A stretch of 64,000 bases of DNA from an uncultured virus (IMG/VR IMGVR_UViG_3300017963_000205) (IMGVR_UViG_3300017963_000205), one strand, 5' to 3'; positions 1 through 64,000 are shown, counted from the first letter of the stretch. Notes: generated from the letters alone by a model not told the origin. Made by a program: numbers and translations.

Positions 1-1
1 A

Positions 2-706
2 CCCAGCTCTTCGTCGTCGCTCTCCTCGTCGTCCACCTCGTCGGCTTCTGGCCTGCCGGATTATTACTGTGAGGACTTTGAGGATGGGCAGGCTGAGGAG
101 CTGACCGTGGAGAAGGGAGCCTTCTCCATTGAGGACACAGACAGAACCAAGCGGTATCTGAGCAACGCCGGAGACCTGTTCGACCAGTTCTCGATTGACC
201 GCTTCCGAAGCCTGCTCGTGGACGATGCGCCCACATTCAATCTCATAGTACGGCCTCTTTCGGCCTCGTTGGGCGAGGGGCACGTGATTTACGGCTTCCA
301 GAACGAGGACGCCTTTTACTTCGCAGGCGTGACGCTGCGCCCCTCGTCGGCGTACCCGAACGGGAGGATCTTCATCGGGAGAAAGACTGCGGGAGGCGGG
401 GCGTGGCCAAGCGGCCTGGGGCTGGGCTACGTCTTTGACATCAGCTACGATCCGGGCGTCGCCCTTGAAATCACGGATTACGAGTTCACGGTCCGCCCTT
501 TCAAGGTTGGCGGATTTTACTTCACTGAGCTTCTGGTTGAGTGGGACGGCGGATCGGTCAGTGACGTTTTCGTACACGCTACGACCATACCAGATGGCTT
601 TGCAGGACTTGGAGTTGTAGGATCAGAGACGGAGTTCGACGACTTCGGGATCAACTGTCCGTTGTTCCCGTCCAGCTCGTCTTCGTCTTCGTCTTCGGGC
701 CCATAA
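2..706 (+). CDS. Virion structural protein, 5'-partial, with poly-Ser tracts
   Basis: Frame is open from base 2 (PSSSSSLSSSSTSSASG...), in frame with ORF 107..706; ends [13 protein letters not shown]. Confidence 0.6.
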   Translation, partial: PSSSSSLSSSSTSSASGLPDYYCEDFEDGQAEELTVEKGAFSIEDTDRTKRYLSNAGDLFDQFSIDRFRSLLVDDAPTFNLIVRPLSASLGEGHVIYGFQNEDAFYFAGVTLRPSSAYPNGRIFIGRKTAGGGAWPSGLGLGYVFDISYDPGVALEITDYEFTVRPFKVGGFYFTELLVEWDGGSVSDVFVHATTIPDGFAGLGVVGSETEFDDFGINCPLFPSSSSSSSSSGP

Positions 707-723
707 TAGGAATCGATTCCGAA

Positions 724-1500
724 ATGTCTGGTCCGCTGCTTAACACCGAATGGCGCAACAACAACGAAAGGGTCAATTACCCCTTCGCTGATTACGCCAC
801 GTTGGTCAACAGCAGTGGTGCCGCCGTGGACCAAGACCTGTTTGACGACGCGCGCATCTACCCGATCGGGGGGACGGGCGGCCTCTATTTGGGAAAGATC
901 AGCGTGGAGGGGACGGAGCTGACCTTTCACATCTACGACCCGTCGCTCGGGGAGGTGGCCACCGGAGCCTTCGACTTTGGCTCGCCGCCTTCGGAGGTGG
1001 CGCTCTACGACGCGTACAGCCGCCCGGCGGGAATCCTTGTCAGCGACGCCAACCGTCTTGGCGCGCTCAACGGGATTTACGGTGAAGGCAGTGTGGAGTT
1101 CGAGCAGGAGCAGACGGAGTTTGTTGCCTCCGTGGCCATACCGCTGCCTGATCCGGGCGTGCGTGGCCTGCTGCTGGATGACGGCAACATTGTTAGTGGC
1201 GACATCTGGTTGGTCGGCGAGGACGGCGTGGTGCTTCGCATGGAGGATGGCGCCATACGGATGGACGTGATTGGCGACCCATACGTACAGGAAAAGGATT
1301 GCGAAGAGGAAGGATCGCCCCTGCCGCAGTTCTGCGGCCTGAAGAGCATCAACCAGATCACACCGAACGACATAGGTGATTTCACGCTCAGAACGGGCGG
1401 CAACCTTGCAGAGGACCCCGTGGTGCGGGTTGTTCCGATTACGAACGGGGTCCGCGTTGAGATGGTCGGGATGAAAGGCGGTATAGACCAGGATGCCTGA
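724..1500 (+). CDS. Putative tail/baseplate structural protein
   Basis: Acidic, Gly-rich 258 aa; N-terminal N..xNYPF motif resembles next gene; tight operon. Confidence 0.55.
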   Translation: MSGPLLNTEWRNNNERVNYPFADYATLVNSSGAAVDQDLFDDARIYPIGGTGGLYLGKISVEGTELTFHIYDPSLGEVATGAFDFGSPPSEVALYDAYSRPAGILVSDANRLGALNGIYGEGSVEFEQEQTEFVASVAIPLPDPGVRGLLLDDGNIVSGDIWLVGEDGVVLRMEDGAIRMDVIGDPYVQEKDCEEEGSPLPQFCGLKSINQITPNDIGDFTLRTGGNLAEDPVVRVVPITNGVRVEMVGMKGGIDQDA

Positions 1501-2401
1501 GTACGGCTTCTACGACCATAATGACAACATTGCCTATCCGCTGGTGACGGATGGGGATCTGTCCCTGTCGGGCGGCGGCGTGCTGCCCAAGCGTGGGATG
1601 GTGGATGCCGGCTTCATGTTGGGCCTGGACAGCCAGTTTGTACCAGCAACCCATAACGTGACGCTGTACTCCGTGACACGCTCCGGGTCCACCCTGTTCT
1701 TCGACTTTCGATCCGACGCGCCGGGGCTATCAGGGTATCGGTGGCTCTTCGAGACGCCCATAAGCGCCGAGAGTGGCTGCATTATTGAGGTGGACGCCAC
1801 GCCGGTGCCGTCGGGAAGCGCAGACAGCGGGCGCGGTAGTGGCTTTCTGGTTATCGGGGATCTGTCCGAATTGGTGGCTCTCGGCGGCGGCGTACACCAG
1901 CTTTCCGACCCGCCGGCTGTCGAGCCCGCCCTTCTGCAGTCGCTGGTGAACACCTTCACGCGCTCCTTCAACGTTGCCAATCAGGCGCGGCGCTGTCCGC
2001 CCATTTGCGACGAGGACCCGCCGTCCCCCTCGGCGCCAACCACATTCGCCGTGATCCAGAACCTTTCGGGCATCTTGGAATTCAAAGAGGGGTACAACAC
2101 GCGTATACTGGTCGACGGCGACACCATCGAGATGGGGGCCGTACTTGGCGCTGGAGCCGGCCGGACCTGTGAGGACATCATCATTGACGAGGGTGGCATG
2201 CACATCGACGAGGAGTGTACGCCCTGTGATGACTACATACGGTCGGTCAACGGACGGGAGATCGCAGACGGCAAGCTGCTCGTGGTGGGTGGCCCGGGCG
2301 TAACCGTGGAAAACGACCCGGCCAACAACCGGGTCACGGTGACCTTGGAAACGAACCGCCACTGTCTGGAGCAGGCTTCGTCGTCGTCTTCATCAGCATG
2401 A
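1493..2401 (+). CDS. Putative tail/baseplate structural protein with C-terminal poly-Ser
   Basis: N..IAYPL motif, C..SVNG segment similar to upstream gene, ends QASSSSSSA. Confidence 0.55.
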   Translation: MPEYGFYDHNDNIAYPLVTDGDLSLSGGGVLPKRGMVDAGFMLGLDSQFVPATHNVTLYSVTRSGSTLFFDFRSDAPGLSGYRWLFETPISAESGCIIEVDATPVPSGSADSGRGSGFLVIGDLSELVALGGGVHQLSDPPAVEPALLQSLVNTFTRSFNVANQARRCPPICDEDPPSPSAPTTFAVIQNLSGILEFKEGYNTRILVDGDTIEMGAVLGAGAGRTCEDIIIDEGGMHIDEECTPCDDYIRSVNGREIADGKLLVVGGPGVTVENDPANNRVTVTLETNRHCLEQASSSSSSA

Positions 2402-2409
2402 GGTGAACT

Positions 2410-4233
2410 GTGGCAAGGGCGTTTCCGCCAAGACCAGAGTGCCCGGATATCCCCGATATCTCTGCGATCGAGGGGGAGCTGGTCAACATTTCGCAGGAGG
2501 TCAGCGATCCGCCGCCGCCCGCCTACCAATTCCCGGCGTTTGAATTACCCATGCCCAACCCGCCGGCTTCGACGTTTGGGTGCTATGGCATCTCGGCGCA
2601 GACGAGCCTGAACGCGGACTCCAGCGGCAGCCCGATCTCGTCCAGTTCGATCGACCCATACTTCGAAGCCTTCATTCGCTACCCAAGCTCCTCAGAGACG
2701 GGCGTCTGCCAGCCGGTCTTCGATTTCAAGGTGAACATCCCGCCCTGTGCGGCCATCTCACTGGGCGGCCAGGTGTCGATGAGCCAGAACATCTCGACGC
2801 CCGAGATGTCTGTCTCCGGCGGACGGGACCCCAATTCACCGTGTGCCTCGATCTTTGACTTTGAGTTCCGGCTGCCCTGCAACACGGTCAACGTGAGTGC
2901 GCTGGTCTCCATCGTTCCGTCACTCGTCGATCCTGAATGGAATGTAACAAGTTCCACCGGTTCGGGCGTTTGTGTTACGGACTTCACGCTGGATCTGCGG
3001 TTGCCCGAGTTTGGCGAGGACGACGTCTGTCAGGCCCGAATGGCGTCAACGGGAAACCTCGCGCGCAACGGCATTCAAACCATCGACGGCGTGGCAGGCG
3101 CTGATGGCGATGTTGTTCTGCTCAAGGATCAGACCGTACCGCGCACCAATGGGGCCTACATCATGCGTTCGGGCTTCTGGGAGCGGACCTGTGAGATGCG
3201 AGGCGGGATCATCGTCACGGTGCGGGAAGGCGACGAGAACGGCGCAACGGCGTGGATGCTGACCACCAACGACCCGATCATCGTCAACACCACGCCTCTG
3301 GATTTCGAGCTGATCAGCGGGGCGGCGTGCTGCTGCTACGCGCGCGCGGCTACGACGGACGACATTACGCTCAGCGGCACACAAACGATCGACGGCATCT
3401 CGCTGTCGGCCGATGAGATCTGTCTGGTCAAGAATCAGGCCACGGCCTCCGAGAATGGGCCTTACTTCGTCAAGAGCGGGGCGTGGGAGCGAACCTGTGA
3501 AATCGCGTCAGGCATGACCGTGTCCGTTCGGGAGGGCCAGGCAAACGAACTGACGACGTGGGTGCTCAAGACAAATGACCCAATCGTTGTGGACACAACG
3601 AACCTGTCGTTCGAGAAGCTCAGAGCGCCTGGAAACGCCACGGTCAGACTGTCCAGCGGGTCCAATGTCACTCTTAGCGGGCTGCAAACGATCGACGGTG
3701 TTGCGGGCTCTGACGGCGACAGGATCTTGTTGACCGGGCAATCATCGGCCTCCGAGAACGGCATCTACGTCATGCGCTCTGGTAGCTGGGAGAGAGCTGA
3801 GGCCGAATGGGGGATCGTGGAGGGCATGTTGGTTTCCGTGCGCTCAGGCGGGACATTGTCGGGAACGGTCTGGGTTCTCACGACTTCCGAGCCCATCACG
3901 GTGGGCTCGACGAATCTCACCTTCGTGCAGATCACGGGAGCGCAGGCGTTTTATACGGTAAAGGCCGCCTCCACGACCAACACGACCTTGTCTGGCGCGC
4001 GCACGCTCGACGGCATCAGCTGCACCAACGGGGACATCGTTTTGGTCAAGGAACAGTCGACGGCCAGCGAGAATGGCATCTATGAGGTGAAGCCGGGAGC
4101 CTGGACGAAGCTCGCTCCGGCGGGCGCCCAAATCCTTGCTGCCGTCCTGAACGGAACCATAAACGGGCGCACGTTCTGGATGGTCGAGAGCGACCTGACC
4201 ACTTGGAACGGCATGGGTACCTTCGTTCTGTAG
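2410..4233 (+). CDS. Tail fibre-like protein with four internal repeats
   Basis: Four copies of an A-T/S..N.TLSG.QTIDG..GD.VL.K.Q..ASENG.Y....G.W-type repeat seen in phage fibre proteins. Confidence 0.7.
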   Translation: MARAFPPRPECPDIPDISAIEGELVNISQEVSDPPPPAYQFPAFELPMPNPPASTFGCYGISAQTSLNADSSGSPISSSSIDPYFEAFIRYPSSSETGVCQPVFDFKVNIPPCAAISLGGQVSMSQNISTPEMSVSGGRDPNSPCASIFDFEFRLPCNTVNVSALVSIVPSLVDPEWNVTSSTGSGVCVTDFTLDLRLPEFGEDDVCQARMASTGNLARNGIQTIDGVAGADGDVVLLKDQTVPRTNGAYIMRSGFWERTCEMRGGIIVTVREGDENGATAWMLTTNDPIIVNTTPLDFELISGAACCCYARAATTDDITLSGTQTIDGISLSADEICLVKNQATASENGPYFVKSGAWERTCEIASGMTVSVREGQANELTTWVLKTNDPIVVDTTNLSFEKLRAPGNATVRLSSGSNVTLSGLQTIDGVAGSDGDRILLTGQSSASENGIYVMRSGSWERAEAEWGIVEGMLVSVRSGGTLSGTVWVLTTSEPITVGSTNLTFVQITGAQAFYTVKAASTTNTTLSGARTLDGISCTNGDIVLVKEQSTASENGIYEVKPGAWTKLAPAGAQILAAVLNGTINGRTFWMVESDLTTWNGMGTFVL

Positions 4234-4241
4234 GAGCCAAA

Positions 4242-5945
4242 ATGAGTTCGAGTTCAAGTTCAAGTTCGAGTTCGGGGCCTTATGGCGTTGAAATCATCAC
4301 GTGGAACCCGCGTGTGGGGGACGCGGGCGATGATCGGTATCGCTGGAACCCGCGCTACCCCCTATTGGCCGGAGAGGACCTAAGACAAGGCGTTTCGGCT
4401 GACGGCATCGACCCGCCCGCTATCCGGCCCTGCGTCATCGATGTAAACAACAATTGGGGCCTTAATCAGATCATCTCTGAGATCAACAGACGCTTGCAGA
4501 TTTGGGTATCCATTGGATCTTTGGGCGATGACCCCCAACAACGCCGGACAAACGGAGAATGGATTGAGGCGCTTTCGCACGCGTATGCGCCCGAGCGCTG
4601 GATACTGCCTTCAGGGGGCAGCACCTTTCGTCGTGGCTTGGGGCCGGCAGGGGGCGGTTCTCCGCTACATGTGGATTGGGAAGCGATAGGCGGATTGGCT
4701 TACAAAGTCTCCACAGAGGGCGGAAACTGGCTGGAGCGCTCCGACGCGCGTGCGGTGGTTGCCAGCCTAATAAACGCCTTGAAGGAGGAGATCTGGCAGA
4801 TTGAGGCAACGGAAGGAATCCGCCCCCATTTTGCTTTTACGCGCCCTGTTCGGGGGGCGGCACCAACTTACCCGGTGCTGACGGGCACCTCAGCGGACGA
4901 CCTGAACTTGGAGCAGGAATACTTCGAGATGCGCAAGGCGCTGGCAACAGACCACGTGCGCCTATACTGCTGGCAGCAGGACTCTATCTCGTACGGGTGG
5001 AACAGCGCCAATTACGGGAAGTCTGTGTATCAGGCCGGAACCTACCCCGCGCCGCATCCTCCTCCGCCCTGGATTCTCAGAGACCCATGGCGGCCTGGCG
5101 GTAATGAAGGAATGCATTTACCGGGGAGCTTTGGGCGCTACATTGGGCAAAAGGTACGAACGCTCTCGCCGTCTCCCGGCGTGGCGGCAAACAACTATGA
5201 AGCATCCGCCTACAGAGCGCAGGTCGGTTTTCAGCTTCCTTGTCTGCCGGGAATCCCATCGGCTGCCGTAGCCAAGATTCTTTACTCGCACGACAAATAC
5301 CTTATTGAGGGCGCAAACGCCTTTTTCGGCGATGCAAATACGACCGGCACGCCCTCTGGCAACATTATCGTAGCACGGCATCCCGCGTACGCGGTTCGCG
5401 CAGCGCACCTGGTAACTGATCGTCGGGTAACCTTCCCGCCCTTCTATGCGGTAGGGGATTACCCGCTGTACGCCGTGGCCAAATCGTGGCAGGAAGGCAG
5501 GGAAAACAGCACAAAGATTGGGGAGTTCTCCACGAGCGTCATTCCGCAAGGAACGCGCGCCTTCGTTGAGGTCACACTGGACGGGCCTGAGTATTTCTGG
5601 TCCTGCGAAGACGTAATGCTCAGTTTCCTTGTCGAGAACGATTGGAATGGCGTGTGGCCGGCGGGGGTTTCGCCCCTGCCTGCAGGCTACAACGATTGGT
5701 CTGAAGCTGAATGGTATGCCGCTTGGTACGGCCTTAATGGCGAGCTTTCGGGGGACGGGACGTTCGAAGTTGCATGGGACGGCATGGCTTATGACCTTTC
5801 CCCGGTCTCACCGAGCTTCAGAACGAGCGGACTTGAGCGTTCGTGTCTTAAGCTGTATTTTGATGAGATCGGCTCCTCCAGCTCCTCCTGCGATCCTTAT
5901 CAGGAACATCCTCGTGTTGGTGGAAGTAGCTCTTCTGCGCGCTAG
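4242..5945 (+). CDS. Hypothetical (likely virion) protein with Ser tracts at both ends
   Basis: AGGAG RBS before ATG 4242; begins [13 protein letters not shown], ends GSSSSSC...GGSSSSAR. Confidence 0.55.
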   Translation: MSSSSSSSSSSGPYGVEIITWNPRVGDAGDDRYRWNPRYPLLAGEDLRQGVSADGIDPPAIRPCVIDVNNNWGLNQIISEINRRLQIWVSIGSLGDDPQQRRTNGEWIEALSHAYAPERWILPSGGSTFRRGLGPAGGGSPLHVDWEAIGGLAYKVSTEGGNWLERSDARAVVASLINALKEEIWQIEATEGIRPHFAFTRPVRGAAPTYPVLTGTSADDLNLEQEYFEMRKALATDHVRLYCWQQDSISYGWNSANYGKSVYQAGTYPAPHPPPPWILRDPWRPGGNEGMHLPGSFGRYIGQKVRTLSPSPGVAANNYEASAYRAQVGFQLPCLPGIPSAAVAKILYSHDKYLIEGANAFFGDANTTGTPSGNIIVARHPAYAVRAAHLVTDRRVTFPPFYAVGDYPLYAVAKSWQEGRENSTKIGEFSTSVIPQGTRAFVEVTLDGPEYFWSCEDVMLSFLVENDWNGVWPAGVSPLPAGYNDWSEAEWYAAWYGLNGELSGDGTFEVAWDGMAYDLSPVSPSFRTSGLERSCLKLYFDEIGSSSSSCDPYQEHPRVGGSSSSAR

Positions 5946-5949
5946 TTTC

Positions 5950-5978
5950 TTGACACGCATCGATCCCACTAATATAGT
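5950..5978 (+). promoter_or_regulatory. Sigma70-type promoter for the glycosyltransferase operon
   Basis: TTGACA-N17-TATAGT, 24 nt before ATG 6003. Confidence 0.7.
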
Positions 5979-6002
5979 TGTGCAGAACTCTGGAGAAACC
6001 AC

Positions 6003-7982
6003 ATGCACATTTTCGTTATGGGAATTCCCCACACCAAAACCACGACCGAGTTCACGACCTGCGCCTACACGATGAAAGTGTGGAACCTCTGCCGCATGAT
6101 GAAGAGCAGAGGCCATCACGTCATTCACGTGGGCACCGAAGGGTCCAACCCGGACTGCGACAAGCGCCTCGAAATCGTACCGGCCGAAATGCAGGAGCGC
6201 CTTTATGGCCACCCAGGCAGCGGCTACTACAACATGGACACCACCGGCAAATACCAGGTGCTCCACGACATGTACGCGCGTGAGGGCGAGCGCGCCATCA
6301 AGGCGTACTGCGAGAAGAAGAAGATTCCCGATCACCACGCCATCATCTGCGCGACCTGGGGCGGCACGCAGGCCCTGGCCACGAGGAACGTTCCGCAGCT
6401 GACCGTCGAGAGCGGAATCGGCTATCATCACACCTTCTCCCCGTACAGGGTCTTCGAGTCCTACGCGTGGCTCCATTTCCACTGGGGCAAGGAAAACAAG
6501 CATCAGGGCGACAGCTGGTACGACGTAGTGATCCCCAACGCCTTCGATCCCGAGATGTTCCCCTACTCCCCGAAGAACAAGCGGGGTGACCGTTTCCTCT
6601 ACATCGGTCGCCTCAACGACGACAAGGGCGTGGGCATCGCCATCGACGTGACCAAGCGCATCGGCGCGCGGCTGCTTCTGGTCGGGCCCACGGACGAACG
6701 AGGGCCGGAACGCTTTCTGATTGGCAACCCCCATGTCGAGTACAAACCCCCGGTTGGCGTCCAGGAGCGCATCGGGATCATGGGCTCCTGCAAGGCCGCG
6801 TTCGTGCCCTCCCGCTATCTGGAGCCGTTTGGCGGGGTCAACGTGGAGCTTCAGATGACCGGGTGCCCGGTGATCACCACGGATTGGGGCGCCTACACGG
6901 AGACGGTGCTCCATGGCGTGACGGGCTACCGCTGCCGCACGCTGGAGCAGTTCGTATGGGCTGCCGGCAACATCGACAACATCGACAATGAGGACTGCCA
7001 TAAGTGGGCTGTGAAGAACTACTCGCTTGAGCGCATCGCGCCGATGTACGAGGAGTTCTTCCAGATGATCCTGAACCTGCGAGGTGTGGGCTGGCCAATC
7101 GAACACCCCAAGCGCCCGCACCTGAACTGGCTTCACAAGACCTACCCGAAAGGCGCGACGACGAAGGAGCCCGAGTTTCCCGAGCACGTGGCTCCCGAGA
7201 TCAAGTCGGGTTGGGAGGAGGCCATTGAGTGGGAGGCCGGCTGGTGGGGCAAGGAGCACGGCCCGCACTGGGACGAAGAGATCAAGAAGCAGAAGACCTA
7301 CGCTCGGCTCATGGAGCTGCCGGCTGATCTGGACATGAGCGGGAAGGCCATTCTCGACGTTGGGTGCGGCCCCGCTTCAATGCTGCTCCGCGCCAAGTTC
7401 GACGAGGCCGTCGGCGTCGATCCGCTGCCCATGTCGAAGAAGGTGAAGCAGCAGTACAAGGACGCCGGCATTCGGCTGTTCAACTCCAAGGCCGAAGACA
7501 TGTTCGACGGTCGGATGAAAGGCATGCGCGGGATCGTCTTTGATGAAGTCTGGATCTACAACTGCCTGCAACACGTCGACAATCCCCAGAAGATCCTGTC
7601 CAAGATCAAGCTGGCCACGGTGAAGCCCGGCGCGTGCGTGCGCCTGTTCGAGTGGATCGATCTGGGTGTTTGCCCGGGCCACCCGCACAACCTCACCGAG
7701 AAGATGTTCCTTGAAGCCTTCCCCGAGGAGTATTGGACCCGCCACGTATGGAACACCGGAACGCTGCGGGGCTTTGGCGGCACCGTGACCAACAAGTACC
7801 TCGCTCTGCACATCGAACGGAAGTACGACATCGGCAAGGACATGGCCAAGAGCGCCGAGAAGATCATCAAGATGGTCAAGGACAACAAGGATGAAGAACC
7901 GAGCGTGGATTCTGACGGAGGTAAAGCCGAAGGTGATGGAGGCGAGAAAGAAACGCCTCCAGAAGCTGTGCAGAGTGATTGA
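6003..7982 (+). CDS. GT4-family glycosyltransferase fused to class I SAM methyltransferase
   Basis: GRLNDDKG and EPFGGVNVELQMTGCPVITTDWGAYTE GT-B motifs; C-terminal ILDVGCGP...NCLQHVDNP. Confidence 0.85.
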   Translation: MHIFVMGIPHTKTTTEFTTCAYTMKVWNLCRMMKSRGHHVIHVGTEGSNPDCDKRLEIVPAEMQERLYGHPGSGYYNMDTTGKYQVLHDMYAREGERAIKAYCEKKKIPDHHAIICATWGGTQALATRNVPQLTVESGIGYHHTFSPYRVFESYAWLHFHWGKENKHQGDSWYDVVIPNAFDPEMFPYSPKNKRGDRFLYIGRLNDDKGVGIAIDVTKRIGARLLLVGPTDERGPERFLIGNPHVEYKPPVGVQERIGIMGSCKAAFVPSRYLEPFGGVNVELQMTGCPVITTDWGAYTETVLHGVTGYRCRTLEQFVWAAGNIDNIDNEDCHKWAVKNYSLERIAPMYEEFFQMILNLRGVGWPIEHPKRPHLNWLHKTYPKGATTKEPEFPEHVAPEIKSGWEEAIEWEAGWWGKEHGPHWDEEIKKQKTYARLMELPADLDMSGKAILDVGCGPASMLLRAKFDEAVGVDPLPMSKKVKQQYKDAGIRLFNSKAEDMFDGRMKGMRGIVFDEVWIYNCLQHVDNPQKILSKIKLATVKPGACVRLFEWIDLGVCPGHPHNLTEKMFLEAFPEEYWTRHVWNTGTLRGFGGTVTNKYLALHIERKYDIGKDMAKSAEKIIKMVKDNKDEEPSVDSDGGKAEGDGGEKETPPEAVQSD

Positions 7983-8763
7983 AGCCTGCGGCTTCGAGGT
8001 TGCCGTTTTAGGGCGTGATGTCTGTGACGAGCACATGGTCAAGCGTGTGCTCGTCCAGCATCAGGGCGACCCGTGGCAGATCTCCTACTGCGATCGAACG
8101 CTTCGACACCTCGACAAGGCCAGAGAAGGTGATGTTATCGTGGCCACGGAGGAGTGGCACGCTGATATCTTCCGAGGCATCGACTTTCTGGCCTGGGACG
8201 GTGCCGCACCCGTCGTGGAAGCCTGGATCGACTACCAGAATCCTTTTACCTACTGGCGGTCATACAGCACGGAATACTGCCGCGCCTACACCTGCGGCAG
8301 GCAGGACGTGTGCGGGTGGACTCACAACTACTTCGTGACCTACCCGTTCATTGAGGAGCAGACCGTGGTGCCGTCGCTTGAGGTCTGCGAGATCATGGGC
8401 TGGGACGGCATCGATCTTCCCCACTGGAAGGCGTTGGAGTTCGGCATCCCTGTGCTCGCGCCCGCGTGGGGCACCTACCCTGAAACGCTTCAGCACGGCA
8501 AAAGTGGCGTCATGTATCAGACGCCGGAAGGCCGTGATGCGGCACGGCCCTACGCGGAACAGCTTCCCAGTGCGCTCGTGCGCAAGACAGCCAGCGAACA
8601 ATTTCCGTTCGAGCGCTCCGTCAAGGAATTGAAGCCATTCCTCGCAAGGGCTATCATGGACAGAACGCGATGGAAAGGGTTCTTAAAGAATGAAAGAACG
8701 GATCAAACTGCGAAACACGCAGAGCCCCGGGGACCTGATCGTCTTGACGGCAGCGATCCGTGA
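7891..8763 (+). CDS. Divergent GT-B glycosyltransferase-like protein (start uncertain, possibly 7936)
   Basis: KALEFGIPVLAPAWGTYPETLQHGKSG resembles the GT4 motif of the upstream gene. Confidence 0.6.
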   Translation: MKNRAWILTEVKPKVMEARKKRLQKLCRVIEACGFEVAVLGRDVCDEHMVKRVLVQHQGDPWQISYCDRTLRHLDKAREGDVIVATEEWHADIFRGIDFLAWDGAAPVVEAWIDYQNPFTYWRSYSTEYCRAYTCGRQDVCGWTHNYFVTYPFIEEQTVVPSLEVCEIMGWDGIDLPHWKALEFGIPVLAPAWGTYPETLQHGKSGVMYQTPEGRDAARPYAEQLPSALVRKTASEQFPFERSVKELKPFLARAIMDRTRWKGFLKNERTDQTAKHAEPRGPDRLDGSDP

Positions 8764-10357
8764 CATTTCCAAGCAATACCCCGGCCGTTTTCAGTTCTCC
8801 ATGGACACCAGTGAGAACCAGGTCTTCCAGCACAACCCCTACGTCGATCTGAACCGAAAGAGTCCCGGCCGGCAGGTCGTGGCCAAATACCACGTCGGCA
8901 AATACAACGTCCACAAGTCCAACCAGAATCGGGCCCACTTCATGTGGGGCATGCTGGCGGGCTTGAACCACACGATGGGTACGGGCGCCTACCTGACCGA
9001 CTTCCGGCCGGATCTGCATCTGTCGCAGAAGGAAGCCACCGAGCCCCTGATCACGCCGGACAAACCCTATTGGGTCTTTGTCAGCGGGGGCAAGCGGGAC
9101 TATACGGCCAAATGGTGGGACAAATGCTGGTGGCAGAAGGTTGTCAATGTGCTCTCCAAAGACGTGACCATGGTCCAGGTGGGCGGCGGCTCGCATATCC
9201 ACCCGCCCATGATAGGCGCCTACGACCTCGTGAAGAAAACCTCCTTCCGGCAGCTCCTGCAATTGATTTACCACTCCCAAGGGGTGATCTGCATCGTGAC
9301 GTGCCTGATGCACATCGCTGCGGCCTTCAACAAGCCCTGTGTGGTTATCGGTGGCGGACGGGAGCCTTGGTGGTGGGAAGCCTACAACAAGGAAAACCGG
9401 CTGGTGAACATGCGGCTGGGCCTTCCCGACTGGAACCCGCCTCCCGACGACAACTTCATCGAGCACCGCTACATTCACACGATCGGCCAGCTCGAATGTT
9501 GCCACAATCATGGGTGCTGGAAAAGCCGTATCGGCACGGCCGGGGATCTGTGTACCAACCAGGTGCGGCAGAACGGCGTCCAGCTTCCACGCTGCTTGCA
9601 GCTGATCACGCCCGAGATGGTCATCGAGAACTGGAAGTGGTATTTCGATCAGGGGATCTGCAAGCTGGGAGCCCCCATGACCGTGCAGGTCCCGAAGATG
9701 CCAGACGTGGCCGACGCGCAGCCCCTAGTGGATGAGCAGCCGGTAACCGTGGTCATCTACGTGGAGCCGGATGATGCCAAGGCGCCGTCCTATGCGAAGT
9801 TCATCGTGGAGAACACTCGCTACGCGAAGGCCAGTTTCATTGTGGCCGTCAACGGGGAGCATCCTCAGCTCCGGCAGTGGGCCCATGAGAACAACATCGT
9901 CTGCATTCAGGCTTCCAGTCGTCCGGGTAAGACCGTCATGGCGCACCGGGCGCTGAAGCTGGTCAAGCCGGGCAACTGGTTCGTGTGGATGAGCCGTCCC
10001 GCCCACCCGGCAGGCCCGGCGTGGGTCTGGGACATTCTCGATCAAATGAAAGCGCGCCGCGCCTCGCTGGGCGGGGCGATCTACCGGTCTCCCCTGAACG
10101 AGGCGCAGATCCAGTTGATTCAGACTGCCCCATTCTTCAAGAAGCGCCCCTTTGACACGCAGGCGCGTAACGGGGCTATACGGCAGACATTCCATCCCGG
10201 CAGGGGCTTTTTCGTAGCCTACGCGGACCAGCTCAACGACATGAAATGGCCTGATGTGAGGGTTCCCCCGGACCAGTTTTCGGTTACGCTGGGGGAGGCC
10301 GTTCGCCAGTATGGTGGGACGACGGTTGATCTTGCGGAGTGGATCAGATGTCTATGA
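8690..10357 (+). CDS. GT9/heptosyltransferase-like protein with C-terminal GT-A-like domain
   Basis: SPGDLIVLTAAIR, KWW..WQKVV, DLVKKTSFRQL, TCLMHIAAAFNKPCVVI, Cys cluster CC..GCW...C...CLQLITPEMV. Confidence 0.8.
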   Translation: MKERIKLRNTQSPGDLIVLTAAIRDISKQYPGRFQFSMDTSENQVFQHNPYVDLNRKSPGRQVVAKYHVGKYNVHKSNQNRAHFMWGMLAGLNHTMGTGAYLTDFRPDLHLSQKEATEPLITPDKPYWVFVSGGKRDYTAKWWDKCWWQKVVNVLSKDVTMVQVGGGSHIHPPMIGAYDLVKKTSFRQLLQLIYHSQGVICIVTCLMHIAAAFNKPCVVIGGGREPWWWEAYNKENRLVNMRLGLPDWNPPPDDNFIEHRYIHTIGQLECCHNHGCWKSRIGTAGDLCTNQVRQNGVQLPRCLQLITPEMVIENWKWYFDQGICKLGAPMTVQVPKMPDVADAQPLVDEQPVTVVIYVEPDDAKAPSYAKFIVENTRYAKASFIVAVNGEHPQLRQWAHENNIVCIQASSRPGKTVMAHRALKLVKPGNWFVWMSRPAHPAGPAWVWDILDQMKARRASLGGAIYRSPLNEAQIQLIQTAPFFKKRPFDTQARNGAIRQTFHPGRGFFVAYADQLNDMKWPDVRVPPDQFSVTLGEAVRQYGGTTVDLAEWIRCL

Positions 10358-10695
10358 CCTCCGTCAACCTGGACGCCAACATGGTCAGCCGATTGACCGA
10401 GGACCCGGCTCTTTACGTGGAAGTGCCCTTCCTGACGCCCATGAAGGGCACGGCGCTGAGCATCCATCGAAAGCTGCCGCGCCACTGCAAAGCCTGCCAC
10501 AAGGGCGCCCGCACGCGCGCGATGAACGCCCTGTCCAACGCATTCGGGCGGCTGGTGGTGGACGAGTCCAAGCGGGACCCCAACGGGTTGCCGAAGCTGC
10601 GTTTCTACGTCACGCGGCGCTTCGCCCTTAAACCTGGCACTCCCATCACCCTGCAGTATACTGAGAACGGTCAGAACGTGGTTCTCAACATCTAG
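10354..10695 (+). CDS. Hypothetical protein with CxxC
   Basis: ATGA overlap with upstream stop; HCKACH. Confidence 0.55.
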   Translation: MTSVNLDANMVSRLTEDPALYVEVPFLTPMKGTALSIHRKLPRHCKACHKGARTRAMNALSNAFGRLVVDESKRDPNGLPKLRFYVTRRFALKPGTPITLQYTENGQNVVLNI

Positions 10696-10705
10696 GGGGC
10701 TCCGC

Positions 10706-11140
10706 ATGGCGATCGGAATCAAGCTCCAGCGGTATGGAATGACCTCCTACGTGGAGGGGCGCACGCAGGGCTACCGCATGCGTGTGAAGGTCTCGCAGGT
10801 CAGCGGCGTGGACGATGCGCTGTTTGCCTACCAGGTGATGCCGCCAGCGGGCGGCGGGACGGAATATGGGGCCGAATTTTCGCACGTGTGTTCGCCGGCC
10901 GATATCGAGGAGTACCCTCGGGACGCCCCGGTTAGCGGGAAGGACTTCTATCGCCTGACCGAGATCGACATCATCTTCAGGAACCTGAAATTGCTCGAAG
11001 ACGCCTGGGAGAAGATCCAGAACGACTTCACCGAGCTGGTCAGGACCTTGGAGAACATGGACACTCTGACCCTGGCGGAGGAGGTGACCTTTGGCAGTTT
11101 CCCCTCGTCGTCCTCTTCGTCGTCTTCCAGTAGCTCGTGA
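10706..11140 (+). CDS. Hypothetical (likely virion) protein ending in 11 Ser
   Basis: 144 aa ORF with RBS; ends [13 protein letters not shown]. Confidence 0.6.
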   Translation: MAIGIKLQRYGMTSYVEGRTQGYRMRVKVSQVSGVDDALFAYQVMPPAGGGTEYGAEFSHVCSPADIEEYPRDAPVSGKDFYRLTEIDIIFRNLKLLEDAWEKIQNDFTELVRTLENMDTLTLAEEVTFGSFPSSSSSSSSSSS

Positions 11141-11468
11141 GATCGATCGTCCGGCCGTGCCGCTCAAGCCCCGGAAACGGGGCAAGGTCGTTCTGACCGA
11201 CGGCGTGCTGCTTGCGCTGACGAAGCGCTCCGACGTTACCTCCAAGTTCCCTTTCTTCAGGATCTCCACCAAGATAGCCACGGGCACTTGTGGCGGCTGC
11301 GGCAGCAGGGGCCAGCGTAACGAGCGGATGGCGGCGCTGACCGGCCTCAAGGTCGCTCTGGCCGGGCTCAGCGAGAGCCAGAAGGGGCTGTTCAAATCCC
11401 TGCTCAAGGCCGACAAGGTGGTCTTCCACGTGCCGGGCCCGTCAGGCGTCGTCAGCCATACCTTCTAA
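11091..11468 (+). CDS. Basic hypothetical protein with CGGC motif
   Basis: GGAGGAGGTG RBS before TTG 11091; fills the gap to the next promoter. Confidence 0.55.
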   Translation: MAVSPRRPLRRLPVAREIDRPAVPLKPRKRGKVVLTDGVLLALTKRSDVTSKFPFFRISTKIATGTCGGCGSRGQRNERMAALTGLKVALAGLSESQKGLFKSLLKADKVVFHVPGPSGVVSHTF

Positions 11469-11487
11469 CAGCTTGGAATTCAGCCAC

Positions 11488-11516
11488 CTAAATCACGCCC
11501 GGGATGGCGTTAAAAT
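11488..11516 (+). promoter_or_regulatory. Phage promoter motif CTAAAW-N17-TAnnAT, copy 1
   Basis: CTAAAT...GGCGTTAAAAT; same spacing at six other intergenic sites (one with N18). Confidence 0.65.
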
Positions 11517-11602
11517 ACTGTGCATAGGGCCTTTTTGGGGCCGGAGAGTCAAACATTGGCTGCCGGTCCCGAGTGCGAGGATCGGCACGAAAGGGGGTTC
11601 AG

Positions 11603-12118
11603 ATGGATGAGCAAAAGCAAGAGCAGAAGCAGGAACAGAAGGTGGACGAGCAACTCAAGACGGAGGTCGCCGGAGTCCTGCAGACCGGCGAGCAGGAGAT
11701 GGGCGGTCTCAATTTGGCCGCTTGCTATGGCTGCGGCGCTGGTGCGAGCGTGTCGTATGTCGTGCCCGCCGTTGCCATTCACACCGTCGCCCTGGTGGGT
11801 GACATCGTCGTCGCCGTTGCTCGTCGTGCCGGTCGGATCGGTGCCGACATTCATGGCGTGGGGCGGGGCGCGTTCAACAAGGCCCACATTCGCCTGCATC
11901 CCCGAACGGTCTTCCGGCTGGGAGAGGTGGCGAAGGAGCGTGCCGATGGACCGGAGCGGGAGACGGCGGTGAAGCAGATCTGCCAGCTTCTCCGGGTCAA
12001 GGACGAGGCGTTTCGCAACGCCTACACCCTGGCGCTCAAGCAGGAAGAGGCCAAAACCGATATCACTCCTTCACAGGAGGCCGGACCGGGCGCAACGCCC
12101 CTGCCTCTTGGCACCTGA
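11603..12118 (+). CDS. Hypothetical protein
   Basis: AAGGGG RBS, downstream of promoter motif. Confidence 0.5.
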   Translation: MDEQKQEQKQEQKVDEQLKTEVAGVLQTGEQEMGGLNLAACYGCGAGASVSYVVPAVAIHTVALVGDIVVAVARRAGRIGADIHGVGRGAFNKAHIRLHPRTVFRLGEVAKERADGPERETAVKQICQLLRVKDEAFRNAYTLALKQEEAKTDITPSQEAGPGATPLPLGT

Positions 12119-12174
12119 GTTTTCCACTGGGATCGGTCGCCCGCTCAAGCGGGCGGGCGGCCTGGAGGAACGAT

Positions 12175-12315
12175 ATGGGCGAAGAAGATGGAGGATTCCT
12201 GCTTTCGTGTGCGAAGGGGCTGTGGGACGGTTTCATGGTCCTTCTTGAAAAGACAACCCCATTGAGCCTGCTCGGCCTCGGGTTTTTCGGGGCCGCGCTC
12301 TGGCTGATTTTCTAA
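12175..12315 (+). CDS. Small membrane protein (46 aa)
   Basis: GGAGG RBS; hydrophobic C-terminus LSLLGLGFFGAALWLIF; below ORF-track cutoff. Confidence 0.5.
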   Translation: MGEEDGGFLLSCAKGLWDGFMVLLEKTTPLSLLGLGFFGAALWLIF

Positions 12316-12339
12316 ACCGGCGGTGGAGGCCCGCCGGCC

Positions 12340-12390
12340 AAGGCAGCCGTCCCGCCCCTCTCCGGGGCGGCTGCCTTCTTTTTAGCTATC
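12340..12390 (+). terminator. Intrinsic terminator followed by TAGCTATC
   Basis: AAGGCAGCCG...CGGCTGCCTT hairpin plus T tract. Confidence 0.7.
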
Positions 12391-12399
12391 AGGACTTTC

Positions 12400-12428
12400 T
12401 TGACATCGAACATCGCCGCTGATAGGGT
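12400..12428 (+). promoter_or_regulatory. Sigma70-type promoter
   Basis: TTGACA-N17-TAGGGT, with the same TTTCTTGACA context as at 5950. Confidence 0.5.
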
Positions 12429-12479
12429 CCGAGAAACTTTGGCAGCATTTTGGAACGGGTTCCGAAATTGGAGAACACC

Positions 12480-12791
12480 ATGGGACTGAAGATCCACGAA
12501 GTGGAGAAGCCTGACGACAGTCAATTCCAGAGCAGCGCGCTTTCCACGAACACGATCCGCGTCATTGTCGAGGGGACCAATCTGGAGGAGGTGACCTCGG
12601 CGGCAGCTCGCGCTTTGGCCTACAACGAGCGTCTCAAACACGGGATGGAGAAGGCCGGCATTTCCCAGGAGGGTGGCCCCTTTGCCGTGGACCGCAAGAC
12701 CGGCGAGCCGCCCGTCAACGCGGCGGACATCGCTACGCGCCGGGATGATCTCCGCTACCGACAGGTTTGGAAGATCACGCTTGCCCTATGA
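12480..12791 (+). CDS. Hypothetical protein
   Basis: GGAG RBS, ATG 12480. Confidence 0.55.
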   Translation: MGLKIHEVEKPDDSQFQSSALSTNTIRVIVEGTNLEEVTSAAARALAYNERLKHGMEKAGISQEGGPFAVDRKTGEPPVNAADIATRRDDLRYRQVWKITLAL

Positions 12792-13342
12792 TGTTCGACA
12801 GTGAATCCCTTACGGTGGTCACGGACCTGACGGAGAAGGACATCAGGTTCGTGCTCAATACCGTTCTGAACGGCCCGCAGAAGGGCGCCCTGACGGACGG
12901 CGAGATGCTGGCTGTCGTGTCCTATGACATGCTCAAGCAGTTGGGGTTTCACACCGAACATGCATGCTCAGTCATCAAGCGCTTCGACAAGCGGTTCTAC
13001 GATCTGGGGAGGCTGTACGAGGCGGCGGACTTTTCCAAGTCGCTTCCGGCCATCACGCTTCAGATTCTGGATAATCGGTTTGCGCTAGTGTCGGATGAGC
13101 CGCACAAGATCTTCGACTTCACAACACTGGAGCAGGTCGAACGGATTCCTCTTCCCGTGCTGTCTGTTGCGATTGTCCTGCCAAAACTTTACCGGCGCGC
13201 TGTAACGTCGCTTTCATTGCTTCGGAATCAGCGTTCTCAAGCGGAAGGGAGGCCAGATCCACGAACAGCTTGTGGAGCCGCTCCCGGACGAACTGGTCGA
13301 TCGACAACACCTCCCGCATCTGACGATCCCAAAAAGCCTTAG
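12788..13342 (+). CDS. Hypothetical protein (3' end overlaps convergent gene)
   Basis: ATGA coupling with upstream gene; globular composition. Confidence 0.55.
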   Translation: MMFDSESLTVVTDLTEKDIRFVLNTVLNGPQKGALTDGEMLAVVSYDMLKQLGFHTEHACSVIKRFDKRFYDLGRLYEAADFSKSLPAITLQILDNRFALVSDEPHKIFDFTTLEQVERIPLPVLSVAIVLPKLYRRAVTSLSLLRNQRSQAEGRPDPRTACGAAPGRTGRSTTPPASDDPKKP

Positions 13343-13859
13343 CTTCGATGCCGTCATCCTGCAGTACGCCGTCGATCGTTTCGTCGTTGTCGGGCATTTC
13401 GACATAGGGCTTCAGAATCTTCGGCACGCGCTCGAAGCCTTCGTCCTTCAGGCGCGTGGCCATGTAGGAACGAATCTCTTCGTTGAACATCTCGCCCTCT
13501 TCGGGCGGGTCCAGCAACTGCACTTCGGCGATGGCCCAGCACATCTCCTGTACGGTGGCAAAGTCGAAGTTCTGGAAGTCGGCCCCGGAGCCGTTCAGTG
13601 CATTACAGATGTGGGTGAACGCGTCGAGGCTGGTGTAGAAGAGGTTGGTGGTCAGCTCGGTCACCAACGCCCAGATCTTGTCCTTGTTGACCTGCGGGAT
13701 GGACACGCTCCAATCATGCTTCACTTCCATGTCCAGCGTTTGTGGCTCCCAGCCGAACATCTCCGTGCCATACTCGTCAAGCAGCCCAACGAGCAGCACC
13801 GACCCGATTGCATCCGGGTCGGCGAGCTGTCTCATGAAGGGCCGTTTGTCGATTCGCAT
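13119..13859 (-). CDS. Hypothetical acidic protein, possibly head-associated
   Basis: 246 aa, last gene of a three-gene minus-strand operon. Confidence 0.6.
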   Translation of the reverse strand: MRIDKRPFMRQLADPDAIGSVLLVGLLDEYGTEMFGWEPQTLDMEVKHDWSVSIPQVNKDKIWALVTELTTNLFYTSLDAFTHICNALNGSGADFQNFDFATVQEMCWAIAEVQLLDPPEEGEMFNEEIRSYMATRLKDEGFERVPKILKPYVEMPDNDETIDGVLQDDGIEAKAFWDRQMREVLSIDQFVRERLHKLFVDLASLPLENADSEAMKATLQRAGKVLAGQSQQTAREEESVRPAPVL

Positions 13860-13863
13860 GGAT

Positions 13864-14946
13864 TTAGTACATCATCATGGACGCGGCGTAGGGGTTCATT
13901 TGCCCGTACATGAACGGGTTTGCCAGCAGGTACTGCCGCAGAGCTTCCTCGTGCGGGTCAGCCAAGGCGCTTCGTGCCATCAGGCCGCCGCCCACGCCCA
14001 GTCCAACACTGCCAAGACGGTTGATGGTTTGCGGCTGAACACCGATGGCCTGTCCGAGCCGTTGAGCCAAAGGAACAAATTCGGGGGCTGCGGCCGGTGC
14101 TGGCTCTGTTGGGGTTCTTTTGGCCGCTTCGGCCATGAACCGGGATTCAGGCGTTTGTGCGCCTGCTGGCGCAGCCGCTGCCGGCGCGGTTGCCGCCGGT
14201 GTAGTCGCTGGTGCGAGTTCCGCGCCCCTGAGCTTCCGCTTTCGTTTGACGGCACGAGCGCCCGGAGGCGTCGTGGGTTGCGGCATCGCGCGCGGGGGAG
14301 GCGGCGGCAGATCAGGTTGTGGCTGTCCCCCTCGGAGTCCGCGCTTTCGGCGAACAGTACGAGCGCCCGCAGGCGGCTTTGCGCTCACGGGCTGGGGGGC
14401 TGCCGTCGGTGCCGGAAGGGCCGGCGCCGCAGGTGCCGACGCTGCAGGCGGCACGTCAACTCTGGTTGAACGCCCGACACGCATACCCAGCTGCCTTGCC
14501 GGGGACGGAAGAGCAGCCTGCGGAGGCAGCACTTCAACGACGGGCTTCGCGCCGCCAGCCAACCGGGTTTCAGGGCGTCGGACCATCGCGCCGCCCGGAG
14601 GGGGTGTGATGGTTCCGGCCGTACCGGAGGGTGCAGGCGTGACCAGCGGCTTTCGCGCTGCGGGTGTGGGGGCCGGCGCTCGTGTCGTGGCCATGGCGCC
14701 CGAGGGACGCCTTGCCAGCGGTTGTGCCTTGGGTGCCGGCTTCCGGGGACCGCCCGAACCGGCGGTCTGTCGGCTCTGAGGGCGCTGCCGAGGTCGCCGT
14801 TGCTGCGGACGATCACGCTGTGCTCGACGTTGCGCGGGTTGCTGACGCGGTGCCTTTCGTCCCGTGGCGCGCATCATACCCGGCCGTCTGGCCTCTTTTT
14901 CAAATTCGAGGCCGATCAGTTCGCCCAGTTCTTCTGCGTCACTCAT
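13864..14946 (-). CDS. Pro/Ala/Arg-rich low-complexity protein
   Basis: AAGGAG RBS before MSDAEELGELIGLEFEKEA; fits between neighbouring genes. Confidence 0.55.
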   Translation of the reverse strand: MSDAEELGELIGLEFEKEARRPGMMRATGRKAPRQQPAQRRAQRDRPQQRRPRQRPQSRQTAGSGGPRKPAPKAQPLARRPSGAMATTRAPAPTPAARKPLVTPAPSGTAGTITPPPGGAMVRRPETRLAGGAKPVVEVLPPQAALPSPARQLGMRVGRSTRVDVPPAASAPAAPALPAPTAAPQPVSAKPPAGARTVRRKRGLRGGQPQPDLPPPPPRAMPQPTTPPGARAVKRKRKLRGAELAPATTPAATAPAAAAPAGAQTPESRFMAEAAKRTPTEPAPAAAPEFVPLAQRLGQAIGVQPQTINRLGSVGLGVGGGLMARSALADPHEEALRQYLLANPFMYGQMNPYAASMMMY

Positions 14947-14956
14947 GCCCGACTCC

Positions 14957-16267
14957 TTAGAGGACTTGTTGGTTGTGCCTGAGGGGGGATTCAACTCCAA
15001 CGCCGCGCGGGTCCGCAGCCACCATTCGTTTGTGCCAGTTGGTCCATTCATCCTTGTCGAACTTGAAGTTCGCGCTGAGGGGGGCACGGCCTTGCTTCAT
15101 CAGGGTCGCGTCCTTCTCGTACGCCTCTTCGGCGGCGGCTTTCAGCGCCGTTTCAAGAAGCTCGGCGTCGGGACGCGGAAGCGTGGGCGCGATCTCTGCG
15201 AATTTCTCAAGGTCCAGAAGACCGTGGTTGCCTTCGAGCGCGTCGGCGATATCGCCGCCAAGCACCTCGGCGACCTTCTGGGCGGGCAGATGCGAGAAGA
15301 CCTCGATCGGCCAGCTGTTGCCGGTCGTCAGCGTGACGTGGTTGTTGATGACCGCTTCGGCCTCTTTCTCCAAGACCTGAAAGAACATTTCTTCAGGCAG
15401 ATCGATTCCGAGGTGGTACTGCTTGCAGAGTCCGGTTTGCCGATCGGCCCAATCCACGGCTTCGGCAACCTTGTGGAGCAGTTCCGCATCACACTCCTCC
15501 ATCTCGTGGAGTTCCTGCGCGATCGTGGCGATCTTCTCTCGCACGTCATTGAAGCGGGACGAGATCATCAGCGCCCGGCGGGAGAGCTGCTCGGCGGCCT
15601 GTTTGGGATGGCACATGCCGAAGCCGCTGGCACGTTCCAGGTATTCCTGCGTGTCGTCGTCGAACTGCAGGACGCCCAATCCGGCCCCAGCCACCTTCTC
15701 GCCCTCCCTGAATTTGGCGTCGTACTCCATGGCCTTTTTCAGGATTCGGCGGGAAGCCGCGCGGCGCCACTGATACGGGTAATTGTACCGGTTGGCAAAC
15801 AGGTACTCACCGGCCAGCTTGACCGACATCGCGTTGGGCATGGGCATTCGGCGCATCTTTTTGCCTTCTCCCATGTCCACCACGAGCGCGTGATCCGCGT
15901 CGCCGACCTCCGGCCGTTCGGTCGAGGCGAGCTTCTGCCACGTCGTCCGAAGCCGGTCGGTCGTATTTTTCACACCCCAATAAGCCGCTTGTTTGGTGAT
16001 GCGGTCTTGAACAAGCGCCCTTTCTTCCTTAGAGTATTGGGGTTCAGCCAGGCAGAAGTACGCCTGGGCAAGCCACGTTGCCGCCTTCGTGTGGCAAGGG
16101 AACTTGCGCCGGACTCGATCTGCGAAAACGTGAGAAGGTAATCGATTGATGCCTGCCTTCTCCTCCTGTTCGGCTTCCTTTACGAACTTCGGGAGGCCAT
16201 ACAGTCGGTCCAGCGTGTATAGTTGTTGTTGGTTGGCATCATCGTAGAAGTCGGCAGGGCCGCGCAT
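14957..16267 (-). CDS. Hypothetical helical protein
   Basis: GGAGGAG RBS before ATG 16267 (MRGPADFYDD); long ORF. Confidence 0.65.
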   Translation of the reverse strand: MRGPADFYDDANQQQLYTLDRLYGLPKFVKEAEQEEKAGINRLPSHVFADRVRRKFPCHTKAATWLAQAYFCLAEPQYSKEERALVQDRITKQAAYWGVKNTTDRLRTTWQKLASTERPEVGDADHALVVDMGEGKKMRRMPMPNAMSVKLAGEYLFANRYNYPYQWRRAASRRILKKAMEYDAKFREGEKVAGAGLGVLQFDDDTQEYLERASGFGMCHPKQAAEQLSRRALMISSRFNDVREKIATIAQELHEMEECDAELLHKVAEAVDWADRQTGLCKQYHLGIDLPEEMFFQVLEKEAEAVINNHVTLTTGNSWPIEVFSHLPAQKVAEVLGGDIADALEGNHGLLDLEKFAEIAPTLPRPDAELLETALKAAAEEAYEKDATLMKQGRAPLSANFKFDKDEWTNWHKRMVAADPRGVGVESPLRHNQQVL

Positions 16268-18911
16268 GTTGACTCCTCCGAAGAACTTATCGAGACATCT
16301 TGCTCCCAGCAAGATCCTAGCTGCCGCAAGGATCACCGTCAAGGGGGTCATTCCAGAGAGAACGACTTGTCCGCTGTGTAATCACAAATCCCTGTCGATC
16401 TACATCGACCCCTGCCTGGAAGGATACTGGATGCACTGCGGACGGTGCAACCAATGTGGAGATTCCGTAGAGTTCTTTGGTTACATGCATTCCTTGAAGG
16501 ACCCGCGCGACGCCGTCAGCCGTGCCATCGAGGAGGGCTTCTTTCAGGAAGCCCCGGAAGTGGCTGCCGACAAGGGCTCCATCGAAGCCTACGTGACGAA
16601 CTTTCCCGAGCGCTGGCGTCAGGTCAGGGGCTTCTGGGAGACCTTTCAGGAAGGGCTGCTGGGCTCTCCGCGCCCCGATCTGCTCGAACGGCTCCAGAAA
16701 GCCCGGTTGTGGAGCGGGCGAGGGCGCAGATCCAACCGACTTGTGCGCTTCGTGGGTGCCACCACGCGCAAGGAAATTCTGCAGGTGATGGGCAATGATT
16801 ACCGGAAGGTCTTTCCCAAAGGGGGGTTTGGCACCAGCCTCGTGCTCAACTACCAGGACGTGCCTGGGCGCACATGCGGTCTGCGCTTCCTCGACGATCG
16901 GGGGCGGGAGCGTTTTTGCCCTCTGATCAGGGCCAACGTGACCAACCGGCTCGGCATGGAGGGCGGGCTGGCCATGCTGGAGGCGCTCAAGCCCTTTGAC
17001 CGGGTCGCTTTTGCCACCGACGACACTGAGGCCGCCCTGCACCTGCACAATCGGCATTTTGCGACCTTCGACACCCCCCTCAAACTGGTGCTCTACAACG
17101 ACCAGACTGACAGAGCGTGGCAGTCCGTTCATGCCTCCCGGGTGATCTTCTGGTCACCGGGCTCCGAATGGAAGGTCTTCGCGCAGGCCAAGAAGCTGGG
17201 CGCCAACGGCTTTGTGACATCCCACCCCGAACTTCGCAGCTCCACGCCCCAGGAATATTTCACCCGGGGGCCGGCCACTGCCGCGCTCAAGCTCATGGAG
17301 GAGCACGCGCGCCCGTGGCCCGAGGCGCTGTCCCTGTGGCTGACCGACGACAAGCGCAAGGAGACGGACATCGACGTCGCGCTCAACGCGCTGGCGCTGA
17401 CCACGCGCGAACGCAAGGAGCTTCTGGAAGCCTGTCCTGCCGCTCGCAAGGCAAAGCTGGAATACTATCTGGGCGACCTGCCCGTGGTTCGACAGGCAAT
17501 CATCGGCAACAAGAAGATTCTGGAGCGGCCCGACGGCTGGTTCATCATGCACTCCAAGGGCGAGGAATGCATCTGCGACGCGATCGTTCGTGTGAACAGG
17601 GAAGTCGTGGACGCGCAGGCCAAGAAGATCTACTGGGAGGGCGTGATCGAGTACAAAGGGCAGAAGGCCCCGTTCTTCGACGATCTCGTGGAGATCGAGC
17701 GCAGCTTCGCCTCGTGGCTTCGGGACACGATGATCACGGCGGGCATGGGCGTTCCACTTATCAACAAGCAGTGGCAACTCAAGCTGATAAACATTGCCAA
17801 GATGCTGGGCGACCCCCGTACGGTGCGGCTGACAACCACGGTGGGCGTGGACAAAACGGGGCGCATCTCGTTTCCGGCCTTTTTCGTGGAGAAGGGGGCG
17901 GTATGCAAGCAGGACACGATGCTGCCCAACATGCCGGGAAGCTGCGTGCGGGCACCAAAGGAGCGGCAGCCCTCCCAGGCCGACGAGGACGTGGAAAGCC
18001 GGGCGATCTTCGCGTGCGCGGCTGCAGCCTTCGTTCACAACCTGGTGGCGCCCATGAAGGGCGAACTCGCGCGGCCGTGGGCCTTCACGGGCGGTCCGGG
18101 CTCCCAGGCCGATCTTCTGTGCCGTCATCTTGCCGAACAGGCGGGCATGCCGCAGCACAGCGTTGAGGACTATGTCCGTCCGAACATCAACAAGATTCGG
18201 GACGGCCTTGGCATGCGAAGCTACCCCTCGATGGTTCGCAGCACGGCTGGGGGGCAGCTGCGCTTCTGGCCTCCAGCCTGCCACGACAACGCCCTGTTCG
18301 TGGTTGGGCCTCACGACGCGGCGGCGTTGGCCACGGGCGGGCGCTGGGGCGAAGTCTTTGCCGTCGAGAACAAGAGTTACGAGTGGCCGCCGTTCGATGA
18401 CATTCTCAACTACCTCATCGCGCTCCAGGCCAAGGAGTATCAGCTGCCCGAGGGGGTGCTCGGCGACGCGCTCCTTGAAGACTTTTGCAGCTGGTACGCC
18501 GTCTACCTGAAGCTGCCCGTGCTCAACCTGATCGAAGCCGCCAGGAAGCACTTTCGCGCAACCGTCAAGCCTGCCGAGGCCCTCATCGACCTTTTCTGCT
18601 GGTTTCGAAAGGACGGGTTGATGGTGCTGGATCACATGCCGTTTGAGGAATACCGCACGCGGCTTCAAAACAAGAAGCGCCAGAAAGGAATCATGATCGA
18701 TGACGTCGGCGGACAGGTCATGCTGGAAAGCCCTCCCCTCCTGCGCGCTTCCCGCAACAACCACCTTCCCGTGCTCAACATCGGCAATGTTGTTGAGGAC
18801 CTTACGCGCCGTGAGCTTCTGGCGACGACGGACACTTCGGATGGATGGGTCATCTCCAAGGAGAGCTGGGATGCATACGTGTCGAAGTGGGCCGCGCGTC
18901 TGCGCCTCTAA
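16266..18911 (+). CDS. Large protein with N-terminal primase-type zinc finger
   Basis: CPLCNH...HCGRCNQCGDSVEF resembles CHC2 zinc fingers; 881 aa. Confidence 0.6.
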   Translation: MLTPPKNLSRHLAPSKILAAARITVKGVIPERTTCPLCNHKSLSIYIDPCLEGYWMHCGRCNQCGDSVEFFGYMHSLKDPRDAVSRAIEEGFFQEAPEVAADKGSIEAYVTNFPERWRQVRGFWETFQEGLLGSPRPDLLERLQKARLWSGRGRRSNRLVRFVGATTRKEILQVMGNDYRKVFPKGGFGTSLVLNYQDVPGRTCGLRFLDDRGRERFCPLIRANVTNRLGMEGGLAMLEALKPFDRVAFATDDTEAALHLHNRHFATFDTPLKLVLYNDQTDRAWQSVHASRVIFWSPGSEWKVFAQAKKLGANGFVTSHPELRSSTPQEYFTRGPATAALKLMEEHARPWPEALSLWLTDDKRKETDIDVALNALALTTRERKELLEACPAARKAKLEYYLGDLPVVRQAIIGNKKILERPDGWFIMHSKGEECICDAIVRVNREVVDAQAKKIYWEGVIEYKGQKAPFFDDLVEIERSFASWLRDTMITAGMGVPLINKQWQLKLINIAKMLGDPRTVRLTTTVGVDKTGRISFPAFFVEKGAVCKQDTMLPNMPGSCVRAPKERQPSQADEDVESRAIFACAAAAFVHNLVAPMKGELARPWAFTGGPGSQADLLCRHLAEQAGMPQHSVEDYVRPNINKIRDGLGMRSYPSMVRSTAGGQLRFWPPACHDNALFVVGPHDAAALATGGRWGEVFAVENKSYEWPPFDDILNYLIALQAKEYQLPEGVLGDALLEDFCSWYAVYLKLPVLNLIEAARKHFRATVKPAEALIDLFCWFRKDGLMVLDHMPFEEYRTRLQNKKRQKGIMIDDVGGQVMLESPPLLRASRNNHLPVLNIGNVVEDLTRRELLATTDTSDGWVISKESWDAYVSKWAARLRL

Positions 18912-18937
18912 ATCACACCCCCACATGGCGTTAAAAT
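18908..18937 (+). promoter_or_regulatory. Phage promoter motif, copy 2
   Basis: CTAAAT-N18-TAAAAT then CATGTGCAGGAC, shared with the 25295 copy. Confidence 0.65.
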
Positions 18938-18988
18938 CATGTGCAGGACGAGTGATGTCCGCACTTTTAACCCATTGGAGGGTGTGTC

Positions 18989-19393
18989 ATGAAACAACGC
19001 AAGCGACGGTTTCCACTGCGCGAGCAAGTGGCGCGACGTCGAAGGGACCCGACATGCCTTTTGGAACCGCACGAAAAGGTGTGGCTGGAAGCGATTTTCA
19101 GAAGGCTGGACGAACTGATATACGGGGAGCTTCCAATCTACATAGGCGATCGGGATTTCGAGGGGCTCGGTACAAGCCCCGACGGTTGGAACTACAACAT
19201 CACTCCGGTGATGATGGAATGCATGCGGAAGTACATTCAGGAGGACGAGAAGGACGAGGATGAGCACGACGAGCAAGCCGTTTTCGTGGCAGAGGCGAGA
19301 GCCTTGACAGGGCGGTGGCAGGTCGTCATTCACCCTAAACGGGACCTGCACGTGAACGGGGTAAGGATGGACTGTTTCATGGAGATCCGTTAG
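18989..19393 (+). CDS. Hypothetical protein in a single-gene cassette
   Basis: GGAGG RBS; own promoter and terminator. Confidence 0.6.
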   Translation: MKQRKRRFPLREQVARRRRDPTCLLEPHEKVWLEAIFRRLDELIYGELPIYIGDRDFEGLGTSPDGWNYNITPVMMECMRKYIQEDEKDEDEHDEQAVFVAEARALTGRWQVVIHPKRDLHVNGVRMDCFMEIR

Positions 19394-19424
19394 AAGGGGA
19401 GCGTTCTCCCCTTTTTTAGCTATC
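19394..19424 (+). terminator. Intrinsic terminator followed by TAGCTATC
   Basis: AAGGGGAG-CGTT-CTCCCCTT plus T tract. Confidence 0.75.
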
Positions 19425-19472
19425 GGGAGATGTGTTGCCTGAAACCAGCTGAATTGATAGAGTGACAGAACC

Positions 19473-22156
<2,684 letters not shown>

Positions 22157-22159
22157 TGA

Positions 22160-23065
22160 ATGGCCATCATCGGCACTATCGATCTGGGCGAGCAGCTGCG
22201 CAGCGTGACGGTCGATCACGACCCCACGTCGACACCCACCAACGTATATAAGGGCTCCCAGATCTACAGCACGGCCACGTCCAAGTGGTACACCAAGGAC
22301 GATGACGGCTCCACCACAAACGTAACGGAAGTCGGACCCCCGGGCGCGACGGGCGCTACGGGGGCTACCGGCTCGGACGGAGCTACGGGGGTCACTGGCC
22401 CGCAGGGGGCCATTGGCATTACCGGCGCGACCGGGCAGCAAGGAGTGACCGGTAATCAGGGCCCGACAGGTTCGATCGGTCCAACGGGCGCCACTGGCCC
22501 CAACGGCGTGACGGGGGCGACGGGCCCTCAAGGGGCACAAGGGGCAACGGGGCCGCAGGGCGCCACCGGCGATCAGGGTCCGGCGGGGGCCACAGGTCCG
22601 CAGGGCGCTACGGGGGCGCAAGGCGTTATTGGTGCGACGGGCGTCACAGGGGTCACAGGGGCCTCGGGCACAACGGGGCCCGGCTATCAGGACCATCAAT
22701 ATTCCAGTTCACACGGCGAAAGCTCAACCACGTCAAAAACGACGTGGTCGACCAAGACCTCGTTCACGACGCCGACGCTGACTGGTATGTACAGGGTTGG
22801 CTTCTCGGCGTTCCTGTATATGAGTTCTGGTGGCGATATTGAGGTTCAAATCTACGACGTCACCAATAGCGTGGCTTACAAGCACAGAACGTTCTACCTG
22901 GACTCGGACGACGATGGCGTGAACTACGCGGGGTTCTTTCACATCGACTTCACGAGTCAGTCACGTCAGTTTGCCCTGCGATGGAAAGGCGCCGCCGTCG
23001 GAGGCCCCACGCGCACGTTCTATATCTCGGACGCGGATCTTGAGTTCTGGAAGATCCCAACGTAG
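22160..23065 (+). CDS. Collagen-like fibre protein
   Basis: GAT/GPQ triplets; N-domain paralogous to previous gene. Confidence 0.85.
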
Positions 23066-23076
23066 GAGGAGGAAGC

Positions 23077-24096
23077 GTGTCTTACAGCTACACGTACTCG
23101 ATTGCCGACGACTTCCCGGACGGCGGCGCCAACACGGCCAAACTCCACGACGAGATCCAAGCCTCTTCGATTGTTACGGCATTGGATGATGTCAGCACTT
23201 CCGGCGACACGCTCACTGTGCGATTCAAAACGCAACTCTCTTCGGCCGACAAAACGACACTGGATGGGGATACGACAGAACCGTGCGGGGGCCTGATCGC
23301 CGCTCACGACAACACGCCAAGTGATCCCACCACACAATCTGTGGTTATCGAAGAGACTGCTGAAGTCGTGCCGTGGCCAGCGACCAAGGGCTTCAGGACC
23401 TGGTTCACGGGGGCGGGCGACAATCTCAATCCCACGCCTCCGGCTTCGGGCGTGGGCGACGGCCAGAACCTGCGATTGAGCTTTGACGGGGAAGACGGAA
23501 ACAAGGCAGTGGACATCCAGTTCCAGGCCCCCGTGGAGCTGCACGACGGCGAGGTCTTCTACTCCCCCGTGGCCAACTGGGACATGGACGACCGCTTCAG
23601 CTTCTCGGTGGTTATGCCTGCCACGCCCTATGAGGAGATCCCGCAAGGCAGCTCGTCTTCCTCCTCTTCAGGCGGCGAGGAGCCCATCCCCGTGCTGCCC
23701 TACAACACGGGCCTGGGATACAGCATTCTGATTCCCAACCACCCGCACGCGACGCATCGGGTTTACCCGTCGCAGTGCGTGCCCGTGCCGACGAGCAATG
23801 AGCAGTTGAGCAACACCGGGTATTGGGATGCTGAATTCTTTACGGGGGTGGTCTCGCCTAGCGCCGGGGCTCCCCTGACCAACACAGGCGTCTTCCATCT
23901 GTTGAACGTGCAGGTCGAGGTCTTCTTCCTCAAAAACATTCCCATGGGCAACCCCTTGGGCGTCTTCGAGGTGGACGTCTACAAGGCGGAATGGGTGCAT
24001 CCCAACTGGAAGATGCGCATGGCCGCCAACAAGCAAAGTTCCGGGGTGGGGGAAATGGCGGCGTGGTTGATGCTGTTCCGAGAACTAACCAGCTGA
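23077..24096 (+). CDS. Putative virion protein with internal poly-Ser
   Basis: GGAGGAGG RBS; QGSSSSSSSGG. Confidence 0.6.
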   Translation: MSYSYTYSIADDFPDGGANTAKLHDEIQASSIVTALDDVSTSGDTLTVRFKTQLSSADKTTLDGDTTEPCGGLIAAHDNTPSDPTTQSVVIEETAEVVPWPATKGFRTWFTGAGDNLNPTPPASGVGDGQNLRLSFDGEDGNKAVDIQFQAPVELHDGEVFYSPVANWDMDDRFSFSVVMPATPYEEIPQGSSSSSSSGGEEPIPVLPYNTGLGYSILIPNHPHATHRVYPSQCVPVPTSNEQLSNTGYWDAEFFTGVVSPSAGAPLTNTGVFHLLNVQVEVFFLKNIPMGNPLGVFEVDVYKAEWVHPNWKMRMAANKQSSGVGEMAAWLMLFRELTS

Positions 24097-24108
24097 GGTG
24101 ACCCGTGA

Positions 24109-24807
24109 ATGAAGACGGTTATCGTGTCGGACATCCACATTGGCAGCGTCCGCTGCGAGCTGGAAGCCTTCAAGAGCTTCCTGTTCACGCTCGAATGTGA
24201 CCGCCTGATCATTGCCGGGGACCTGTTTGATCTCTGGGACGAGGACGCCGAGACCCTTCGACAGAAGCACAAGAGCCTGCAAACCTTCTTCGATCGGCTC
24301 TACGCCAAAAAGGTCATTGTTGAGTACCTGCTGGGCAACCACGACAGCGCCTACCTGGAAGACCCCGTTCTCGACACCAACACCGTGCCCGTCCGGCCCC
24401 ACTTCACGGCCGTGCGTGCGGGCAAGCGCAAGGTGGCCGTCATCCACGGTCATCAGTTCGACCACATGATGTTGTGGTATTACCCCCTCTACCGCCTCAG
24501 TTCGTGGACCCGCAAGGTCTGCGAGCACCTCTTCATGAAGCCTCCCAAACCACGGGCCTACGACGCTCCTTCCTACTTCAAGGACCGCAACAGCTACCAG
24601 CGCTTGAAGGACGGGATGCGGGAGAAGGCTCGGAGGCACTACGGCAAGATGGGTTTTGACGTTCTGGTGATGGGCCACCTGCACACGCCCGAGCACGTCC
24701 GTGGAGACGGACGGATCGAGTACGTGAATGCCGGGGAGTGGAAAGGCTCCAACACCTACGTCGAGATCGACGGCGAGTCCGTCAAGCTCATGCACTACAG
24801 CCTCTAA
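24109..24807 (+). CDS. Metallophosphoesterase, LpxH-like
   Basis: SDIHIG, GDLFD, GNHD, HGHQFD, MGHLH motifs. Confidence 0.85.
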   Translation: MKTVIVSDIHIGSVRCELEAFKSFLFTLECDRLIIAGDLFDLWDEDAETLRQKHKSLQTFFDRLYAKKVIVEYLLGNHDSAYLEDPVLDTNTVPVRPHFTAVRAGKRKVAVIHGHQFDHMMLWYYPLYRLSSWTRKVCEHLFMKPPKPRAYDAPSYFKDRNSYQRLKDGMREKARRHYGKMGFDVLVMGHLHTPEHVRGDGRIEYVNAGEWKGSNTYVEIDGESVKLMHYSL

Positions 24808-24832
24808 AATAACCCCCTGAAGGGGTTAGGAT
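24804..24832 (+). promoter_or_regulatory. Phage promoter motif, copy 3
   Basis: CTAAAA-N17-TAGGAT. Confidence 0.5.
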
Positions 24833-24849
24833 AAAGTACGCACCTTTAG

Positions 24850-24880
24850 GAGCGGGCCAATTCGGCCCGCTCTTTTCTTT
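24850..24880 (+). terminator. Intrinsic terminator
   Basis: GAGCGGGCC-AATTC-GGCCCGCTC plus T-rich tail. Confidence 0.65.
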
Positions 24881-24903
24881 GACCCGGAGGACAGGAGAGA
24901 GCC

Positions 24904-25110
24904 ATGACGACCAAGGAACGCGAGCGACGGATAGCGCTGCGTAGAGGTCACCAGACCCTACGAATGCTGCGTGCCGAAAAGCTGGATCGGGCGCGGCAGC
25001 GGCTGATCGAGCGTGCCGGCCGGGTCATCCGAGAAGCGGATGACATGCAAGACGTGGTCGAGGCTGCGGGAATCATTGCCCGCACGGAGAAACTTCGAAG
25101 GGGCGCCTAG
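24904..25110 (+). CDS. Small basic hypothetical protein
   Basis: AGGAG RBS; followed by a terminator. Confidence 0.55.
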   Translation: MTTKERERRIALRRGHQTLRMLRAEKLDRARQRLIERAGRVIREADDMQDVVEAAGIIARTEKLRRGA

Positions 25111-25256
25111 CGCCCTTTTTTAGGTATTCGCGCCTGGCTGGGCCGCTTCTTCCGACCGCACCTGAGACAAACGGCCGTACTGCCCCGCTTCTCGTGTCGC
25201 GTGGTTTTCAGGCAGACCGTGCAGTACCGGTTTTCGTATTCGTTTCCCTTCCTCAT
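25107..25256 (-). CDS. Small zinc-ribbon protein (49 aa)
   Basis: MRKGNEYENRYCTVCLKTTRHEKRGSTAVCLRCGRKK; not in ORF track. Confidence 0.5.
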   Translation of the reverse strand: MRKGNEYENRYCTVCLKTTRHEKRGSTAVCLRCGRKKRPSQARIPKKGR

Positions 25257-25294
25257 GGGCGAATCTTATCACAGGCGGGCCTTCGGCCCAGCCT

Positions 25295-25323
25295 CTAAAT
25301 TCAGCCCCCGCAGGCGTTAAAAT
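25295..25323 (+). promoter_or_regulatory. Phage promoter motif, copy 4
   Basis: CTAAAT-N17-TAAAAT then CATGTGCAGGAC. Confidence 0.65.
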
Positions 25324-25359
25324 CATGTGCAGGACTTACCTTTAACCGGAGGGAGATAA

Positions 25360-25869
25360 ATGGGGACGTTAGCCGAGTACCTCACAGAGGGGGCTGAAGA
25401 GGCCGCCCAGAGCTTCATCGAGTTCTCTCGGTTGCGAGAGACGAACATACTGGCGTATTCGCTGGCTCGGCTGATAAAGAATGCCGAGATCTACCAGCGA
25501 TTGATGGATTTGGGGGCCTCGGAGGGACTCCTCCGACCGTCGTTTCAGCAGATGCGCCGACACTACGAGGATGTCCAGTTTCTCCTCGACCAGGCTGAGA
25601 GAATCAGCCACGCGTCTGACTTCGTGCAGACCGCGCAAAAAGATATCACGCTTCATCGGGCCATTACCGACTTGCGGTCTCAGATCCGGATCGTCGAGGC
25701 GGAGCCTTCGGCGGCGAACCGGAAGGAGGCAATGCGGGTGGGTGCTGCTCACATTGAAGCCGTTCGCTTGGTGCCGCCGGAACACGACGTGGACAAACTA
25801 TGCTGCTTCACCGAACTGTCCATAAAGTTGGCTCACCTGCTGGCCAAATACAAAGCGATGGAGGGCTGA
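25360..25869 (+). CDS. Hypothetical protein
   Basis: GGAGGGAG RBS, 169 aa, helical. Confidence 0.6.
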   Translation: MGTLAEYLTEGAEEAAQSFIEFSRLRETNILAYSLARLIKNAEIYQRLMDLGASEGLLRPSFQQMRRHYEDVQFLLDQAERISHASDFVQTAQKDITLHRAITDLRSQIRIVEAEPSAANRKEAMRVGAAHIEAVRLVPPEHDVDKLCCFTELSIKLAHLLAKYKAMEG

Positions 25870-25871
25870 TC

Positions 25872-26066
25872 ATGGGACAGCCCGAACGCCTCGGTCAGAT
25901 CCTTCAGCGGGTCCTGGCCGAGATGGAGGAAAAACGCAGGTACGAACGCAAGGGCAGGCAACTGAACCTGCCCTTTGGCCCGATTTCGGAACCGGTTCCG
26001 AAGTCCACGGAGGGGAGAGAGGGGCGATCATGCCCGCTGAAGAGAAGGAAACCAACTGGGGCGTAG
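25872..26066 (+). CDS. Small hypothetical protein
   Basis: GGAGG RBS, operon position. Confidence 0.4.
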   Translation: MGQPERLGQILQRVLAEMEEKRRYERKGRQLNLPFGPISEPVPKSTEGREGRSCPLKRRKPTGA

Positions 26067-26152
26067 TGATCGGGACGATCGTGGGCTACGCCTTGCTCCT
26101 GTTGTTTTTCAGTTAGCCCGAGCGTACGAGCGCTCACATCCTGGAGAAACAA

Positions 26153-26464
26153 ATGATCTGCTGCCAGAAGGAACGTACGACTAAGTTCTGCCCGGACTGT
26201 GGAGCCCTGCTGGCCGGCACGGACCCACTAGATACGCTCATGGCACACTGCCGCTCCCAGGAGAACCTGAAGGCCCAGGAACTCGCTCGTGCTGAGAAAG
26301 ACTTAGAACGAGAGAGGCATCGCGCTGACAAGTTGGATCTTGTTCGTGCGGAAAGGGAGCTGCGGATGGCTCAGGCGCGGCATGCACGGTGGAAGTCTTG
26401 GGTAGAAGCCCTGGCAGAGGTGATTCTCACTGCCGAGGGCAAAGCCAAACAGGGCGCGCAGTAA
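26153..26464 (+). CDS. Zinc-ribbon/coiled-coil protein
   Basis: CC...KFCPDCG then a charged helix; GGAG RBS. Confidence 0.6.
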   Translation: MICCQKERTTKFCPDCGALLAGTDPLDTLMAHCRSQENLKAQELARAEKDLERERHRADKLDLVRAERELRMAQARHARWKSWVEALAEVILTAEGKAKQGAQ

Positions 26465-26483
26465 GGCGCCCTTTTTTTACCTA

Positions 26484-27257
26484 TCAGAGCTGCGCTCGGA
26501 TCTTCTCGGCCTTGTGGGGCTCCAGATCGCCGAGAGCCGCCATCAGCAGCTTCATGTAGTTGTCCTGCCTCGCGCGCGCGTTGTCGTAGGCCCGCTTGGC
26601 AATGACGGCCGTGATCCCGAAGATCAGCCCGCCCAGCAGCAGCACGATTCCCAGCACCGTGATCACCGCAGACACGGGCCACATGTTCACATCCCGCCCC
26701 GCCTTGATATCGGTCTGCAGCGTGGTTTGCATCTTGGTGAGTTTGTTGGACAGGCCCATTTGAGCGGCGACCGTGGCGTCGGCCTGCCCTGCCACGTTTC
26801 CCAGTTCGGTCTTGATGTCCGAGAGCGCCTTCATCTGGTTGTCGATCTTGGCGTCCATCTTGTTGGTCACGGTCACGTTGGCGCTGAAGTTGGCCCTCAG
26901 CTCGGCGACGGCCGAGACCGTGCTGGTCAGATCGGCTCTCAGGTCGGCGTACATCTTGTTCTCCAGCTTGGCCTCCAGATTGAGAAGCCCCTTCATGTTG
27001 GCCTCCAGCTTGTGAAGCTGCGCCACGATATGGCCGGACAGCTGGGCCTGGTTGGCTGCCAGATCGGTCTTGACGTTCTGCGAGACGCGGGCGGCCGTGT
27101 CCTCCACGATCTTGTCCGTGTCCGCCTGCTTCACCTCGACCTTGGGTGGCGGGACGTTGATGTGGGTTTCCGTGACGGGATCGGACGACTGCCTGGATTC
27201 GTTGTCGGCCACGCAGCCGACCAGCAGAAGCAGGAACAGGAGGGGGACCAGGCGCAT
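26484..27257 (-). CDS. Lipoprotein with coiled coil and C-terminal TM helix (spanin-like topology)
   Basis: MRLVPLLFLLLLVG-C lipobox; VITVLGIVLLLGGLIFGITAVIA TM segment. Confidence 0.65.
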   Translation of the reverse strand: MRLVPLLFLLLLVGCVADNESRQSSDPVTETHINVPPPKVEVKQADTDKIVEDTAARVSQNVKTDLAANQAQLSGHIVAQLHKLEANMKGLLNLEAKLENKMYADLRADLTSTVSAVAELRANFSANVTVTNKMDAKIDNQMKALSDIKTELGNVAGQADATVAAQMGLSNKLTKMQTTLQTDIKAGRDVNMWPVSAVITVLGIVLLLGGLIFGITAVIAKRAYDNARARQDNYMKLLMAALGDLEPHKAEKIRAQL

Positions 27258-27267
27258 TTGCGGGCTC

Positions 27268-27296
27268 CTAAATCAAGTCCTCTTTCGGGTTACAAT
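27268..27296 (+). promoter_or_regulatory. Phage promoter motif, copy 5
   Basis: CTAAAT-N17-TACAAT. Confidence 0.6.
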
Positions 27297-27340
27297 ACCT
27301 TGCTGGACCGGTTTTTACTAACTCTTTCAGGAGGTGTGGA

Positions 27341-27739
27341 ATGAGCACGGAGATCAGGTTTCAGTTCGAGGCGGCAAAAGGGCTGTTTGAGAGGGCAGGC
27401 CGTGAGCTGTACTCGGGTCTTTCTGAGATCCGTACTCGTCAACAGCTCTTGGACTTCTCCAGCAAATGCTGGCCGAAGTACCTGAAGATGGTCAGCCAGG
27501 GCCAGCTTTATTTCGAGGTGGCCAAAGAGTCGTTGGAGGAGATGGAGCCGGTCGGCTCCGCACACAAAAAGCTGTCAGAGCTTCAACATGAAGCGATGGG
27601 CAGCTACGTCGCTCTCGCGTGCGCCATGCAGGCGTACAGCAACATGGCGACCCACATGAAAACGCGGACCCTGCTTTCTCCGCAGGGCTTCGTGCGCCTC
27701 TTTGAGGCGGCAAAAACATCAGTGTTGGAGGGCCGGTAA
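27341..27739 (+). CDS. Hypothetical protein
   Basis: AGGAGGT RBS. Confidence 0.6.
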   Translation: MSTEIRFQFEAAKGLFERAGRELYSGLSEIRTRQQLLDFSSKCWPKYLKMVSQGQLYFEVAKESLEEMEPVGSAHKKLSELQHEAMGSYVALACAMQAYSNMATHMKTRTLLSPQGFVRLFEAAKTSVLEGR

Positions 27740-27782
27740 TCGGGCTTCTGACTTTTCGTCAACTCTAATGAAAGGGGGTCCT

Positions 27783-28349
27783 ATGTTTGGATTCCTGTTC
27801 AACCTGTGCTCTTACCTGCCGGCCATCTACGTGATCCCGGCATACATGTCAGTCGCCGTGCTGTTTGCGGCCTTCTGGCTTCTGGTCGTCCCGAACCTGC
27901 TCACGCTGGTGAAGGACAACGTCGGCGAGATTCCCGCCAAGATTCTGCACTGGGGCGCCGGTGTCGGAACGTTCGCCCTGAGCGGCATGATCGCCATGCT
28001 GGTCCACCACTTCTTCCCCTTGTTCCCCTGCAAGCGGGCGAGGCTCTACGGGAACGTGCCGGTCAGCGATGTCGTGGCCTGCATCGCCGTGATCTTCTGC
28101 GGGTTTTTCGTGGCGCACAACATCGCTGCCAATCTGCGGGAGCTGACCACCTGGGGGATGAGAATCCTGATCGGGACGCTGTCGGCAAACGCGCTCTACC
28201 AGTCGCTGATCGCGTCGTACAACCTTCTTAGTTTTGCGGCAGTCACGCGCCTCTGGAAGAAGAAGGAAGCGGACGCCAAGCAGCTGGTCTCCGATGTCAT
28301 CAACACCGGCATTCCCGGCATCACGAAGGGGGTGCCGGCCGTTTCCTGA
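27783..28349 (+). CDS. Multi-pass membrane protein
   Basis: Several hydrophobic segments. Confidence 0.6.
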   Translation: MFGFLFNLCSYLPAIYVIPAYMSVAVLFAAFWLLVVPNLLTLVKDNVGEIPAKILHWGAGVGTFALSGMIAMLVHHFFPLFPCKRARLYGNVPVSDVVACIAVIFCGFFVAHNIAANLRELTTWGMRILIGTLSANALYQSLIASYNLLSFAAVTRLWKKKEADAKQLVSDVINTGIPGITKGVPAVS

Positions 28350-28374
28350 CCCGTTTTGGCCGGGCCTCAAAAGG

Positions 28375-28403
28375 CTAAAAAAAGGGCTCAAACGAGGTAG
28401 TAT
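28375..28403 (+). promoter_or_regulatory. Phage promoter motif, copy 6
   Basis: CTAAAA-N17-TAGTAT. Confidence 0.6.
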
Positions 28404-28486
28404 CCCATAGAGCACACGTACATTTCCCTACGGGAAACCGGCCTCGTGCTCGGGTCGGTTTCCCGCTGTTAAACAGGAGAAACATA

Positions 28487-28879
28487 ATGAGTCCTTTCAT
28501 CGTCTCGCTGATTTGTGCCGCCGTGGCGGCGCTGGTACTCGGCGGCCTGTGGGTCGTTGAGAACGTTCAGGGTTGGCAGACGCTGGCCCGCGCGGTTGCG
28601 GCAGCGATCGGCACCTTTGCCGCGTATCTTGCTTTGAGGTTTTTCACGTTGGGCGCTCTTCAGGTGCTTGCTGTGGTGTCCGGCTTCTCGGCCGTTCTGG
28701 CCACGGTGGGTATCATCGGGGTCATTCTCGGTTTTGTTGTTGTAGGCGTCCCGCTCCTGTCAACATTCGCACAGTCGATCGTTTGGGTCTTGACGTCGGC
28801 TCCCAAACTTGAGGTCGTGCCGCCGTCGCGCTCCATCGCAGCACAAGCAGTCAGACACGCCCGATACGCTTGGAATTAA
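28487..28879 (+). CDS. Multi-pass membrane protein
   Basis: AGGAG RBS; almost entirely hydrophobic. Confidence 0.6.
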   Translation: MSPFIVSLICAAVAALVLGGLWVVENVQGWQTLARAVAAAIGTFAAYLALRFFTLGALQVLAVVSGFSAVLATVGIIGVILGFVVVGVPLLSTFAQSIVWVLTSAPKLEVVPPSRSIAAQAVRHARYAWN

Positions 28880-28947
28880 GTTTTTCTCGGGGCCGGTTTC
28901 GGCTGGCCCCTCGCCCTTTCCGCCTCTTTCTAACCAGGAGAAACAAA

Positions 28948-29271
28948 ATGCCCGCACCTCTTCTCGCTGCAATCCTGTTCGTCGCCGCCGGAATCACACT
29001 GGTGTCGTCCCTGTGGGCCGAGCCCAACAGCAAGACTGACGAGGTTTTGGTCAGTGGCGCCTGCGCGCTGGGCTGGGCCTCGATCGCCGTGACCATTCTG
29101 CATAGCATCCACGTGATGTGGCCGGCCGTTGGCCTTCTGGCCGGATTCGCTTGCGGGATAGCCATTTTCTCGTGTTCCTATGCACTGCTCAATGCGGGCG
29201 ATCACGCCCGTTACGCGGTGTGCAAGCTCTTCGACATTCCCACCGAGCAGGCGCAGGCAGCCGCTGCGTAG
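28948..29271 (+). CDS. Small membrane protein
   Basis: AGGAG RBS; three hydrophobic segments. Confidence 0.6.
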   Translation: MPAPLLAAILFVAAGITLVSSLWAEPNSKTDEVLVSGACALGWASIAVTILHSIHVMWPAVGLLAGFACGIAIFSCSYALLNAGDHARYAVCKLFDIPTEQAQAAAA

Positions 29272-29300
29272 CTAAAAAACGTGCAAAAACGTGCTAGTAT
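29272..29300 (+). promoter_or_regulatory. Phage promoter motif, copy 7
   Basis: CTAAAA-N17-TAGTAT. Confidence 0.6.
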
Positions 29301-29304
29301 GAAG

Positions 29305-29630
29305 TACACACGATGAATTATCTGGACTCCCCGACCTGACTCACGGCGACCTTGGACTCGATCGCTTCGGCCGGCCCCAACCACGGATGCGGGCGGCGGA
29401 CCTTCGATGAAACGGATCTGCCAGTGATCGATCTCTCCCGGCTCCAACCACGGAGGTGAGCGGGAAGCGGCGCTGATCGGTGTGCGCTCGTGAGCGGGTC
29501 AAGTTGAAATCAGGACCCGGTGCGGGTGTTCCGGCCGGGAAACAAGAACAAGTCGGGTCCGGTGAAGTGGAGTTCTCGCCATCGGGCCTGCATTCCAAAT
29601 GGCGGCGCTTATCCCTGGTGCTGCTTAGAA
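29305..29630 (+). ncRNA. Candidate structured RNA or long leader
   Basis: About 330 nt with no convincing ORF after a promoter; two similar hairpins with a compensatory change. Confidence 0.45.
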
Positions 29631-29640
29631 AGGACGTAAG

Positions 29641-30009
29641 ATGGGCACTTTCGTGATCTCCCCCAGGACTTCGGAACGTGAGGTGCGCAACTACATCGTC
29701 GGCGCCAACGTCAGCGCGCGAGCCAAGGTGGAGAAGCTCAAGCTGATCGTTCGGATGGCCACTCGCGCCAACGACGAATACCGGCGCTCCGGCGTCTTCA
29801 GCGAGCGCGGCGAAAAGGCGCGCAAGGAGCGCGACCACTTTGGCCGGCTCTTCGACATCGGCTACGACGCCCTGGCAACCAGCCTGCGCTGCACCCGGCG
29901 CGGCGGCTCCTGGGCCTGGCCGACGGATCTGGAGGACGATCTGAACGAAGCCCGCCGCAGCCGCAATTTCTCCAGCGGCGCGCGTGGACACTGCTTCAGC
30001 CGCTCCTGA
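29641..30009 (+). CDS. Hypothetical protein
   Basis: AAAGGA RBS; followed by GCCCCGGCGCG hairpin terminator. Confidence 0.6.
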   Translation: MGTFVISPRTSEREVRNYIVGANVSARAKVEKLKLIVRMATRANDEYRRSGVFSERGEKARKERDHFGRLFDIGYDALATSLRCTRRGGSWAWPTDLEDDLNEARRSRNFSSGARGHCFSRS

Positions 30010-30104
30010 ACCAACCTCGTCGGTGGCAACACGCCCCGGCGCGTTCTCGCGCCGGGGCAAGTTTTTCTTTCCTTTAACCCTCAGGGGTAGTCAGGAGAAA
30101 CAAA

Positions 30105-30305
30105 ATGTGCGAGGCCACGAAGTTGCGAAAGTTCGTAAAAGTCGGCGATGAGGACAATCTCATATGCTGCACGCGCTGCGGCGGTCTTCGCCTGGGAGAC
30201 CCCGGAGAAAGCGCTGCCGACATCCTCGCCCGTGACGCCGAGCGCATGGGCTGGAGCTGTTCGGAGGAAGGCCCTTTGTGCGACGAGTGCAAAAAAGCCG
30301 CTTAA
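30105..30305 (+). CDS. Small zinc-binding protein
   Basis: CTRCG...GW...GPLCDEC; paralog of 44213..44485. Confidence 0.6.
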   Translation: MCEATKLRKFVKVGDEDNLICCTRCGGLRLGDPGESAADILARDAERMGWSCSEEGPLCDECKKAA

Positions 30306-30424
30306 TAGGGAGCAGAGTAGGCAAGACTCAATGTCGTCCGATAATGCAGCAGGGCTTGCCCTGGTGCTCCGGCACCAGGGCGGGCCTCTGATTTTCCTTA
30401 GCTATTTGGGAACCGGTTCCGAAA

Positions 30425-32284
30425 TCACTCCTGCGGCAACGTGCGGCGGAGCGCCTCCATGTCGGGCGGCGAGGACAGGCTCAGCTGCTGGGACGTCAGT
30501 TTGATCCCCTGGATCGAACTCAGGTCCGGGTAGCGCTTGGTCATGTGCCAGATAGCCACGCAGCCATAATTGAGCGCATGCGCGAAATCATCGGGGAGTT
30601 TGGGCTGCTTGCGCACGAGGTAGATATCGGCCCCCTTCGGCATCTCGTGCTTGTCTTCGAGCAGCGCCAGCAGATCGTGGGTGACGTTCTTGCTCGATTC
30701 GTACTCGGGCAGCCAGATCACGTTGCCCTTGATGCAGGTGGCCTGCAGCACCAGAGAGCGGGCCTTGTCCAGCGCGAAGTACCCGCGCATCTCACCGGCG
30801 TGCGGGGGCTTCCAGTGGACCATGTTCCGGGCGGTCGCCCGGACATACATGAAGTTGACGATGCGGTCGATCGGCAGGCCCGCCTGGATCATCAGGGTCT
30901 CGCGCACGCTTCCCGATCCGCCGTAGTCATGGGCGAAGTAGTGGCAGGCGCCCTCCTTGAACAACCGCAACAGTGCCCGGGCCTCTTCATCGTGGGTGAA
31001 CCCCGCGTGGAAGCGGACCGCGTAGGAACATCCGATTTTCCCGTCCGACCGGAGTCCGACCAGCGCAGCCGTGGTGAAGGAGACCTCGTCCTCCCCGCCG
31101 CCGCCCCAGTCGACTCCCAGCACCCTAACGTTACAACGTCGAAACTCGTCAATGCATTTCTCAAGGTCATTAACGCCCAAACGTGAAGCCTTCTTGATGT
31201 CCGTGATCGTGACCAGCTTGTTTCCAACGTCGCAGCTTTCACCAAGGACCTCATTGTAGAACCGCGCCTGATCGTAATTGTTCTTACCGTCACGCTTGTC
31301 AATCAGCTCGCCCCACTTCTCCGAATCCTCATAGTGCATGGGCATTATGGGCTGGGGGATGTGGTAAGCCTGAAACTTGGCCATATTCGCCTTGACCGTG
31401 TGATACCAGTGTCCCGCGCGCGCATTGATCGGGCGCTGGCATTTCGCACACACCAAGGTCTTTCTGCCGATCATTTTGAGAAGGTCTTCATGCACCGTGG
31501 CCATGTTCCACTTTCCGCACAAGCTGCACGGGATGACCCACTGGGCCTGGGAGGATTCCTCCCACAGCGCCTGGATGGTGTTGTCCAGTGTCTTCGGCGT
31601 ACCGGAGTAGAGGGACATCCGCAGCTTGGAGGCCGACATGCATTCGTGAATGATCGGAAGGAATTCGTAATCCAGATCCTGCACCTCGTCGTAGTCGATC
31701 CAATCACAACTGAGCCCCCGGACCCGATCGCAGTCCAAGAACGCAAAGCTGAAGAAAACCGAGGAACCGTTCGAGAAGGTCCGCTGGAGGACCTGTTTCG
31801 TACAACTTTCATCCGTCATGACGTTAACGATGGGACTTTTGGTCATGAAGGGGGCGAAGTAATTGGACGAAAGCCGGCGCAACTGCTCGAAGCGCGGCGT
31901 TATCACGAGCGTTGACAAATGCGGCTGACACGCCGCGCGCAGAATGCCGGAAGCCGCCAGTGAAGTCGATTTGCTGATCTGGCGGCCACACATGAACAGC
32001 ATCCGCCGGGGGAGCCGCAGTTTGAACAGCGGCTCCATTGCAAAATGATCCCTGAGCGAGTACGGCCGGCCTTTCAAGTTGAGCAGGCCCAGGATCGGCA
32101 CGAGCGTGTCGGGCCTGGTCTTGTAGAAGTCCACGAAGGTCTTGAGAGCGGTCAACTCGTCAACCGGCTGCCCGGCATTCATCTCTTCTCTGAGCCGGGC
32201 GATGTTCTTGTATGAGGTGAGTTCAGTATCAGAAGTGGAGGTCATCATGACCATTGTTGAGTTCTTCCGATCGTTGGCTGTCAT
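30425..32284 (-). CDS. Terminase large subunit, GpA-like (true start may be 32182)
   Basis: CGRQISKST Walker A-like, YDEVQD Walker B, GTPKT, C..C..C..C insert, NEVLG, GVDWGGG nuclease, PDDFAHA. Confidence 0.85.
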   Translation of the reverse strand: MTANDRKNSTMVMMTSTSDTELTSYKNIARLREEMNAGQPVDELTALKTFVDFYKTRPDTLVPILGLLNLKGRPYSLRDHFAMEPLFKLRLPRRMLFMCGRQISKSTSLAASGILRAACQPHLSTLVITPRFEQLRRLSSNYFAPFMTKSPIVNVMTDESCTKQVLQRTFSNGSSVFFSFAFLDCDRVRGLSCDWIDYDEVQDLDYEFLPIIHECMSASKLRMSLYSGTPKTLDNTIQALWEESSQAQWVIPCSLCGKWNMATVHEDLLKMIGRKTLVCAKCQRPINARAGHWYHTVKANMAKFQAYHIPQPIMPMHYEDSEKWGELIDKRDGKNNYDQARFYNEVLGESCDVGNKLVTITDIKKASRLGVNDLEKCIDEFRRCNVRVLGVDWGGGGEDEVSFTTAALVGLRSDGKIGCSYAVRFHAGFTHDEEARALLRLFKEGACHYFAHDYGGSGSVRETLMIQAGLPIDRIVNFMYVRATARNMVHWKPPHAGEMRGYFALDKARSLVLQATCIKGNVIWLPEYESSKNVTHDLLALLEDKHEMPKGADIYLVRKQPKLPDDFAHALNYGCVAIWHMTKRYPDLSSIQGIKLTSQQLSLSSPPDMEALRRTLPQE

Positions 32285-32652
32285 GCTCTTCTCAGCGCTT
32301 CAGACGCTGGTCGGCATGGTCGCCAAAGAGATTGGGGACCGCATGGCTGCCGGTCTTGCCTAATGAGTCCGGCGACCCTATAATGACACGTGGGTTTGGC
32401 GCCCGAACTCGACCGCGTGTTCATTATAGAGGTGACTGATGAACATATCCAGAAGTTCTGCAGGGTTCCTCGAACGTTCGCGCATCGTCGCGCCTCAGAG
32501 GCACCGATCAAAGTTCTTCGGCCACAATCTCTTATCGCATTTCAGACCCGTCGTCCCCCTCCCCTGTCTCGTGGAGGCGGACGGACCCGACGAACATGTC
32601 GTTGCCGTCCCCGACGAGGAACGGCAGCCCTACATTCCCGAAAAGACGGCAG

Positions 32653-33081
32653 ATGAGGTTTTCGGTGAGCTTGAGTGAATGTCTCATCGCTGCGGTGATC
32701 GTCGCGTTCGCCAACTGTGCGGTGATCGAGGCGGCTCGCCACGGCGAGATCTTCGCGCGCTTCCGGTCCTGGTTCGAAACCAAGGAAGGTTTCTTCCCGG
32801 CACTTTTCCTTTGCCCGTTCTGCCTCAGCTACTGGACACCATACGTTTTGCTGGTGTTGCTCTTGTGGCAGGACCTCCACGGATACCAGTTTCTCGCCCT
32901 CATACCGCTTTCCTTTGCCGTGACGCGGTTGTCCAACCTTCTCAACGACGTGCTGTATAAACACTGCCGCACGCCACGGGTGGAGAAAGATCTGCAAAGC
33001 GACGTTGATAGTCTTGATCTTCTTGCCCAAGGAGGTAATGATGACAGAGTCACGGAAGGAGGAAGCGAGCCCTCAGAATGA
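32653..33081 (+). CDS. Membrane protein with CPFCLSYW motif (DUF1360-like)
   Basis: LFLCPFCLSYW flanked by TM segments. Confidence 0.6.
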   Translation: MRFSVSLSECLIAAVIVAFANCAVIEAARHGEIFARFRSWFETKEGFFPALFLCPFCLSYWTPYVLLVLLLWQDLHGYQFLALIPLSFAVTRLSNLLNDVLYKHCRTPRVEKDLQSDVDSLDLLAQGGNDDRVTEGGSEPSE

Positions 33082-33385
33082 ACGCATAGACGAGAAAGCG
33101 TCCCGGTTGGCCCAGGCTGCCGCCGACAGCCTCTTGGAGATCCCGGAGGTCCGGTCCGTCACCATCGTGGTGGACTGGAGCTTTGAGAGCGATCTTCCCA
33201 ACGGCTGGTGGCGTCCGCGCAATCCCGGTCCCGCCGAACTGATTGCCATGCTCAAGGCGCTGACCAACTACATGGGACAGCTCGGCGTTATTCTCGGCAG
33301 CATGCTGGTGCGGCTCGGTTCCCAAGTGAAATCAGAAACAGGGAGCCCGTCATGCAGCGGTACTGGGAAGACGCCCGATCACTAG
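33038..33385 (+). CDS. Hypothetical protein
   Basis: AAGGAGGT RBS. Confidence 0.55.
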   Translation: MMTESRKEEASPQNERIDEKASRLAQAAADSLLEIPEVRSVTIVVDWSFESDLPNGWWRPRNPGPAELIAMLKALTNYMGQLGVILGSMLVRLGSQVKSETGSPSCSGTGKTPDH

Positions 33386-33828
33386 CCAACTTTCTCGGAT
33401 CGAGGCGCGTGGCGCTCACCAACGGGTGCTACGACATCATCCACGCCGGCCACATCAATTTTCTTTGCTGGCTCCAGCGCACGCTCGTCAGAGAGGGCCT
33501 TCGCGCCCCGATCACCGTGGCCATAAACAGTGACGCGTCGGTTGCGCGGCTGAAAGGGCCGTCGCGTCCCGTCCACACGGCAAGCAACCGGGGAATGGTG
33601 CTCCTGGCGCTGCGCATGGTCGACTTCGTGGTGGTCTTCGAAGAAGACACGCCGCTCGCATGCATCAAGACCCTCCGGCCCATCGCGCTGGCCAAGGGAG
33701 GCGATTACGCCGACAAGAAGATCGTCGGCGAGGAGTTCGTGCCTTCCATCGGGGGGCGCGTTTTTAAAGGCCCGTACATTCCAGGGCACTCCAGCACGGA
33801 GATCCTGAATCGATGCAAGGACACGTAA
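33352..33828 (+). CDS. RfaE/HldE domain II-like heptose-1-phosphate adenylyltransferase
   Basis: TNGCYDIIHAGH, AINSDASVARLKGPSRP, VDFVVVFEEDTP, KGGDY, SST. Confidence 0.9.
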   Translation: MQRYWEDARSLANFLGSRRVALTNGCYDIIHAGHINFLCWLQRTLVREGLRAPITVAINSDASVARLKGPSRPVHTASNRGMVLLALRMVDFVVVFEEDTPLACIKTLRPIALAKGGDYADKKIVGEEFVPSIGGRVFKGPYIPGHSSTEILNRCKDT

Positions 33829-34232
33829 GCAGCTGGTTGGAGTTAACCGATTCCACGCAGGTACGGGACGTCCACGCCGTTGTGGACGCCATCATGAAGC
33901 TCGTCACTCGGGACAACGACTTCGAGTTCCTGAATCTGACGGCGAACGAAAAGAAAGGTCACATCACACGCTACGAGGCCATTTACTGGGACAATCACCC
34001 GCCGGACTACCCCAAACTTCTCCGGCGCGTCTCCCGCAGGCTCTGGCCCGGGGAGTGGCTTCTCTTCGAGGAGAAGCGGTCCATGACGTTCTGCTACGAC
34101 TGCAGCACGCTCAGGTCCATGCTGGTGAGCAAGAATGAGGTTCGCGTGCTCAACGGCGAGCAGCTGGGACGGGTGATGCGCAGGGAGCTGGCCAGTGTGG
34201 GCGACCTTGAGGTAACCGTGCAGGAGCCCTGA
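33813..34232 (+). CDS. Hypothetical protein
   Basis: Operon-coupled ORF. Confidence 0.5.
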   Translation: MQGHVSSWLELTDSTQVRDVHAVVDAIMKLVTRDNDFEFLNLTANEKKGHITRYEAIYWDNHPPDYPKLLRRVSRRLWPGEWLLFEEKRSMTFCYDCSTLRSMLVSKNEVRVLNGEQLGRVMRRELASVGDLEVTVQEP

Positions 34233-35149
34233 TGGCTGCTCCGCTCATATGGACCCTTTCTCAGATCTGGCCGCAACACGGCGGGTTGATCGACAACCTG
34301 ACCGTGTGGCGAAAATCCCACGGCAAGACCCTTCCCCCCGCAATCAGCTTTGTCAAAAAGGCGCCCAGCACCGCGCGACAGCTGCGCGAGTACCACGAGC
34401 AGGACTGCCGGTACGCAGGGCGCGTGGGCCGGCACAGGGGCTGGCGGCATCTGGTCGGCAGCACGCTTCTGGCGCTCCAATACGTCTATCAGCACAAGGT
34501 CGTGGAGCTTTTTAAGAAGAAGCTGCTGCCGGAAACGATGACATGGCAGATGCTGAATTGCCAGCCGGCGGGGGGCCATTGGGTCGCCGACAGATACGAG
34601 GAGGGCTTCACGGGCACGCGCTGCGGTTCGCCGCTGTGTCCGTGGTGTTACCTGCGCGGGTTCGATGAGCATGTCACCCGGATTCGGGACATGTTCAATC
34701 CGAATCGCAAATTGCGGGACGTGACAGTGCACCTGTTGAAAATCTGTCCCTCGGCCGTGAAGACGCTGCAAGCGGCCGATCAACGCGTTCTCCAGATCTA
34801 TATCGGAGACCGTGTCAGGAAGAGGCTGAAGGCTCCCGCCTACCGGCTGATGGGGTTCCCGTACTTCATCAAGAAGGGCGGCGCCGTGACCTACAACGTG
34901 CGCGTCGGCTACTTCACCGCCGAGGCAATCACGTGGAAGGACAGCTGGTCGAGTGTCCGGGTCAACGGCACGTCGCGTAGCGTCCATTTCGAGCCGATCC
35001 CCGAAGTTTGGATCGACCACGCCGTGCGACACGTCTGGCCCTACCCTATTGACCTGCTCAGCGCGTCCTGTGAGACGATCGTCGAGTATCTGGTGTTCCG
35101 CAAGGGTAGACGGGATTTTGGTGTTGTAGGGGCCTCTAAAGCGAAATGA
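34232..35149 (+). CDS. Hypothetical basic protein with C..PLCPWC motif
   Basis: TGATG coupling; 305 aa. Confidence 0.55.
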   Translation: MAAPLIWTLSQIWPQHGGLIDNLTVWRKSHGKTLPPAISFVKKAPSTARQLREYHEQDCRYAGRVGRHRGWRHLVGSTLLALQYVYQHKVVELFKKKLLPETMTWQMLNCQPAGGHWVADRYEEGFTGTRCGSPLCPWCYLRGFDEHVTRIRDMFNPNRKLRDVTVHLLKICPSAVKTLQAADQRVLQIYIGDRVRKRLKAPAYRLMGFPYFIKKGGAVTYNVRVGYFTAEAITWKDSWSSVRVNGTSRSVHFEPIPEVWIDHAVRHVWPYPIDLLSASCETIVEYLVFRKGRRDFGVVGASKAK

Positions 35150-35580
35150 GCGCCCGTCGGTTCCACCGATCGGCGATCAGGCGTGGGGGGCTGTCCGCCC
35201 CCATGAGAAGGCTTTGTGAAGCCGAACTGGTTGTAGGCAGAATCCTGGACTTCGGGTGTGGACGAGGCGAGGACGCCGACATCGTCGGTGCCGAGAAGTA
35301 CGACAGCGTCTCGTTTCCCACCAAGCCCGAAGGCACATTCGACACCATAACGTGCACGTATGTCCTCAACACGATCTGGCTCCCTTGGGACCGTGCACAA
35401 GTTATCGAGGAGATCAGGGAGCTTTTGGCGCCTGGAGGCAAGTCGTACGTGACCGTGCGTCGTGACATCCGGGGGTGGAGGAAGACTTCATGGGGGTATC
35501 AAATCGAGGTGGTTCTCGATGAGCCGCGCCTGTGGAGAAACTGCAGATACGAGACCTACGTGATAGGGAGAGAGACATGA
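35146..35580 (+). CDS. Class I SAM-dependent methyltransferase
   Basis: ILDFGCGRGED, FDTITCTYVLN, LLAPGG. Confidence 0.85.
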   Translation: MSARRFHRSAIRRGGLSAPMRRLCEAELVVGRILDFGCGRGEDADIVGAEKYDSVSFPTKPEGTFDTITCTYVLNTIWLPWDRAQVIEEIRELLAPGGKSYVTVRRDIRGWRKTSWGYQIEVVLDEPRLWRNCRYETYVIGRET

Positions 35581-35924
35581 GCGAGAACACGACTGATTAC
35601 ATGACCATGCAGCAGGCCCTGATGGCAATCGGCCAGTACGTGGACGATACCAAGGCGGCAGAGAAGGCGGAAGCCAAGATCCTGAAGGCATACAACGCGG
35701 TGACCGTGCGGTTTCGGAACAACACGCTCACGTTGAACGGCGGGAAGCTCGTCGGGACGCGCCTGTCCAGCTTCTGGCGCACGAGTGCCGGGCGGATCAT
35801 CGCTGCGGAACGACCGAAGCATTACCGCTTCCGGGTGAACGGCAGGGTGAGGCAGACCCACTACGTGGTCAAGGCTGGCGACACCGTGGAAGTGATCAGG
35901 CCCTACAGCAGGAGGCACGCGTGA
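35577..35924 (+). CDS. Protein with C-terminal beta-grasp/ThiS-MoaD-like motif
   Basis: FRVNGRVRQTHYVVKAGDTVEVI; paralog of next gene. Confidence 0.55.
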   Translation: MSENTTDYMTMQQALMAIGQYVDDTKAAEKAEAKILKAYNAVTVRFRNNTLTLNGGKLVGTRLSSFWRTSAGRIIAAERPKHYRFRVNGRVRQTHYVVKAGDTVEVIRPYSRRHA

Positions 35925-36292
35925 GCATGGTAGATGGCGTGGCGATAGATCAGGCGCTGAGGGTTATCACTACCTACGTGAAAGACCTACAAGCGCAAGA
36001 GGAAGCGCGGATGGCCATGCTGAAGGATTACGGCGGCGTCCTGTTTAAGTTTCGGTTCAACATGATAACCATTCAGAGTCCGAAGCTCATCGGGGCGCCT
36101 TTAGCCAAGTTTGAGGCCATAGACGTCATACGAGAGTTTGCGAACTGCTCGCCGCTGGAGGAAGTTCGATTCTGGGTGAATGGGAGAAAACGAAGTCGCA
36201 GCTACAAGATCCGAGCTGGCGACACGATAGAGATGAAGCCGCTCAGAAGCAAAAAGAAACCGGTCCCACGCCGGAGCCGCTCGAACAGGTGA
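35921..36292 (+). CDS. Paralog of the previous gene
   Basis: QAL..I..YV.D and FWVNG...SYKIRAGDTIEM. Confidence 0.55.
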   Translation: MSMVDGVAIDQALRVITTYVKDLQAQEEARMAMLKDYGGVLFKFRFNMITIQSPKLIGAPLAKFEAIDVIREFANCSPLEEVRFWVNGRKRSRSYKIRAGDTIEMKPLRSKKKPVPRRSRSNR

Positions 36293-36341
36293 GCGGTGGG
36301 CGGCCAAATTCCTGTGGCGGGTTCGACTCCCACGGCGTGGG
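36266..36341 (+). ncRNA. tRNA-like element or degenerate tRNA
   Basis: CCACGCC/GGCGTGG acceptor stem, GCTC/GAGC D-stem, GGGTTCGACTCCC T-arm; poor anticodon arm, no CCA. Confidence 0.45.
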
Positions 36342-36359
36342 GCTTTTCAAGGAGATCTC

Positions 36360-36935
36360 ATGATTAAAGACTGGTGCATGCTCTGTACTCCGAGGACGGC
36401 GAGCACGTCGCTGTCGATCATGCTTGGCCTGCGGTCCCATCAGGGCAAGAAAGCCAACCCCGAAGAGCATTACTTCGGGCACGCGCCCGCGTGGTGGCTG
36501 GTCAGGCGTTTCGGCACCGAGCGGTGGAGGCGAATGTTTACCTTCGGGTTCGTTCGTAACCCGTGGGATCGTCTCGTGTCCATCTGTGCGCGCATCAACG
36601 CCGAGCAGCTGGATGATCAGACCCTGTTTATGGACTGGCTCCAGAACGACTGCCCGGACACGTCCGGCAGGCCGCATTACGTGTCCAAGGGCATGGCCAT
36701 GCACCGGCCCTGCAGTCACTTCATTCTTCCGTGCCGGTATGTCGGGCGGTTCGAGACGCTCCATAGGGATCTGATCTGGATCTGTCGGTTGCTCGAACGG
36801 GAGGTGCCGGAGGAGGTCTTCGAGGAGCGGCGGGCCCACCGGCCCTACCAGGAGATGTACAACGCGGAGGCCCGCCGCTGGGTTGAGGAGCGTTACGTGG
36901 AGGACATCCGCAACTTCGGATACACGTTCGATTAG
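36360..36935 (+). CDS. Sulfotransferase family 2 protein
   Basis: TPRTASTSL, FTFGFVRNPWDRLVS, YVGRFETL, Y.EDI..FGY.F. Confidence 0.85.
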   Translation: MIKDWCMLCTPRTASTSLSIMLGLRSHQGKKANPEEHYFGHAPAWWLVRRFGTERWRRMFTFGFVRNPWDRLVSICARINAEQLDDQTLFMDWLQNDCPDTSGRPHYVSKGMAMHRPCSHFILPCRYVGRFETLHRDLIWICRLLEREVPEEVFEERRAHRPYQEMYNAEARRWVEERYVEDIRNFGYTFD

Positions 36936-36943
36936 GAGAAATA

Positions 36944-38528
36944 ATGACCAACGAACCCAAACCCGCGCCGATTGACCCGCCGGCCTTTCCGTGGGTTCAC
37001 AGGCTCCCGCGCGGGTGCCCGATCTGGCTGACGAAGGAGGGGAAAGCCGGCGAGGTCAAATGGCCGTGGTATCCGCCGCAGCCGGACCGGTGGATCGGCA
37101 GCCTCGTGCTGCAACACCCTGAAAGCGTTCACATCTACGAGTGGTACGTGGACGACCACGGGTGCGGCATCGACGGAAGCCAGATCCTGCAGCCGTGCTT
37201 CGGGTGTCTGCCCGAAAAGGACTGCGGCCTCTGGATCGACGGCGACCGGCGGGCGCTTCACAACCTGCACGACGAAGTCGATGACCTGAAAAGGCGTGTG
37301 AAGTTTTTGGAGCACCTGATTTACACCTCTGGCATCAGAGGGTGGCAACAGCTACACAATCGTGTTGGAAGGCGAGAGCTGGCTCAGGCTGGACGGATAG
37401 CGGGCTTTGAACCTTCCAAGCCCGGCTGCGATTTGTGTGGAAGGCTCACGTGCAAAGGAGGGTGCTCCAAATGAAACTGCGAATCTCGGACAAGAAGCGC
37501 TTCGTGCTGCTGATGTTGTTGAAGAACATGACGGTGTCGGGCCTGTACGTCTATCAGCTGCAGAACGTTCTTGACCTGATCAAGAAGCTCGGCCCGGTGC
37601 CCGTCGTAACGCCGGCCGGAAAGAAGGTCACGTACAAGACGATTGAGATCACGACCGAGGAGGGCGACACGCTGGTCGTAGCGGCGCGCTACAGTCGGCT
37701 GAAGGACGAGTTCATCGAGTACCACCAGACTCTGTGGCGCTTCATCAAGAACCTGGAGCGCAGGCTGGGAAAGGAAACACTCATGGAGGCCGCGTGGCGT
37801 TACGCCGAGCAGCCGCCAGGCGGGAAGGAGGCAACATGAAGGTCCACATCGTCGTGATCGAGCATCGCCACGGGCACAACCACTATGCCTGTCAGACGGA
37901 GGAGTTGGCCAACAAGGTGGCGCAGGCATACGTGGAGAACAACTGGAAGTCCGAGATGCGCGATCGGGTCGGGAGAAAGGCACTTCCCATCCCGAAGGAC
38001 CCGGAAGTCATGGTTGAGAAATACTTCACCCACATGGAACAGCGCACCCAGCCAGAGTTTCTCTCGATCGAGAAGGTCGAGGTGATCCAGCGGGCCGAGC
38101 AGGTCCCGACCATGTTCTAGGAGGCCCCATGGCAGAGCGAAAGACAATCACTTTCAGTGAGTTGGACCGACTCTCGGTTTGTAACAGTAAGCGCTTGCCT
38201 CAGGCCGTTGAGATCGGTGGCCGGCGCATGCAGTGGGTTGGGATCGGCTGGATCGACGAAGGTCCGGCGAAGGGAACCGAGGTGCTGGTCGTGAACGAGG
38301 AGAACCAGGATGGGGAGAAGGAAAAAAGTGCGCCTCGTGTGCAGAAGCCCAGAAGCCGCCGAAGATGTAACGATGCGGTTGGCCCATTACGAGGCGCCAT
38401 GGTCGCTCGCCGGCGATCCAGACAAGCCCGCCAAGGAGTTCGTGGAAGTTGAAACCGATCTTCCCAATGCGGAGGCTATGATCGACGCCTTCCAAGGATC
38501 GGGGAAAATCCTGCGAGTTGCCAGATAG
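36944..38528 (+). other. Run of small hypothetical genes (36944..37474, 37471..37839, 37836..38120, 38129..38452, 38310..38528)
   Basis: Coupled ORFs with RBSs; no recognisable family; the last two overlap and are uncertain. Confidence 0.5.
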
Positions 38529-38691
38529 CTTATTAAGGGAACAATGTGGAATTGCACATAGTTCCAAGATCGGCCCTTCACAGATAGCTTATTAAGGAAA
38601 CAAAACGGAATTTGCACATAGTTGGGTAAATTATCGGGCTCACTGATAATTTGCGCCAACTCTTGATAAAATATTCCGTTTTGTTCCCTAA
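38522..38691. repeat. AT-rich iterated repeat: two ~42-bp direct copies plus a partial inverted copy
   Basis: CAGATAGCTTATTAAGGRAACAA...GGAATT(T)GCACATAGTT at 38522 and 38581; ATTCCGTTTTGTTCCCTAA at 38673. Confidence 0.85.
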
Positions 38692-38780
38692 AGGCCCTTA
38701 GGCCATTGGCCGTGCGGCCGGCCGTTCTCCCTTACGGTCGGCCTGGCCGCCCGCCCGGCCAGTTACAGGAGGAAATAGGA

Positions 38781-39323
38781 ATGAGTTCCGAAGTTCATCC
38801 CAAAACCTACGACCCTTTCACCCACCACATCCGACGCGACGATTGCGGCGAGTGGCAACTCGTCAAGAACGACACCCACGAAATCGTCGCAGGCGCCGAT
38901 GAGCCCGACGAACTCGGCGAGCCGGTGATTCCCTTTCGTCTGGTTGATTCAGCGAGCATCGAGCCCGACAAGACGGGAACGTTAAGAGTTGGCCAAGCGA
39001 TCGAGATCCAGGTCGACGGCTACGGCGACAAGTGCAGCGGGAAGAAGGGCACGCCGATCTTCGTCGAGCAGTACGAAGGCACGCTGCGTGTCGCGTTGTG
39101 GGCCGACATCAACCAGGAGGATTGCACCCACTCCGTCAACATGGAGGGCGCGAGCCTCAGCCTCTCGGCCATGTTGTTCGATGAGGACGAGCTTTACCCG
39201 AAGAAGGAATGGAAGGAGCAGATTGTCAACGACTACACGACCCTCAGCTACAAGGAGTGGGTCGAGCAGCAGCGTAGGGTTGGGGCAAACAACGGGATCA
39301 GAACCAGGAAAGGAACCGACTGA
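38781..39323 (+). CDS. Hypothetical phage protein
   Basis: AGGAGG RBS; IQVDGYGD...PIFVE...LWADINQED. Confidence 0.6.
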   Translation: MSSEVHPKTYDPFTHHIRRDDCGEWQLVKNDTHEIVAGADEPDELGEPVIPFRLVDSASIEPDKTGTLRVGQAIEIQVDGYGDKCSGKKGTPIFVEQYEGTLRVALWADINQEDCTHSVNMEGASLSLSAMLFDEDELYPKKEWKEQIVNDYTTLSYKEWVEQQRRVGANNGIRTRKGTD

Positions 39324-39694
39324 TGTTAGTAGAACTACATTTGCCACTTCCTACGGCAGAAGGGGGGCGTCTTTTCTTTCATCGGAAGTTGGAGATGTCG
39401 GTCATCCCTTCAAAAGGGGACCACATTGAGCTGGAGTACGATCTGGCGGTGACGGTTGACGAAGTTTCTCATTTACCAGATTTTGATCCTCCCAGAGTTG
39501 TGCTCCGCATAGGCGAACGCCACATCTGCGGCGGCGAACCTCCGGTGAATTTGGAGACCCTCCAATCAGACTGGCTGACGCACATGCAAAAACACGGCTG
39601 GCGAGTGTGTCTGGGGTTTTCAGAGTTTTCTGAAGGAAGTGCCCTTCGGGCATTTTTGGAAAGTCGTGGCGACCTCTTGGAGGCTAGCAGCTAA
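39323..39694 (+). CDS. Hypothetical protein
   Basis: TGATG coupling. Confidence 0.5.
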   Translation: MLVELHLPLPTAEGGRLFFHRKLEMSVIPSKGDHIELEYDLAVTVDEVSHLPDFDPPRVVLRIGERHICGGEPPVNLETLQSDWLTHMQKHGWRVCLGFSEFSEGSALRAFLESRGDLLEASS

Positions 39695-39834
39695 TGGCGC
39701 GCGGAAGCTGGGACGATTTCTCCGATAAGTGGCGGGACGACTTTTGGGGCTGGGGCCCCGACCACGACGGAGCAAACATGCTGGGCACGTTGTGGATGGA
39801 AATCCGTGATGAGATCAGGAAAGGAACCGATTGA
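39694..39834 (+). pseudogene. C-terminal fragment of a NADAR/YbiA-family protein (46 aa)
   Basis: WRDDFWGWGPDHDGANMLGTLWMEIRDEIR matches D..WG.G...G.N.LG..LM..R; not in ORF track. Confidence 0.65.
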
Positions 39835-40472
39835 TGGCCTGTTCAGAATGCGGCTGTGGCGGCAGCATGCATGCGGCCTGGTGCACGCACGCGAACGCCG
39901 TGAAGTTCAAGGAGGAGGCGCATAACCTCAAGCAGGAAAACAAACAACTGCGGCGCGAGCTGAAGCGGCAGGGGCTCAGCCCCACGGGCCGGAGACAGGA
40001 TTACGTGCCAAAGGCCCAGAACATCCCTCCGCCGAAGTACAATCGGGCGCGCTTCGTCATCAAGCGACAGGACGAAGCCATGATCGTGGCGATGATGTTG
40101 GTGTCCAGCTCACGCAGTTTCTCGCTCATGCCGCTGCCGAATGACGAGTGGGAGTTTGATGTGCGGAACGAGGACATGCTCCGCTTGATAAATAAGGTGA
40201 GCGCCATCACCGGCACGGAGGTGACTTTCCAAAAACACGAGGGCTGAACGATGAGCATACGGGAAGAGCGGGTGTTGACCGTCTTCACCACACCCAAGGA
40301 GCTGCGCGAGGCCGCCGACGCCCTGGAGAAGAAGTGTGAGGACAAGACGGAACTTTGGGGGAAGTCCACGGTGGCTTTCACGTGGGAGGATACTCAGGAA
40401 CTTGTCAAGATCCAGGTTGCTGCCGACCAGGACTCCCTGAACGGGCTGATTCCCAACAAACCCTGGACTTGA
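39834..40472 (+). other. Two small hypothetical genes (39834..40247, 40251..40472)
   Basis: Coupled ORFs. Confidence 0.5.
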
Positions 40473-40543
40473 GGCACGAGGGCAGCGGCGCCTGAAAGCA
40501 CAGCGGTGGACGTGCTTGGTCGGTTCGATCCCGGCTCGTGCCA
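40473..40543 (+). ncRNA. tRNA-like element with non-canonical middle arms
   Basis: GGCACGA/TCGTGCC acceptor, GTCGG-TTCGATC-CCGGC T-arm, AAGCAC/GTGCTT stem with 10-nt loop. Confidence 0.5.
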
Positions 40544-40559
40544 TCAGAAAGGAAAGAAG

Positions 40560-40964
40560 ATGCCAAAATTCAGAAAGAAGCCGGTGGTCGTTGAGGCCGT
40601 ACAGCTGACGCCCGACACCCTTAATGAGGTGTTCAAGTTCACGGATGCCGGAAGCCTAAAGGATGGCAAACCGGCGATCGTGGCCAATCCGGTTACTGGA
40701 GAGGCTGGTCTGATCATACCCACGCCGGAGGGGCCCCTAAAAGCCCGTGAGGGGGACTGGGTTATCAAGGGCGTGAAGGGCGAACTCTACCCGTGTAGCC
40801 CCGACATCTTCGAGCAAACATATACCCCCGTTGGCGACGACCACGAGGACGCGGAGGTCGTGGTCAAGTGCGAGCGCTGCGAGAAGGATGTTCCCATCAA
40901 GTCCGTCATTTGTCATGAGTGCGCTGAAAAGTGTGTGGACGGGTTACTTGGAGGGGAGAGCTGA
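40560..40964 (+). CDS. Conserved phage protein (KFRKKPVVVEAVQ family)
   Basis: KFRKKPVVVEAVQ...GDWVIKGVKGELYPC.PDIFEQTY. Confidence 0.75.
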   Translation: MPKFRKKPVVVEAVQLTPDTLNEVFKFTDAGSLKDGKPAIVANPVTGEAGLIIPTPEGPLKAREGDWVIKGVKGELYPCSPDIFEQTYTPVGDDHEDAEVVVKCERCEKDVPIKSVICHECAEKCVDGLLGGES

Positions 40965-42972
40965 TGGGACCGAAGGAAAAAAGGCTTGAAGTCTTTACGA
41001 CGGCCGAGCTGCAGAACGAGATCAACGAGCGCCGCCGCAAGGAGCGCCGTCGGGCCATCGAGGAGCGTGAGCGCTTTGCCGCGCTTTGGGTGGAGCATAG
41101 GGAAACTCTGCTAAAGCTGATTCCGGCCCACCGTAAAAGCTGCCCGGGAACCGATACCGCTCCGGCTGATCAGAGTGGTGCCGTTTCGTGCGAGCGCTGT
41201 TTCATACTACATGCGAAGGCCATTGGATGGTGGGACCCTGAATTCGCTCTGACGCTGGACATTCGCTACGACCCGCTCGGGGAGGAGGATTGATGGACAA
41301 GTTAAGCACGAAGGAGGTCGCCGAGTACGTCGAGGACGAGGGAAACCTTGCCTACGCGATCCAGAGCATGATTAAGGCCGACAGTATCGAGGACCCGGAG
41401 TTGGCCGATCTTTGGGAGAAGGCCAACGAAACTCTCGACAAGATCGAGAAGAAGCTCAAGGAGGCCGAGTGAGCGTTACAACGGAAGCGGACAACAGGCT
41501 CAGGGAGGCACGAAGATTAAATCAGGGCGTCATCTCCGAACTCTCGTCCCTGGTGGCCGAGCGCTGTCCCGGTTGGGAAGACTTCGCCGAGGAGGTTCAG
41601 AAGGATCTGGCGGAAGCCTTTCAACTAGCCATGAAGGTGCGCGACAAACTGGAAAGGACTTACTGACACATGACCAGGACGTTGAGGCCGGCGCGCAAAC
41701 AGCTAAAGAAAAAGAAGAAGAAAAAGACAGAGCCTGAAGGAAGGAAGGTGTACTTCAGGGTCCACGGCGATTTCATCACGGGGCTGGCTCGAAACCTGTG
41801 GGCCGAGGAGGACGTAGGCAAGGCCATACGGCTTCTCGTTCAAGGCGTCACCAACATGGACGAGGGCACGGCCGTGATGATCTGCACCGGCCACTTCAAG
41901 CTCGACGGCGTCAACGACCTGCAGCTGCTGCCCGATAACGCCAAAGAGGACGGGCGGGGACTGCCGTTGCTGTCTTTGCGCGAGACCGCCAATCGGCTGC
42001 GTCAGAAGATCGCCGACGCGCGAAACAACGAGCGCATGGCCATCAAAAACCTGGCCAAGTTTGCCGAGGCTTGGGGCGGTCCCATCGCCGAGAAGGTCGT
42101 GCAGTGGAACGTCCTGCGACAGATCGAGGAGCAGGTTGAAAAAACCCTTCCTGCACCAAACCCCGTGCCCGAGCGCCTGTTCAAGGATTGGGTATGCGGA
42201 TGGGTTGACCCGGACGGCCGGTTTTACGGGTGCTCGTACATGGAGCACGTCAGTATTGCCGAACGCCTTGGCGCGACCGAGTATCAGTTGGAGAAGGCAG
42301 GGTGGGTCAAAATCAGTGATGCCTTCACGTTGATGGGCGAGCGGCCCCCGACGGACATGCAGAAGAAAACGGTGGCGAACCACCATAGAGTTCATGACAG
42401 GGAGCTACCTTTCTGGTTGGAGGACGATTAATGCCCGGACCCGTCTCAGACAGCATCGATCCCGAGTGGGGCACCTCTTCAAACGCGGCGGAGATCGAGG
42501 ACGCGCTCAAACACATGCACAAACGCCTGGGCGACGTGATCAAGTCCCCGCCTAAATACATAATCGACGTGTTGGTTATGGACCCCGGTCCGGCCATCAC
42601 GCACACATTCACGGAGCAGGAGTGGCGCCTTTTGCGCTTCGCTTGTGAGCGCGCCTGCGAAAACCTGTGATGACCAACAAATGGGAAGTCGAGGCCGAGG
42701 CCGCCGAGAGGCGCCGAGCCGGCGAGAGCCCTCTTACCGAGAACCAGATTGCTGATCTGGCGGCTCACGAGAAAGCGTTGGAACGTTTTGGTGGCGTCAT
42801 GCCAGCAGGCGAGATCTCTGCCAGGCCGGCCGAGCGTGCTGCCTATCGCGTGCGCCATGTCCTGAGCAACGCGCGTGCTGGGCCCGTGAGCACGGTGGAG
42901 AGTAAAAGTCAGGGCTCGCGCGCCAGAGGAAAGCACCAGCCGGAGTTTTTGGTGTTCAAGGACGAGTCATGA
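40964..42972 (+). other. Run of hypothetical genes (40964..41293, 41293..41472, 41469..41666, 41670..42431, 42431..42670, 42667..42972)
   Basis: Translationally coupled ORFs; 41670 has a GWVDPDGRFY..C...H...A motif. Confidence 0.55.
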
Positions 42973-42981
42973 AGAATTTCT

Positions 42982-43102
42982 AGGCAGCGTCGGGCCGGCT
43001 GAGAAGGACACGACACAGCGTGGCAACTAGCATCCACCAGACGCGCGTGGTACGTGGGTTGAGCTACGCTTGAGTGCGCTGGACCCCGGTCCGGCCCTGC
43101 CT
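42982..43102 (+). ncRNA. Candidate structured RNA upstream of pyrD
   Basis: Ends pair (AGGCAG/CTGCCT, GGGCCGG/CCGGCCC), internal stems, T tract after. Confidence 0.35.
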
Positions 43103-43122
43103 TTTTTCAAGGAGATCGACTT

Positions 43123-44166
43123 ATGGGCATTTTGAGCCTGCTTCCGCCGGAGGCAGCACACAATCTTGGTGTCTGGCTCATGCGGCGTCGCGTACGCGCG
43201 CCGGGACGCTGCCTGATGCGAAACAACAACGGCTCTTATGAGATGTTCGGCACGGAGATCGACAACCCGCTCGGGTTGGCTGCCGGATTTGACAAGAACG
43301 GAGTGCTGATCGACGCGGCCCTGCATTACGGGTTTGGCTTCATCGAGATCGGCAGTGTGACGGCGGACAAGTGTGAGGGCAACCCCAAGCCTCGCATGTT
43401 CAGGCTTGACGGCAACGACATCGGCAACCGCATGGGACTGAACAACGACGGGGTCAGCAGCATCGTGCAGCGGCTGGTGAACGCGAACAGCACGCGCTAT
43501 GGCGTCAGCATCACGAAGACAAACAATTCTGTGTTGGTGGGCGACAAGGCCATTGACGACATCGCGTACACGTTCAGCCTCATGACGCGCTTTGGCATGT
43601 ACACCTGCTTGAACATCAGCTGCCCGAATACGGAGCGACAGACCTTTGAGCAGGCTCCTGCTGAGTTGAAGAGACTGCTGGCCGGCCTGCAGTCCAGGGG
43701 CAAAAAGAAAAAGCCGCTGCTCATCAAGCTCAGCCCGCCCTCTCGCACCGACGTCGCGCCCATGGAAAAGGCCGTGGACGTCTGCGAGCAGTCGGGAATC
43801 GTAGACGGGTACGTGTGCTGCAACACGCTACCGGAACTGAAAGCTCCACGTTTCCCGGGCGATTCCGCCGTGACATATGGCCGCAGCGGCGCCCAGCTTC
43901 AGGACCGGGTGCTCCACGCGGTTCGCATCATGAAGCGATGGCTGCCCAAACGGACAATCATTGCTTGTGGAGGCATTTTCACGCCCAGCATGCTAAGGAT
44001 TTACTGCGACGCGGGAGCGGACTTCTTTCAGGCGTACAACGGATTCGTTCGAGGTCCCCACAGCGGGCCGAAGTTTGCTCACGATGTGTTAAGCGGGTTT
44101 GATGCTTGGGACCGATGCAGGAGACACAATGACCAGGACACGGGCGAGGTTGGCGCTGCTGGCTAG
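43123..44166 (+). CDS. pyrD: Dihydroorotate dehydrogenase (class 2-like)
   Basis: NPLGLAAGFDKNG, GFGFIEIGSVT, GNPKPRMFRL, NRMGLNNDG, LNISCPNT, IIACGGI. Confidence 0.9.
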   Translation: MGILSLLPPEAAHNLGVWLMRRRVRAPGRCLMRNNNGSYEMFGTEIDNPLGLAAGFDKNGVLIDAALHYGFGFIEIGSVTADKCEGNPKPRMFRLDGNDIGNRMGLNNDGVSSIVQRLVNANSTRYGVSITKTNNSVLVGDKAIDDIAYTFSLMTRFGMYTCLNISCPNTERQTFEQAPAELKRLLAGLQSRGKKKKPLLIKLSPPSRTDVAPMEKAVDVCEQSGIVDGYVCCNTLPELKAPRFPGDSAVTYGRSGAQLQDRVLHAVRIMKRWLPKRTIIACGGIFTPSMLRIYCDAGADFFQAYNGFVRGPHSGPKFAHDVLSGFDAWDRCRRHNDQDTGEVGAAG

Positions 44167-44212
44167 GGTCAAGCCGTTCACCGGCCCATTACCACACTTG
44201 GTGGAGGGAGTC

Positions 44213-44485
44213 ATGAGTGAAGTGGAAGCCCATGAGGCTGAAAAGAAGCCTGCGTGCCTGCGTGACTGCGTACGGCTATCTGCGTTGGTGGACGGCCACA
44301 TCTACTGCGCCGAATGTGGCGTCGATGGCGGGCTGGGGGACATCGTTGAGATCAAGGACCCCGAGTGGGAGAAGAAGGGCAAGGACGTGATCGTGGATTG
44401 GGTTGAAAAGCGGGGTTGGACCTTCTCAAACGGGCCGCTGTGTGCGGACTGCACGGAAAAGGAGAGGAATGACGGCGCGGGGTAA
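44213..44485 (+). CDS. Small zinc-binding protein
   Basis: GGAGGGAG RBS; CAECG...GW...GPLCADC. Confidence 0.55.
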   Translation: MSEVEAHEAEKKPACLRDCVRLSALVDGHIYCAECGVDGGLGDIVEIKDPEWEKKGKDVIVDWVEKRGWTFSNGPLCADCTEKERNDGAG

Positions 44486-44585
44486 AGCCCAACAAGTGCC
44501 TTAGCTGCCCCAAGATGCTTGTTGGCAGGTGGGTGTTTTGAGTATAAACTTCTTCCGGGTGTGGGCACACTTCGGAGGAAACGCA

Positions 44586-47500
44586 ATGGCGACACCTGCC
44601 TATGGCGACATCGACATGCAGGGTAACCGGATTACGAACCTGCCGGCCCCTGTAGATCCAGACGACCCAGCACGAAAATCTGACGCGGAAGCAGGCGGGG
44701 CAACGGGAGCCACGGGGCCCTCTGGGCCTGTGGGGCCTACCGGGCTTACCGGCGTGACCGGCGCTGCCGGAGGCACGGGCGCGCAAGGCGTGCAGGGCAT
44801 AACCGGTTCTACCGGACCACAAGGCAGTCAAGGGCTTACTGGCGTAACCGGCATTACAGGCCCGACAGGCAATCAAGGCGCTACCGGAGGTACGGGTCCC
44901 GAGGGCGTGACCGGCGCGACTGGGCCGGCGGGCTCTCAGGGTGTGACGGGCGTTACTGGAGCCAACGGACCCATCGGGTTCAACGGCGTTACCGGAACGA
45001 CCGGGCCAACGGGCGTGACCGGCGCTACAGGTTCTGCCGGGGCCCAAGGTGACTTAGGGGTGACCGGCGTCACCGGAGCCACGGGCTCGGGAGGCGCTCA
45101 AGGAACAACCGGCGTCACTGGCGTCACTGGAGCAGGAGGCGCTCAAGGAACAACCGGCGTCACTGGCGTCACTGGAGCAGGAGGCGCTCAAGGAACAACC
45201 GGCGTCACCGGAGCCACGGGTTCGGGAGGGGCACAAGGAACAACTGGCATTACCGGCGTGACCGGCGCCACGGGCTCGGCTGGTAGTCAGGGCGTTACTG
45301 GCGCGACCGGACCCACGGGCGCGGGCGTGACTGGCGCGACAGGAGCGACGGGCCCGCAAGGTGATCAAGGAACAACCGGCGTTACAGGCGCTGGAACTGC
45401 TGGCGTGACCGGGACAACCGGCGTGACTGGCGCTACGGGCTCTGCAGGATCGCAAGGCGATCAAGGCCCAACCGGCGTGACGGGTGTTACGGGCGCTACG
45501 GGCTCTGCAGGGTCACAAGGTGTCACTGGCGCGACCGGGCCTACGGGCGCGGGCGTGACCGGCGCGACAGGGCCAACCGGAACGCAAGGGGTCACGGGGG
45601 CTTCTGGAACTACTGGAGCAACAGGTCCGGCCGGCGGTCCAACCGGCGTAACTGGCGCTACGGGCGTGACCGGCGTTACCGGGTCGGCAGGTACACAGGG
45701 CGTCACCGGCGCTACCGGATCGCAGGGAGACCCTGGCGCACCCGGCTCACCGGGCGCGACAGGTCCAACAGGCGTGACGGGCGCAACGGGTTCGGCGGGC
45801 ACACAGGGCGTTACCGGCGTCACAGGCTCTCAAGGCGATCCTGGTGCTCCGGGCGCTCCAGGCGCACAAGGAACAACGGGTGTTACCGGCGCAACAGGTT
45901 CGGCCGGCTCCCAAGGCGTCACAGGCGTGACGGGCGTGACCGGAAGCCAGGGCGATCCCGGCACTCCCGGTGCTCCGGGTTCCCAAGGCACTACGGGTGT
46001 CACTGGCGCCACGGGAACTGCAGGCTCGCAAGGCACGACCGGTTCGACCGGTGTGACCGGGAGCACGGGCCCGGCAGGCGGACCCACCGGGGCAACAGGC
46101 GTCACTGGCGCGACAGGCCCTGCAGGCTCGCAAGGAGTCACGGGCGCTACCGGCTCGGCAGGTTCTCAGGGCTCTACCGGCGTCACTGGCGTCACTGGCG
46201 TCACTGGCGTTGCGGGCGATCCAGGCATTCCAGGCTCTCCGGGTTCTCCGGGCACGACTGGCGCTACCGGCGCTACAGGCAATGACGGCGTCACTGGCGT
46301 CACCGGTGTCACTGGCGTCACTGGTGTTGCAGGCGATCCGGGCATTCCAGGCTCCCCGGGTTCTCCGGGCACGACAGGCGTGACCGGCGTGACCGGCGTG
46401 ACCGGCGTTGCGGGCGATCCAGGTATTCCAGGCTCCCCGGGTTCTCCGGGCACTACAGGCGCGACTGGGGCGACAGGTCCGGCCGGTTCGCAAGGAACGA
46501 CTGGCTCGACGGGCGTCACTGGGGCGACAGGGCCGGCTGGAGGCCCAACAGGCGCTACGGGTGTTACAGGGGCGACAGGTCCTGCTGGCTCGCAGGGTGT
46601 GACCGGCGCGACGGGGCCAACCGGCTCTCAAGGCGTTACCGGCGTTACAGGATCGCAAGGTGATCCTGGCGCTCCGGGTGCTCCAGGCGTGCAAGGAACG
46701 ACTGGCGTTACGGGCGTTACCGGCGTTACAGGAGCGCAAGGTGATTCTGGCGCTCCGGGTGCCCCGGGCGTGCAAGGAACGACTGGCGTAACGGGCGTAA
46801 CGGGCGTTACTGGGTTGCAGGGCGACCCTGGTGCTCCGGGTGCTCCCGGCGTGCAAGGAACGACAGGCGTGACCGGAGCCACGGGCGCGCAAGGAACAAC
46901 TGGCGTCACGGGTGTTACTGGCGTTACGGGCTCTCAAGGCGACCCGGGCGCTCCAGGTGCTCCTGGCGTGCAGGGAACCACAGGCGTTACAGGCGTTACG
47001 GGCGTCACTGGTTCGGCAGGGAATCAAGGTACGACAGGCGTAACAGGGGCAACAGGCCCTGCAGGTGGACCTACCGGGGTCACAGGCGCGACCGGCGCTA
47101 CGGGCCCTGCGGGCGCTACGGGTGTTACCGGGGCCACAGGGCCGACGGGCTCTCAAGGCGATCCGGGCGCTCCTGGCGCTCCCGGCGTGCAAGGGACGAC
47201 AGGCGTGACCGGCGCGACAGGACCGGCTGGAGCCACGGGCGTTACGGGGTCGACTGGACCGTCGGGCGTTACCGGGGCGACAGGCCCAGCGGGCGGTCCG
47301 ACTGGTGCTACGGGTGTTACGGGCGCAACCGGCCCGGCAGGCTCGGACGGAAGCACAGGAGCTACGGGGCCGAAGGGAGTTACAGGCGTAACGGGAGCTA
47401 CCGGCGCAGGCGGGGGATTAAAGAGCGTCACTACCGTCAATGCGTTCACTTACGGCCCCAGCTCGCCCTACAATATCAGCACGCCCAGCGAGCAGGATGA

Positions 47501-47780
47501 GATCTTCGAGATCACCAACACCGTCTCGCAAGCGGGCGCCGTTAAGTTGCCCGCTGCCTCCGCCGGGCAGCGATACACAGTTACGTACAGCGGCGTGATC
47601 GCCGGAATCGAAATCCACGTGACGTCCGGCGACTCCATTGTTGTTTTGGGAGTTGGTGGCCCTTATACGACCAAGGCCACGTGTAGCACGACAGCTTCCT
47701 ACGTAAAAGCCGTCGTTGAGGCAATCAGCGCCAGCACCTGGCTCTGCGAGGTTACGAACGGATCGTGGAGCGGCTCCTGA
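44586..47780 (+). CDS. Very long collagen-like fibre protein
   Basis: GGAGG RBS; N-terminal [23 protein letters not shown], roughly 900 aa of G-X-Y triplets, small beta C-domain. Confidence 0.9.
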
Positions 47781-47799
47781 TTCAAAAGCAGTCTGGCTT

Positions 47800-47829
47800 A
47801 AAAACGCGGCCTTCGGGCCGCGTTTTTTA
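47800..47829. terminator. Bidirectional intrinsic terminator
   Basis: AAAAACGCGGCC-TTCG-GGCCGCGTTTTT. Confidence 0.85.
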
Positions 47830-47844
47830 TTGGGGGAAATTACG

Positions 47845-48649
47845 ATGACCCTGAAGGAATTGGTCAAGATCGCATCTGAGGCGTACCCGGACGATTTGGT
47901 TCAGCAGTATCACGACAGTGAAGGCGGCGGGGACACGCTCGCCGAGTTCATCGCTCGTGAGCTGTCGGACACGTTTGATGAGAAGGCTTCCGACGCCGAA
48001 CAGCTCGAAGAGGCCCTTCGCGCCATGAGCACCGCTCACAGGGAACTGGGTAACGTCGTGACCGCATTGGAGGAACATGATGGTCGAGGTTGATGCCGCC
48101 ACGGGCGGCGCCTACGAGAAAATCGGCGCCTTCATTGTGGCGCTTGGCAGGGAAGACTCCTCCGGCCTCCGGCGAGCCCTCTTTGAGAAACTGGAGTTGA
48201 ACGACTATGAGGGTTTCTACGCGCTGGTGTCTGTGGGAGAGGACTCCTTCAAAACGTTGCGGCAGATCTGCGGCTTTGAGGTAGAGCAGACAGCTGTCAC
48301 GCTGGAGGTTTCGCCGAACCCGGAAGGCCCCCGGTTTTTGAACTTCGTGGTCAAGGAGTACATCGGAGCCGAAGTCTACCTCAAGGACGAGGAGCGCGGA
48401 CTGGTCGTGGCGAAAAACTACGAGGATCTGCAGGAAGGCACGGAGATCTTTGTGCCGGCCCTATTCGGCGGGTACTATAAGCTCCTGATACTCGACATCG
48501 ACGACACCAAGAAGGTTGCAGGGGCGGCCTCCACCAAGGAGGAGACGGGCACGGCCGCAACGCTCGAATACGACAAGGACGACCGTCACTGCTGGGTGGC
48601 GAACGGCATCTTCAATATGGATGCCATGAAGAGGTTGGATTTTCGCTAG
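47845..48649 (+). other. Two hypothetical genes (47845..48093, 48077..48649)
   Basis: Acidic ORFs with RBSs. Confidence 0.55.
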
Positions 48650-48657
48650 GAGGCTTC

Positions 48658-49356
48658 ATGCCCGATTACTTCCTTTGCACGGGACCAGGACGAACGGCCA
48701 CGCGCTGGCTGGCCCAGTATCTCGACAAAGCGACGAAGGCCAACGTCATGCATGACGAGTTTTTGCCGATCAACTTCGAGAGTTCCATGCGCCGCTGGAA
48801 AAGGGCGTCCATTCCGAAGATCGGCACTGTCAGCGGCGCGGCGCGTTATCATATCCCGCAGCTGTGGACCGCATTCAAGCCCGTTGTGGTGTTTCTCTGG
48901 CGTGAGCCTTTTGGGTTAATCAAGTCCCATGTGGAGATTCAGCTTCGCACGGGAAACACGCCGCGCGTCAACGAGACAGGCCACCGGCAGCCGCCGGGCT
49001 ACGAGACGCTCGACATGCTCGTCCGGCGGACCGCTCAGATCCTTTTGGGCGATCTGGAAGCCTCGATCGGTATCTGCAAGTACCACAATATCCCCCATAA
49101 TCACGTCTCGATGGAGGATTTCCTGACGCCGGCAGGCGCTGCCGCGCTAGCACGCATGGTTGGCGTCAAGCCGCCGAGTTACACGGAGATGGTGGTCAAC
49201 AAGACACCGGATGCCGACCGAATCCCTCACCAGGATTGGTGGGAGGAACGAACGAGATCACGCATCATGGCCCTGGTCAATTCGCTCGTGAACGTGCGGG
49301 AGGGCTATGACAAGGCGAAGCAGTGGGGAAGTTCCCTGGAGAAAGCAAGTGAATGA
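48658..49356 (+). CDS. Sulfotransferase-like P-loop protein
   Basis: CTGPGRTATRWLAQYL...HD, VVFLWREP...S motifs. Confidence 0.6.
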   Translation: MPDYFLCTGPGRTATRWLAQYLDKATKANVMHDEFLPINFESSMRRWKRASIPKIGTVSGAARYHIPQLWTAFKPVVVFLWREPFGLIKSHVEIQLRTGNTPRVNETGHRQPPGYETLDMLVRRTAQILLGDLEASIGICKYHNIPHNHVSMEDFLTPAGAAALARMVGVKPPSYTEMVVNKTPDADRIPHQDWWEERTRSRIMALVNSLVNVREGYDKAKQWGSSLEKASE

Positions 49357-49705
49357 GACTCGTTCAACCCTATCCCAGATGAAAGAGCGGGCGAGGCAGG
49401 CAGCCGAATACAGGGCGAACCAAACGCCCGATCCCGAGGAAGACATTCCCAGCGAGGTGCCCGAGGGGTCCTTGCGCGGTGCTGCTGGCGAACTGAGCGT
49501 TCGCGCTCGCTCGCTCACTCAGATCGCGCATGAGCTGGAGGAGCGGCTGGGGGCTGTTTTGGCAGATCCCCGCCCAGCGGAGACTGCGAAGGGGACAGAA
49601 CCTTGCGGGCAGTGCGGGCTTGCCACGGAGCTGTTGCGTACGTCCCAGAAGTTTGGCCACGTGGAAGACAAGCTGACTGAGCTTTTGGAGCGGCTTGGAA
49701 TATGA
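49349..49705 (+). CDS. Hypothetical protein
   Basis: Coupled ORF, helical. Confidence 0.45.
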   Translation: MNETRSTLSQMKERARQAAEYRANQTPDPEEDIPSEVPEGSLRGAAGELSVRARSLTQIAHELEERLGAVLADPRPAETAKGTEPCGQCGLATELLRTSQKFGHVEDKLTELLERLGI

Positions 49706-49877
49706 TGCGCCAGATCCCCACGTTATCAGACGCGGAGCTGGCCCGACGACTGCCTCGTGGTTTCACGTGGGAGCATGTGAACTCCTTCATGACCGATTTC
49801 TACAGCCCGGCCGGAAACCGCATTCTCAGGATCGTTTACGCGCGAAATCGGAAGCTCGCGCTGTTTGTGGAGGCAAG

Positions 49878-50990
49878 ATGAGAATCGCATTTGCAGCAGA
49901 TCTGCACCTGCACCCGCACGCTTGGGCTTCGATGCCCGAGGTCCACGGCGACGCCTACCGGGCGTTCGACCAGATCGTGGATTTTTGCGTGCAGACCAGT
50001 GACGTCCACGCGCTCATTCTGGGCGGGGACGTTTTCGACACGAGCCCGCCGGCCGATGCGGTTCAGCACTTTCTGGCCGGTTTGGAGCGTCTCAAGCGAG
50101 GGCGCGTCCTGGTTTATGCCGTTCAAGGCCAACACGGGCGCTCCAACCCGCCGTGGACGGCGATCGATCCCTACATCGTCCATTTGCAGGGGCAGCCAAT
50201 CACGACACTCGAAGGCGTGTGCTTCACCGGCTTCGATCAGGACACGCCCGTCGAGATCAAGCGCAAACTCGAAGAGCTGGACCCCGGCGTCAACATGCTG
50301 ATCCTCCATCAGCTGTGTCGGGGGACCGTGCCGGACATCAGCGACCAACAAACGTGGGATCTGGACCCGGAATGGGTGCCGGAGCACGTGAAGCTGGTGC
50401 TGCTGGGCGATTACCACATGCTTTGGGAGCAGCGGAACAGCAAGGGCACGCAGTTCTGCTATCCGGGCTCCACGGCCGTCCAGGCCATCGACGAACCGGA
50501 TCAGAAGCATTTCTTTTCCATCCTCGTCGACGGCCCGGGGCAGTTTCAGGTGGAGCGGGTGGACATTCGGGGCCGTGTTTACACCCGGATGGTCATCCAG
50601 GTGTCGGAGGCGCTGGAGAGCGCGCTCACGTACATCCAGCAGCGCTCGCCCGATGAGGTGGTTCACATCAAGTACAACACGGACCTGCCGGACGTGGAGA
50701 AGCGGTTCCGTGAGATCAACGACGGCGTGCACTTCATGTTCCGGCCGCTGCCGAAGCAACTGGTCAGTGATCAGGCGAGCATTGATGTAAGCAAACTCAA
50801 GAAGATTTCCCTGGAAGGCTGTCTTGGGATGGCCATCGACCGGGAGAAGGAACCGGAGGCTCACGCTCTGACGCTCCGGCTCCTCAAGGCTGAGGACCCG
50901 CGCGTTGCGTTGGCCGAAGCCAGGGAGCACTTTCTAAACCCGGAACCGGTCGCGCAGCCGGCCATTCCTGACGACGAGGTCCCTTTCTGA
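49878..50990 (+). CDS. SbcD/Mre11-like nuclease
   Basis: ADLHL, GGDVFD, GQHG, ILHQ, LGDYH, YPGS; near SbcC. Confidence 0.85.
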   Translation: MRIAFAADLHLHPHAWASMPEVHGDAYRAFDQIVDFCVQTSDVHALILGGDVFDTSPPADAVQHFLAGLERLKRGRVLVYAVQGQHGRSNPPWTAIDPYIVHLQGQPITTLEGVCFTGFDQDTPVEIKRKLEELDPGVNMLILHQLCRGTVPDISDQQTWDLDPEWVPEHVKLVLLGDYHMLWEQRNSKGTQFCYPGSTAVQAIDEPDQKHFFSILVDGPGQFQVERVDIRGRVYTRMVIQVSEALESALTYIQQRSPDEVVHIKYNTDLPDVEKRFREINDGVHFMFRPLPKQLVSDQASIDVSKLKKISLEGCLGMAIDREKEPEAHALTLRLLKAEDPRVALAEAREHFLNPEPVAQPAIPDDEVPF

Positions 50991-51913
50991 TGCCCGATAA
51001 ACCGTTCAAGGACGCGCTTATTGAGATCGTCAATCAGGCGCAAACTTCGGGGGAATTCTTCCGTTTGGTGTGGAAGGCGTTCCCAGACTGGAGAGGCACG
51101 GCGCTTCTGCCGTTTCAGGATGCCCTTTGCAAAGAAGTTCACCTCGAAGGAAATCGGTGCCCTTTGTGCGATATTCTGCAGGTGCTTCGCCCGAACGGGT
51201 GGGAGCTAACGCTGGGGAAGACACTCATTTGTATCGCCGAGACCTTCATGGAAAAGGGGGAGTTGATCAAACCCAACGCTGACTTGCCCAAGCATCTGAA
51301 CCGCCATCGTGGCTATCATGTTCTCCGCTATATGGGGCACCTTATTGCGCAACCTGCCTCGTGTGACCTGGAAAACGAAAGCACCAAGGAGGCCAAAAAG
51401 GGAAACTGGGCTCCTACCGTGGACGGTCTGGAGTTTTTGTATATGGACGATCCGTCACCGCGCTCGGTGTACGTCTTGAAGCGCGCGGTTTTGGGCGTTA
51501 GTCAGATGGGGGAGGCGGAACGAAGCAAGTGTGGCGGGGAGGTTCCGGCTGACGACGTTGTTTCTGTTGGAGACGTCATGCGGATGAAGGGCTTTGACAT
51601 TTCTGCCGTGCGTGCCATGAACATCACGGACCCCGGAGCCTGGTCGAATTTTTGGGAGACTCCGACCCTTCCTAAGCGGGCGCTGGGATGGAAGGGCGCC
51701 AAAAAAGCCTGGCTTCTTTTCTGGTCCCAACATGTTAACAAGCACGGCGGATGGAAACTGATCATGGATATTCGCAGGCAGCAGGGACAGTGGGCGGCCG
51801 ATAACTTCGAGGCGGAATTTGCTAAGGCGCTCGATTGGCGGGAGCGCTTCTACCCTTTGTGGAAATCTCTCAAGGAAAGGGGCGTAGACTTCTACGGCAC
51901 AAATGAGAATTGA
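50990..51913 (+). CDS. Hypothetical protein with CPLC motif inserted between sbcD and sbcC
   Basis: 307 aa coupled ORF. Confidence 0.55.
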   Translation: MPDKPFKDALIEIVNQAQTSGEFFRLVWKAFPDWRGTALLPFQDALCKEVHLEGNRCPLCDILQVLRPNGWELTLGKTLICIAETFMEKGELIKPNADLPKHLNRHRGYHVLRYMGHLIAQPASCDLENESTKEAKKGNWAPTVDGLEFLYMDDPSPRSVYVLKRAVLGVSQMGEAERSKCGGEVPADDVVSVGDVMRMKGFDISAVRAMNITDPGAWSNFWETPTLPKRALGWKGAKKAWLLFWSQHVNKHGGWKLIMDIRRQQGQWAADNFEAEFAKALDWRERFYPLWKSLKERGVDFYGTNEN

Positions 51914-54023
51914 CACCGTAAGTCTGACGAACTTCTGTCAGCATCCCCAACGCAGCGACGAACTCGGGCCTGGCGTCATTGGGATCATCGGTCCCAATGG
52001 CGCCGGCAAATCCAATTACGTGAAGGCCATATTGCGAGCACTCACCGGCTCTTCGGGCAATCCGGGCCGCAAGGAGGAAGACGTTTCCTGGGGTCAGGAC
52101 AAGGGCGTCGTGGAGGTCGGGTTTACCGTTAACGGTCATTCCGGCTCGGTCCGGCGACAGTTGGCCAGCTCAAGCTGTCTGTTGAAGTACGGCGAGGAGA
52201 CCGTTCGCACCGCGCGCGAAGTCGACCGCAAGATGGAGTCGCTGATTGGCGTGGACAAGCACGTGCTCACGGACATGGTCTTCGTGCAGCAGGGCGCCAT
52301 CGAGGGCATCCTCTTCCAGCGGCCCTCCGAGCGGGCCAAGGCGCTCCAGAACTTGTTTGGGACCGCCTCGGCCGAAGCCTTGCGGGGGCTGTTGCTGGAC
52401 GAGATCAACCACACGCACATCGAAAGCCGTTCGGAGCCGATCGACCGGTTGGAGAAGATGATCGGGGATGCCGACGCCCGACTGGCCGAGATTGACGCAC
52501 GGATTGCGGCCTACCCGCCGGCGGATGTCACCAACATCGAGAGGCTGCGCAGGAACATCACCGAGTACAGGGCGCGTCTTCAGGCCACGGAGAACCTCCG
52601 TGAGGTCGAGAAACGCTTTGCTGCCAGTCGGGAGGAACTTTCAGGAATCCATTCCCAATTGTCGAAGCAGACATCCGACAGGGACATCATGAAGCGGGTC
52701 GTGGACGACGCCCGGTCCGACTACGAAGCCTCCCAGAAACGTGTGCAAGCCGAACAGACGTTTCAGTACAAGTTGTCCAGACGCGCCGAGCTTCTGCAGG
52801 AGAAGGCGGACTTGGAAGCTGCGCTGAAGCAGCCCGAACCACAGTGCGACGTCGACAAGGAGAAGCTGGACGAGCTGCGAGCACACTGCGAGGAGCTTCG
52901 AGCCTCCGTGAACGCCAGCCACAAGATCATCGGGCTGGCTGGGGCACTTGGCAGCGAAAAGGCGGTTTGCCCCACGTGCGACCAGCCCATAACCGAGGCG
53001 CACGTCGACAGCCACAAACTCAAGCTGGCCTCGGAGGAGCCGCAGCTGGGAATGTACGACAAAGACGTGCAGACCCGGGAAGCGGAGATCGAGAGCCATC
53101 GGGTAGCACACTTCAACTGGTGCGCGTCGCAGTACAACGCCAAGAAGGATGCTCAGCGCGTCGAGGAGGGTCTGAAGGCGCTTGGTGAGATCAAAGAGGC
53201 CGATGCCGACATTTCCAAGGACGTGAGTCTGATCAACGACTTCCAGAAGGCTGAGAAACTCCTTCAGGAGGCTGAGGTTGCGTTAAGCGGCCTGCAGGCC
53301 AGGTTCGACCAGCTGGACAGCCAGCAGGACCAGTTCATGGGGCAAATCAATGACCTGCGCAAGCAGGCCGGCGAGGAGCCGCTTCCAGACATTGCCAAGT
53401 TAGAGGAGGAACTGCGCTCGCTGGAAGAGACGCGCGAGGCCATCTCCCGTCTTCACGGGGAGAAGGTCGAGCTGGAACGCAACCGGACCGTCAACAAGCA
53501 GCAGTTGGAGATCTACCATCAGGAAGAGGCCGCCTTGAGCCAGTTGAAGGGGTGGCGGGAACTGATGGAGCGCGTGCGCATGGTTCTTCATCGGGACCAG
53601 CTTCCGAACATCGTCGCTCAGGCATATCTGGGGGCGCTGAACAAGAAACTGGCCGAGTACCTGGCCATCTTCGAGAGCCCCTTCATGGCGCAACTGAAGA
53701 CGGACATCTCAATCGAGTGCCAGTTCCCGGGTGGACACATTGCTGCGGCGGAGAGGCTGTCGGGCGGCCAGAAGGTGATGCTGGGCATCGCGTTTCGGTT
53801 CGCCATCTACGATCTCTTTGCCGAGAACCTGGGATTCATGGTTCTCGACGAGCCAACGGTGTATCTCGACACGGACCACGTGGAATCCGTGTTCACGCTG
53901 TTGGAAAGGGTGAAGAGTTATTCGGCCACGGCCGGTCTGCAGCTGATCATTCCCACGCACGAGGCGCGGCTGGCCGGGGTCCTTGATAAGGTGATCAGGC
54001 TTGGACTACCTGCTGCAGTGTGA
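51903..54023 (+). CDS. SbcC/Rad50-like ATPase
   Basis: GPNGAGKS, Q-loop, CPTC zinc hook, LSGGQ, VLDEPT, TH. Confidence 0.92.
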   Translation: MRIDTVSLTNFCQHPQRSDELGPGVIGIIGPNGAGKSNYVKAILRALTGSSGNPGRKEEDVSWGQDKGVVEVGFTVNGHSGSVRRQLASSSCLLKYGEETVRTAREVDRKMESLIGVDKHVLTDMVFVQQGAIEGILFQRPSERAKALQNLFGTASAEALRGLLLDEINHTHIESRSEPIDRLEKMIGDADARLAEIDARIAAYPPADVTNIERLRRNITEYRARLQATENLREVEKRFAASREELSGIHSQLSKQTSDRDIMKRVVDDARSDYEASQKRVQAEQTFQYKLSRRAELLQEKADLEAALKQPEPQCDVDKEKLDELRAHCEELRASVNASHKIIGLAGALGSEKAVCPTCDQPITEAHVDSHKLKLASEEPQLGMYDKDVQTREAEIESHRVAHFNWCASQYNAKKDAQRVEEGLKALGEIKEADADISKDVSLINDFQKAEKLLQEAEVALSGLQARFDQLDSQQDQFMGQINDLRKQAGEEPLPDIAKLEEELRSLEETREAISRLHGEKVELERNRTVNKQQLEIYHQEEAALSQLKGWRELMERVRMVLHRDQLPNIVAQAYLGALNKKLAEYLAIFESPFMAQLKTDISIECQFPGGHIAAAERLSGGQKVMLGIAFRFAIYDLFAENLGFMVLDEPTVYLDTDHVESVFTLLERVKSYSATAGLQLIIPTHEARLAGVLDKVIRLGLPAAV

Positions 54024-54891
54024 GGGGCACACGTATGTCAGGCGAGTGGAGGGGCCAAAAGGCTACCGTCTTTTGGCTCACCCCTCGCAGGTGCCCCTGA
54101 TTGAATCTTGCGCCAAGCTCGGCGATACCCGATTCTGCTGTTCCAACCTTCTGCGCGGCTCAAACCTTATGGATGGCGAGCAGGTGGTGGACCGGATGAC
54201 TTCGCTGGGAGAACCCGAATACGTTTTTAGGGATGATGTCCGTGACGGCTTGAAGTTTGCCGCTGCATACAACGAGACCGAGTTGAGAAGCAGCGGCGAC
54301 GTTCAGCGGCTTCTTCTGCGCTTGCGCCATCACCCGGCCGTTTTTGGTGGACTGGGTTTTGCTTTCAGAAACATGTTCACACCACATATAGCCCGTCTTC
54401 TGGCGGAGATCTACGACATACGGCGTTTCTTCAAGCCCGGGCATTCCAGAAGCATTTCCCGGCTGAAGAACTACTTCCGAGTGGTCACGCCGAAGCGCGT
54501 ACGGAGCCTGCACGGAAGGACGACCCAGACGCTGGGTGACGTCCGTTTGATGATCGCGTTGGACGCATGGCGGGATCACCCGATGACGGGCGACGCCATT
54601 GGGGAGGACCGGCCCACGGATGCATACTTTCCGGGGTTCTACTATGTGATGTGCAACGACATGGAGCAGGCTCACATAGATCCTCATGTTTTCACGGCTT
54701 ATGCCGCCTGGCGCACGACGGTCGCGTTCCTGCAGTTCGTCTTCTGGACGTGGGGCCAGCAGGTGGGGGCACCTCGGTTCGATCCCGAAAAACTCTTTCG
54801 TGGGCAGTACATTTGTGAGGGAGATGTGGCTCAAAGTTTCCGCAAGTATATCAGTCAGCTCGATCTTGACGACATGGAGATGCTGTTTTAA
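54001..54891 (+). CDS. Divergent IS110 C-terminal/Nop-domain-like protein (start uncertain)
   Basis: HHPAV...IARLLAEIYDIRRF...SRLKNYFRVVTP resembles AA.LLAEIGDI.RF...L.AYAGL.P. Confidence 0.5.
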   Translation: MDYLLQCEGHTYVRRVEGPKGYRLLAHPSQVPLIESCAKLGDTRFCCSNLLRGSNLMDGEQVVDRMTSLGEPEYVFRDDVRDGLKFAAAYNETELRSSGDVQRLLLRLRHHPAVFGGLGFAFRNMFTPHIARLLAEIYDIRRFFKPGHSRSISRLKNYFRVVTPKRVRSLHGRTTQTLGDVRLMIALDAWRDHPMTGDAIGEDRPTDAYFPGFYYVMCNDMEQAHIDPHVFTAYAAWRTTVAFLQFVFWTWGQQVGAPRFDPEKLFRGQYICEGDVAQSFRKYISQLDLDDMEMLF

Positions 54892-54915
54892 GCTATACGG
54901 GTAAGGAGGAATCCC

Positions 54916-55212
54916 ATGCGAAAAATCCTCGCAGCCCTCGCTCTCACCGTTCTTCTGACCGGGTGTGTAGACGACCGCATCAAGCGCCAGATCAGTCTGA
55001 CCAACACTCGGACGCAGGTGGCTGCCAAGGAGTTCAATGAGGCAGCCACGCCAGAGGAAAAGGTGAAGGTCGCCGACAGATACATCAACGGGGTGCCCGA
55101 AAGAGAGGTGCCTGGGATGAAGCACATGACCCAGGTGGCCGACGACTACTTTCAGGGCAAGGACCCGAAGGACCCGTTGAACATCCTCAAGAAAAAGAAG
55201 CCGGACGAGTAG
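54916..55212 (+). CDS. Small lipoprotein
   Basis: MRKILAALALTVLLTG-C lipobox; AAGGAGG RBS. Confidence 0.75.
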   Translation: MRKILAALALTVLLTGCVDDRIKRQISLTNTRTQVAAKEFNEAATPEEKVKVADRYINGVPEREVPGMKHMTQVADDYFQGKDPKDPLNILKKKKPDE

Positions 55213-55215
55213 AAG

Positions 55216-55809
55216 GTGGCTTCACTTCTCCGGGAACGCACAGATGAAGAGCTGGAATGGTTTCTCTTCTTCTCGATCGCTGTTGCCGGCAAAACAGGAC
55301 TCATTGTCGAGCAGGCCGTCGAGCGCTTCTTCCAGTTTGCGCATGAGCGGCCTTTTGAATACATACGACAGTTGATGGCTGATGGTTGGTACACGGCGGC
55401 CCTGCGCGCGGCGCGGGTCGGTCAGTACACCAAGATGAACCGAGCCATGAGGCACATCATTCAAAGCGGGCTCAACCCACGGACCTGCACGCTGGATGAG
55501 CTGGAAGCCGTGCCTGGCATCGGGCCGAAGACGGCCCGGTTCTTTCTGCTTTACACGCGCCCCGGGCAGCGCGTGGCCGCGCTTGACATTCACATCCTGC
55601 GGTTTCTGCGCAGGATCGGCGTGGACGCGCCCGACAACACGCCACAGAACCCAAAAACATACCGTCGGCTGGAGAAAGCGTTTCTGGATGCTGCCGACGG
55701 GTTGGAGATGACCCCTGCCGAGCTGGACGACGTTCTCTGGCGGGGAAGCTCATACAAGCCCAAAGCGCCTGTAGCTCAGCTGGCAGAGCCGGGTCTTCTA
55801 AAGTCCTGA
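55216..55809 (+). CDS. HhH-GPD DNA glycosylase-like protein
   Basis: LEAVPGIGPKTARFFL...AALDIHILRFL...Y.RLE..F...ELD..LW. Confidence 0.8.
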   Translation: MASLLRERTDEELEWFLFFSIAVAGKTGLIVEQAVERFFQFAHERPFEYIRQLMADGWYTAALRAARVGQYTKMNRAMRHIIQSGLNPRTCTLDELEAVPGIGPKTARFFLLYTRPGQRVAALDIHILRFLRRIGVDAPDNTPQNPKTYRRLEKAFLDAADGLEMTPAELDDVLWRGSSYKPKAPVAQLAEPGLLKS

Positions 55810-55841
55810 GAGCGTAGGTTCGAGTCCTACCGGGCGCACCA
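55765..55841 (+). tRNA. tRNA with probable CUA (amber suppressor) anticodon and encoded CCA
   Basis: GCGCCTG/CGGGCGC acceptor, GCTC/GAGC D-stem, GGGTC-TTCTAAA-GTCCT anticodon arm (one U-U), GTAGG-TTCGAGT-CCTAC T-arm, ACCA end. Confidence 0.8.
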
Positions 55842-55941
55842 AACCACGAAGGGAGGCATCATGGGATAGGGCTGTCGCTGTCGTGATCCTCCACGTTTCA
55901 GAGCCGTAGACCATTTAACCCTGAATCTGGAGGAAATTGGA

Positions 55942-56547
55942 ATGGAAATCACAGTAAGAGATGTGGCCGTTCACCACCATCAACGGGTATGTGAGCTGCT
56001 GATGGAAACCAAAGACGAGCTGGACGAGATCATGGAGCTGGAGTCGGCCGAAGGCGTGACCAAGCCCGGTGAACTCGTCTGCAAGAAGAAGAATGGCCGC
56101 AGGGTGTACAGCATCTTCTGCGGAGCGCCCGAGGGTTCGAAGGCAAAGGAGGCGTTCAAAGTCTACGCGCGGTATGAGGGGCTCCGGCACCAATCCAGGA
56201 TCTGGCACAACATCACGTACGCGTTGAAGCTGTGCGAGCGGCATGGGGTGAGCCCTGAGTCTGTTGCATTTTCGGGGGTTGCTCTTGCCAAAAGCATGAA
56301 AACCGAGAATCACCGCAAGGACTTCTGTGCGGCCACAATGCACATTGCTCCGAAGGCTATGGGGCGCGGTGAGGTGCGGGCGCTCACATTGGGCGCAGCC
56401 AAACAGTTGTTCAAGATCAAGGCGCGCCTCGATAATGGAGGCTACCGCTACGTCCGTGAGTGGAAGGAGAAGCGGGAAACCGAACGCGCCGAGCGCCAGC
56501 AGCAGATGGCAGACACAAAATCTGGGAGGGAACCCGTAACGGTTTAA
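55942..56547 (+). CDS. Hypothetical basic protein
   Basis: GGAGG RBS, 201 aa. Confidence 0.6.
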   Translation: MEITVRDVAVHHHQRVCELLMETKDELDEIMELESAEGVTKPGELVCKKKNGRRVYSIFCGAPEGSKAKEAFKVYARYEGLRHQSRIWHNITYALKLCERHGVSPESVAFSGVALAKSMKTENHRKDFCAATMHIAPKAMGRGEVRALTLGAAKQLFKIKARLDNGGYRYVREWKEKRETERAERQQQMADTKSGREPVTV

Positions 56548-56557
56548 GGAGGTAGCC

Positions 56558-56872
56558 ATGAAGATGTACGTGTTGACCCGGCGTGACCTCACGCCGGCGC
56601 AGCGCGTCGTCCAATCATGCCACGCCGTCGCGCAGCTTGTGCTGCGCAGCGGCACGGACCCATAGGTCCGGCATTGGGGGGACGCGCATCAGACGCTCGT
56701 CGTATTGGGCGTGAACGACCAGGAAGAGCTGGAACGTTGGGAGTCGAGGCTCAAGCAGGAGAGGGTACACCATGAGGTGTTCGTCGAACCGGATTTCGGC
56801 GAACAGAAAACAGCTTTGGCGGTGAGCCCGGCTACCGACCCACGACTATTCAGAGAGCTGCGGCTTCTCTGA
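56558..56872 (+). CDS. PTH2-like peptidyl-tRNA hydrolase domain protein with in-frame TAG at codon 36
   Basis: AAGGAGGT RBS; MYVLTRRDL...VQSCHAV...GTDP*VRHW...TLVVLGV...FVEPD...TALAV.P...FRELRLL; TAG at 56663-56665. Confidence 0.75.
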
Positions 56873-56937
56873 AACGGGACGCCCGGCTCGGCCGGGCGCC
56901 TCCATTCGGATTGGTCCCGGCCAGAAAGGAGCACAAG

Positions 56938-57264
56938 ATGGCTTTTGATTGGGATCAAGTCCTTGAGGTGGCAGAGGACAGCGGCAAAGAGCTGCTGGAT
57001 CTTCTGAAGCCATACATTCCCGCTTTGAAGCGGGAAGGCAAAGAGGTCTATGAGGGTTTCCTGAAGCATCTGTTCGATGCCGACTGGGAGGCCATAGACC
57101 GTCAAATGTACGAACACATGACGCCGGAAGAGCGCGAGGTTCTCGATTCACAAGTCTACAAGGACGCCATACAGGCCACGCGCGCCAAGTTCCGGCAAAA
57201 GGAGCTGGTGCGTGAGGTCATGTTCAGGGTCAGCCTCCGACTCTTGATGGTGGCAATCCTTTAA
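56938..57264 (+). CDS. Hypothetical protein
   Basis: AAGGAG RBS. Confidence 0.6.
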   Translation: MAFDWDQVLEVAEDSGKELLDLLKPYIPALKREGKEVYEGFLKHLFDADWEAIDRQMYEHMTPEEREVLDSQVYKDAIQATRAKFRQKELVREVMFRVSLRLLMVAIL

Positions 57265-57292
57265 GCGCTCCTTCCGGCGAAAGGAGGAGCAC

Positions 57293-57607
57293 ATGCAAAC
57301 GGCGAAGCGATGCCAGATCATCCTATCCCCCCGGTGTTTCGATGACATGTTTGGAAGACGCATGAAAATCGTGAACGCCTTTTTAAGTTGGGGGCGGTTA
57401 GTCATCAATGTAGAGGGTGTCGGCTTTACCGGAGACTCCGCCGAGGAGGTCATGGTGGAGGAGTTCGATTCTCTCCCGCAGTTGCGAAACTGGATTGGGA
57501 GGCAGCTGACCAATGGAAGTGGTAGCCACGCTCCGGTTTCTAACGCCCAGCCTCGGCAACGCAAGAGGCGAGCGTCGGGACCGCATGCTGTACAGCACCG
57601 AAGGTGA
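57293..57607 (+). CDS. Hypothetical protein
   Basis: AAGGAGGAG RBS; tail overlaps the next gene. Confidence 0.5.
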   Translation: MQTAKRCQIILSPRCFDDMFGRRMKIVNAFLSWGRLVINVEGVGFTGDSAEEVMVEEFDSLPQLRNWIGRQLTNGSGSHAPVSNAQPRQRKRRASGPHAVQHRR

Positions 57608-57962
57608 GGTGGTGTATCTGCAATCCTGGTGGCGGTCGAGCCTGGGCTATGCCGCGCAGGCTCTCTGCCGCCACCAGGGGACAATAGACAAGATCCAGGC
57701 GGACCCTGTTGTGCGGGGCCCGGTATCCATACACAAGAGGTTCTATAGTCCGACTTCGTTTAAGGAGCATGAAGCGTTCCTCGCCGGAACCGAGGTTGAG
57801 GTTCGCTTCATGCTGCCAAAGAAACTGCGTTTGGAGGCGTTCAGGGAGCTTCTTGAAACGGCCGGCAAGTACGCCGGTATCTCCCCGTACGGCTACAAGC
57901 AGGATTACGGGAGGTTCATCGTTGTCGACGTCCGTTCCGGTTCAAATCACAAGGATCGGTGA
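57513..57962 (+). CDS. Solo RAMP-superfamily (Cas7-like) protein
   Basis: GGAGG RBS; ATLRFLTPSLG, HEAFLAGTEVEVRF, LLETAGKYAGISPYGYKQDYGRFIV glycine-loop pattern. Confidence 0.65.
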   Translation: MEVVATLRFLTPSLGNARGERRDRMLYSTEGEVVYLQSWWRSSLGYAAQALCRHQGTIDKIQADPVVRGPVSIHKRFYSPTSFKEHEAFLAGTEVEVRFMLPKKLRLEAFRELLETAGKYAGISPYGYKQDYGRFIVVDVRSGSNHKDR

Positions 57963-59367
57963 TCTCGTCCGCGTGCCGAGGGTTGTATTCGACTACGCCG
58001 GGCTGGACCCGCTCCTGACCTATTACCGACGTGTTCAAGACGGCGCCAACCCCGCTGACGCCGATTTGGAGGAAACGAAGCTGTACGCGTTCGACGGGAA
58101 CGGCGACGCGCTGGTTCAGGCGGGGCTGATTTCTCGCATGTTCCAGCGTTTGCGGGATGTGGGGTACGCCCCGTTCATCGACGATCGGCGTGGAGCGGTG
58201 CTTCCGCCTCCCGATTACAACCGGCTGGACCTGCACACGCTTCGTGAGGACCAGATACAAATGATCGCCTCCGTCGTCTCTCACGATCGGGGGATCATCG
58301 AGGGGCCCACTGGCTCCGGCAAGTCCTTCGTGATCGGGCAGCTCTGCAAAATGTGGCCGAGCGCCAAGGTCATCATCTGTTCACCCGTCATGGGCGTTCT
58401 GCACACGGCCGTCGAGGAGCTGCGTGCCTGCTTCCCGAAGAACCAGGTGGGCATGTGCGGTGACGGCTTCAGAGAGATTCGCAGGATCACCTGCAGCACA
58501 ACCAAGAGCCTCGGGTATTGCGATCTGGACGACTGTCAGCTCTTCATCTTTGATGAGGTGCATAGGGCTGCCGCGCCCGAGACGTCCAGAATGATCGCCC
58601 GGGTGCGCAACGCGCGCAGGTACGGATTCTCGGCCTCGCCCGACGGCAGAAGCGATCTTGCCGACATGGAGGCTGAAGCCATGTTCGGCCCGATCGTCTA
58701 CAAGGGCACCTACCAGGAGTCCCAGGCGCGCGGCGCCGTGGTTCCGATCGAGGTGTACATGGTCAGCTGCTACGCAGTGCCGAACGAGGACTACGACGGC
58801 ACCGTGGCGCTGGAACGCAATATGTTGTGGCGTTGCGCGCACAGGAACGGATTGATTGTGTCCGCAGTGCGCTGGCTGCAGCGAACTTTTGATCCTGACA
58901 TGCAAATTCAGATCATAGTAGCCAAGGTGGAGCACGCCGCTCACCTTGCCCCGGCTCTCCCCGATTTCGAGCTGGTCTACGGCAGCATGCATGCCAACGA
59001 TCGGAAGAAATGGGAGAACAACAACCTCATTCCGAAGGACAAGCACCCGATCACGGCCGCCGAGCGCGAGGAAATGCGCCGGGCCTTTCGGGCGGGCACG
59101 CTCCGTCGCGTGATCTCCACGCATACGTGGGGCACCGGCGTCGACTTCCCCAAGTTGGGTGCGATGATCCGCGCCGACGGCGGTTCCGGCAAGATCGCCA
59201 ACATCCAGCTCACGGGACGCGTAACACGCCCCTCCGACGGCAAGGAGGTGGGCGTCGTCATCGACTTCGACGATGTTCACAACCGCCGATTGTCGGGCAG
59301 GGCCCTCAAACGGATCGTAACTTACAGGAGCAAAGGATGGAAGGTCGGGAGCCTGCGCCTGAACTGA
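57922..59367 (+). CDS. SF2 DEAD/DEAH helicase (UvsW-like)
   Basis: GGAGG RBS before TTG 57922; GPTGSGKS, DEVH, SAS, TGVDFP, QLTGRVTR. Confidence 0.9.
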   Translation: MSTSVPVQITRIGDLVRVPRVVFDYAGLDPLLTYYRRVQDGANPADADLEETKLYAFDGNGDALVQAGLISRMFQRLRDVGYAPFIDDRRGAVLPPPDYNRLDLHTLREDQIQMIASVVSHDRGIIEGPTGSGKSFVIGQLCKMWPSAKVIICSPVMGVLHTAVEELRACFPKNQVGMCGDGFREIRRITCSTTKSLGYCDLDDCQLFIFDEVHRAAAPETSRMIARVRNARRYGFSASPDGRSDLADMEAEAMFGPIVYKGTYQESQARGAVVPIEVYMVSCYAVPNEDYDGTVALERNMLWRCAHRNGLIVSAVRWLQRTFDPDMQIQIIVAKVEHAAHLAPALPDFELVYGSMHANDRKKWENNNLIPKDKHPITAAEREEMRRAFRAGTLRRVISTHTWGTGVDFPKLGAMIRADGGSGKIANIQLTGRVTRPSDGKEVGVVIDFDDVHNRRLSGRALKRIVTYRSKGWKVGSLRLN

Positions 59368-59885
59368 TTGCCGAGTACGCGGAGCGCCTGAAGGACAGCT
59401 ACCTTTTTCTGAGAAAAAGAATCCGGCCCAACATCAAGCGTATCGCTTCGGGGCAGGATCACTTATGGAAAAGGGCGGCCGTGGCGCTGATCAACAACGA
59501 GGCGGACCCGGCGGAATTTGTCCAATTCGTGTTTGACAAAATCCTTGTCAACCACGATGACGTGTTCGTGAACATGGTCACATCGATCGCTCTGGTCGGT
59601 GAGTTCACGGAGGAGGCTAAACCGTTACGTGATAAGAGGTTGGAGGTCGTTGCGGCTTCCCAACTGCATGCCCTTGCTACCCGTATTCGGGACGGTCAGG
59701 ACATGCGCAAAGCGTTAACGGACCCGGACGCGAACTTCTCGGCGGTTTTCCGATATGTTGTGGCTCTGGAGCATGGGCACCACGACATAGCGGATCGTTA
59801 TCGCTCTGACGCCGAGCGTATGATGCGGTTCAAACCGCATTACAAAAAGCTGTTCAAAGAGTGGCTGAGGAAAGCCGATGCCTGA
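59337..59885 (+). CDS. Hypothetical replication-cluster protein
   Basis: AGGAG RBS; fills the gap between the two helicases. Confidence 0.55.
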   Translation: MEGREPAPELIAEYAERLKDSYLFLRKRIRPNIKRIASGQDHLWKRAAVALINNEADPAEFVQFVFDKILVNHDDVFVNMVTSIALVGEFTEEAKPLRDKRLEVVAASQLHALATRIRDGQDMRKALTDPDANFSAVFRYVVALEHGHHDIADRYRSDAERMMRFKPHYKKLFKEWLRKADA

Positions 59886-61368
59886 CCGCAGCAACCATCC
59901 GATTCGGACCGTGCTCAAGGCCGATTTGGATGTCATCATGTGCCATCTCATCCGATGCGGTGAGGTGTGCCAGCAGCTCTCGAACCAGATCCGCCTCGAA
60001 GACTTCGACGAGTCCTACGAGCGGAATTACCAATTGCTGTTCGCCGTCACGCAGCAGTTCTGGATGAAGTTCCAGAAGCCCATCACGTGGCACGTTCTGA
60101 ACGCGGAGATCATTAACCGCACGCAGGGTGTGCCCGATTATGAGCCGGCCGTCGTCCAGAGCATCATCAACCAGGCGTACAGCTACTTCGTTCCAGGCCC
60201 GGAGGAACTCTGCCCGGAGTACGCGCTTTCCGTGGCCGAGGACTTCCTGTACCAGCGCCGCGTTGCGGCGAAGATGGTCACGGCCGTCGAGCAATACGGC
60301 ATGCAGCACATGCCACGAACGATCGTGGAGGAGCTGCACAGCCAACAACAGACGGTTCTGGCCTGCCGGGACATCGCACCAATCAATCCGTTCGAGACGT
60401 TGATGCTGGGCGTGGAGCCTCGCATCAAGTTGGGTGAGCGGGTGATGTTTTTGGAGACACAGCTTGGCGGCGGGGTGCGCACGGGGGCGATGTACGGTTT
60501 CATCGCGCCCTCTGGCGGCGGCAAGACGACGATGTCGCACCAGTTGGCATATTCGTTTGCTTCGCTGGGCAACCATGTGGTGGTTTTCACTTACGAGCAG
60601 CCCATTACGCCGGAATACATGATGTCCCTGTACGCGACGGCCGGGCAGATCGATCGGAAAGAGCTTGAGGCGTTACGCCCCGGCGAGCAGCTTCCCGCTG
60701 ACAAACAGGAGAAGCTCACCAAGGCCGGCGAGACGTGCGCGACATATCTGCACTATGTCGACATGTCCGGTGTGCGTAATCGCATGGGTGCCGGAGGCCC
60801 TCCCGAAATCGATGCCGTGCTTCTGGCCATGGAGCGAAAGTACGGCATCAAGATAGGCTGCTACATTCTTGACTGGTTCTGGCCGATGTTGGTGCGCTAC
60901 TACGCCAACTACGATGTGGGCTACGGCAAGAGACAGGAGCTGCGCCATTTTGCGCAGGACATGACCTACCAGCTTCGACAGGTGGGCGAGCGTCACGGCG
61001 CGTGGTGCTGGATCAACCAGCAGGTTGCGCCCGACGTGGCTGCCAAGAAGAAGGAAGTGGATTTCGAGGATGCCGCCGAGTTCAAGTCCTTTGCCTGGTA
61101 CATGGATGGCTGCTTCGCGCTGTCCAAGCTCGATGCCAACAAATACGGCGTCCTGAAATACGGCAAAGGCCGTTACGAAAAGGTAGACAAACAGGTCATT
61201 CAGCTGAAGGGGCACCTGAGCACGTTCGTGCCCGTCGGCGAGGACATGGTCTACGACGACTTGCAGGGACAGCACGTCGCGCGGGGACGGCAGCATCGCG
61301 TGCCAACCGGCGACGAAGAACCTTCGCGCTCGCAGCGTGTTGCTGATTTAGAGGGTACTGATGGATGA
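59878..61368 (+). CDS. DnaB-like replicative helicase
   Basis: LGGGVRTG...APSGGGKT Walker A, FTYEQ, YILDW, NQQ; adjacent to primase. Confidence 0.8.
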   Translation: MPDRSNHPIRTVLKADLDVIMCHLIRCGEVCQQLSNQIRLEDFDESYERNYQLLFAVTQQFWMKFQKPITWHVLNAEIINRTQGVPDYEPAVVQSIINQAYSYFVPGPEELCPEYALSVAEDFLYQRRVAAKMVTAVEQYGMQHMPRTIVEELHSQQQTVLACRDIAPINPFETLMLGVEPRIKLGERVMFLETQLGGGVRTGAMYGFIAPSGGGKTTMSHQLAYSFASLGNHVVVFTYEQPITPEYMMSLYATAGQIDRKELEALRPGEQLPADKQEKLTKAGETCATYLHYVDMSGVRNRMGAGGPPEIDAVLLAMERKYGIKIGCYILDWFWPMLVRYYANYDVGYGKRQELRHFAQDMTYQLRQVGERHGAWCWINQQVAPDVAAKKKEVDFEDAAEFKSFAWYMDGCFALSKLDANKYGVLKYGKGRYEKVDKQVIQLKGHLSTFVPVGEDMVYDDLQGQHVARGRQHRVPTGDEEPSRSQRVADLEGTDG

Positions 61369-62401
61369 ATTGAACCCAAAGCTGTTTGCAGCTTTGGAGA
61401 AACGCTTCGGGAAAGTGCTGATTTCCAACCCCGGCGAGCGTTTAGTGGAGCGCAAGATACCCGACCCGGTGCGGCCAGGACGACACAAGCAGTTGATCCT
61501 TCGCAGCGGGGAGTATTACAGAGTGGACTGCCCCTATTGCAGCGACAAACGGGGCAGGTTGTACATCAACTACAGATGGAACACGCGCACCCGGAATGGC
61601 GACCGTTTTGGCCGCTTTTTGGCCGTCTGCTTCAATGAAGGGTGTGACCTGAGTGGCTTGGACATGGAACTCGGGGCTCTGGCGAAGAACTGGCCGGTCG
61701 TGGACCGTCCCTACACAAACAAGCCGGACAGCGGGCCGGAGTTTGCCCCGCAGGTCATGCCGGGAGTCTGTCTCCCGTTGGACACGCTGCCGCCGGAGCA
61801 CGAGGCGTGCAAGTACGTTCGTGAGAAACGGGGGTTTGACCCGGTCGAGCTGGGGCGGATGTGGGGCGTTTCCTATTGCGTCCACTGCGGGGTGACCGAC
61901 AAGACGCCATATCCCGGGCTGGTCCGGGGGAGGCTGGTCATTCCCATCTGGCGTTCGGGTGTTCTGGTTGGGTGGCAAACAAGGGCTCTCAATGAGCACG
62001 ACAGCCCGAAGTATTACACCATGCCGGGTTTCCCGAAGTCGAGGATGCTTTTCAACCAGGACCGCGCGCAGCAGTATCGCTTTGGCGTTGTAGTAGAGGG
62101 GGTCTTTGACGCTTTCCGCGTCGGCGACCGTGCCGTGGCGCTGTTCGGCAAATCGATGAGTCAGACGCAGCGCGAACTTGCCGTTGCTTACTGGGGGCAG
62201 GGGGCGCTGTGCATCGTTCTGGATGATGACGCGACGGAGGACATGGACCGTCTCAGCCAGGTCATGGACCCGATGAAGTTCAAGGACGGGTCCTTTATTG
62301 TTAGGCTGCCAATCGGGAAAGATCCGGGCAACATGGATCGAGACGAATTGTGGAGGTTGATCGCGTCAAATGCCCGAAATCATGGAGTACGGCTTGCCTG
62401 A
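61361..62401 (+). CDS. DNA primase (zinc finger plus TOPRIM)
   Basis: CPYC...CFNEGC, RLVIPI...GWQTR...PKY, VVEGVFDA, LDDDA, KDPG. Confidence 0.9.
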   Translation: MDELNPKLFAALEKRFGKVLISNPGERLVERKIPDPVRPGRHKQLILRSGEYYRVDCPYCSDKRGRLYINYRWNTRTRNGDRFGRFLAVCFNEGCDLSGLDMELGALAKNWPVVDRPYTNKPDSGPEFAPQVMPGVCLPLDTLPPEHEACKYVREKRGFDPVELGRMWGVSYCVHCGVTDKTPYPGLVRGRLVIPIWRSGVLVGWQTRALNEHDSPKYYTMPGFPKSRMLFNQDRAQQYRFGVVVEGVFDAFRVGDRAVALFGKSMSQTQRELAVAYWGQGALCIVLDDDATEDMDRLSQVMDPMKFKDGSFIVRLPIGKDPGNMDRDELWRLIASNARNHGVRLA

Positions 62402-64000
62402 TTACGCAAGCGCCAGAGACAAGACAGCTCCAAAACCGGCTCCCGAGCCGGTTCAAGAGCTGGAACCTGTGCCGACGCCGGAACCTACGAGCGTGTATGC
62501 TCGTTTTCCGCTCACGCAGTCCTACATGGAAGCCTCGACGATGTACGGGATGGACCCGGTTGCCGTGGCTGAACAACTCCTTCACCGGGCAACGGACGTT
62601 CCCATCATCGACGTGAAGGGCGAGCCGCTTCGGCCAGTGCTCTGGATTCCCAGCTGCGTGCTGGGGACGGGGCGCAAATTGCTGCCGGGGGTGGATTTTC
62701 ATACGAGGCTGATGGTTGTGGGTAAGCGCCCCGGCGTTGACGAGATCAGGGACCGTCGGGTCTTCGTCGGCGAGACGGGAAGGCTGCTCAGGGACGTGGC
62801 CAACGAAGTGGGAATGGGTTCCGAAATCGAAGCTGCGTTCGGGACCAACGTGTTGCGCTTCATCCCCTTTGACGGTGGCAAGACGTTGAGGCCCCACCAC
62901 GTTCGGGACTGCCTGCCGCTTCTGGCGCGTGAGATCGACCTCATCAAACCGCAGTTCATCCTGCTCTTGGGCACGGATGCGGTGAAGGTCTTCTTTGGCA
63001 GCAAACAAACCCTCCAGCGCGTGAGGCATCGCTTGTTCCTCATGCGAAGCATTCAGGACATGGGCACCAATCGCGTCATCGACGCCAGCAAGATCTCCGT
63101 CGACAATCCCGTCTGGCGGGACAGCGTTAAAATATACGCGACTGTGCACCCCGCCGCTGTTCTCAGGGAAGGGGGCCTTCGAGACGGCTTCAAGTCTGAC
63201 ATGGCCCAAATGCGCATGATCATGGGCGGTCACGTCTCCAACCCCACGCCCGGCGAGGGCATGGATTACCGCTACGTCAATACGGCACGGGACCTGCAGG
63301 CTGTCATTCAGCAGGCTGAACAGGAGAGCCCGGTGATCGCCGTTGACTGTGAGTGGGGTGATGGTGAGTGGTCCCGAGGCGGTAAGCTGCGCTGTATCCA
63401 GTTCTCGTGGAAGCCGGGCAGCGCTTGTGTGGTGATCCTTCGTCACGCGGACATGGTCGACTCCCAGGCGCCGACTGAACGACTGGAGATGCTCCGGCTG
63501 CTCCGAGAGTATTTCATCAAGATGCACATCGTTGGCCACAATTTCAGGGCTGACGCTCCGTGGCTACAGGAGTTGGGCATTGACGTTATGCCAAATCTTT
63601 GCTTCGACACCATGTTGGCCGATCACGCGTTGAACGAGAACGCGGAACACGCATTGGAGTCCTGCGCGGCCCGTTACACCAACATGGGCCGTTACGACTG
63701 GGATCTGAACGAGTGGGTTCGGCGCAACAATGTGGAGAAGGGAGAAGGCTACCGGGACGTGCCCGATGAGCTGCTCTTTCCGTACGGTGCCGCCGACGCG
63801 GATGCGACGCTTCGCTGCTACGTGACATTGCGTGACATGTTGCAGAAGCCGGAGAACAACGGGGTTGCCCGACTGTTCTACACGACGGTCATGCCGGCTA
63901 ACTACCCGCTCTACGAGATGGAACGCAACGGGCTGCTGGCCGATTTCGAGCGCATGGAGGTTCTGGTTCACCTCTATGCCAACCGGAAGGAAGAGCTGGT
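62370..64000 (+). CDS. Family A-type DNA polymerase with N-terminal UDG family 4-like domain, 3'-partial
   Basis: Open to window end; LMVVGKRPG..E....VFVGETGRLL and HPAAVLR (UDG); AVDCE, GHNFRAD, FDTML, YGAADAD (3'-5' exonuclease); the polymerase domain lies beyond the window. Confidence 0.85.
   Translation, partial: MPEIMEYGLPDYASARDKTAPKPAPEPVQELEPVPTPEPTSVYARFPLTQSYMEASTMYGMDPVAVAEQLLHRATDVPIIDVKGEPLRPVLWIPSCVLGTGRKLLPGVDFHTRLMVVGKRPGVDEIRDRRVFVGETGRLLRDVANEVGMGSEIEAAFGTNVLRFIPFDGGKTLRPHHVRDCLPLLAREIDLIKPQFILLLGTDAVKVFFGSKQTLQRVRHRLFLMRSIQDMGTNRVIDASKISVDNPVWRDSVKIYATVHPAAVLREGGLRDGFKSDMAQMRMIMGGHVSNPTPGEGMDYRYVNTARDLQAVIQQAEQESPVIAVDCEWGDGEWSRGGKLRCIQFSWKPGSACVVILRHADMVDSQAPTERLEMLRLLREYFIKMHIVGHNFRADAPWLQELGIDVMPNLCFDTMLADHALNENAEHALESCAARYTNMGRYDWDLNEWVRRNNVEKGEGYRDVPDELLFPYGAADADATLRCYVTLRDMLQKPENNGVARLFYTTVMPANYPLYEMERNGLLADFERMEVLVHLYANRKEEL

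Follow-up and report, generated by a model that had tools for sequence, protein, structure and literature searches.

How can a gene be expressed as a whole when its reading frame carries a stop codon, and what does a suppressor tRNA encoded nearby have to do with it? The question arises from one locus of an uncultured virus. The window analysed here is a stretch of 64,000 nucleotides with a G+C content of 60%, in which the + strand carries nearly all long open reading frames (ORFs). It belongs to a metagenome contig of 186,023 bases (locus L004 in the comparisons below), over which 10,312 bases were compared and all were identical. Pfam matches in the window include collagen-repeat proteins, glycosyltransferases, a dihydroorotate dehydrogenase and a helicase. 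Others are a uracil-DNA-glycosylase joined to a 3'-5' exonuclease domain, and an SbcC-like ATPase encoded next to a phosphoesterase. Judged from its sequence, this gene content is that of a large phage.

The interrupted gene and its tRNA

The gene in question resembles type 2 peptidyl-tRNA hydrolases (PTH2) and is interrupted once by an in-frame TAG (Table 1). It runs from an ATG at 56558-56560 to a TGA at 56870-56872, which gives 104 sense positions if the TAG is read. Under translation table 11 the frame is split into an ORF of 35 amino acids (56558..56665) and one of 55 amino acids with a TTG start (56705..56872). Because of this split at the TAG, the ORF list misses the gene. The first-pass annotation, made from the sequence alone, had described this absence, together with a strong ribosome-binding site, a frame of 104 codons and a TAG at 56663-56665, and all of these can be read directly in the sequence. 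The composition is coding-like on both sides of the stop, with GC by codon position of 0.68/0.44/0.83 before the TAG and 0.73/0.37/0.72 after it.

Table 1. Features of the locus, in coordinates of the window.
Feature	Position	Strand	Basis or remark
tRNA, anticodon CUA (amber suppressor)	55765..55841	+	ARAGORN; Rfam RF00005, 53.3 bits against a gathering score of 29
AGGGAGG, then ATG GGA TAG	55850..55869	+	20 nt 3' of the tRNA; in frame with the 201-codon ORF downstream
201-aa ORF between the tRNA and the PTH2-like gene	55942..56547	+	No known family
Shine-Dalgarno sequence AAGGAGG	56546..56552	+	5 nt 5' of the ATG; sequence read
PTH2-like gene, 104 codons, one internal TAG	56558..56872	+	Pfam PF01981, AlphaFold2 model, Foldseek
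In-frame TAG, codon 36	56663..56665	+	Preceded by Asp-Pro, followed by G

Sequence data from other runs also carry the stop. Contigs in runs X1, X2 and X3 show TAG at this place, not CAG, GAG or AAG. In X1 and X2 the stretch is present with no differences; these two runs have identical contig sizes and are not independent, being probably one data set and possibly the window's own source. Run X3 comes from another study. Its contig of 188 nt, with a depth of 2.7, spans 56611-56798 and shows seven differences, among them a synonymous one directly before the stop (56662 A>G, CCA to CCG), and none at 56663-56665. The 101 nt around the TAG have a fold z-score of -2.36, with the TAG at a small hairpin loop. 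Judged by eye, this hairpin is not kept in the flanking sequences of other loci.

The tRNA(CUA) is the sole tRNA in the window. It has a variable loop of 5 nt, discriminator A, an encoded CCA and one U-U mismatch in the anticodon stem. Downstream of its end, the ATG follows after 717 nt and the TAG after 822 nt, in keeping with the distance of about 0.8 kb first reported. ARAGORN labels this tRNA “Pyl”, a name that derives from the anticodon alone, and a Pfam scan of 67 window ORFs finds no pylS or pylBCD family. A pyrrolysine decoding system is thus rejected within the window. In the locus set described below, the nearest non-suppressor tRNA is the tRNA-Lys(ctt) of phage I3, with a weak score that does not name the inserted residue.

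Family and fold of the encoded protein

The first-pass annotation placed the motifs of the PTH2 family on both sides of the TAG, and profile searches bear this out. Pfam PTH2 (PF01981) matches without interruption across the TAG, with residues 1-95 covering profile positions 1-103 of 115; E is 1.5e-11, and the score of 45 bits exceeds the cut-off of 23. PHROGs 3668 and 1866 likewise match in one stretch across it. A profile of 33 family members matches PTH2 chains of the PDB with E from 2.7e-9 to 5e-3.

An AlphaFold2 model, with the 33 family members as input, has a mean pLDDT of 97.7 and a pTM of 0.89. The best Foldseek matches of this model in the PDB are PTH2 structures (2zv3, 1q7s, 1rlk, 1wn2, 3erj and 1xty), with TM scores of 0.81-0.85. 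For instance, the score is 0.85 for 2zv3_A (MJ0051), 0.82 for 1q7s_B (human Bit1) and 0.81 for 1xty_A (the Sulfolobus enzyme); Ta0108, PH1539 and AF2095 are also among the best matches. One more match is significant, an Agrobacterium protein of unknown function (2gax; E 8e-4, TM 0.70). The next ones are unrelated, with E above 0.2.

In the model, the TAG is preceded by a strand (residues 2-8) and a helix (13-31), and followed by the remaining three strands. Residue 36 is at the N-terminal end of helix 2 (35-44). Since strand 1 and helix 1 precede the TAG and the rest follows, the fold needs both halves, and the model predicts that neither piece alone can form it. The RxDL and QxxHA motifs, W40 and T85-A86 fall on conserved positions of MJ0051 in the alignment. 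The acidic loop, which aligns with a gap, has the sequence EPDxGxQ rather than the archaeal form.

From its family and its predicted fold, the window protein appears to be a PTH2-like enzyme, and its activity is assumed on the same grounds. The predicted substrate would be an ester-linked tRNA (peptidyl- or N-acyl-aminoacyl-tRNA), as for PTH2 enzymes.

Conservation of the stop in relatives

Relatives of the gene come from several searches. A protein search against 1.84 billion representative proteins gives 938 relatives, and a pattern scan of metagenome contigs with the alignment A2 gives 65 loci. Against viral contigs, alignment A2 finds two loci and the query P0001 has a single match (L001, 37% identity). 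No relative was found by a word-based protein search with P0001, among the 14 pattern matches of A2 in genome contigs, or among viral contigs with the window helicase as query. Likewise, a megablast of 50000-64000 against the phage collection gives no match. All loci were found with one motif, F[VIT]EPDxG[DE]Q, so the locus set is a biased sample of the family.

A tblastn comparison of the window protein with the loci places a stop at the same aligned position in L004-L008 and L010-L014. In all of them it is a TAG followed by G. Apart from the window's own record, these are nine loci (L005, L006, L007, L008, L010, L011, L012, L013 and L014) on separate contigs, 45-55% identical to the window protein. 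L013 equals L014, and both are near-identical to L012. The codon comparison, from which L013, L014 and L009 are left out, therefore has eight distinct rows. In only four of the 104 columns do all these rows share one codon: TAG-36, two TGG codons and a CAG. Where two rows have the same residue, their third codon positions agree in 0.32-0.61 of sites for most pairs. Over such divergence, neither a nonsense codon that is tolerated nor a sense codon free to vary would be expected to persist.

The part of the gene behind the stop is the best conserved. Relaxed selection on the 3' half had been named as a sign against gating, and it is absent: the region behind the TAG holds 14 of the 24 columns with an invariant amino acid, the motif EPDxGxQxT among them. 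In-frame continuity across the TAG is kept in all rows.

A sense codon in relatives that have the tRNA had been named as another such sign. The closest relatives keep the TAG. There are counter-examples: L009, which is nested among the TAG-36 rows, has GAT (Asp) at codon 36, and P0002, the best full-length relative among the database proteins (50% identity), has Gln at this position. TAG-36 can thus be lost. Other full-length relatives have Ser, Arg, Leu, Gly or Val there. The Gln of P0002 is one step from TAG.

Database entries also include C-terminal pieces. Four of them (P0021, P0028, P0059 and P0131) start at position 37, and two others, P0006 (76% identical) and P0090, at position 47. Such pieces are the expected output of gene callers if the stop is at codon 36. 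Because gene callers split or truncate its genes, the PTH2-like family is mis-annotated in metagenomes.

Start-proximal stops in other clades

The frame upstream of the domain was read in all 68 loci. In other clades codon 36 is not a stop; the same gene has its stop at codons 3-11 instead, and in the loci read this stop is in frame with the domain and contiguous with it. The common form is ATG AAG TAG (A/G)TN AAA TTA GTA, which translates as M K stop I/V K L V T V T R; one example reads ATG AAG TAG ATT AAA TTA GTA. Other forms are M K stop V N Q K L, M R K H stop and M K N P T H T stop. These classes were assigned by eye. In L036, from a different clade, a TAG lies about three codons before the position seen in the window (about codon 33). 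Twenty loci of the family have no internal stop.

In 30 of the 33 start-proximal loci, no ATG, GTG or TTG follows the stop until past the conserved RxDL motif. With no start before RxDL, the full domain of these 30 can be reached only by using the upstream start and reading the stop. The three exceptions (L015, L019 and L048) are ambiguous.

A tree of 64 rows and 111 columns is compatible with one origin of the codon-36 group, and places start-proximal stops in at least three other parts. It has many open forks, because only 111 columns carry signal.

Linkage and covariation with suppressor tRNAs

Within 2.7 kb and on the strand of the gene, 36 of 67 non-duplicate loci have a suppressor tRNA (CUA or UUA), and so do 10 of the 12 loci whose sequence extends at least 2.7 kb to either side. 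The suppressor is the sole tRNA in the flank for 22 of these 36 loci; among all 105 tRNAs of the loci, 39 are suppressors. The TAG-36 loci, with the window's record included, show a tRNA-CUA in 7 of 10 cases, on the same strand and 0.7-2.6 kb upstream. The homologue comparison called for by the first-pass annotation thus finds TAG-36 kept in nine further loci, six of which show tRNA-CUA in the flank. The three without a visible tRNA-CUA have at most 656 nt of upstream sequence.

The anticodon also follows the stop. Wherever a TAG-bearing locus has a visible suppressor, which is so in 26 cases, the anticodon is CUA. At codon 3, four loci carry TAA in place of TAG, and both of those with a visible tRNA (L003 and L030) have UUA. 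Where stop and anticodon are both visible, there are no mismatches. The two UUA tRNAs have a similarity of 0.83 to the CUA tRNA of L052 and 0.75 to that of L050, and of 0.64 to each other. Since they resemble different CUA tRNAs more than each other, the sequences suggest that the switch from TAG to TAA and from CUA to UUA occurred twice separately.

The pairing goes beyond gating, and gating is not obligatory for it, because 6 of the 20 stop-free loci also lie beside a tRNA-CUA. In the cultured Mycobacterium phage I3, the GenBank annotation has a “peptidyl tRNA hydrolase” 300 nt upstream of a tRNA(cta). The PTH2-like family is a regular neighbour of suppressor tRNAs even without an internal stop.

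Genetic code of the window

A suppressor tRNA might also serve many genes at once. In a greedy set of 86 ORFs on the + strand, the stops are TGA in 57, TAA in 16 and TAG in 13. ORFs that end at TAG include homologues of dihydroorotate dehydrogenase and sulfotransferase, whose Pfam matches end near the stop. Calling the window again with TAG as sense, as had been proposed for finding other targets, lowers the greedy ORF coverage from 0.91 (code 11) to 0.88 and yields no other supported target. An in-frame TAG is therefore supported in one gene of the 86 + strand ORFs of the 64-kb window.

Other TAGs with an open frame on both sides lie at 13636, 25108, 55210 and 26114, and none has family support. 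For 13636, 25108 and 55210, the translations look off-frame or like two separate genes, and these candidates were rejected. The TAG at 26114 has a membrane helix before it and a Cys-rich ORF after it. The TAG at 44502 was also rejected: the ATG before it falls within the end of a small gene read in another frame, and a separate GGAGGA and ATG (44587) serve the collagen-like gene that follows.

Some relatives may have more TAG targets, to judge from their sequences. With TAG as sense, coverage rises from 0.65 to 0.79 in L043 and from 0.70 to 0.88 in L049, and L014 and L045 also gain. As far as the 64 kb show, the window itself uses the standard code, and the tRNA has a single dedicated target gene at its side.

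Gene neighbourhood

The gene is separated from the tRNA by a 201-aa ORF, which has its own Shine-Dalgarno sequence and its ATG at 55942 and gives no match in Pfam or PHROGs. Upstream of it, directly after the tRNA, the sequence ATG GGA TAG follows an AGGGAGG (Table 1). From its sequence this is possibly a second gated start, or a mini-ORF of two codons. GC3, however, is only 0.40 over the 40 codons after ATG GGA TAG (25 before the ATG at 55942 and 15 beyond). In L011, L012 and L014 the gene right after the tRNA opens with ATG ACN TAG GTA, and no start codon follows the TAG. The layout after the tRNA is alike in these three loci and in the window (55850-55869).

The TAG-36 loci have a neighbour family of about 150 aa, aligned as A3. 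The 201-aa ORF of the window was rejected as a member of this conserved family, with an hhalign probability of 0.7% against A3. The A3 family was also rejected as a conserved third gene of the module, as BLAST finds no copy of it in the window. It shows no detectable relation to the N-terminal domain of the fused form in L002. Pfam and PHROGs scans of all neighbours gave nothing usable, and a promoter and terminator scan of 54800-57800 gave nothing that exceeds shuffled expectation.

Probable decoding of the stop

The codons around the stop may themselves favour read-through. Asp-Pro and Glu-Pro before a stop are associated with inefficient termination in E. coli (PMC3985003), and a purine after UAG favours suppression (PMC6266110). 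Asp-Pro or Glu-Pro precedes TAG-36 in six of ten rows, and Asp-Thr or Glu-Thr in the rest. The next base is A or G after all 42 distinct stops, 31 of 31 start-proximal and 11 of 11 mid-gene TAGs. This purine is weak evidence, because codon position 1 is 61% purine in the ORFs of the window, a purine also comes after 9 of the 13 terminal TAGs, and the loci are relatives of one another. The local sequence context fits selection for read-through.

The most probable answer to the question is that the PTH2-like enzyme is likely to be completed only when UAG-36 is decoded by the phage's own tRNA(CUA). In this mechanism, release factor 1 would compete at UAG-36 with the charged suppressor tRNA. If release factor 1 wins, the product would be a fragment of 35 residues without most of the fold; if the suppressor tRNA wins, it would be the whole enzyme of 104 residues. 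Enzyme output would then track how active the suppressor tRNA is. In this competition, read-through should be favoured by the Asp-Pro that precedes the stop and by the purine that follows it. Such a coupling could match the enzyme to suppressor activity in either of two ways. The enzyme could clear peptidyl-tRNAs that arise as by-products of suppression, or it could limit the suppressor itself by acting on its own ester.

The first-pass annotation had proposed that full-length hydrolase is made only when the suppressor tRNA is active. Conservation of the stop, linkage and covariation, as seen in the sequences, argue for this idea. It was also proposed that the gene is a switch and that the protein recycles tRNA. 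The stop might act as an on/off switch rather than through dosage coupling, and the protein may recycle tRNA as its family suggests. Comparison of the loci itself establishes that the stop is conserved, that the family is linked to suppressor tRNAs and that stops and anticodons match.

Other explanations of the stop have to be weighed against decoding by the adjacent tRNA. The alternative given by the first-pass annotation is a recent nonsense mutation or a sequencing error; a dying gene or an assembly error would belong with it. In its favour, this is a single stop in a small gene on a metagenome contig, and the two exact-match runs, X1 and X2, are probably one data set and maybe the source itself. 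Its probability is nevertheless close to negligible. TAG-36 occurs in nine further loci on other contigs, and their 45-55% protein identity excludes chimeric copies of one sequence. It is conserved like the invariant Trp codons, the diverged X3 contig keeps it beside a synonymous change, and 14 of the 24 invariant residues are in the 3' half. The two halves might instead be separate products, a peptide of 35 residues and a C-terminal piece from an internal start, as the pieces listed by gene callers (with starts at 37 or 47) would have it. This is extremely unlikely, given that the PTH2 fold needs strand 1 and helix 1, both before the TAG, and that in-frame continuity is kept in all rows. In the window, moreover, GTC follows the TAG, and no start occurs before the TTG at codon 50, which lies within strand 46-52.

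Bacteria are known to read through UAG with near-cognate tRNAs. The TAG could thus throttle expression through rare read-through by host tRNAs, with the adjacent tRNA unrelated; charging and expression of that tRNA are predictions. Such a throttle would leave three things unaccounted for: TAA occurs with UUA twice and TAG with CUA 26 times without a mismatch, tRNA and gene share one strand within 2.7 kb in 36 of 67 loci, and a weak ribosome-binding site would be a cheaper throttle, yet the gene has AAGGAGG. It is considered very unlikely. About as unlikely is that the phage reads TAG as an amino acid throughout, as code 15 phages do. Recoded phages are known (bioRxiv 10.1101/2021.08.26.457843), a suppressor tRNA is encoded, L043 and L049 gain ORF coverage with TAG as sense, and about 122 kb of the contig lies outside the 64-kb window. 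Against this, TAG ends 13 of the 86 + strand ORFs, including genes whose Pfam match ends near the stop, and coverage in the window falls from 0.91 to 0.88 rather than rising, with no other supported in-frame TAG. A sense codon at this variable surface position would also drift to CAG or CAA, whereas the TAG is invariant while synonymous sites are near saturation.

A wider reading builds on decoding by the phage's tRNA and is tentative, on balance rather doubtful. In it, the PTH2-like family is a dedicated partner of phage suppressor tRNAs in a feedback loop, with repeated gain and switching of the stop. The enzyme may hydrolyse the charged or peptidyl suppressor tRNA, or peptidyl-tRNAs that result from suppression. 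Because the enzyme's message needs that same tRNA, suppression would be held at a set level, as a tRNA-sensing counterpart to the autoregulation of release factor 2. The stop may have arisen in the gene several times over, each time on its own: in the range of codons 3-11, near codon 33 (L036) and at codon 36. TAG may have changed to TAA together with the anticodon at least twice.

Relation to known systems

Phages of code 15 (crAss-like, Lak and related phages) have suppressor tRNAs and read TAG as Gln. In the text of the paper that describes them, in-frame stops occur in 26-71% of genes on average, depending on the clade, and under code 11 the coding density collapses (bioRxiv 10.1101/2021.08.26.457843). 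As described there, a phage tRNA(CUA) makes in-frame TAG readable, and the idea is that expression of the suppressor controls which genes are translated; in both respects the window is similar. It differs in having one supported in-frame-TAG gene among 86 ORFs, with TAG still ending 13. The target differs as well: a translation-related enzyme beside the tRNA in the window, structural or lysis genes in the code 15 phages as that text presents them. The same text, supplements aside, has no occurrence of “peptidyl” or “hydrolase”.

PTH2 genes of jumbo phages have been published as well. Their proposed role is to rescue ribosomes after tRNA cleavage, and the text of that paper, as far as it was available, has no occurrence of suppressors (PMC7824862). 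The window gene shares family and fold with the PTH2 of jumbo phages and Bixzunavirus. Unlike the genes in that part of the paper, for which no internal stop is described, it carries one. In phage I3, an ATG TAG stands directly before the annotated GTG start, and the Shine-Dalgarno spacing favours GTG. Gating in phage I3 is doubtful, as the start is probably the GTG.

Another example is Xanthomonas phage XacN1, which uses the standard code and has two CUA suppressor tRNAs; its authors extended the reading through 18 amber stops and found no target (PMC5852040). The window phage likewise keeps the standard code together with a CUA suppressor tRNA. XacN1 has its PTH2-like domain at the C-terminal end of a fusion protein of 279 aa that lacks an internal stop, and RAS14 also has a fused PTH2-like form without a stop. 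Unlike in XacN1, the PTH2-like family supplies a natural suppressor target in other phages.

A cellular parallel can be found in release factor 2 (prfB). Its gene is autoregulated through an in-frame UGA near the start, which is passed by a +1 frameshift, so that the system senses its own product. As in prfB, a gene of translation-factor type has a conserved in-frame stop, and output would depend on how that stop is decoded. Unlike prfB, the window gene keeps its frame, and the sensed component would be a tRNA.

Significance

A full-text literature search, supplements aside, found no paper in which PTH2 or peptidyl-tRNA hydrolase genes are connected with suppressor tRNAs or with an internal stop. 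What is new here is one conserved, translation-related target gene paired with a suppressor tRNA in a standard-code genome. The suppressor tRNAs of otherwise standard-code phages had no known target, and the PTH2-like gene is a natural client for them.

Gating of one gene thus probably exists apart from genome-wide recoding. It may be a first step towards recoding, or a separate regulatory use of the same kind of tRNA. If the enzyme acts on the suppressor tRNA, the pair would form a compact natural controller of read-through, which would be of interest to genetic-code engineering.

Second stop-bearing starts beside the tRNA

At three loci with relatives of the PTH2-like gene (L011, L012 and L014), the tRNA-CUA gene is immediately followed by a Shine-Dalgarno (SD) sequence and the string ATG ACN TAG GTA, which opens into a conserved protein of about 100-116 amino acids with a CxCxC motif. 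This gene has no start codon past the TAG. It is a putative second gated gene at these loci, that is, one completed only if the suppressor tRNA decodes its in-frame stop.

In the window, AGGGAGG and then ATG GGA TAG lie 20 nt 3' of the tRNA. This short start shares its frame with the next ORF, of 201 codons, which has a start of its own; this ORF is perhaps a second gated gene as well. For the tRNA in the window, the Rfam alignment marks a single U-U mismatch and a single G-U pair in the anticodon stem.

Coordinates of the features discussed
Locus	Feature	Position
Window	ORF with membrane-helix-like start, TAG, Cys-rich ORF	26030-26464
Window	TAG within this stretch	26114
Window	ATG of Cys-rich ORF	26153
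Window	Lipoprotein-like ORF	54916-55212
Window	HhH/Ogg-like glycosylase ORF	55216-55809
Window	tRNA anticodon stem	55792-55808
Window	AGGGAGG, ATG GGA TAG	55850-55869
Window	Own start of 201-codon ORF	55942
Window	Hairpin	56880-56898
L001	tRNA, anticodon 'ttca'	1537-1609
L003	tRNA-UUA	4112-4186
L011	SD, ATG ACN TAG GTA	about 255-270
L012	SD, ATG ACN TAG GTA	about 420-435
L014	SD, ATG ACN TAG GTA	about 418-433
L015	Upstream ORF, TAG, PTH2-like domain	259-897
L030	tRNA-UUA	4595-4667
L055	tRNA-CUA pair	192-341
L071	'Peptidyl tRNA hydrolase' and tRNA(cta)	2977-3729
L072	Start of PTH2-like gene	about 3975-4000

Other features of the window

The lipoprotein-like ORF, which ends in a TAG, shares its reading frame with the HhH/Ogg-like glycosylase ORF, the final 45 nt of which overlap the tRNA gene. 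Read-through would join the two ORFs; the frame match may be due to chance. Elsewhere, an ORF with a membrane-helix-like start reaches a TAG, beyond which its frame continues into a Cys-rich ORF. This region, which gave no family match, represents either a single candidate gated gene or two separate ones.

Located 8 nt 3' of the PTH2-like stop codon is a G+C-rich hairpin (CGCCCGGC tcg GCCGGGCG) with a perfect stem of 8 bp. Because the hairpin has no T-run, it is absent from the terminator scan list.

Suppressor tRNAs and starts at related loci

At L003 and L030, ochre-type tRNAs (anticodon UUA) adjoin PTH2-like genes that have TAA, not TAG, as their third codon. Each of these tRNAs resembles a different CUA tRNA from sister loci. 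At L055, a tandem pair of tRNA-CUA genes lies immediately 3' of the PTH2-like gene. In L001, ARAGORN predicts an unusual tRNA whose anticodon has four bases. On one side of it is a tRNA-binding-domain-like ORF and on the other are further genes; an intact PTH2-like gene and an HD-domain-like ORF lie 1 kb away. Both domain names come from reading the translations, not from a family search.

In the cultured Mycobacterium phage I3 (L071), a tRNA(cta), the first of a 14-tRNA array, lies 300 nt 3' of an annotated 'peptidyl tRNA hydrolase' gene. ATG TAG immediately precedes the annotated GTG start, which is favoured over it by SD spacing. The PTH2-like gene of an uncultured huge phage (L072; published genome, 634,780-bp record) starts ATG AAC AAT TAG ATT AAT GAA ACA AAA TTA ATT GTT, and no tRNA was found within 4 kb on either side.

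At L015, an in-frame TAG alone divides a 117-codon upstream ORF from the PTH2-like domain. Read-through would yield a protein of two domains, resembling the fused forms of L002, L056 and phages XacN1 (L069) and RAS14 (L070).
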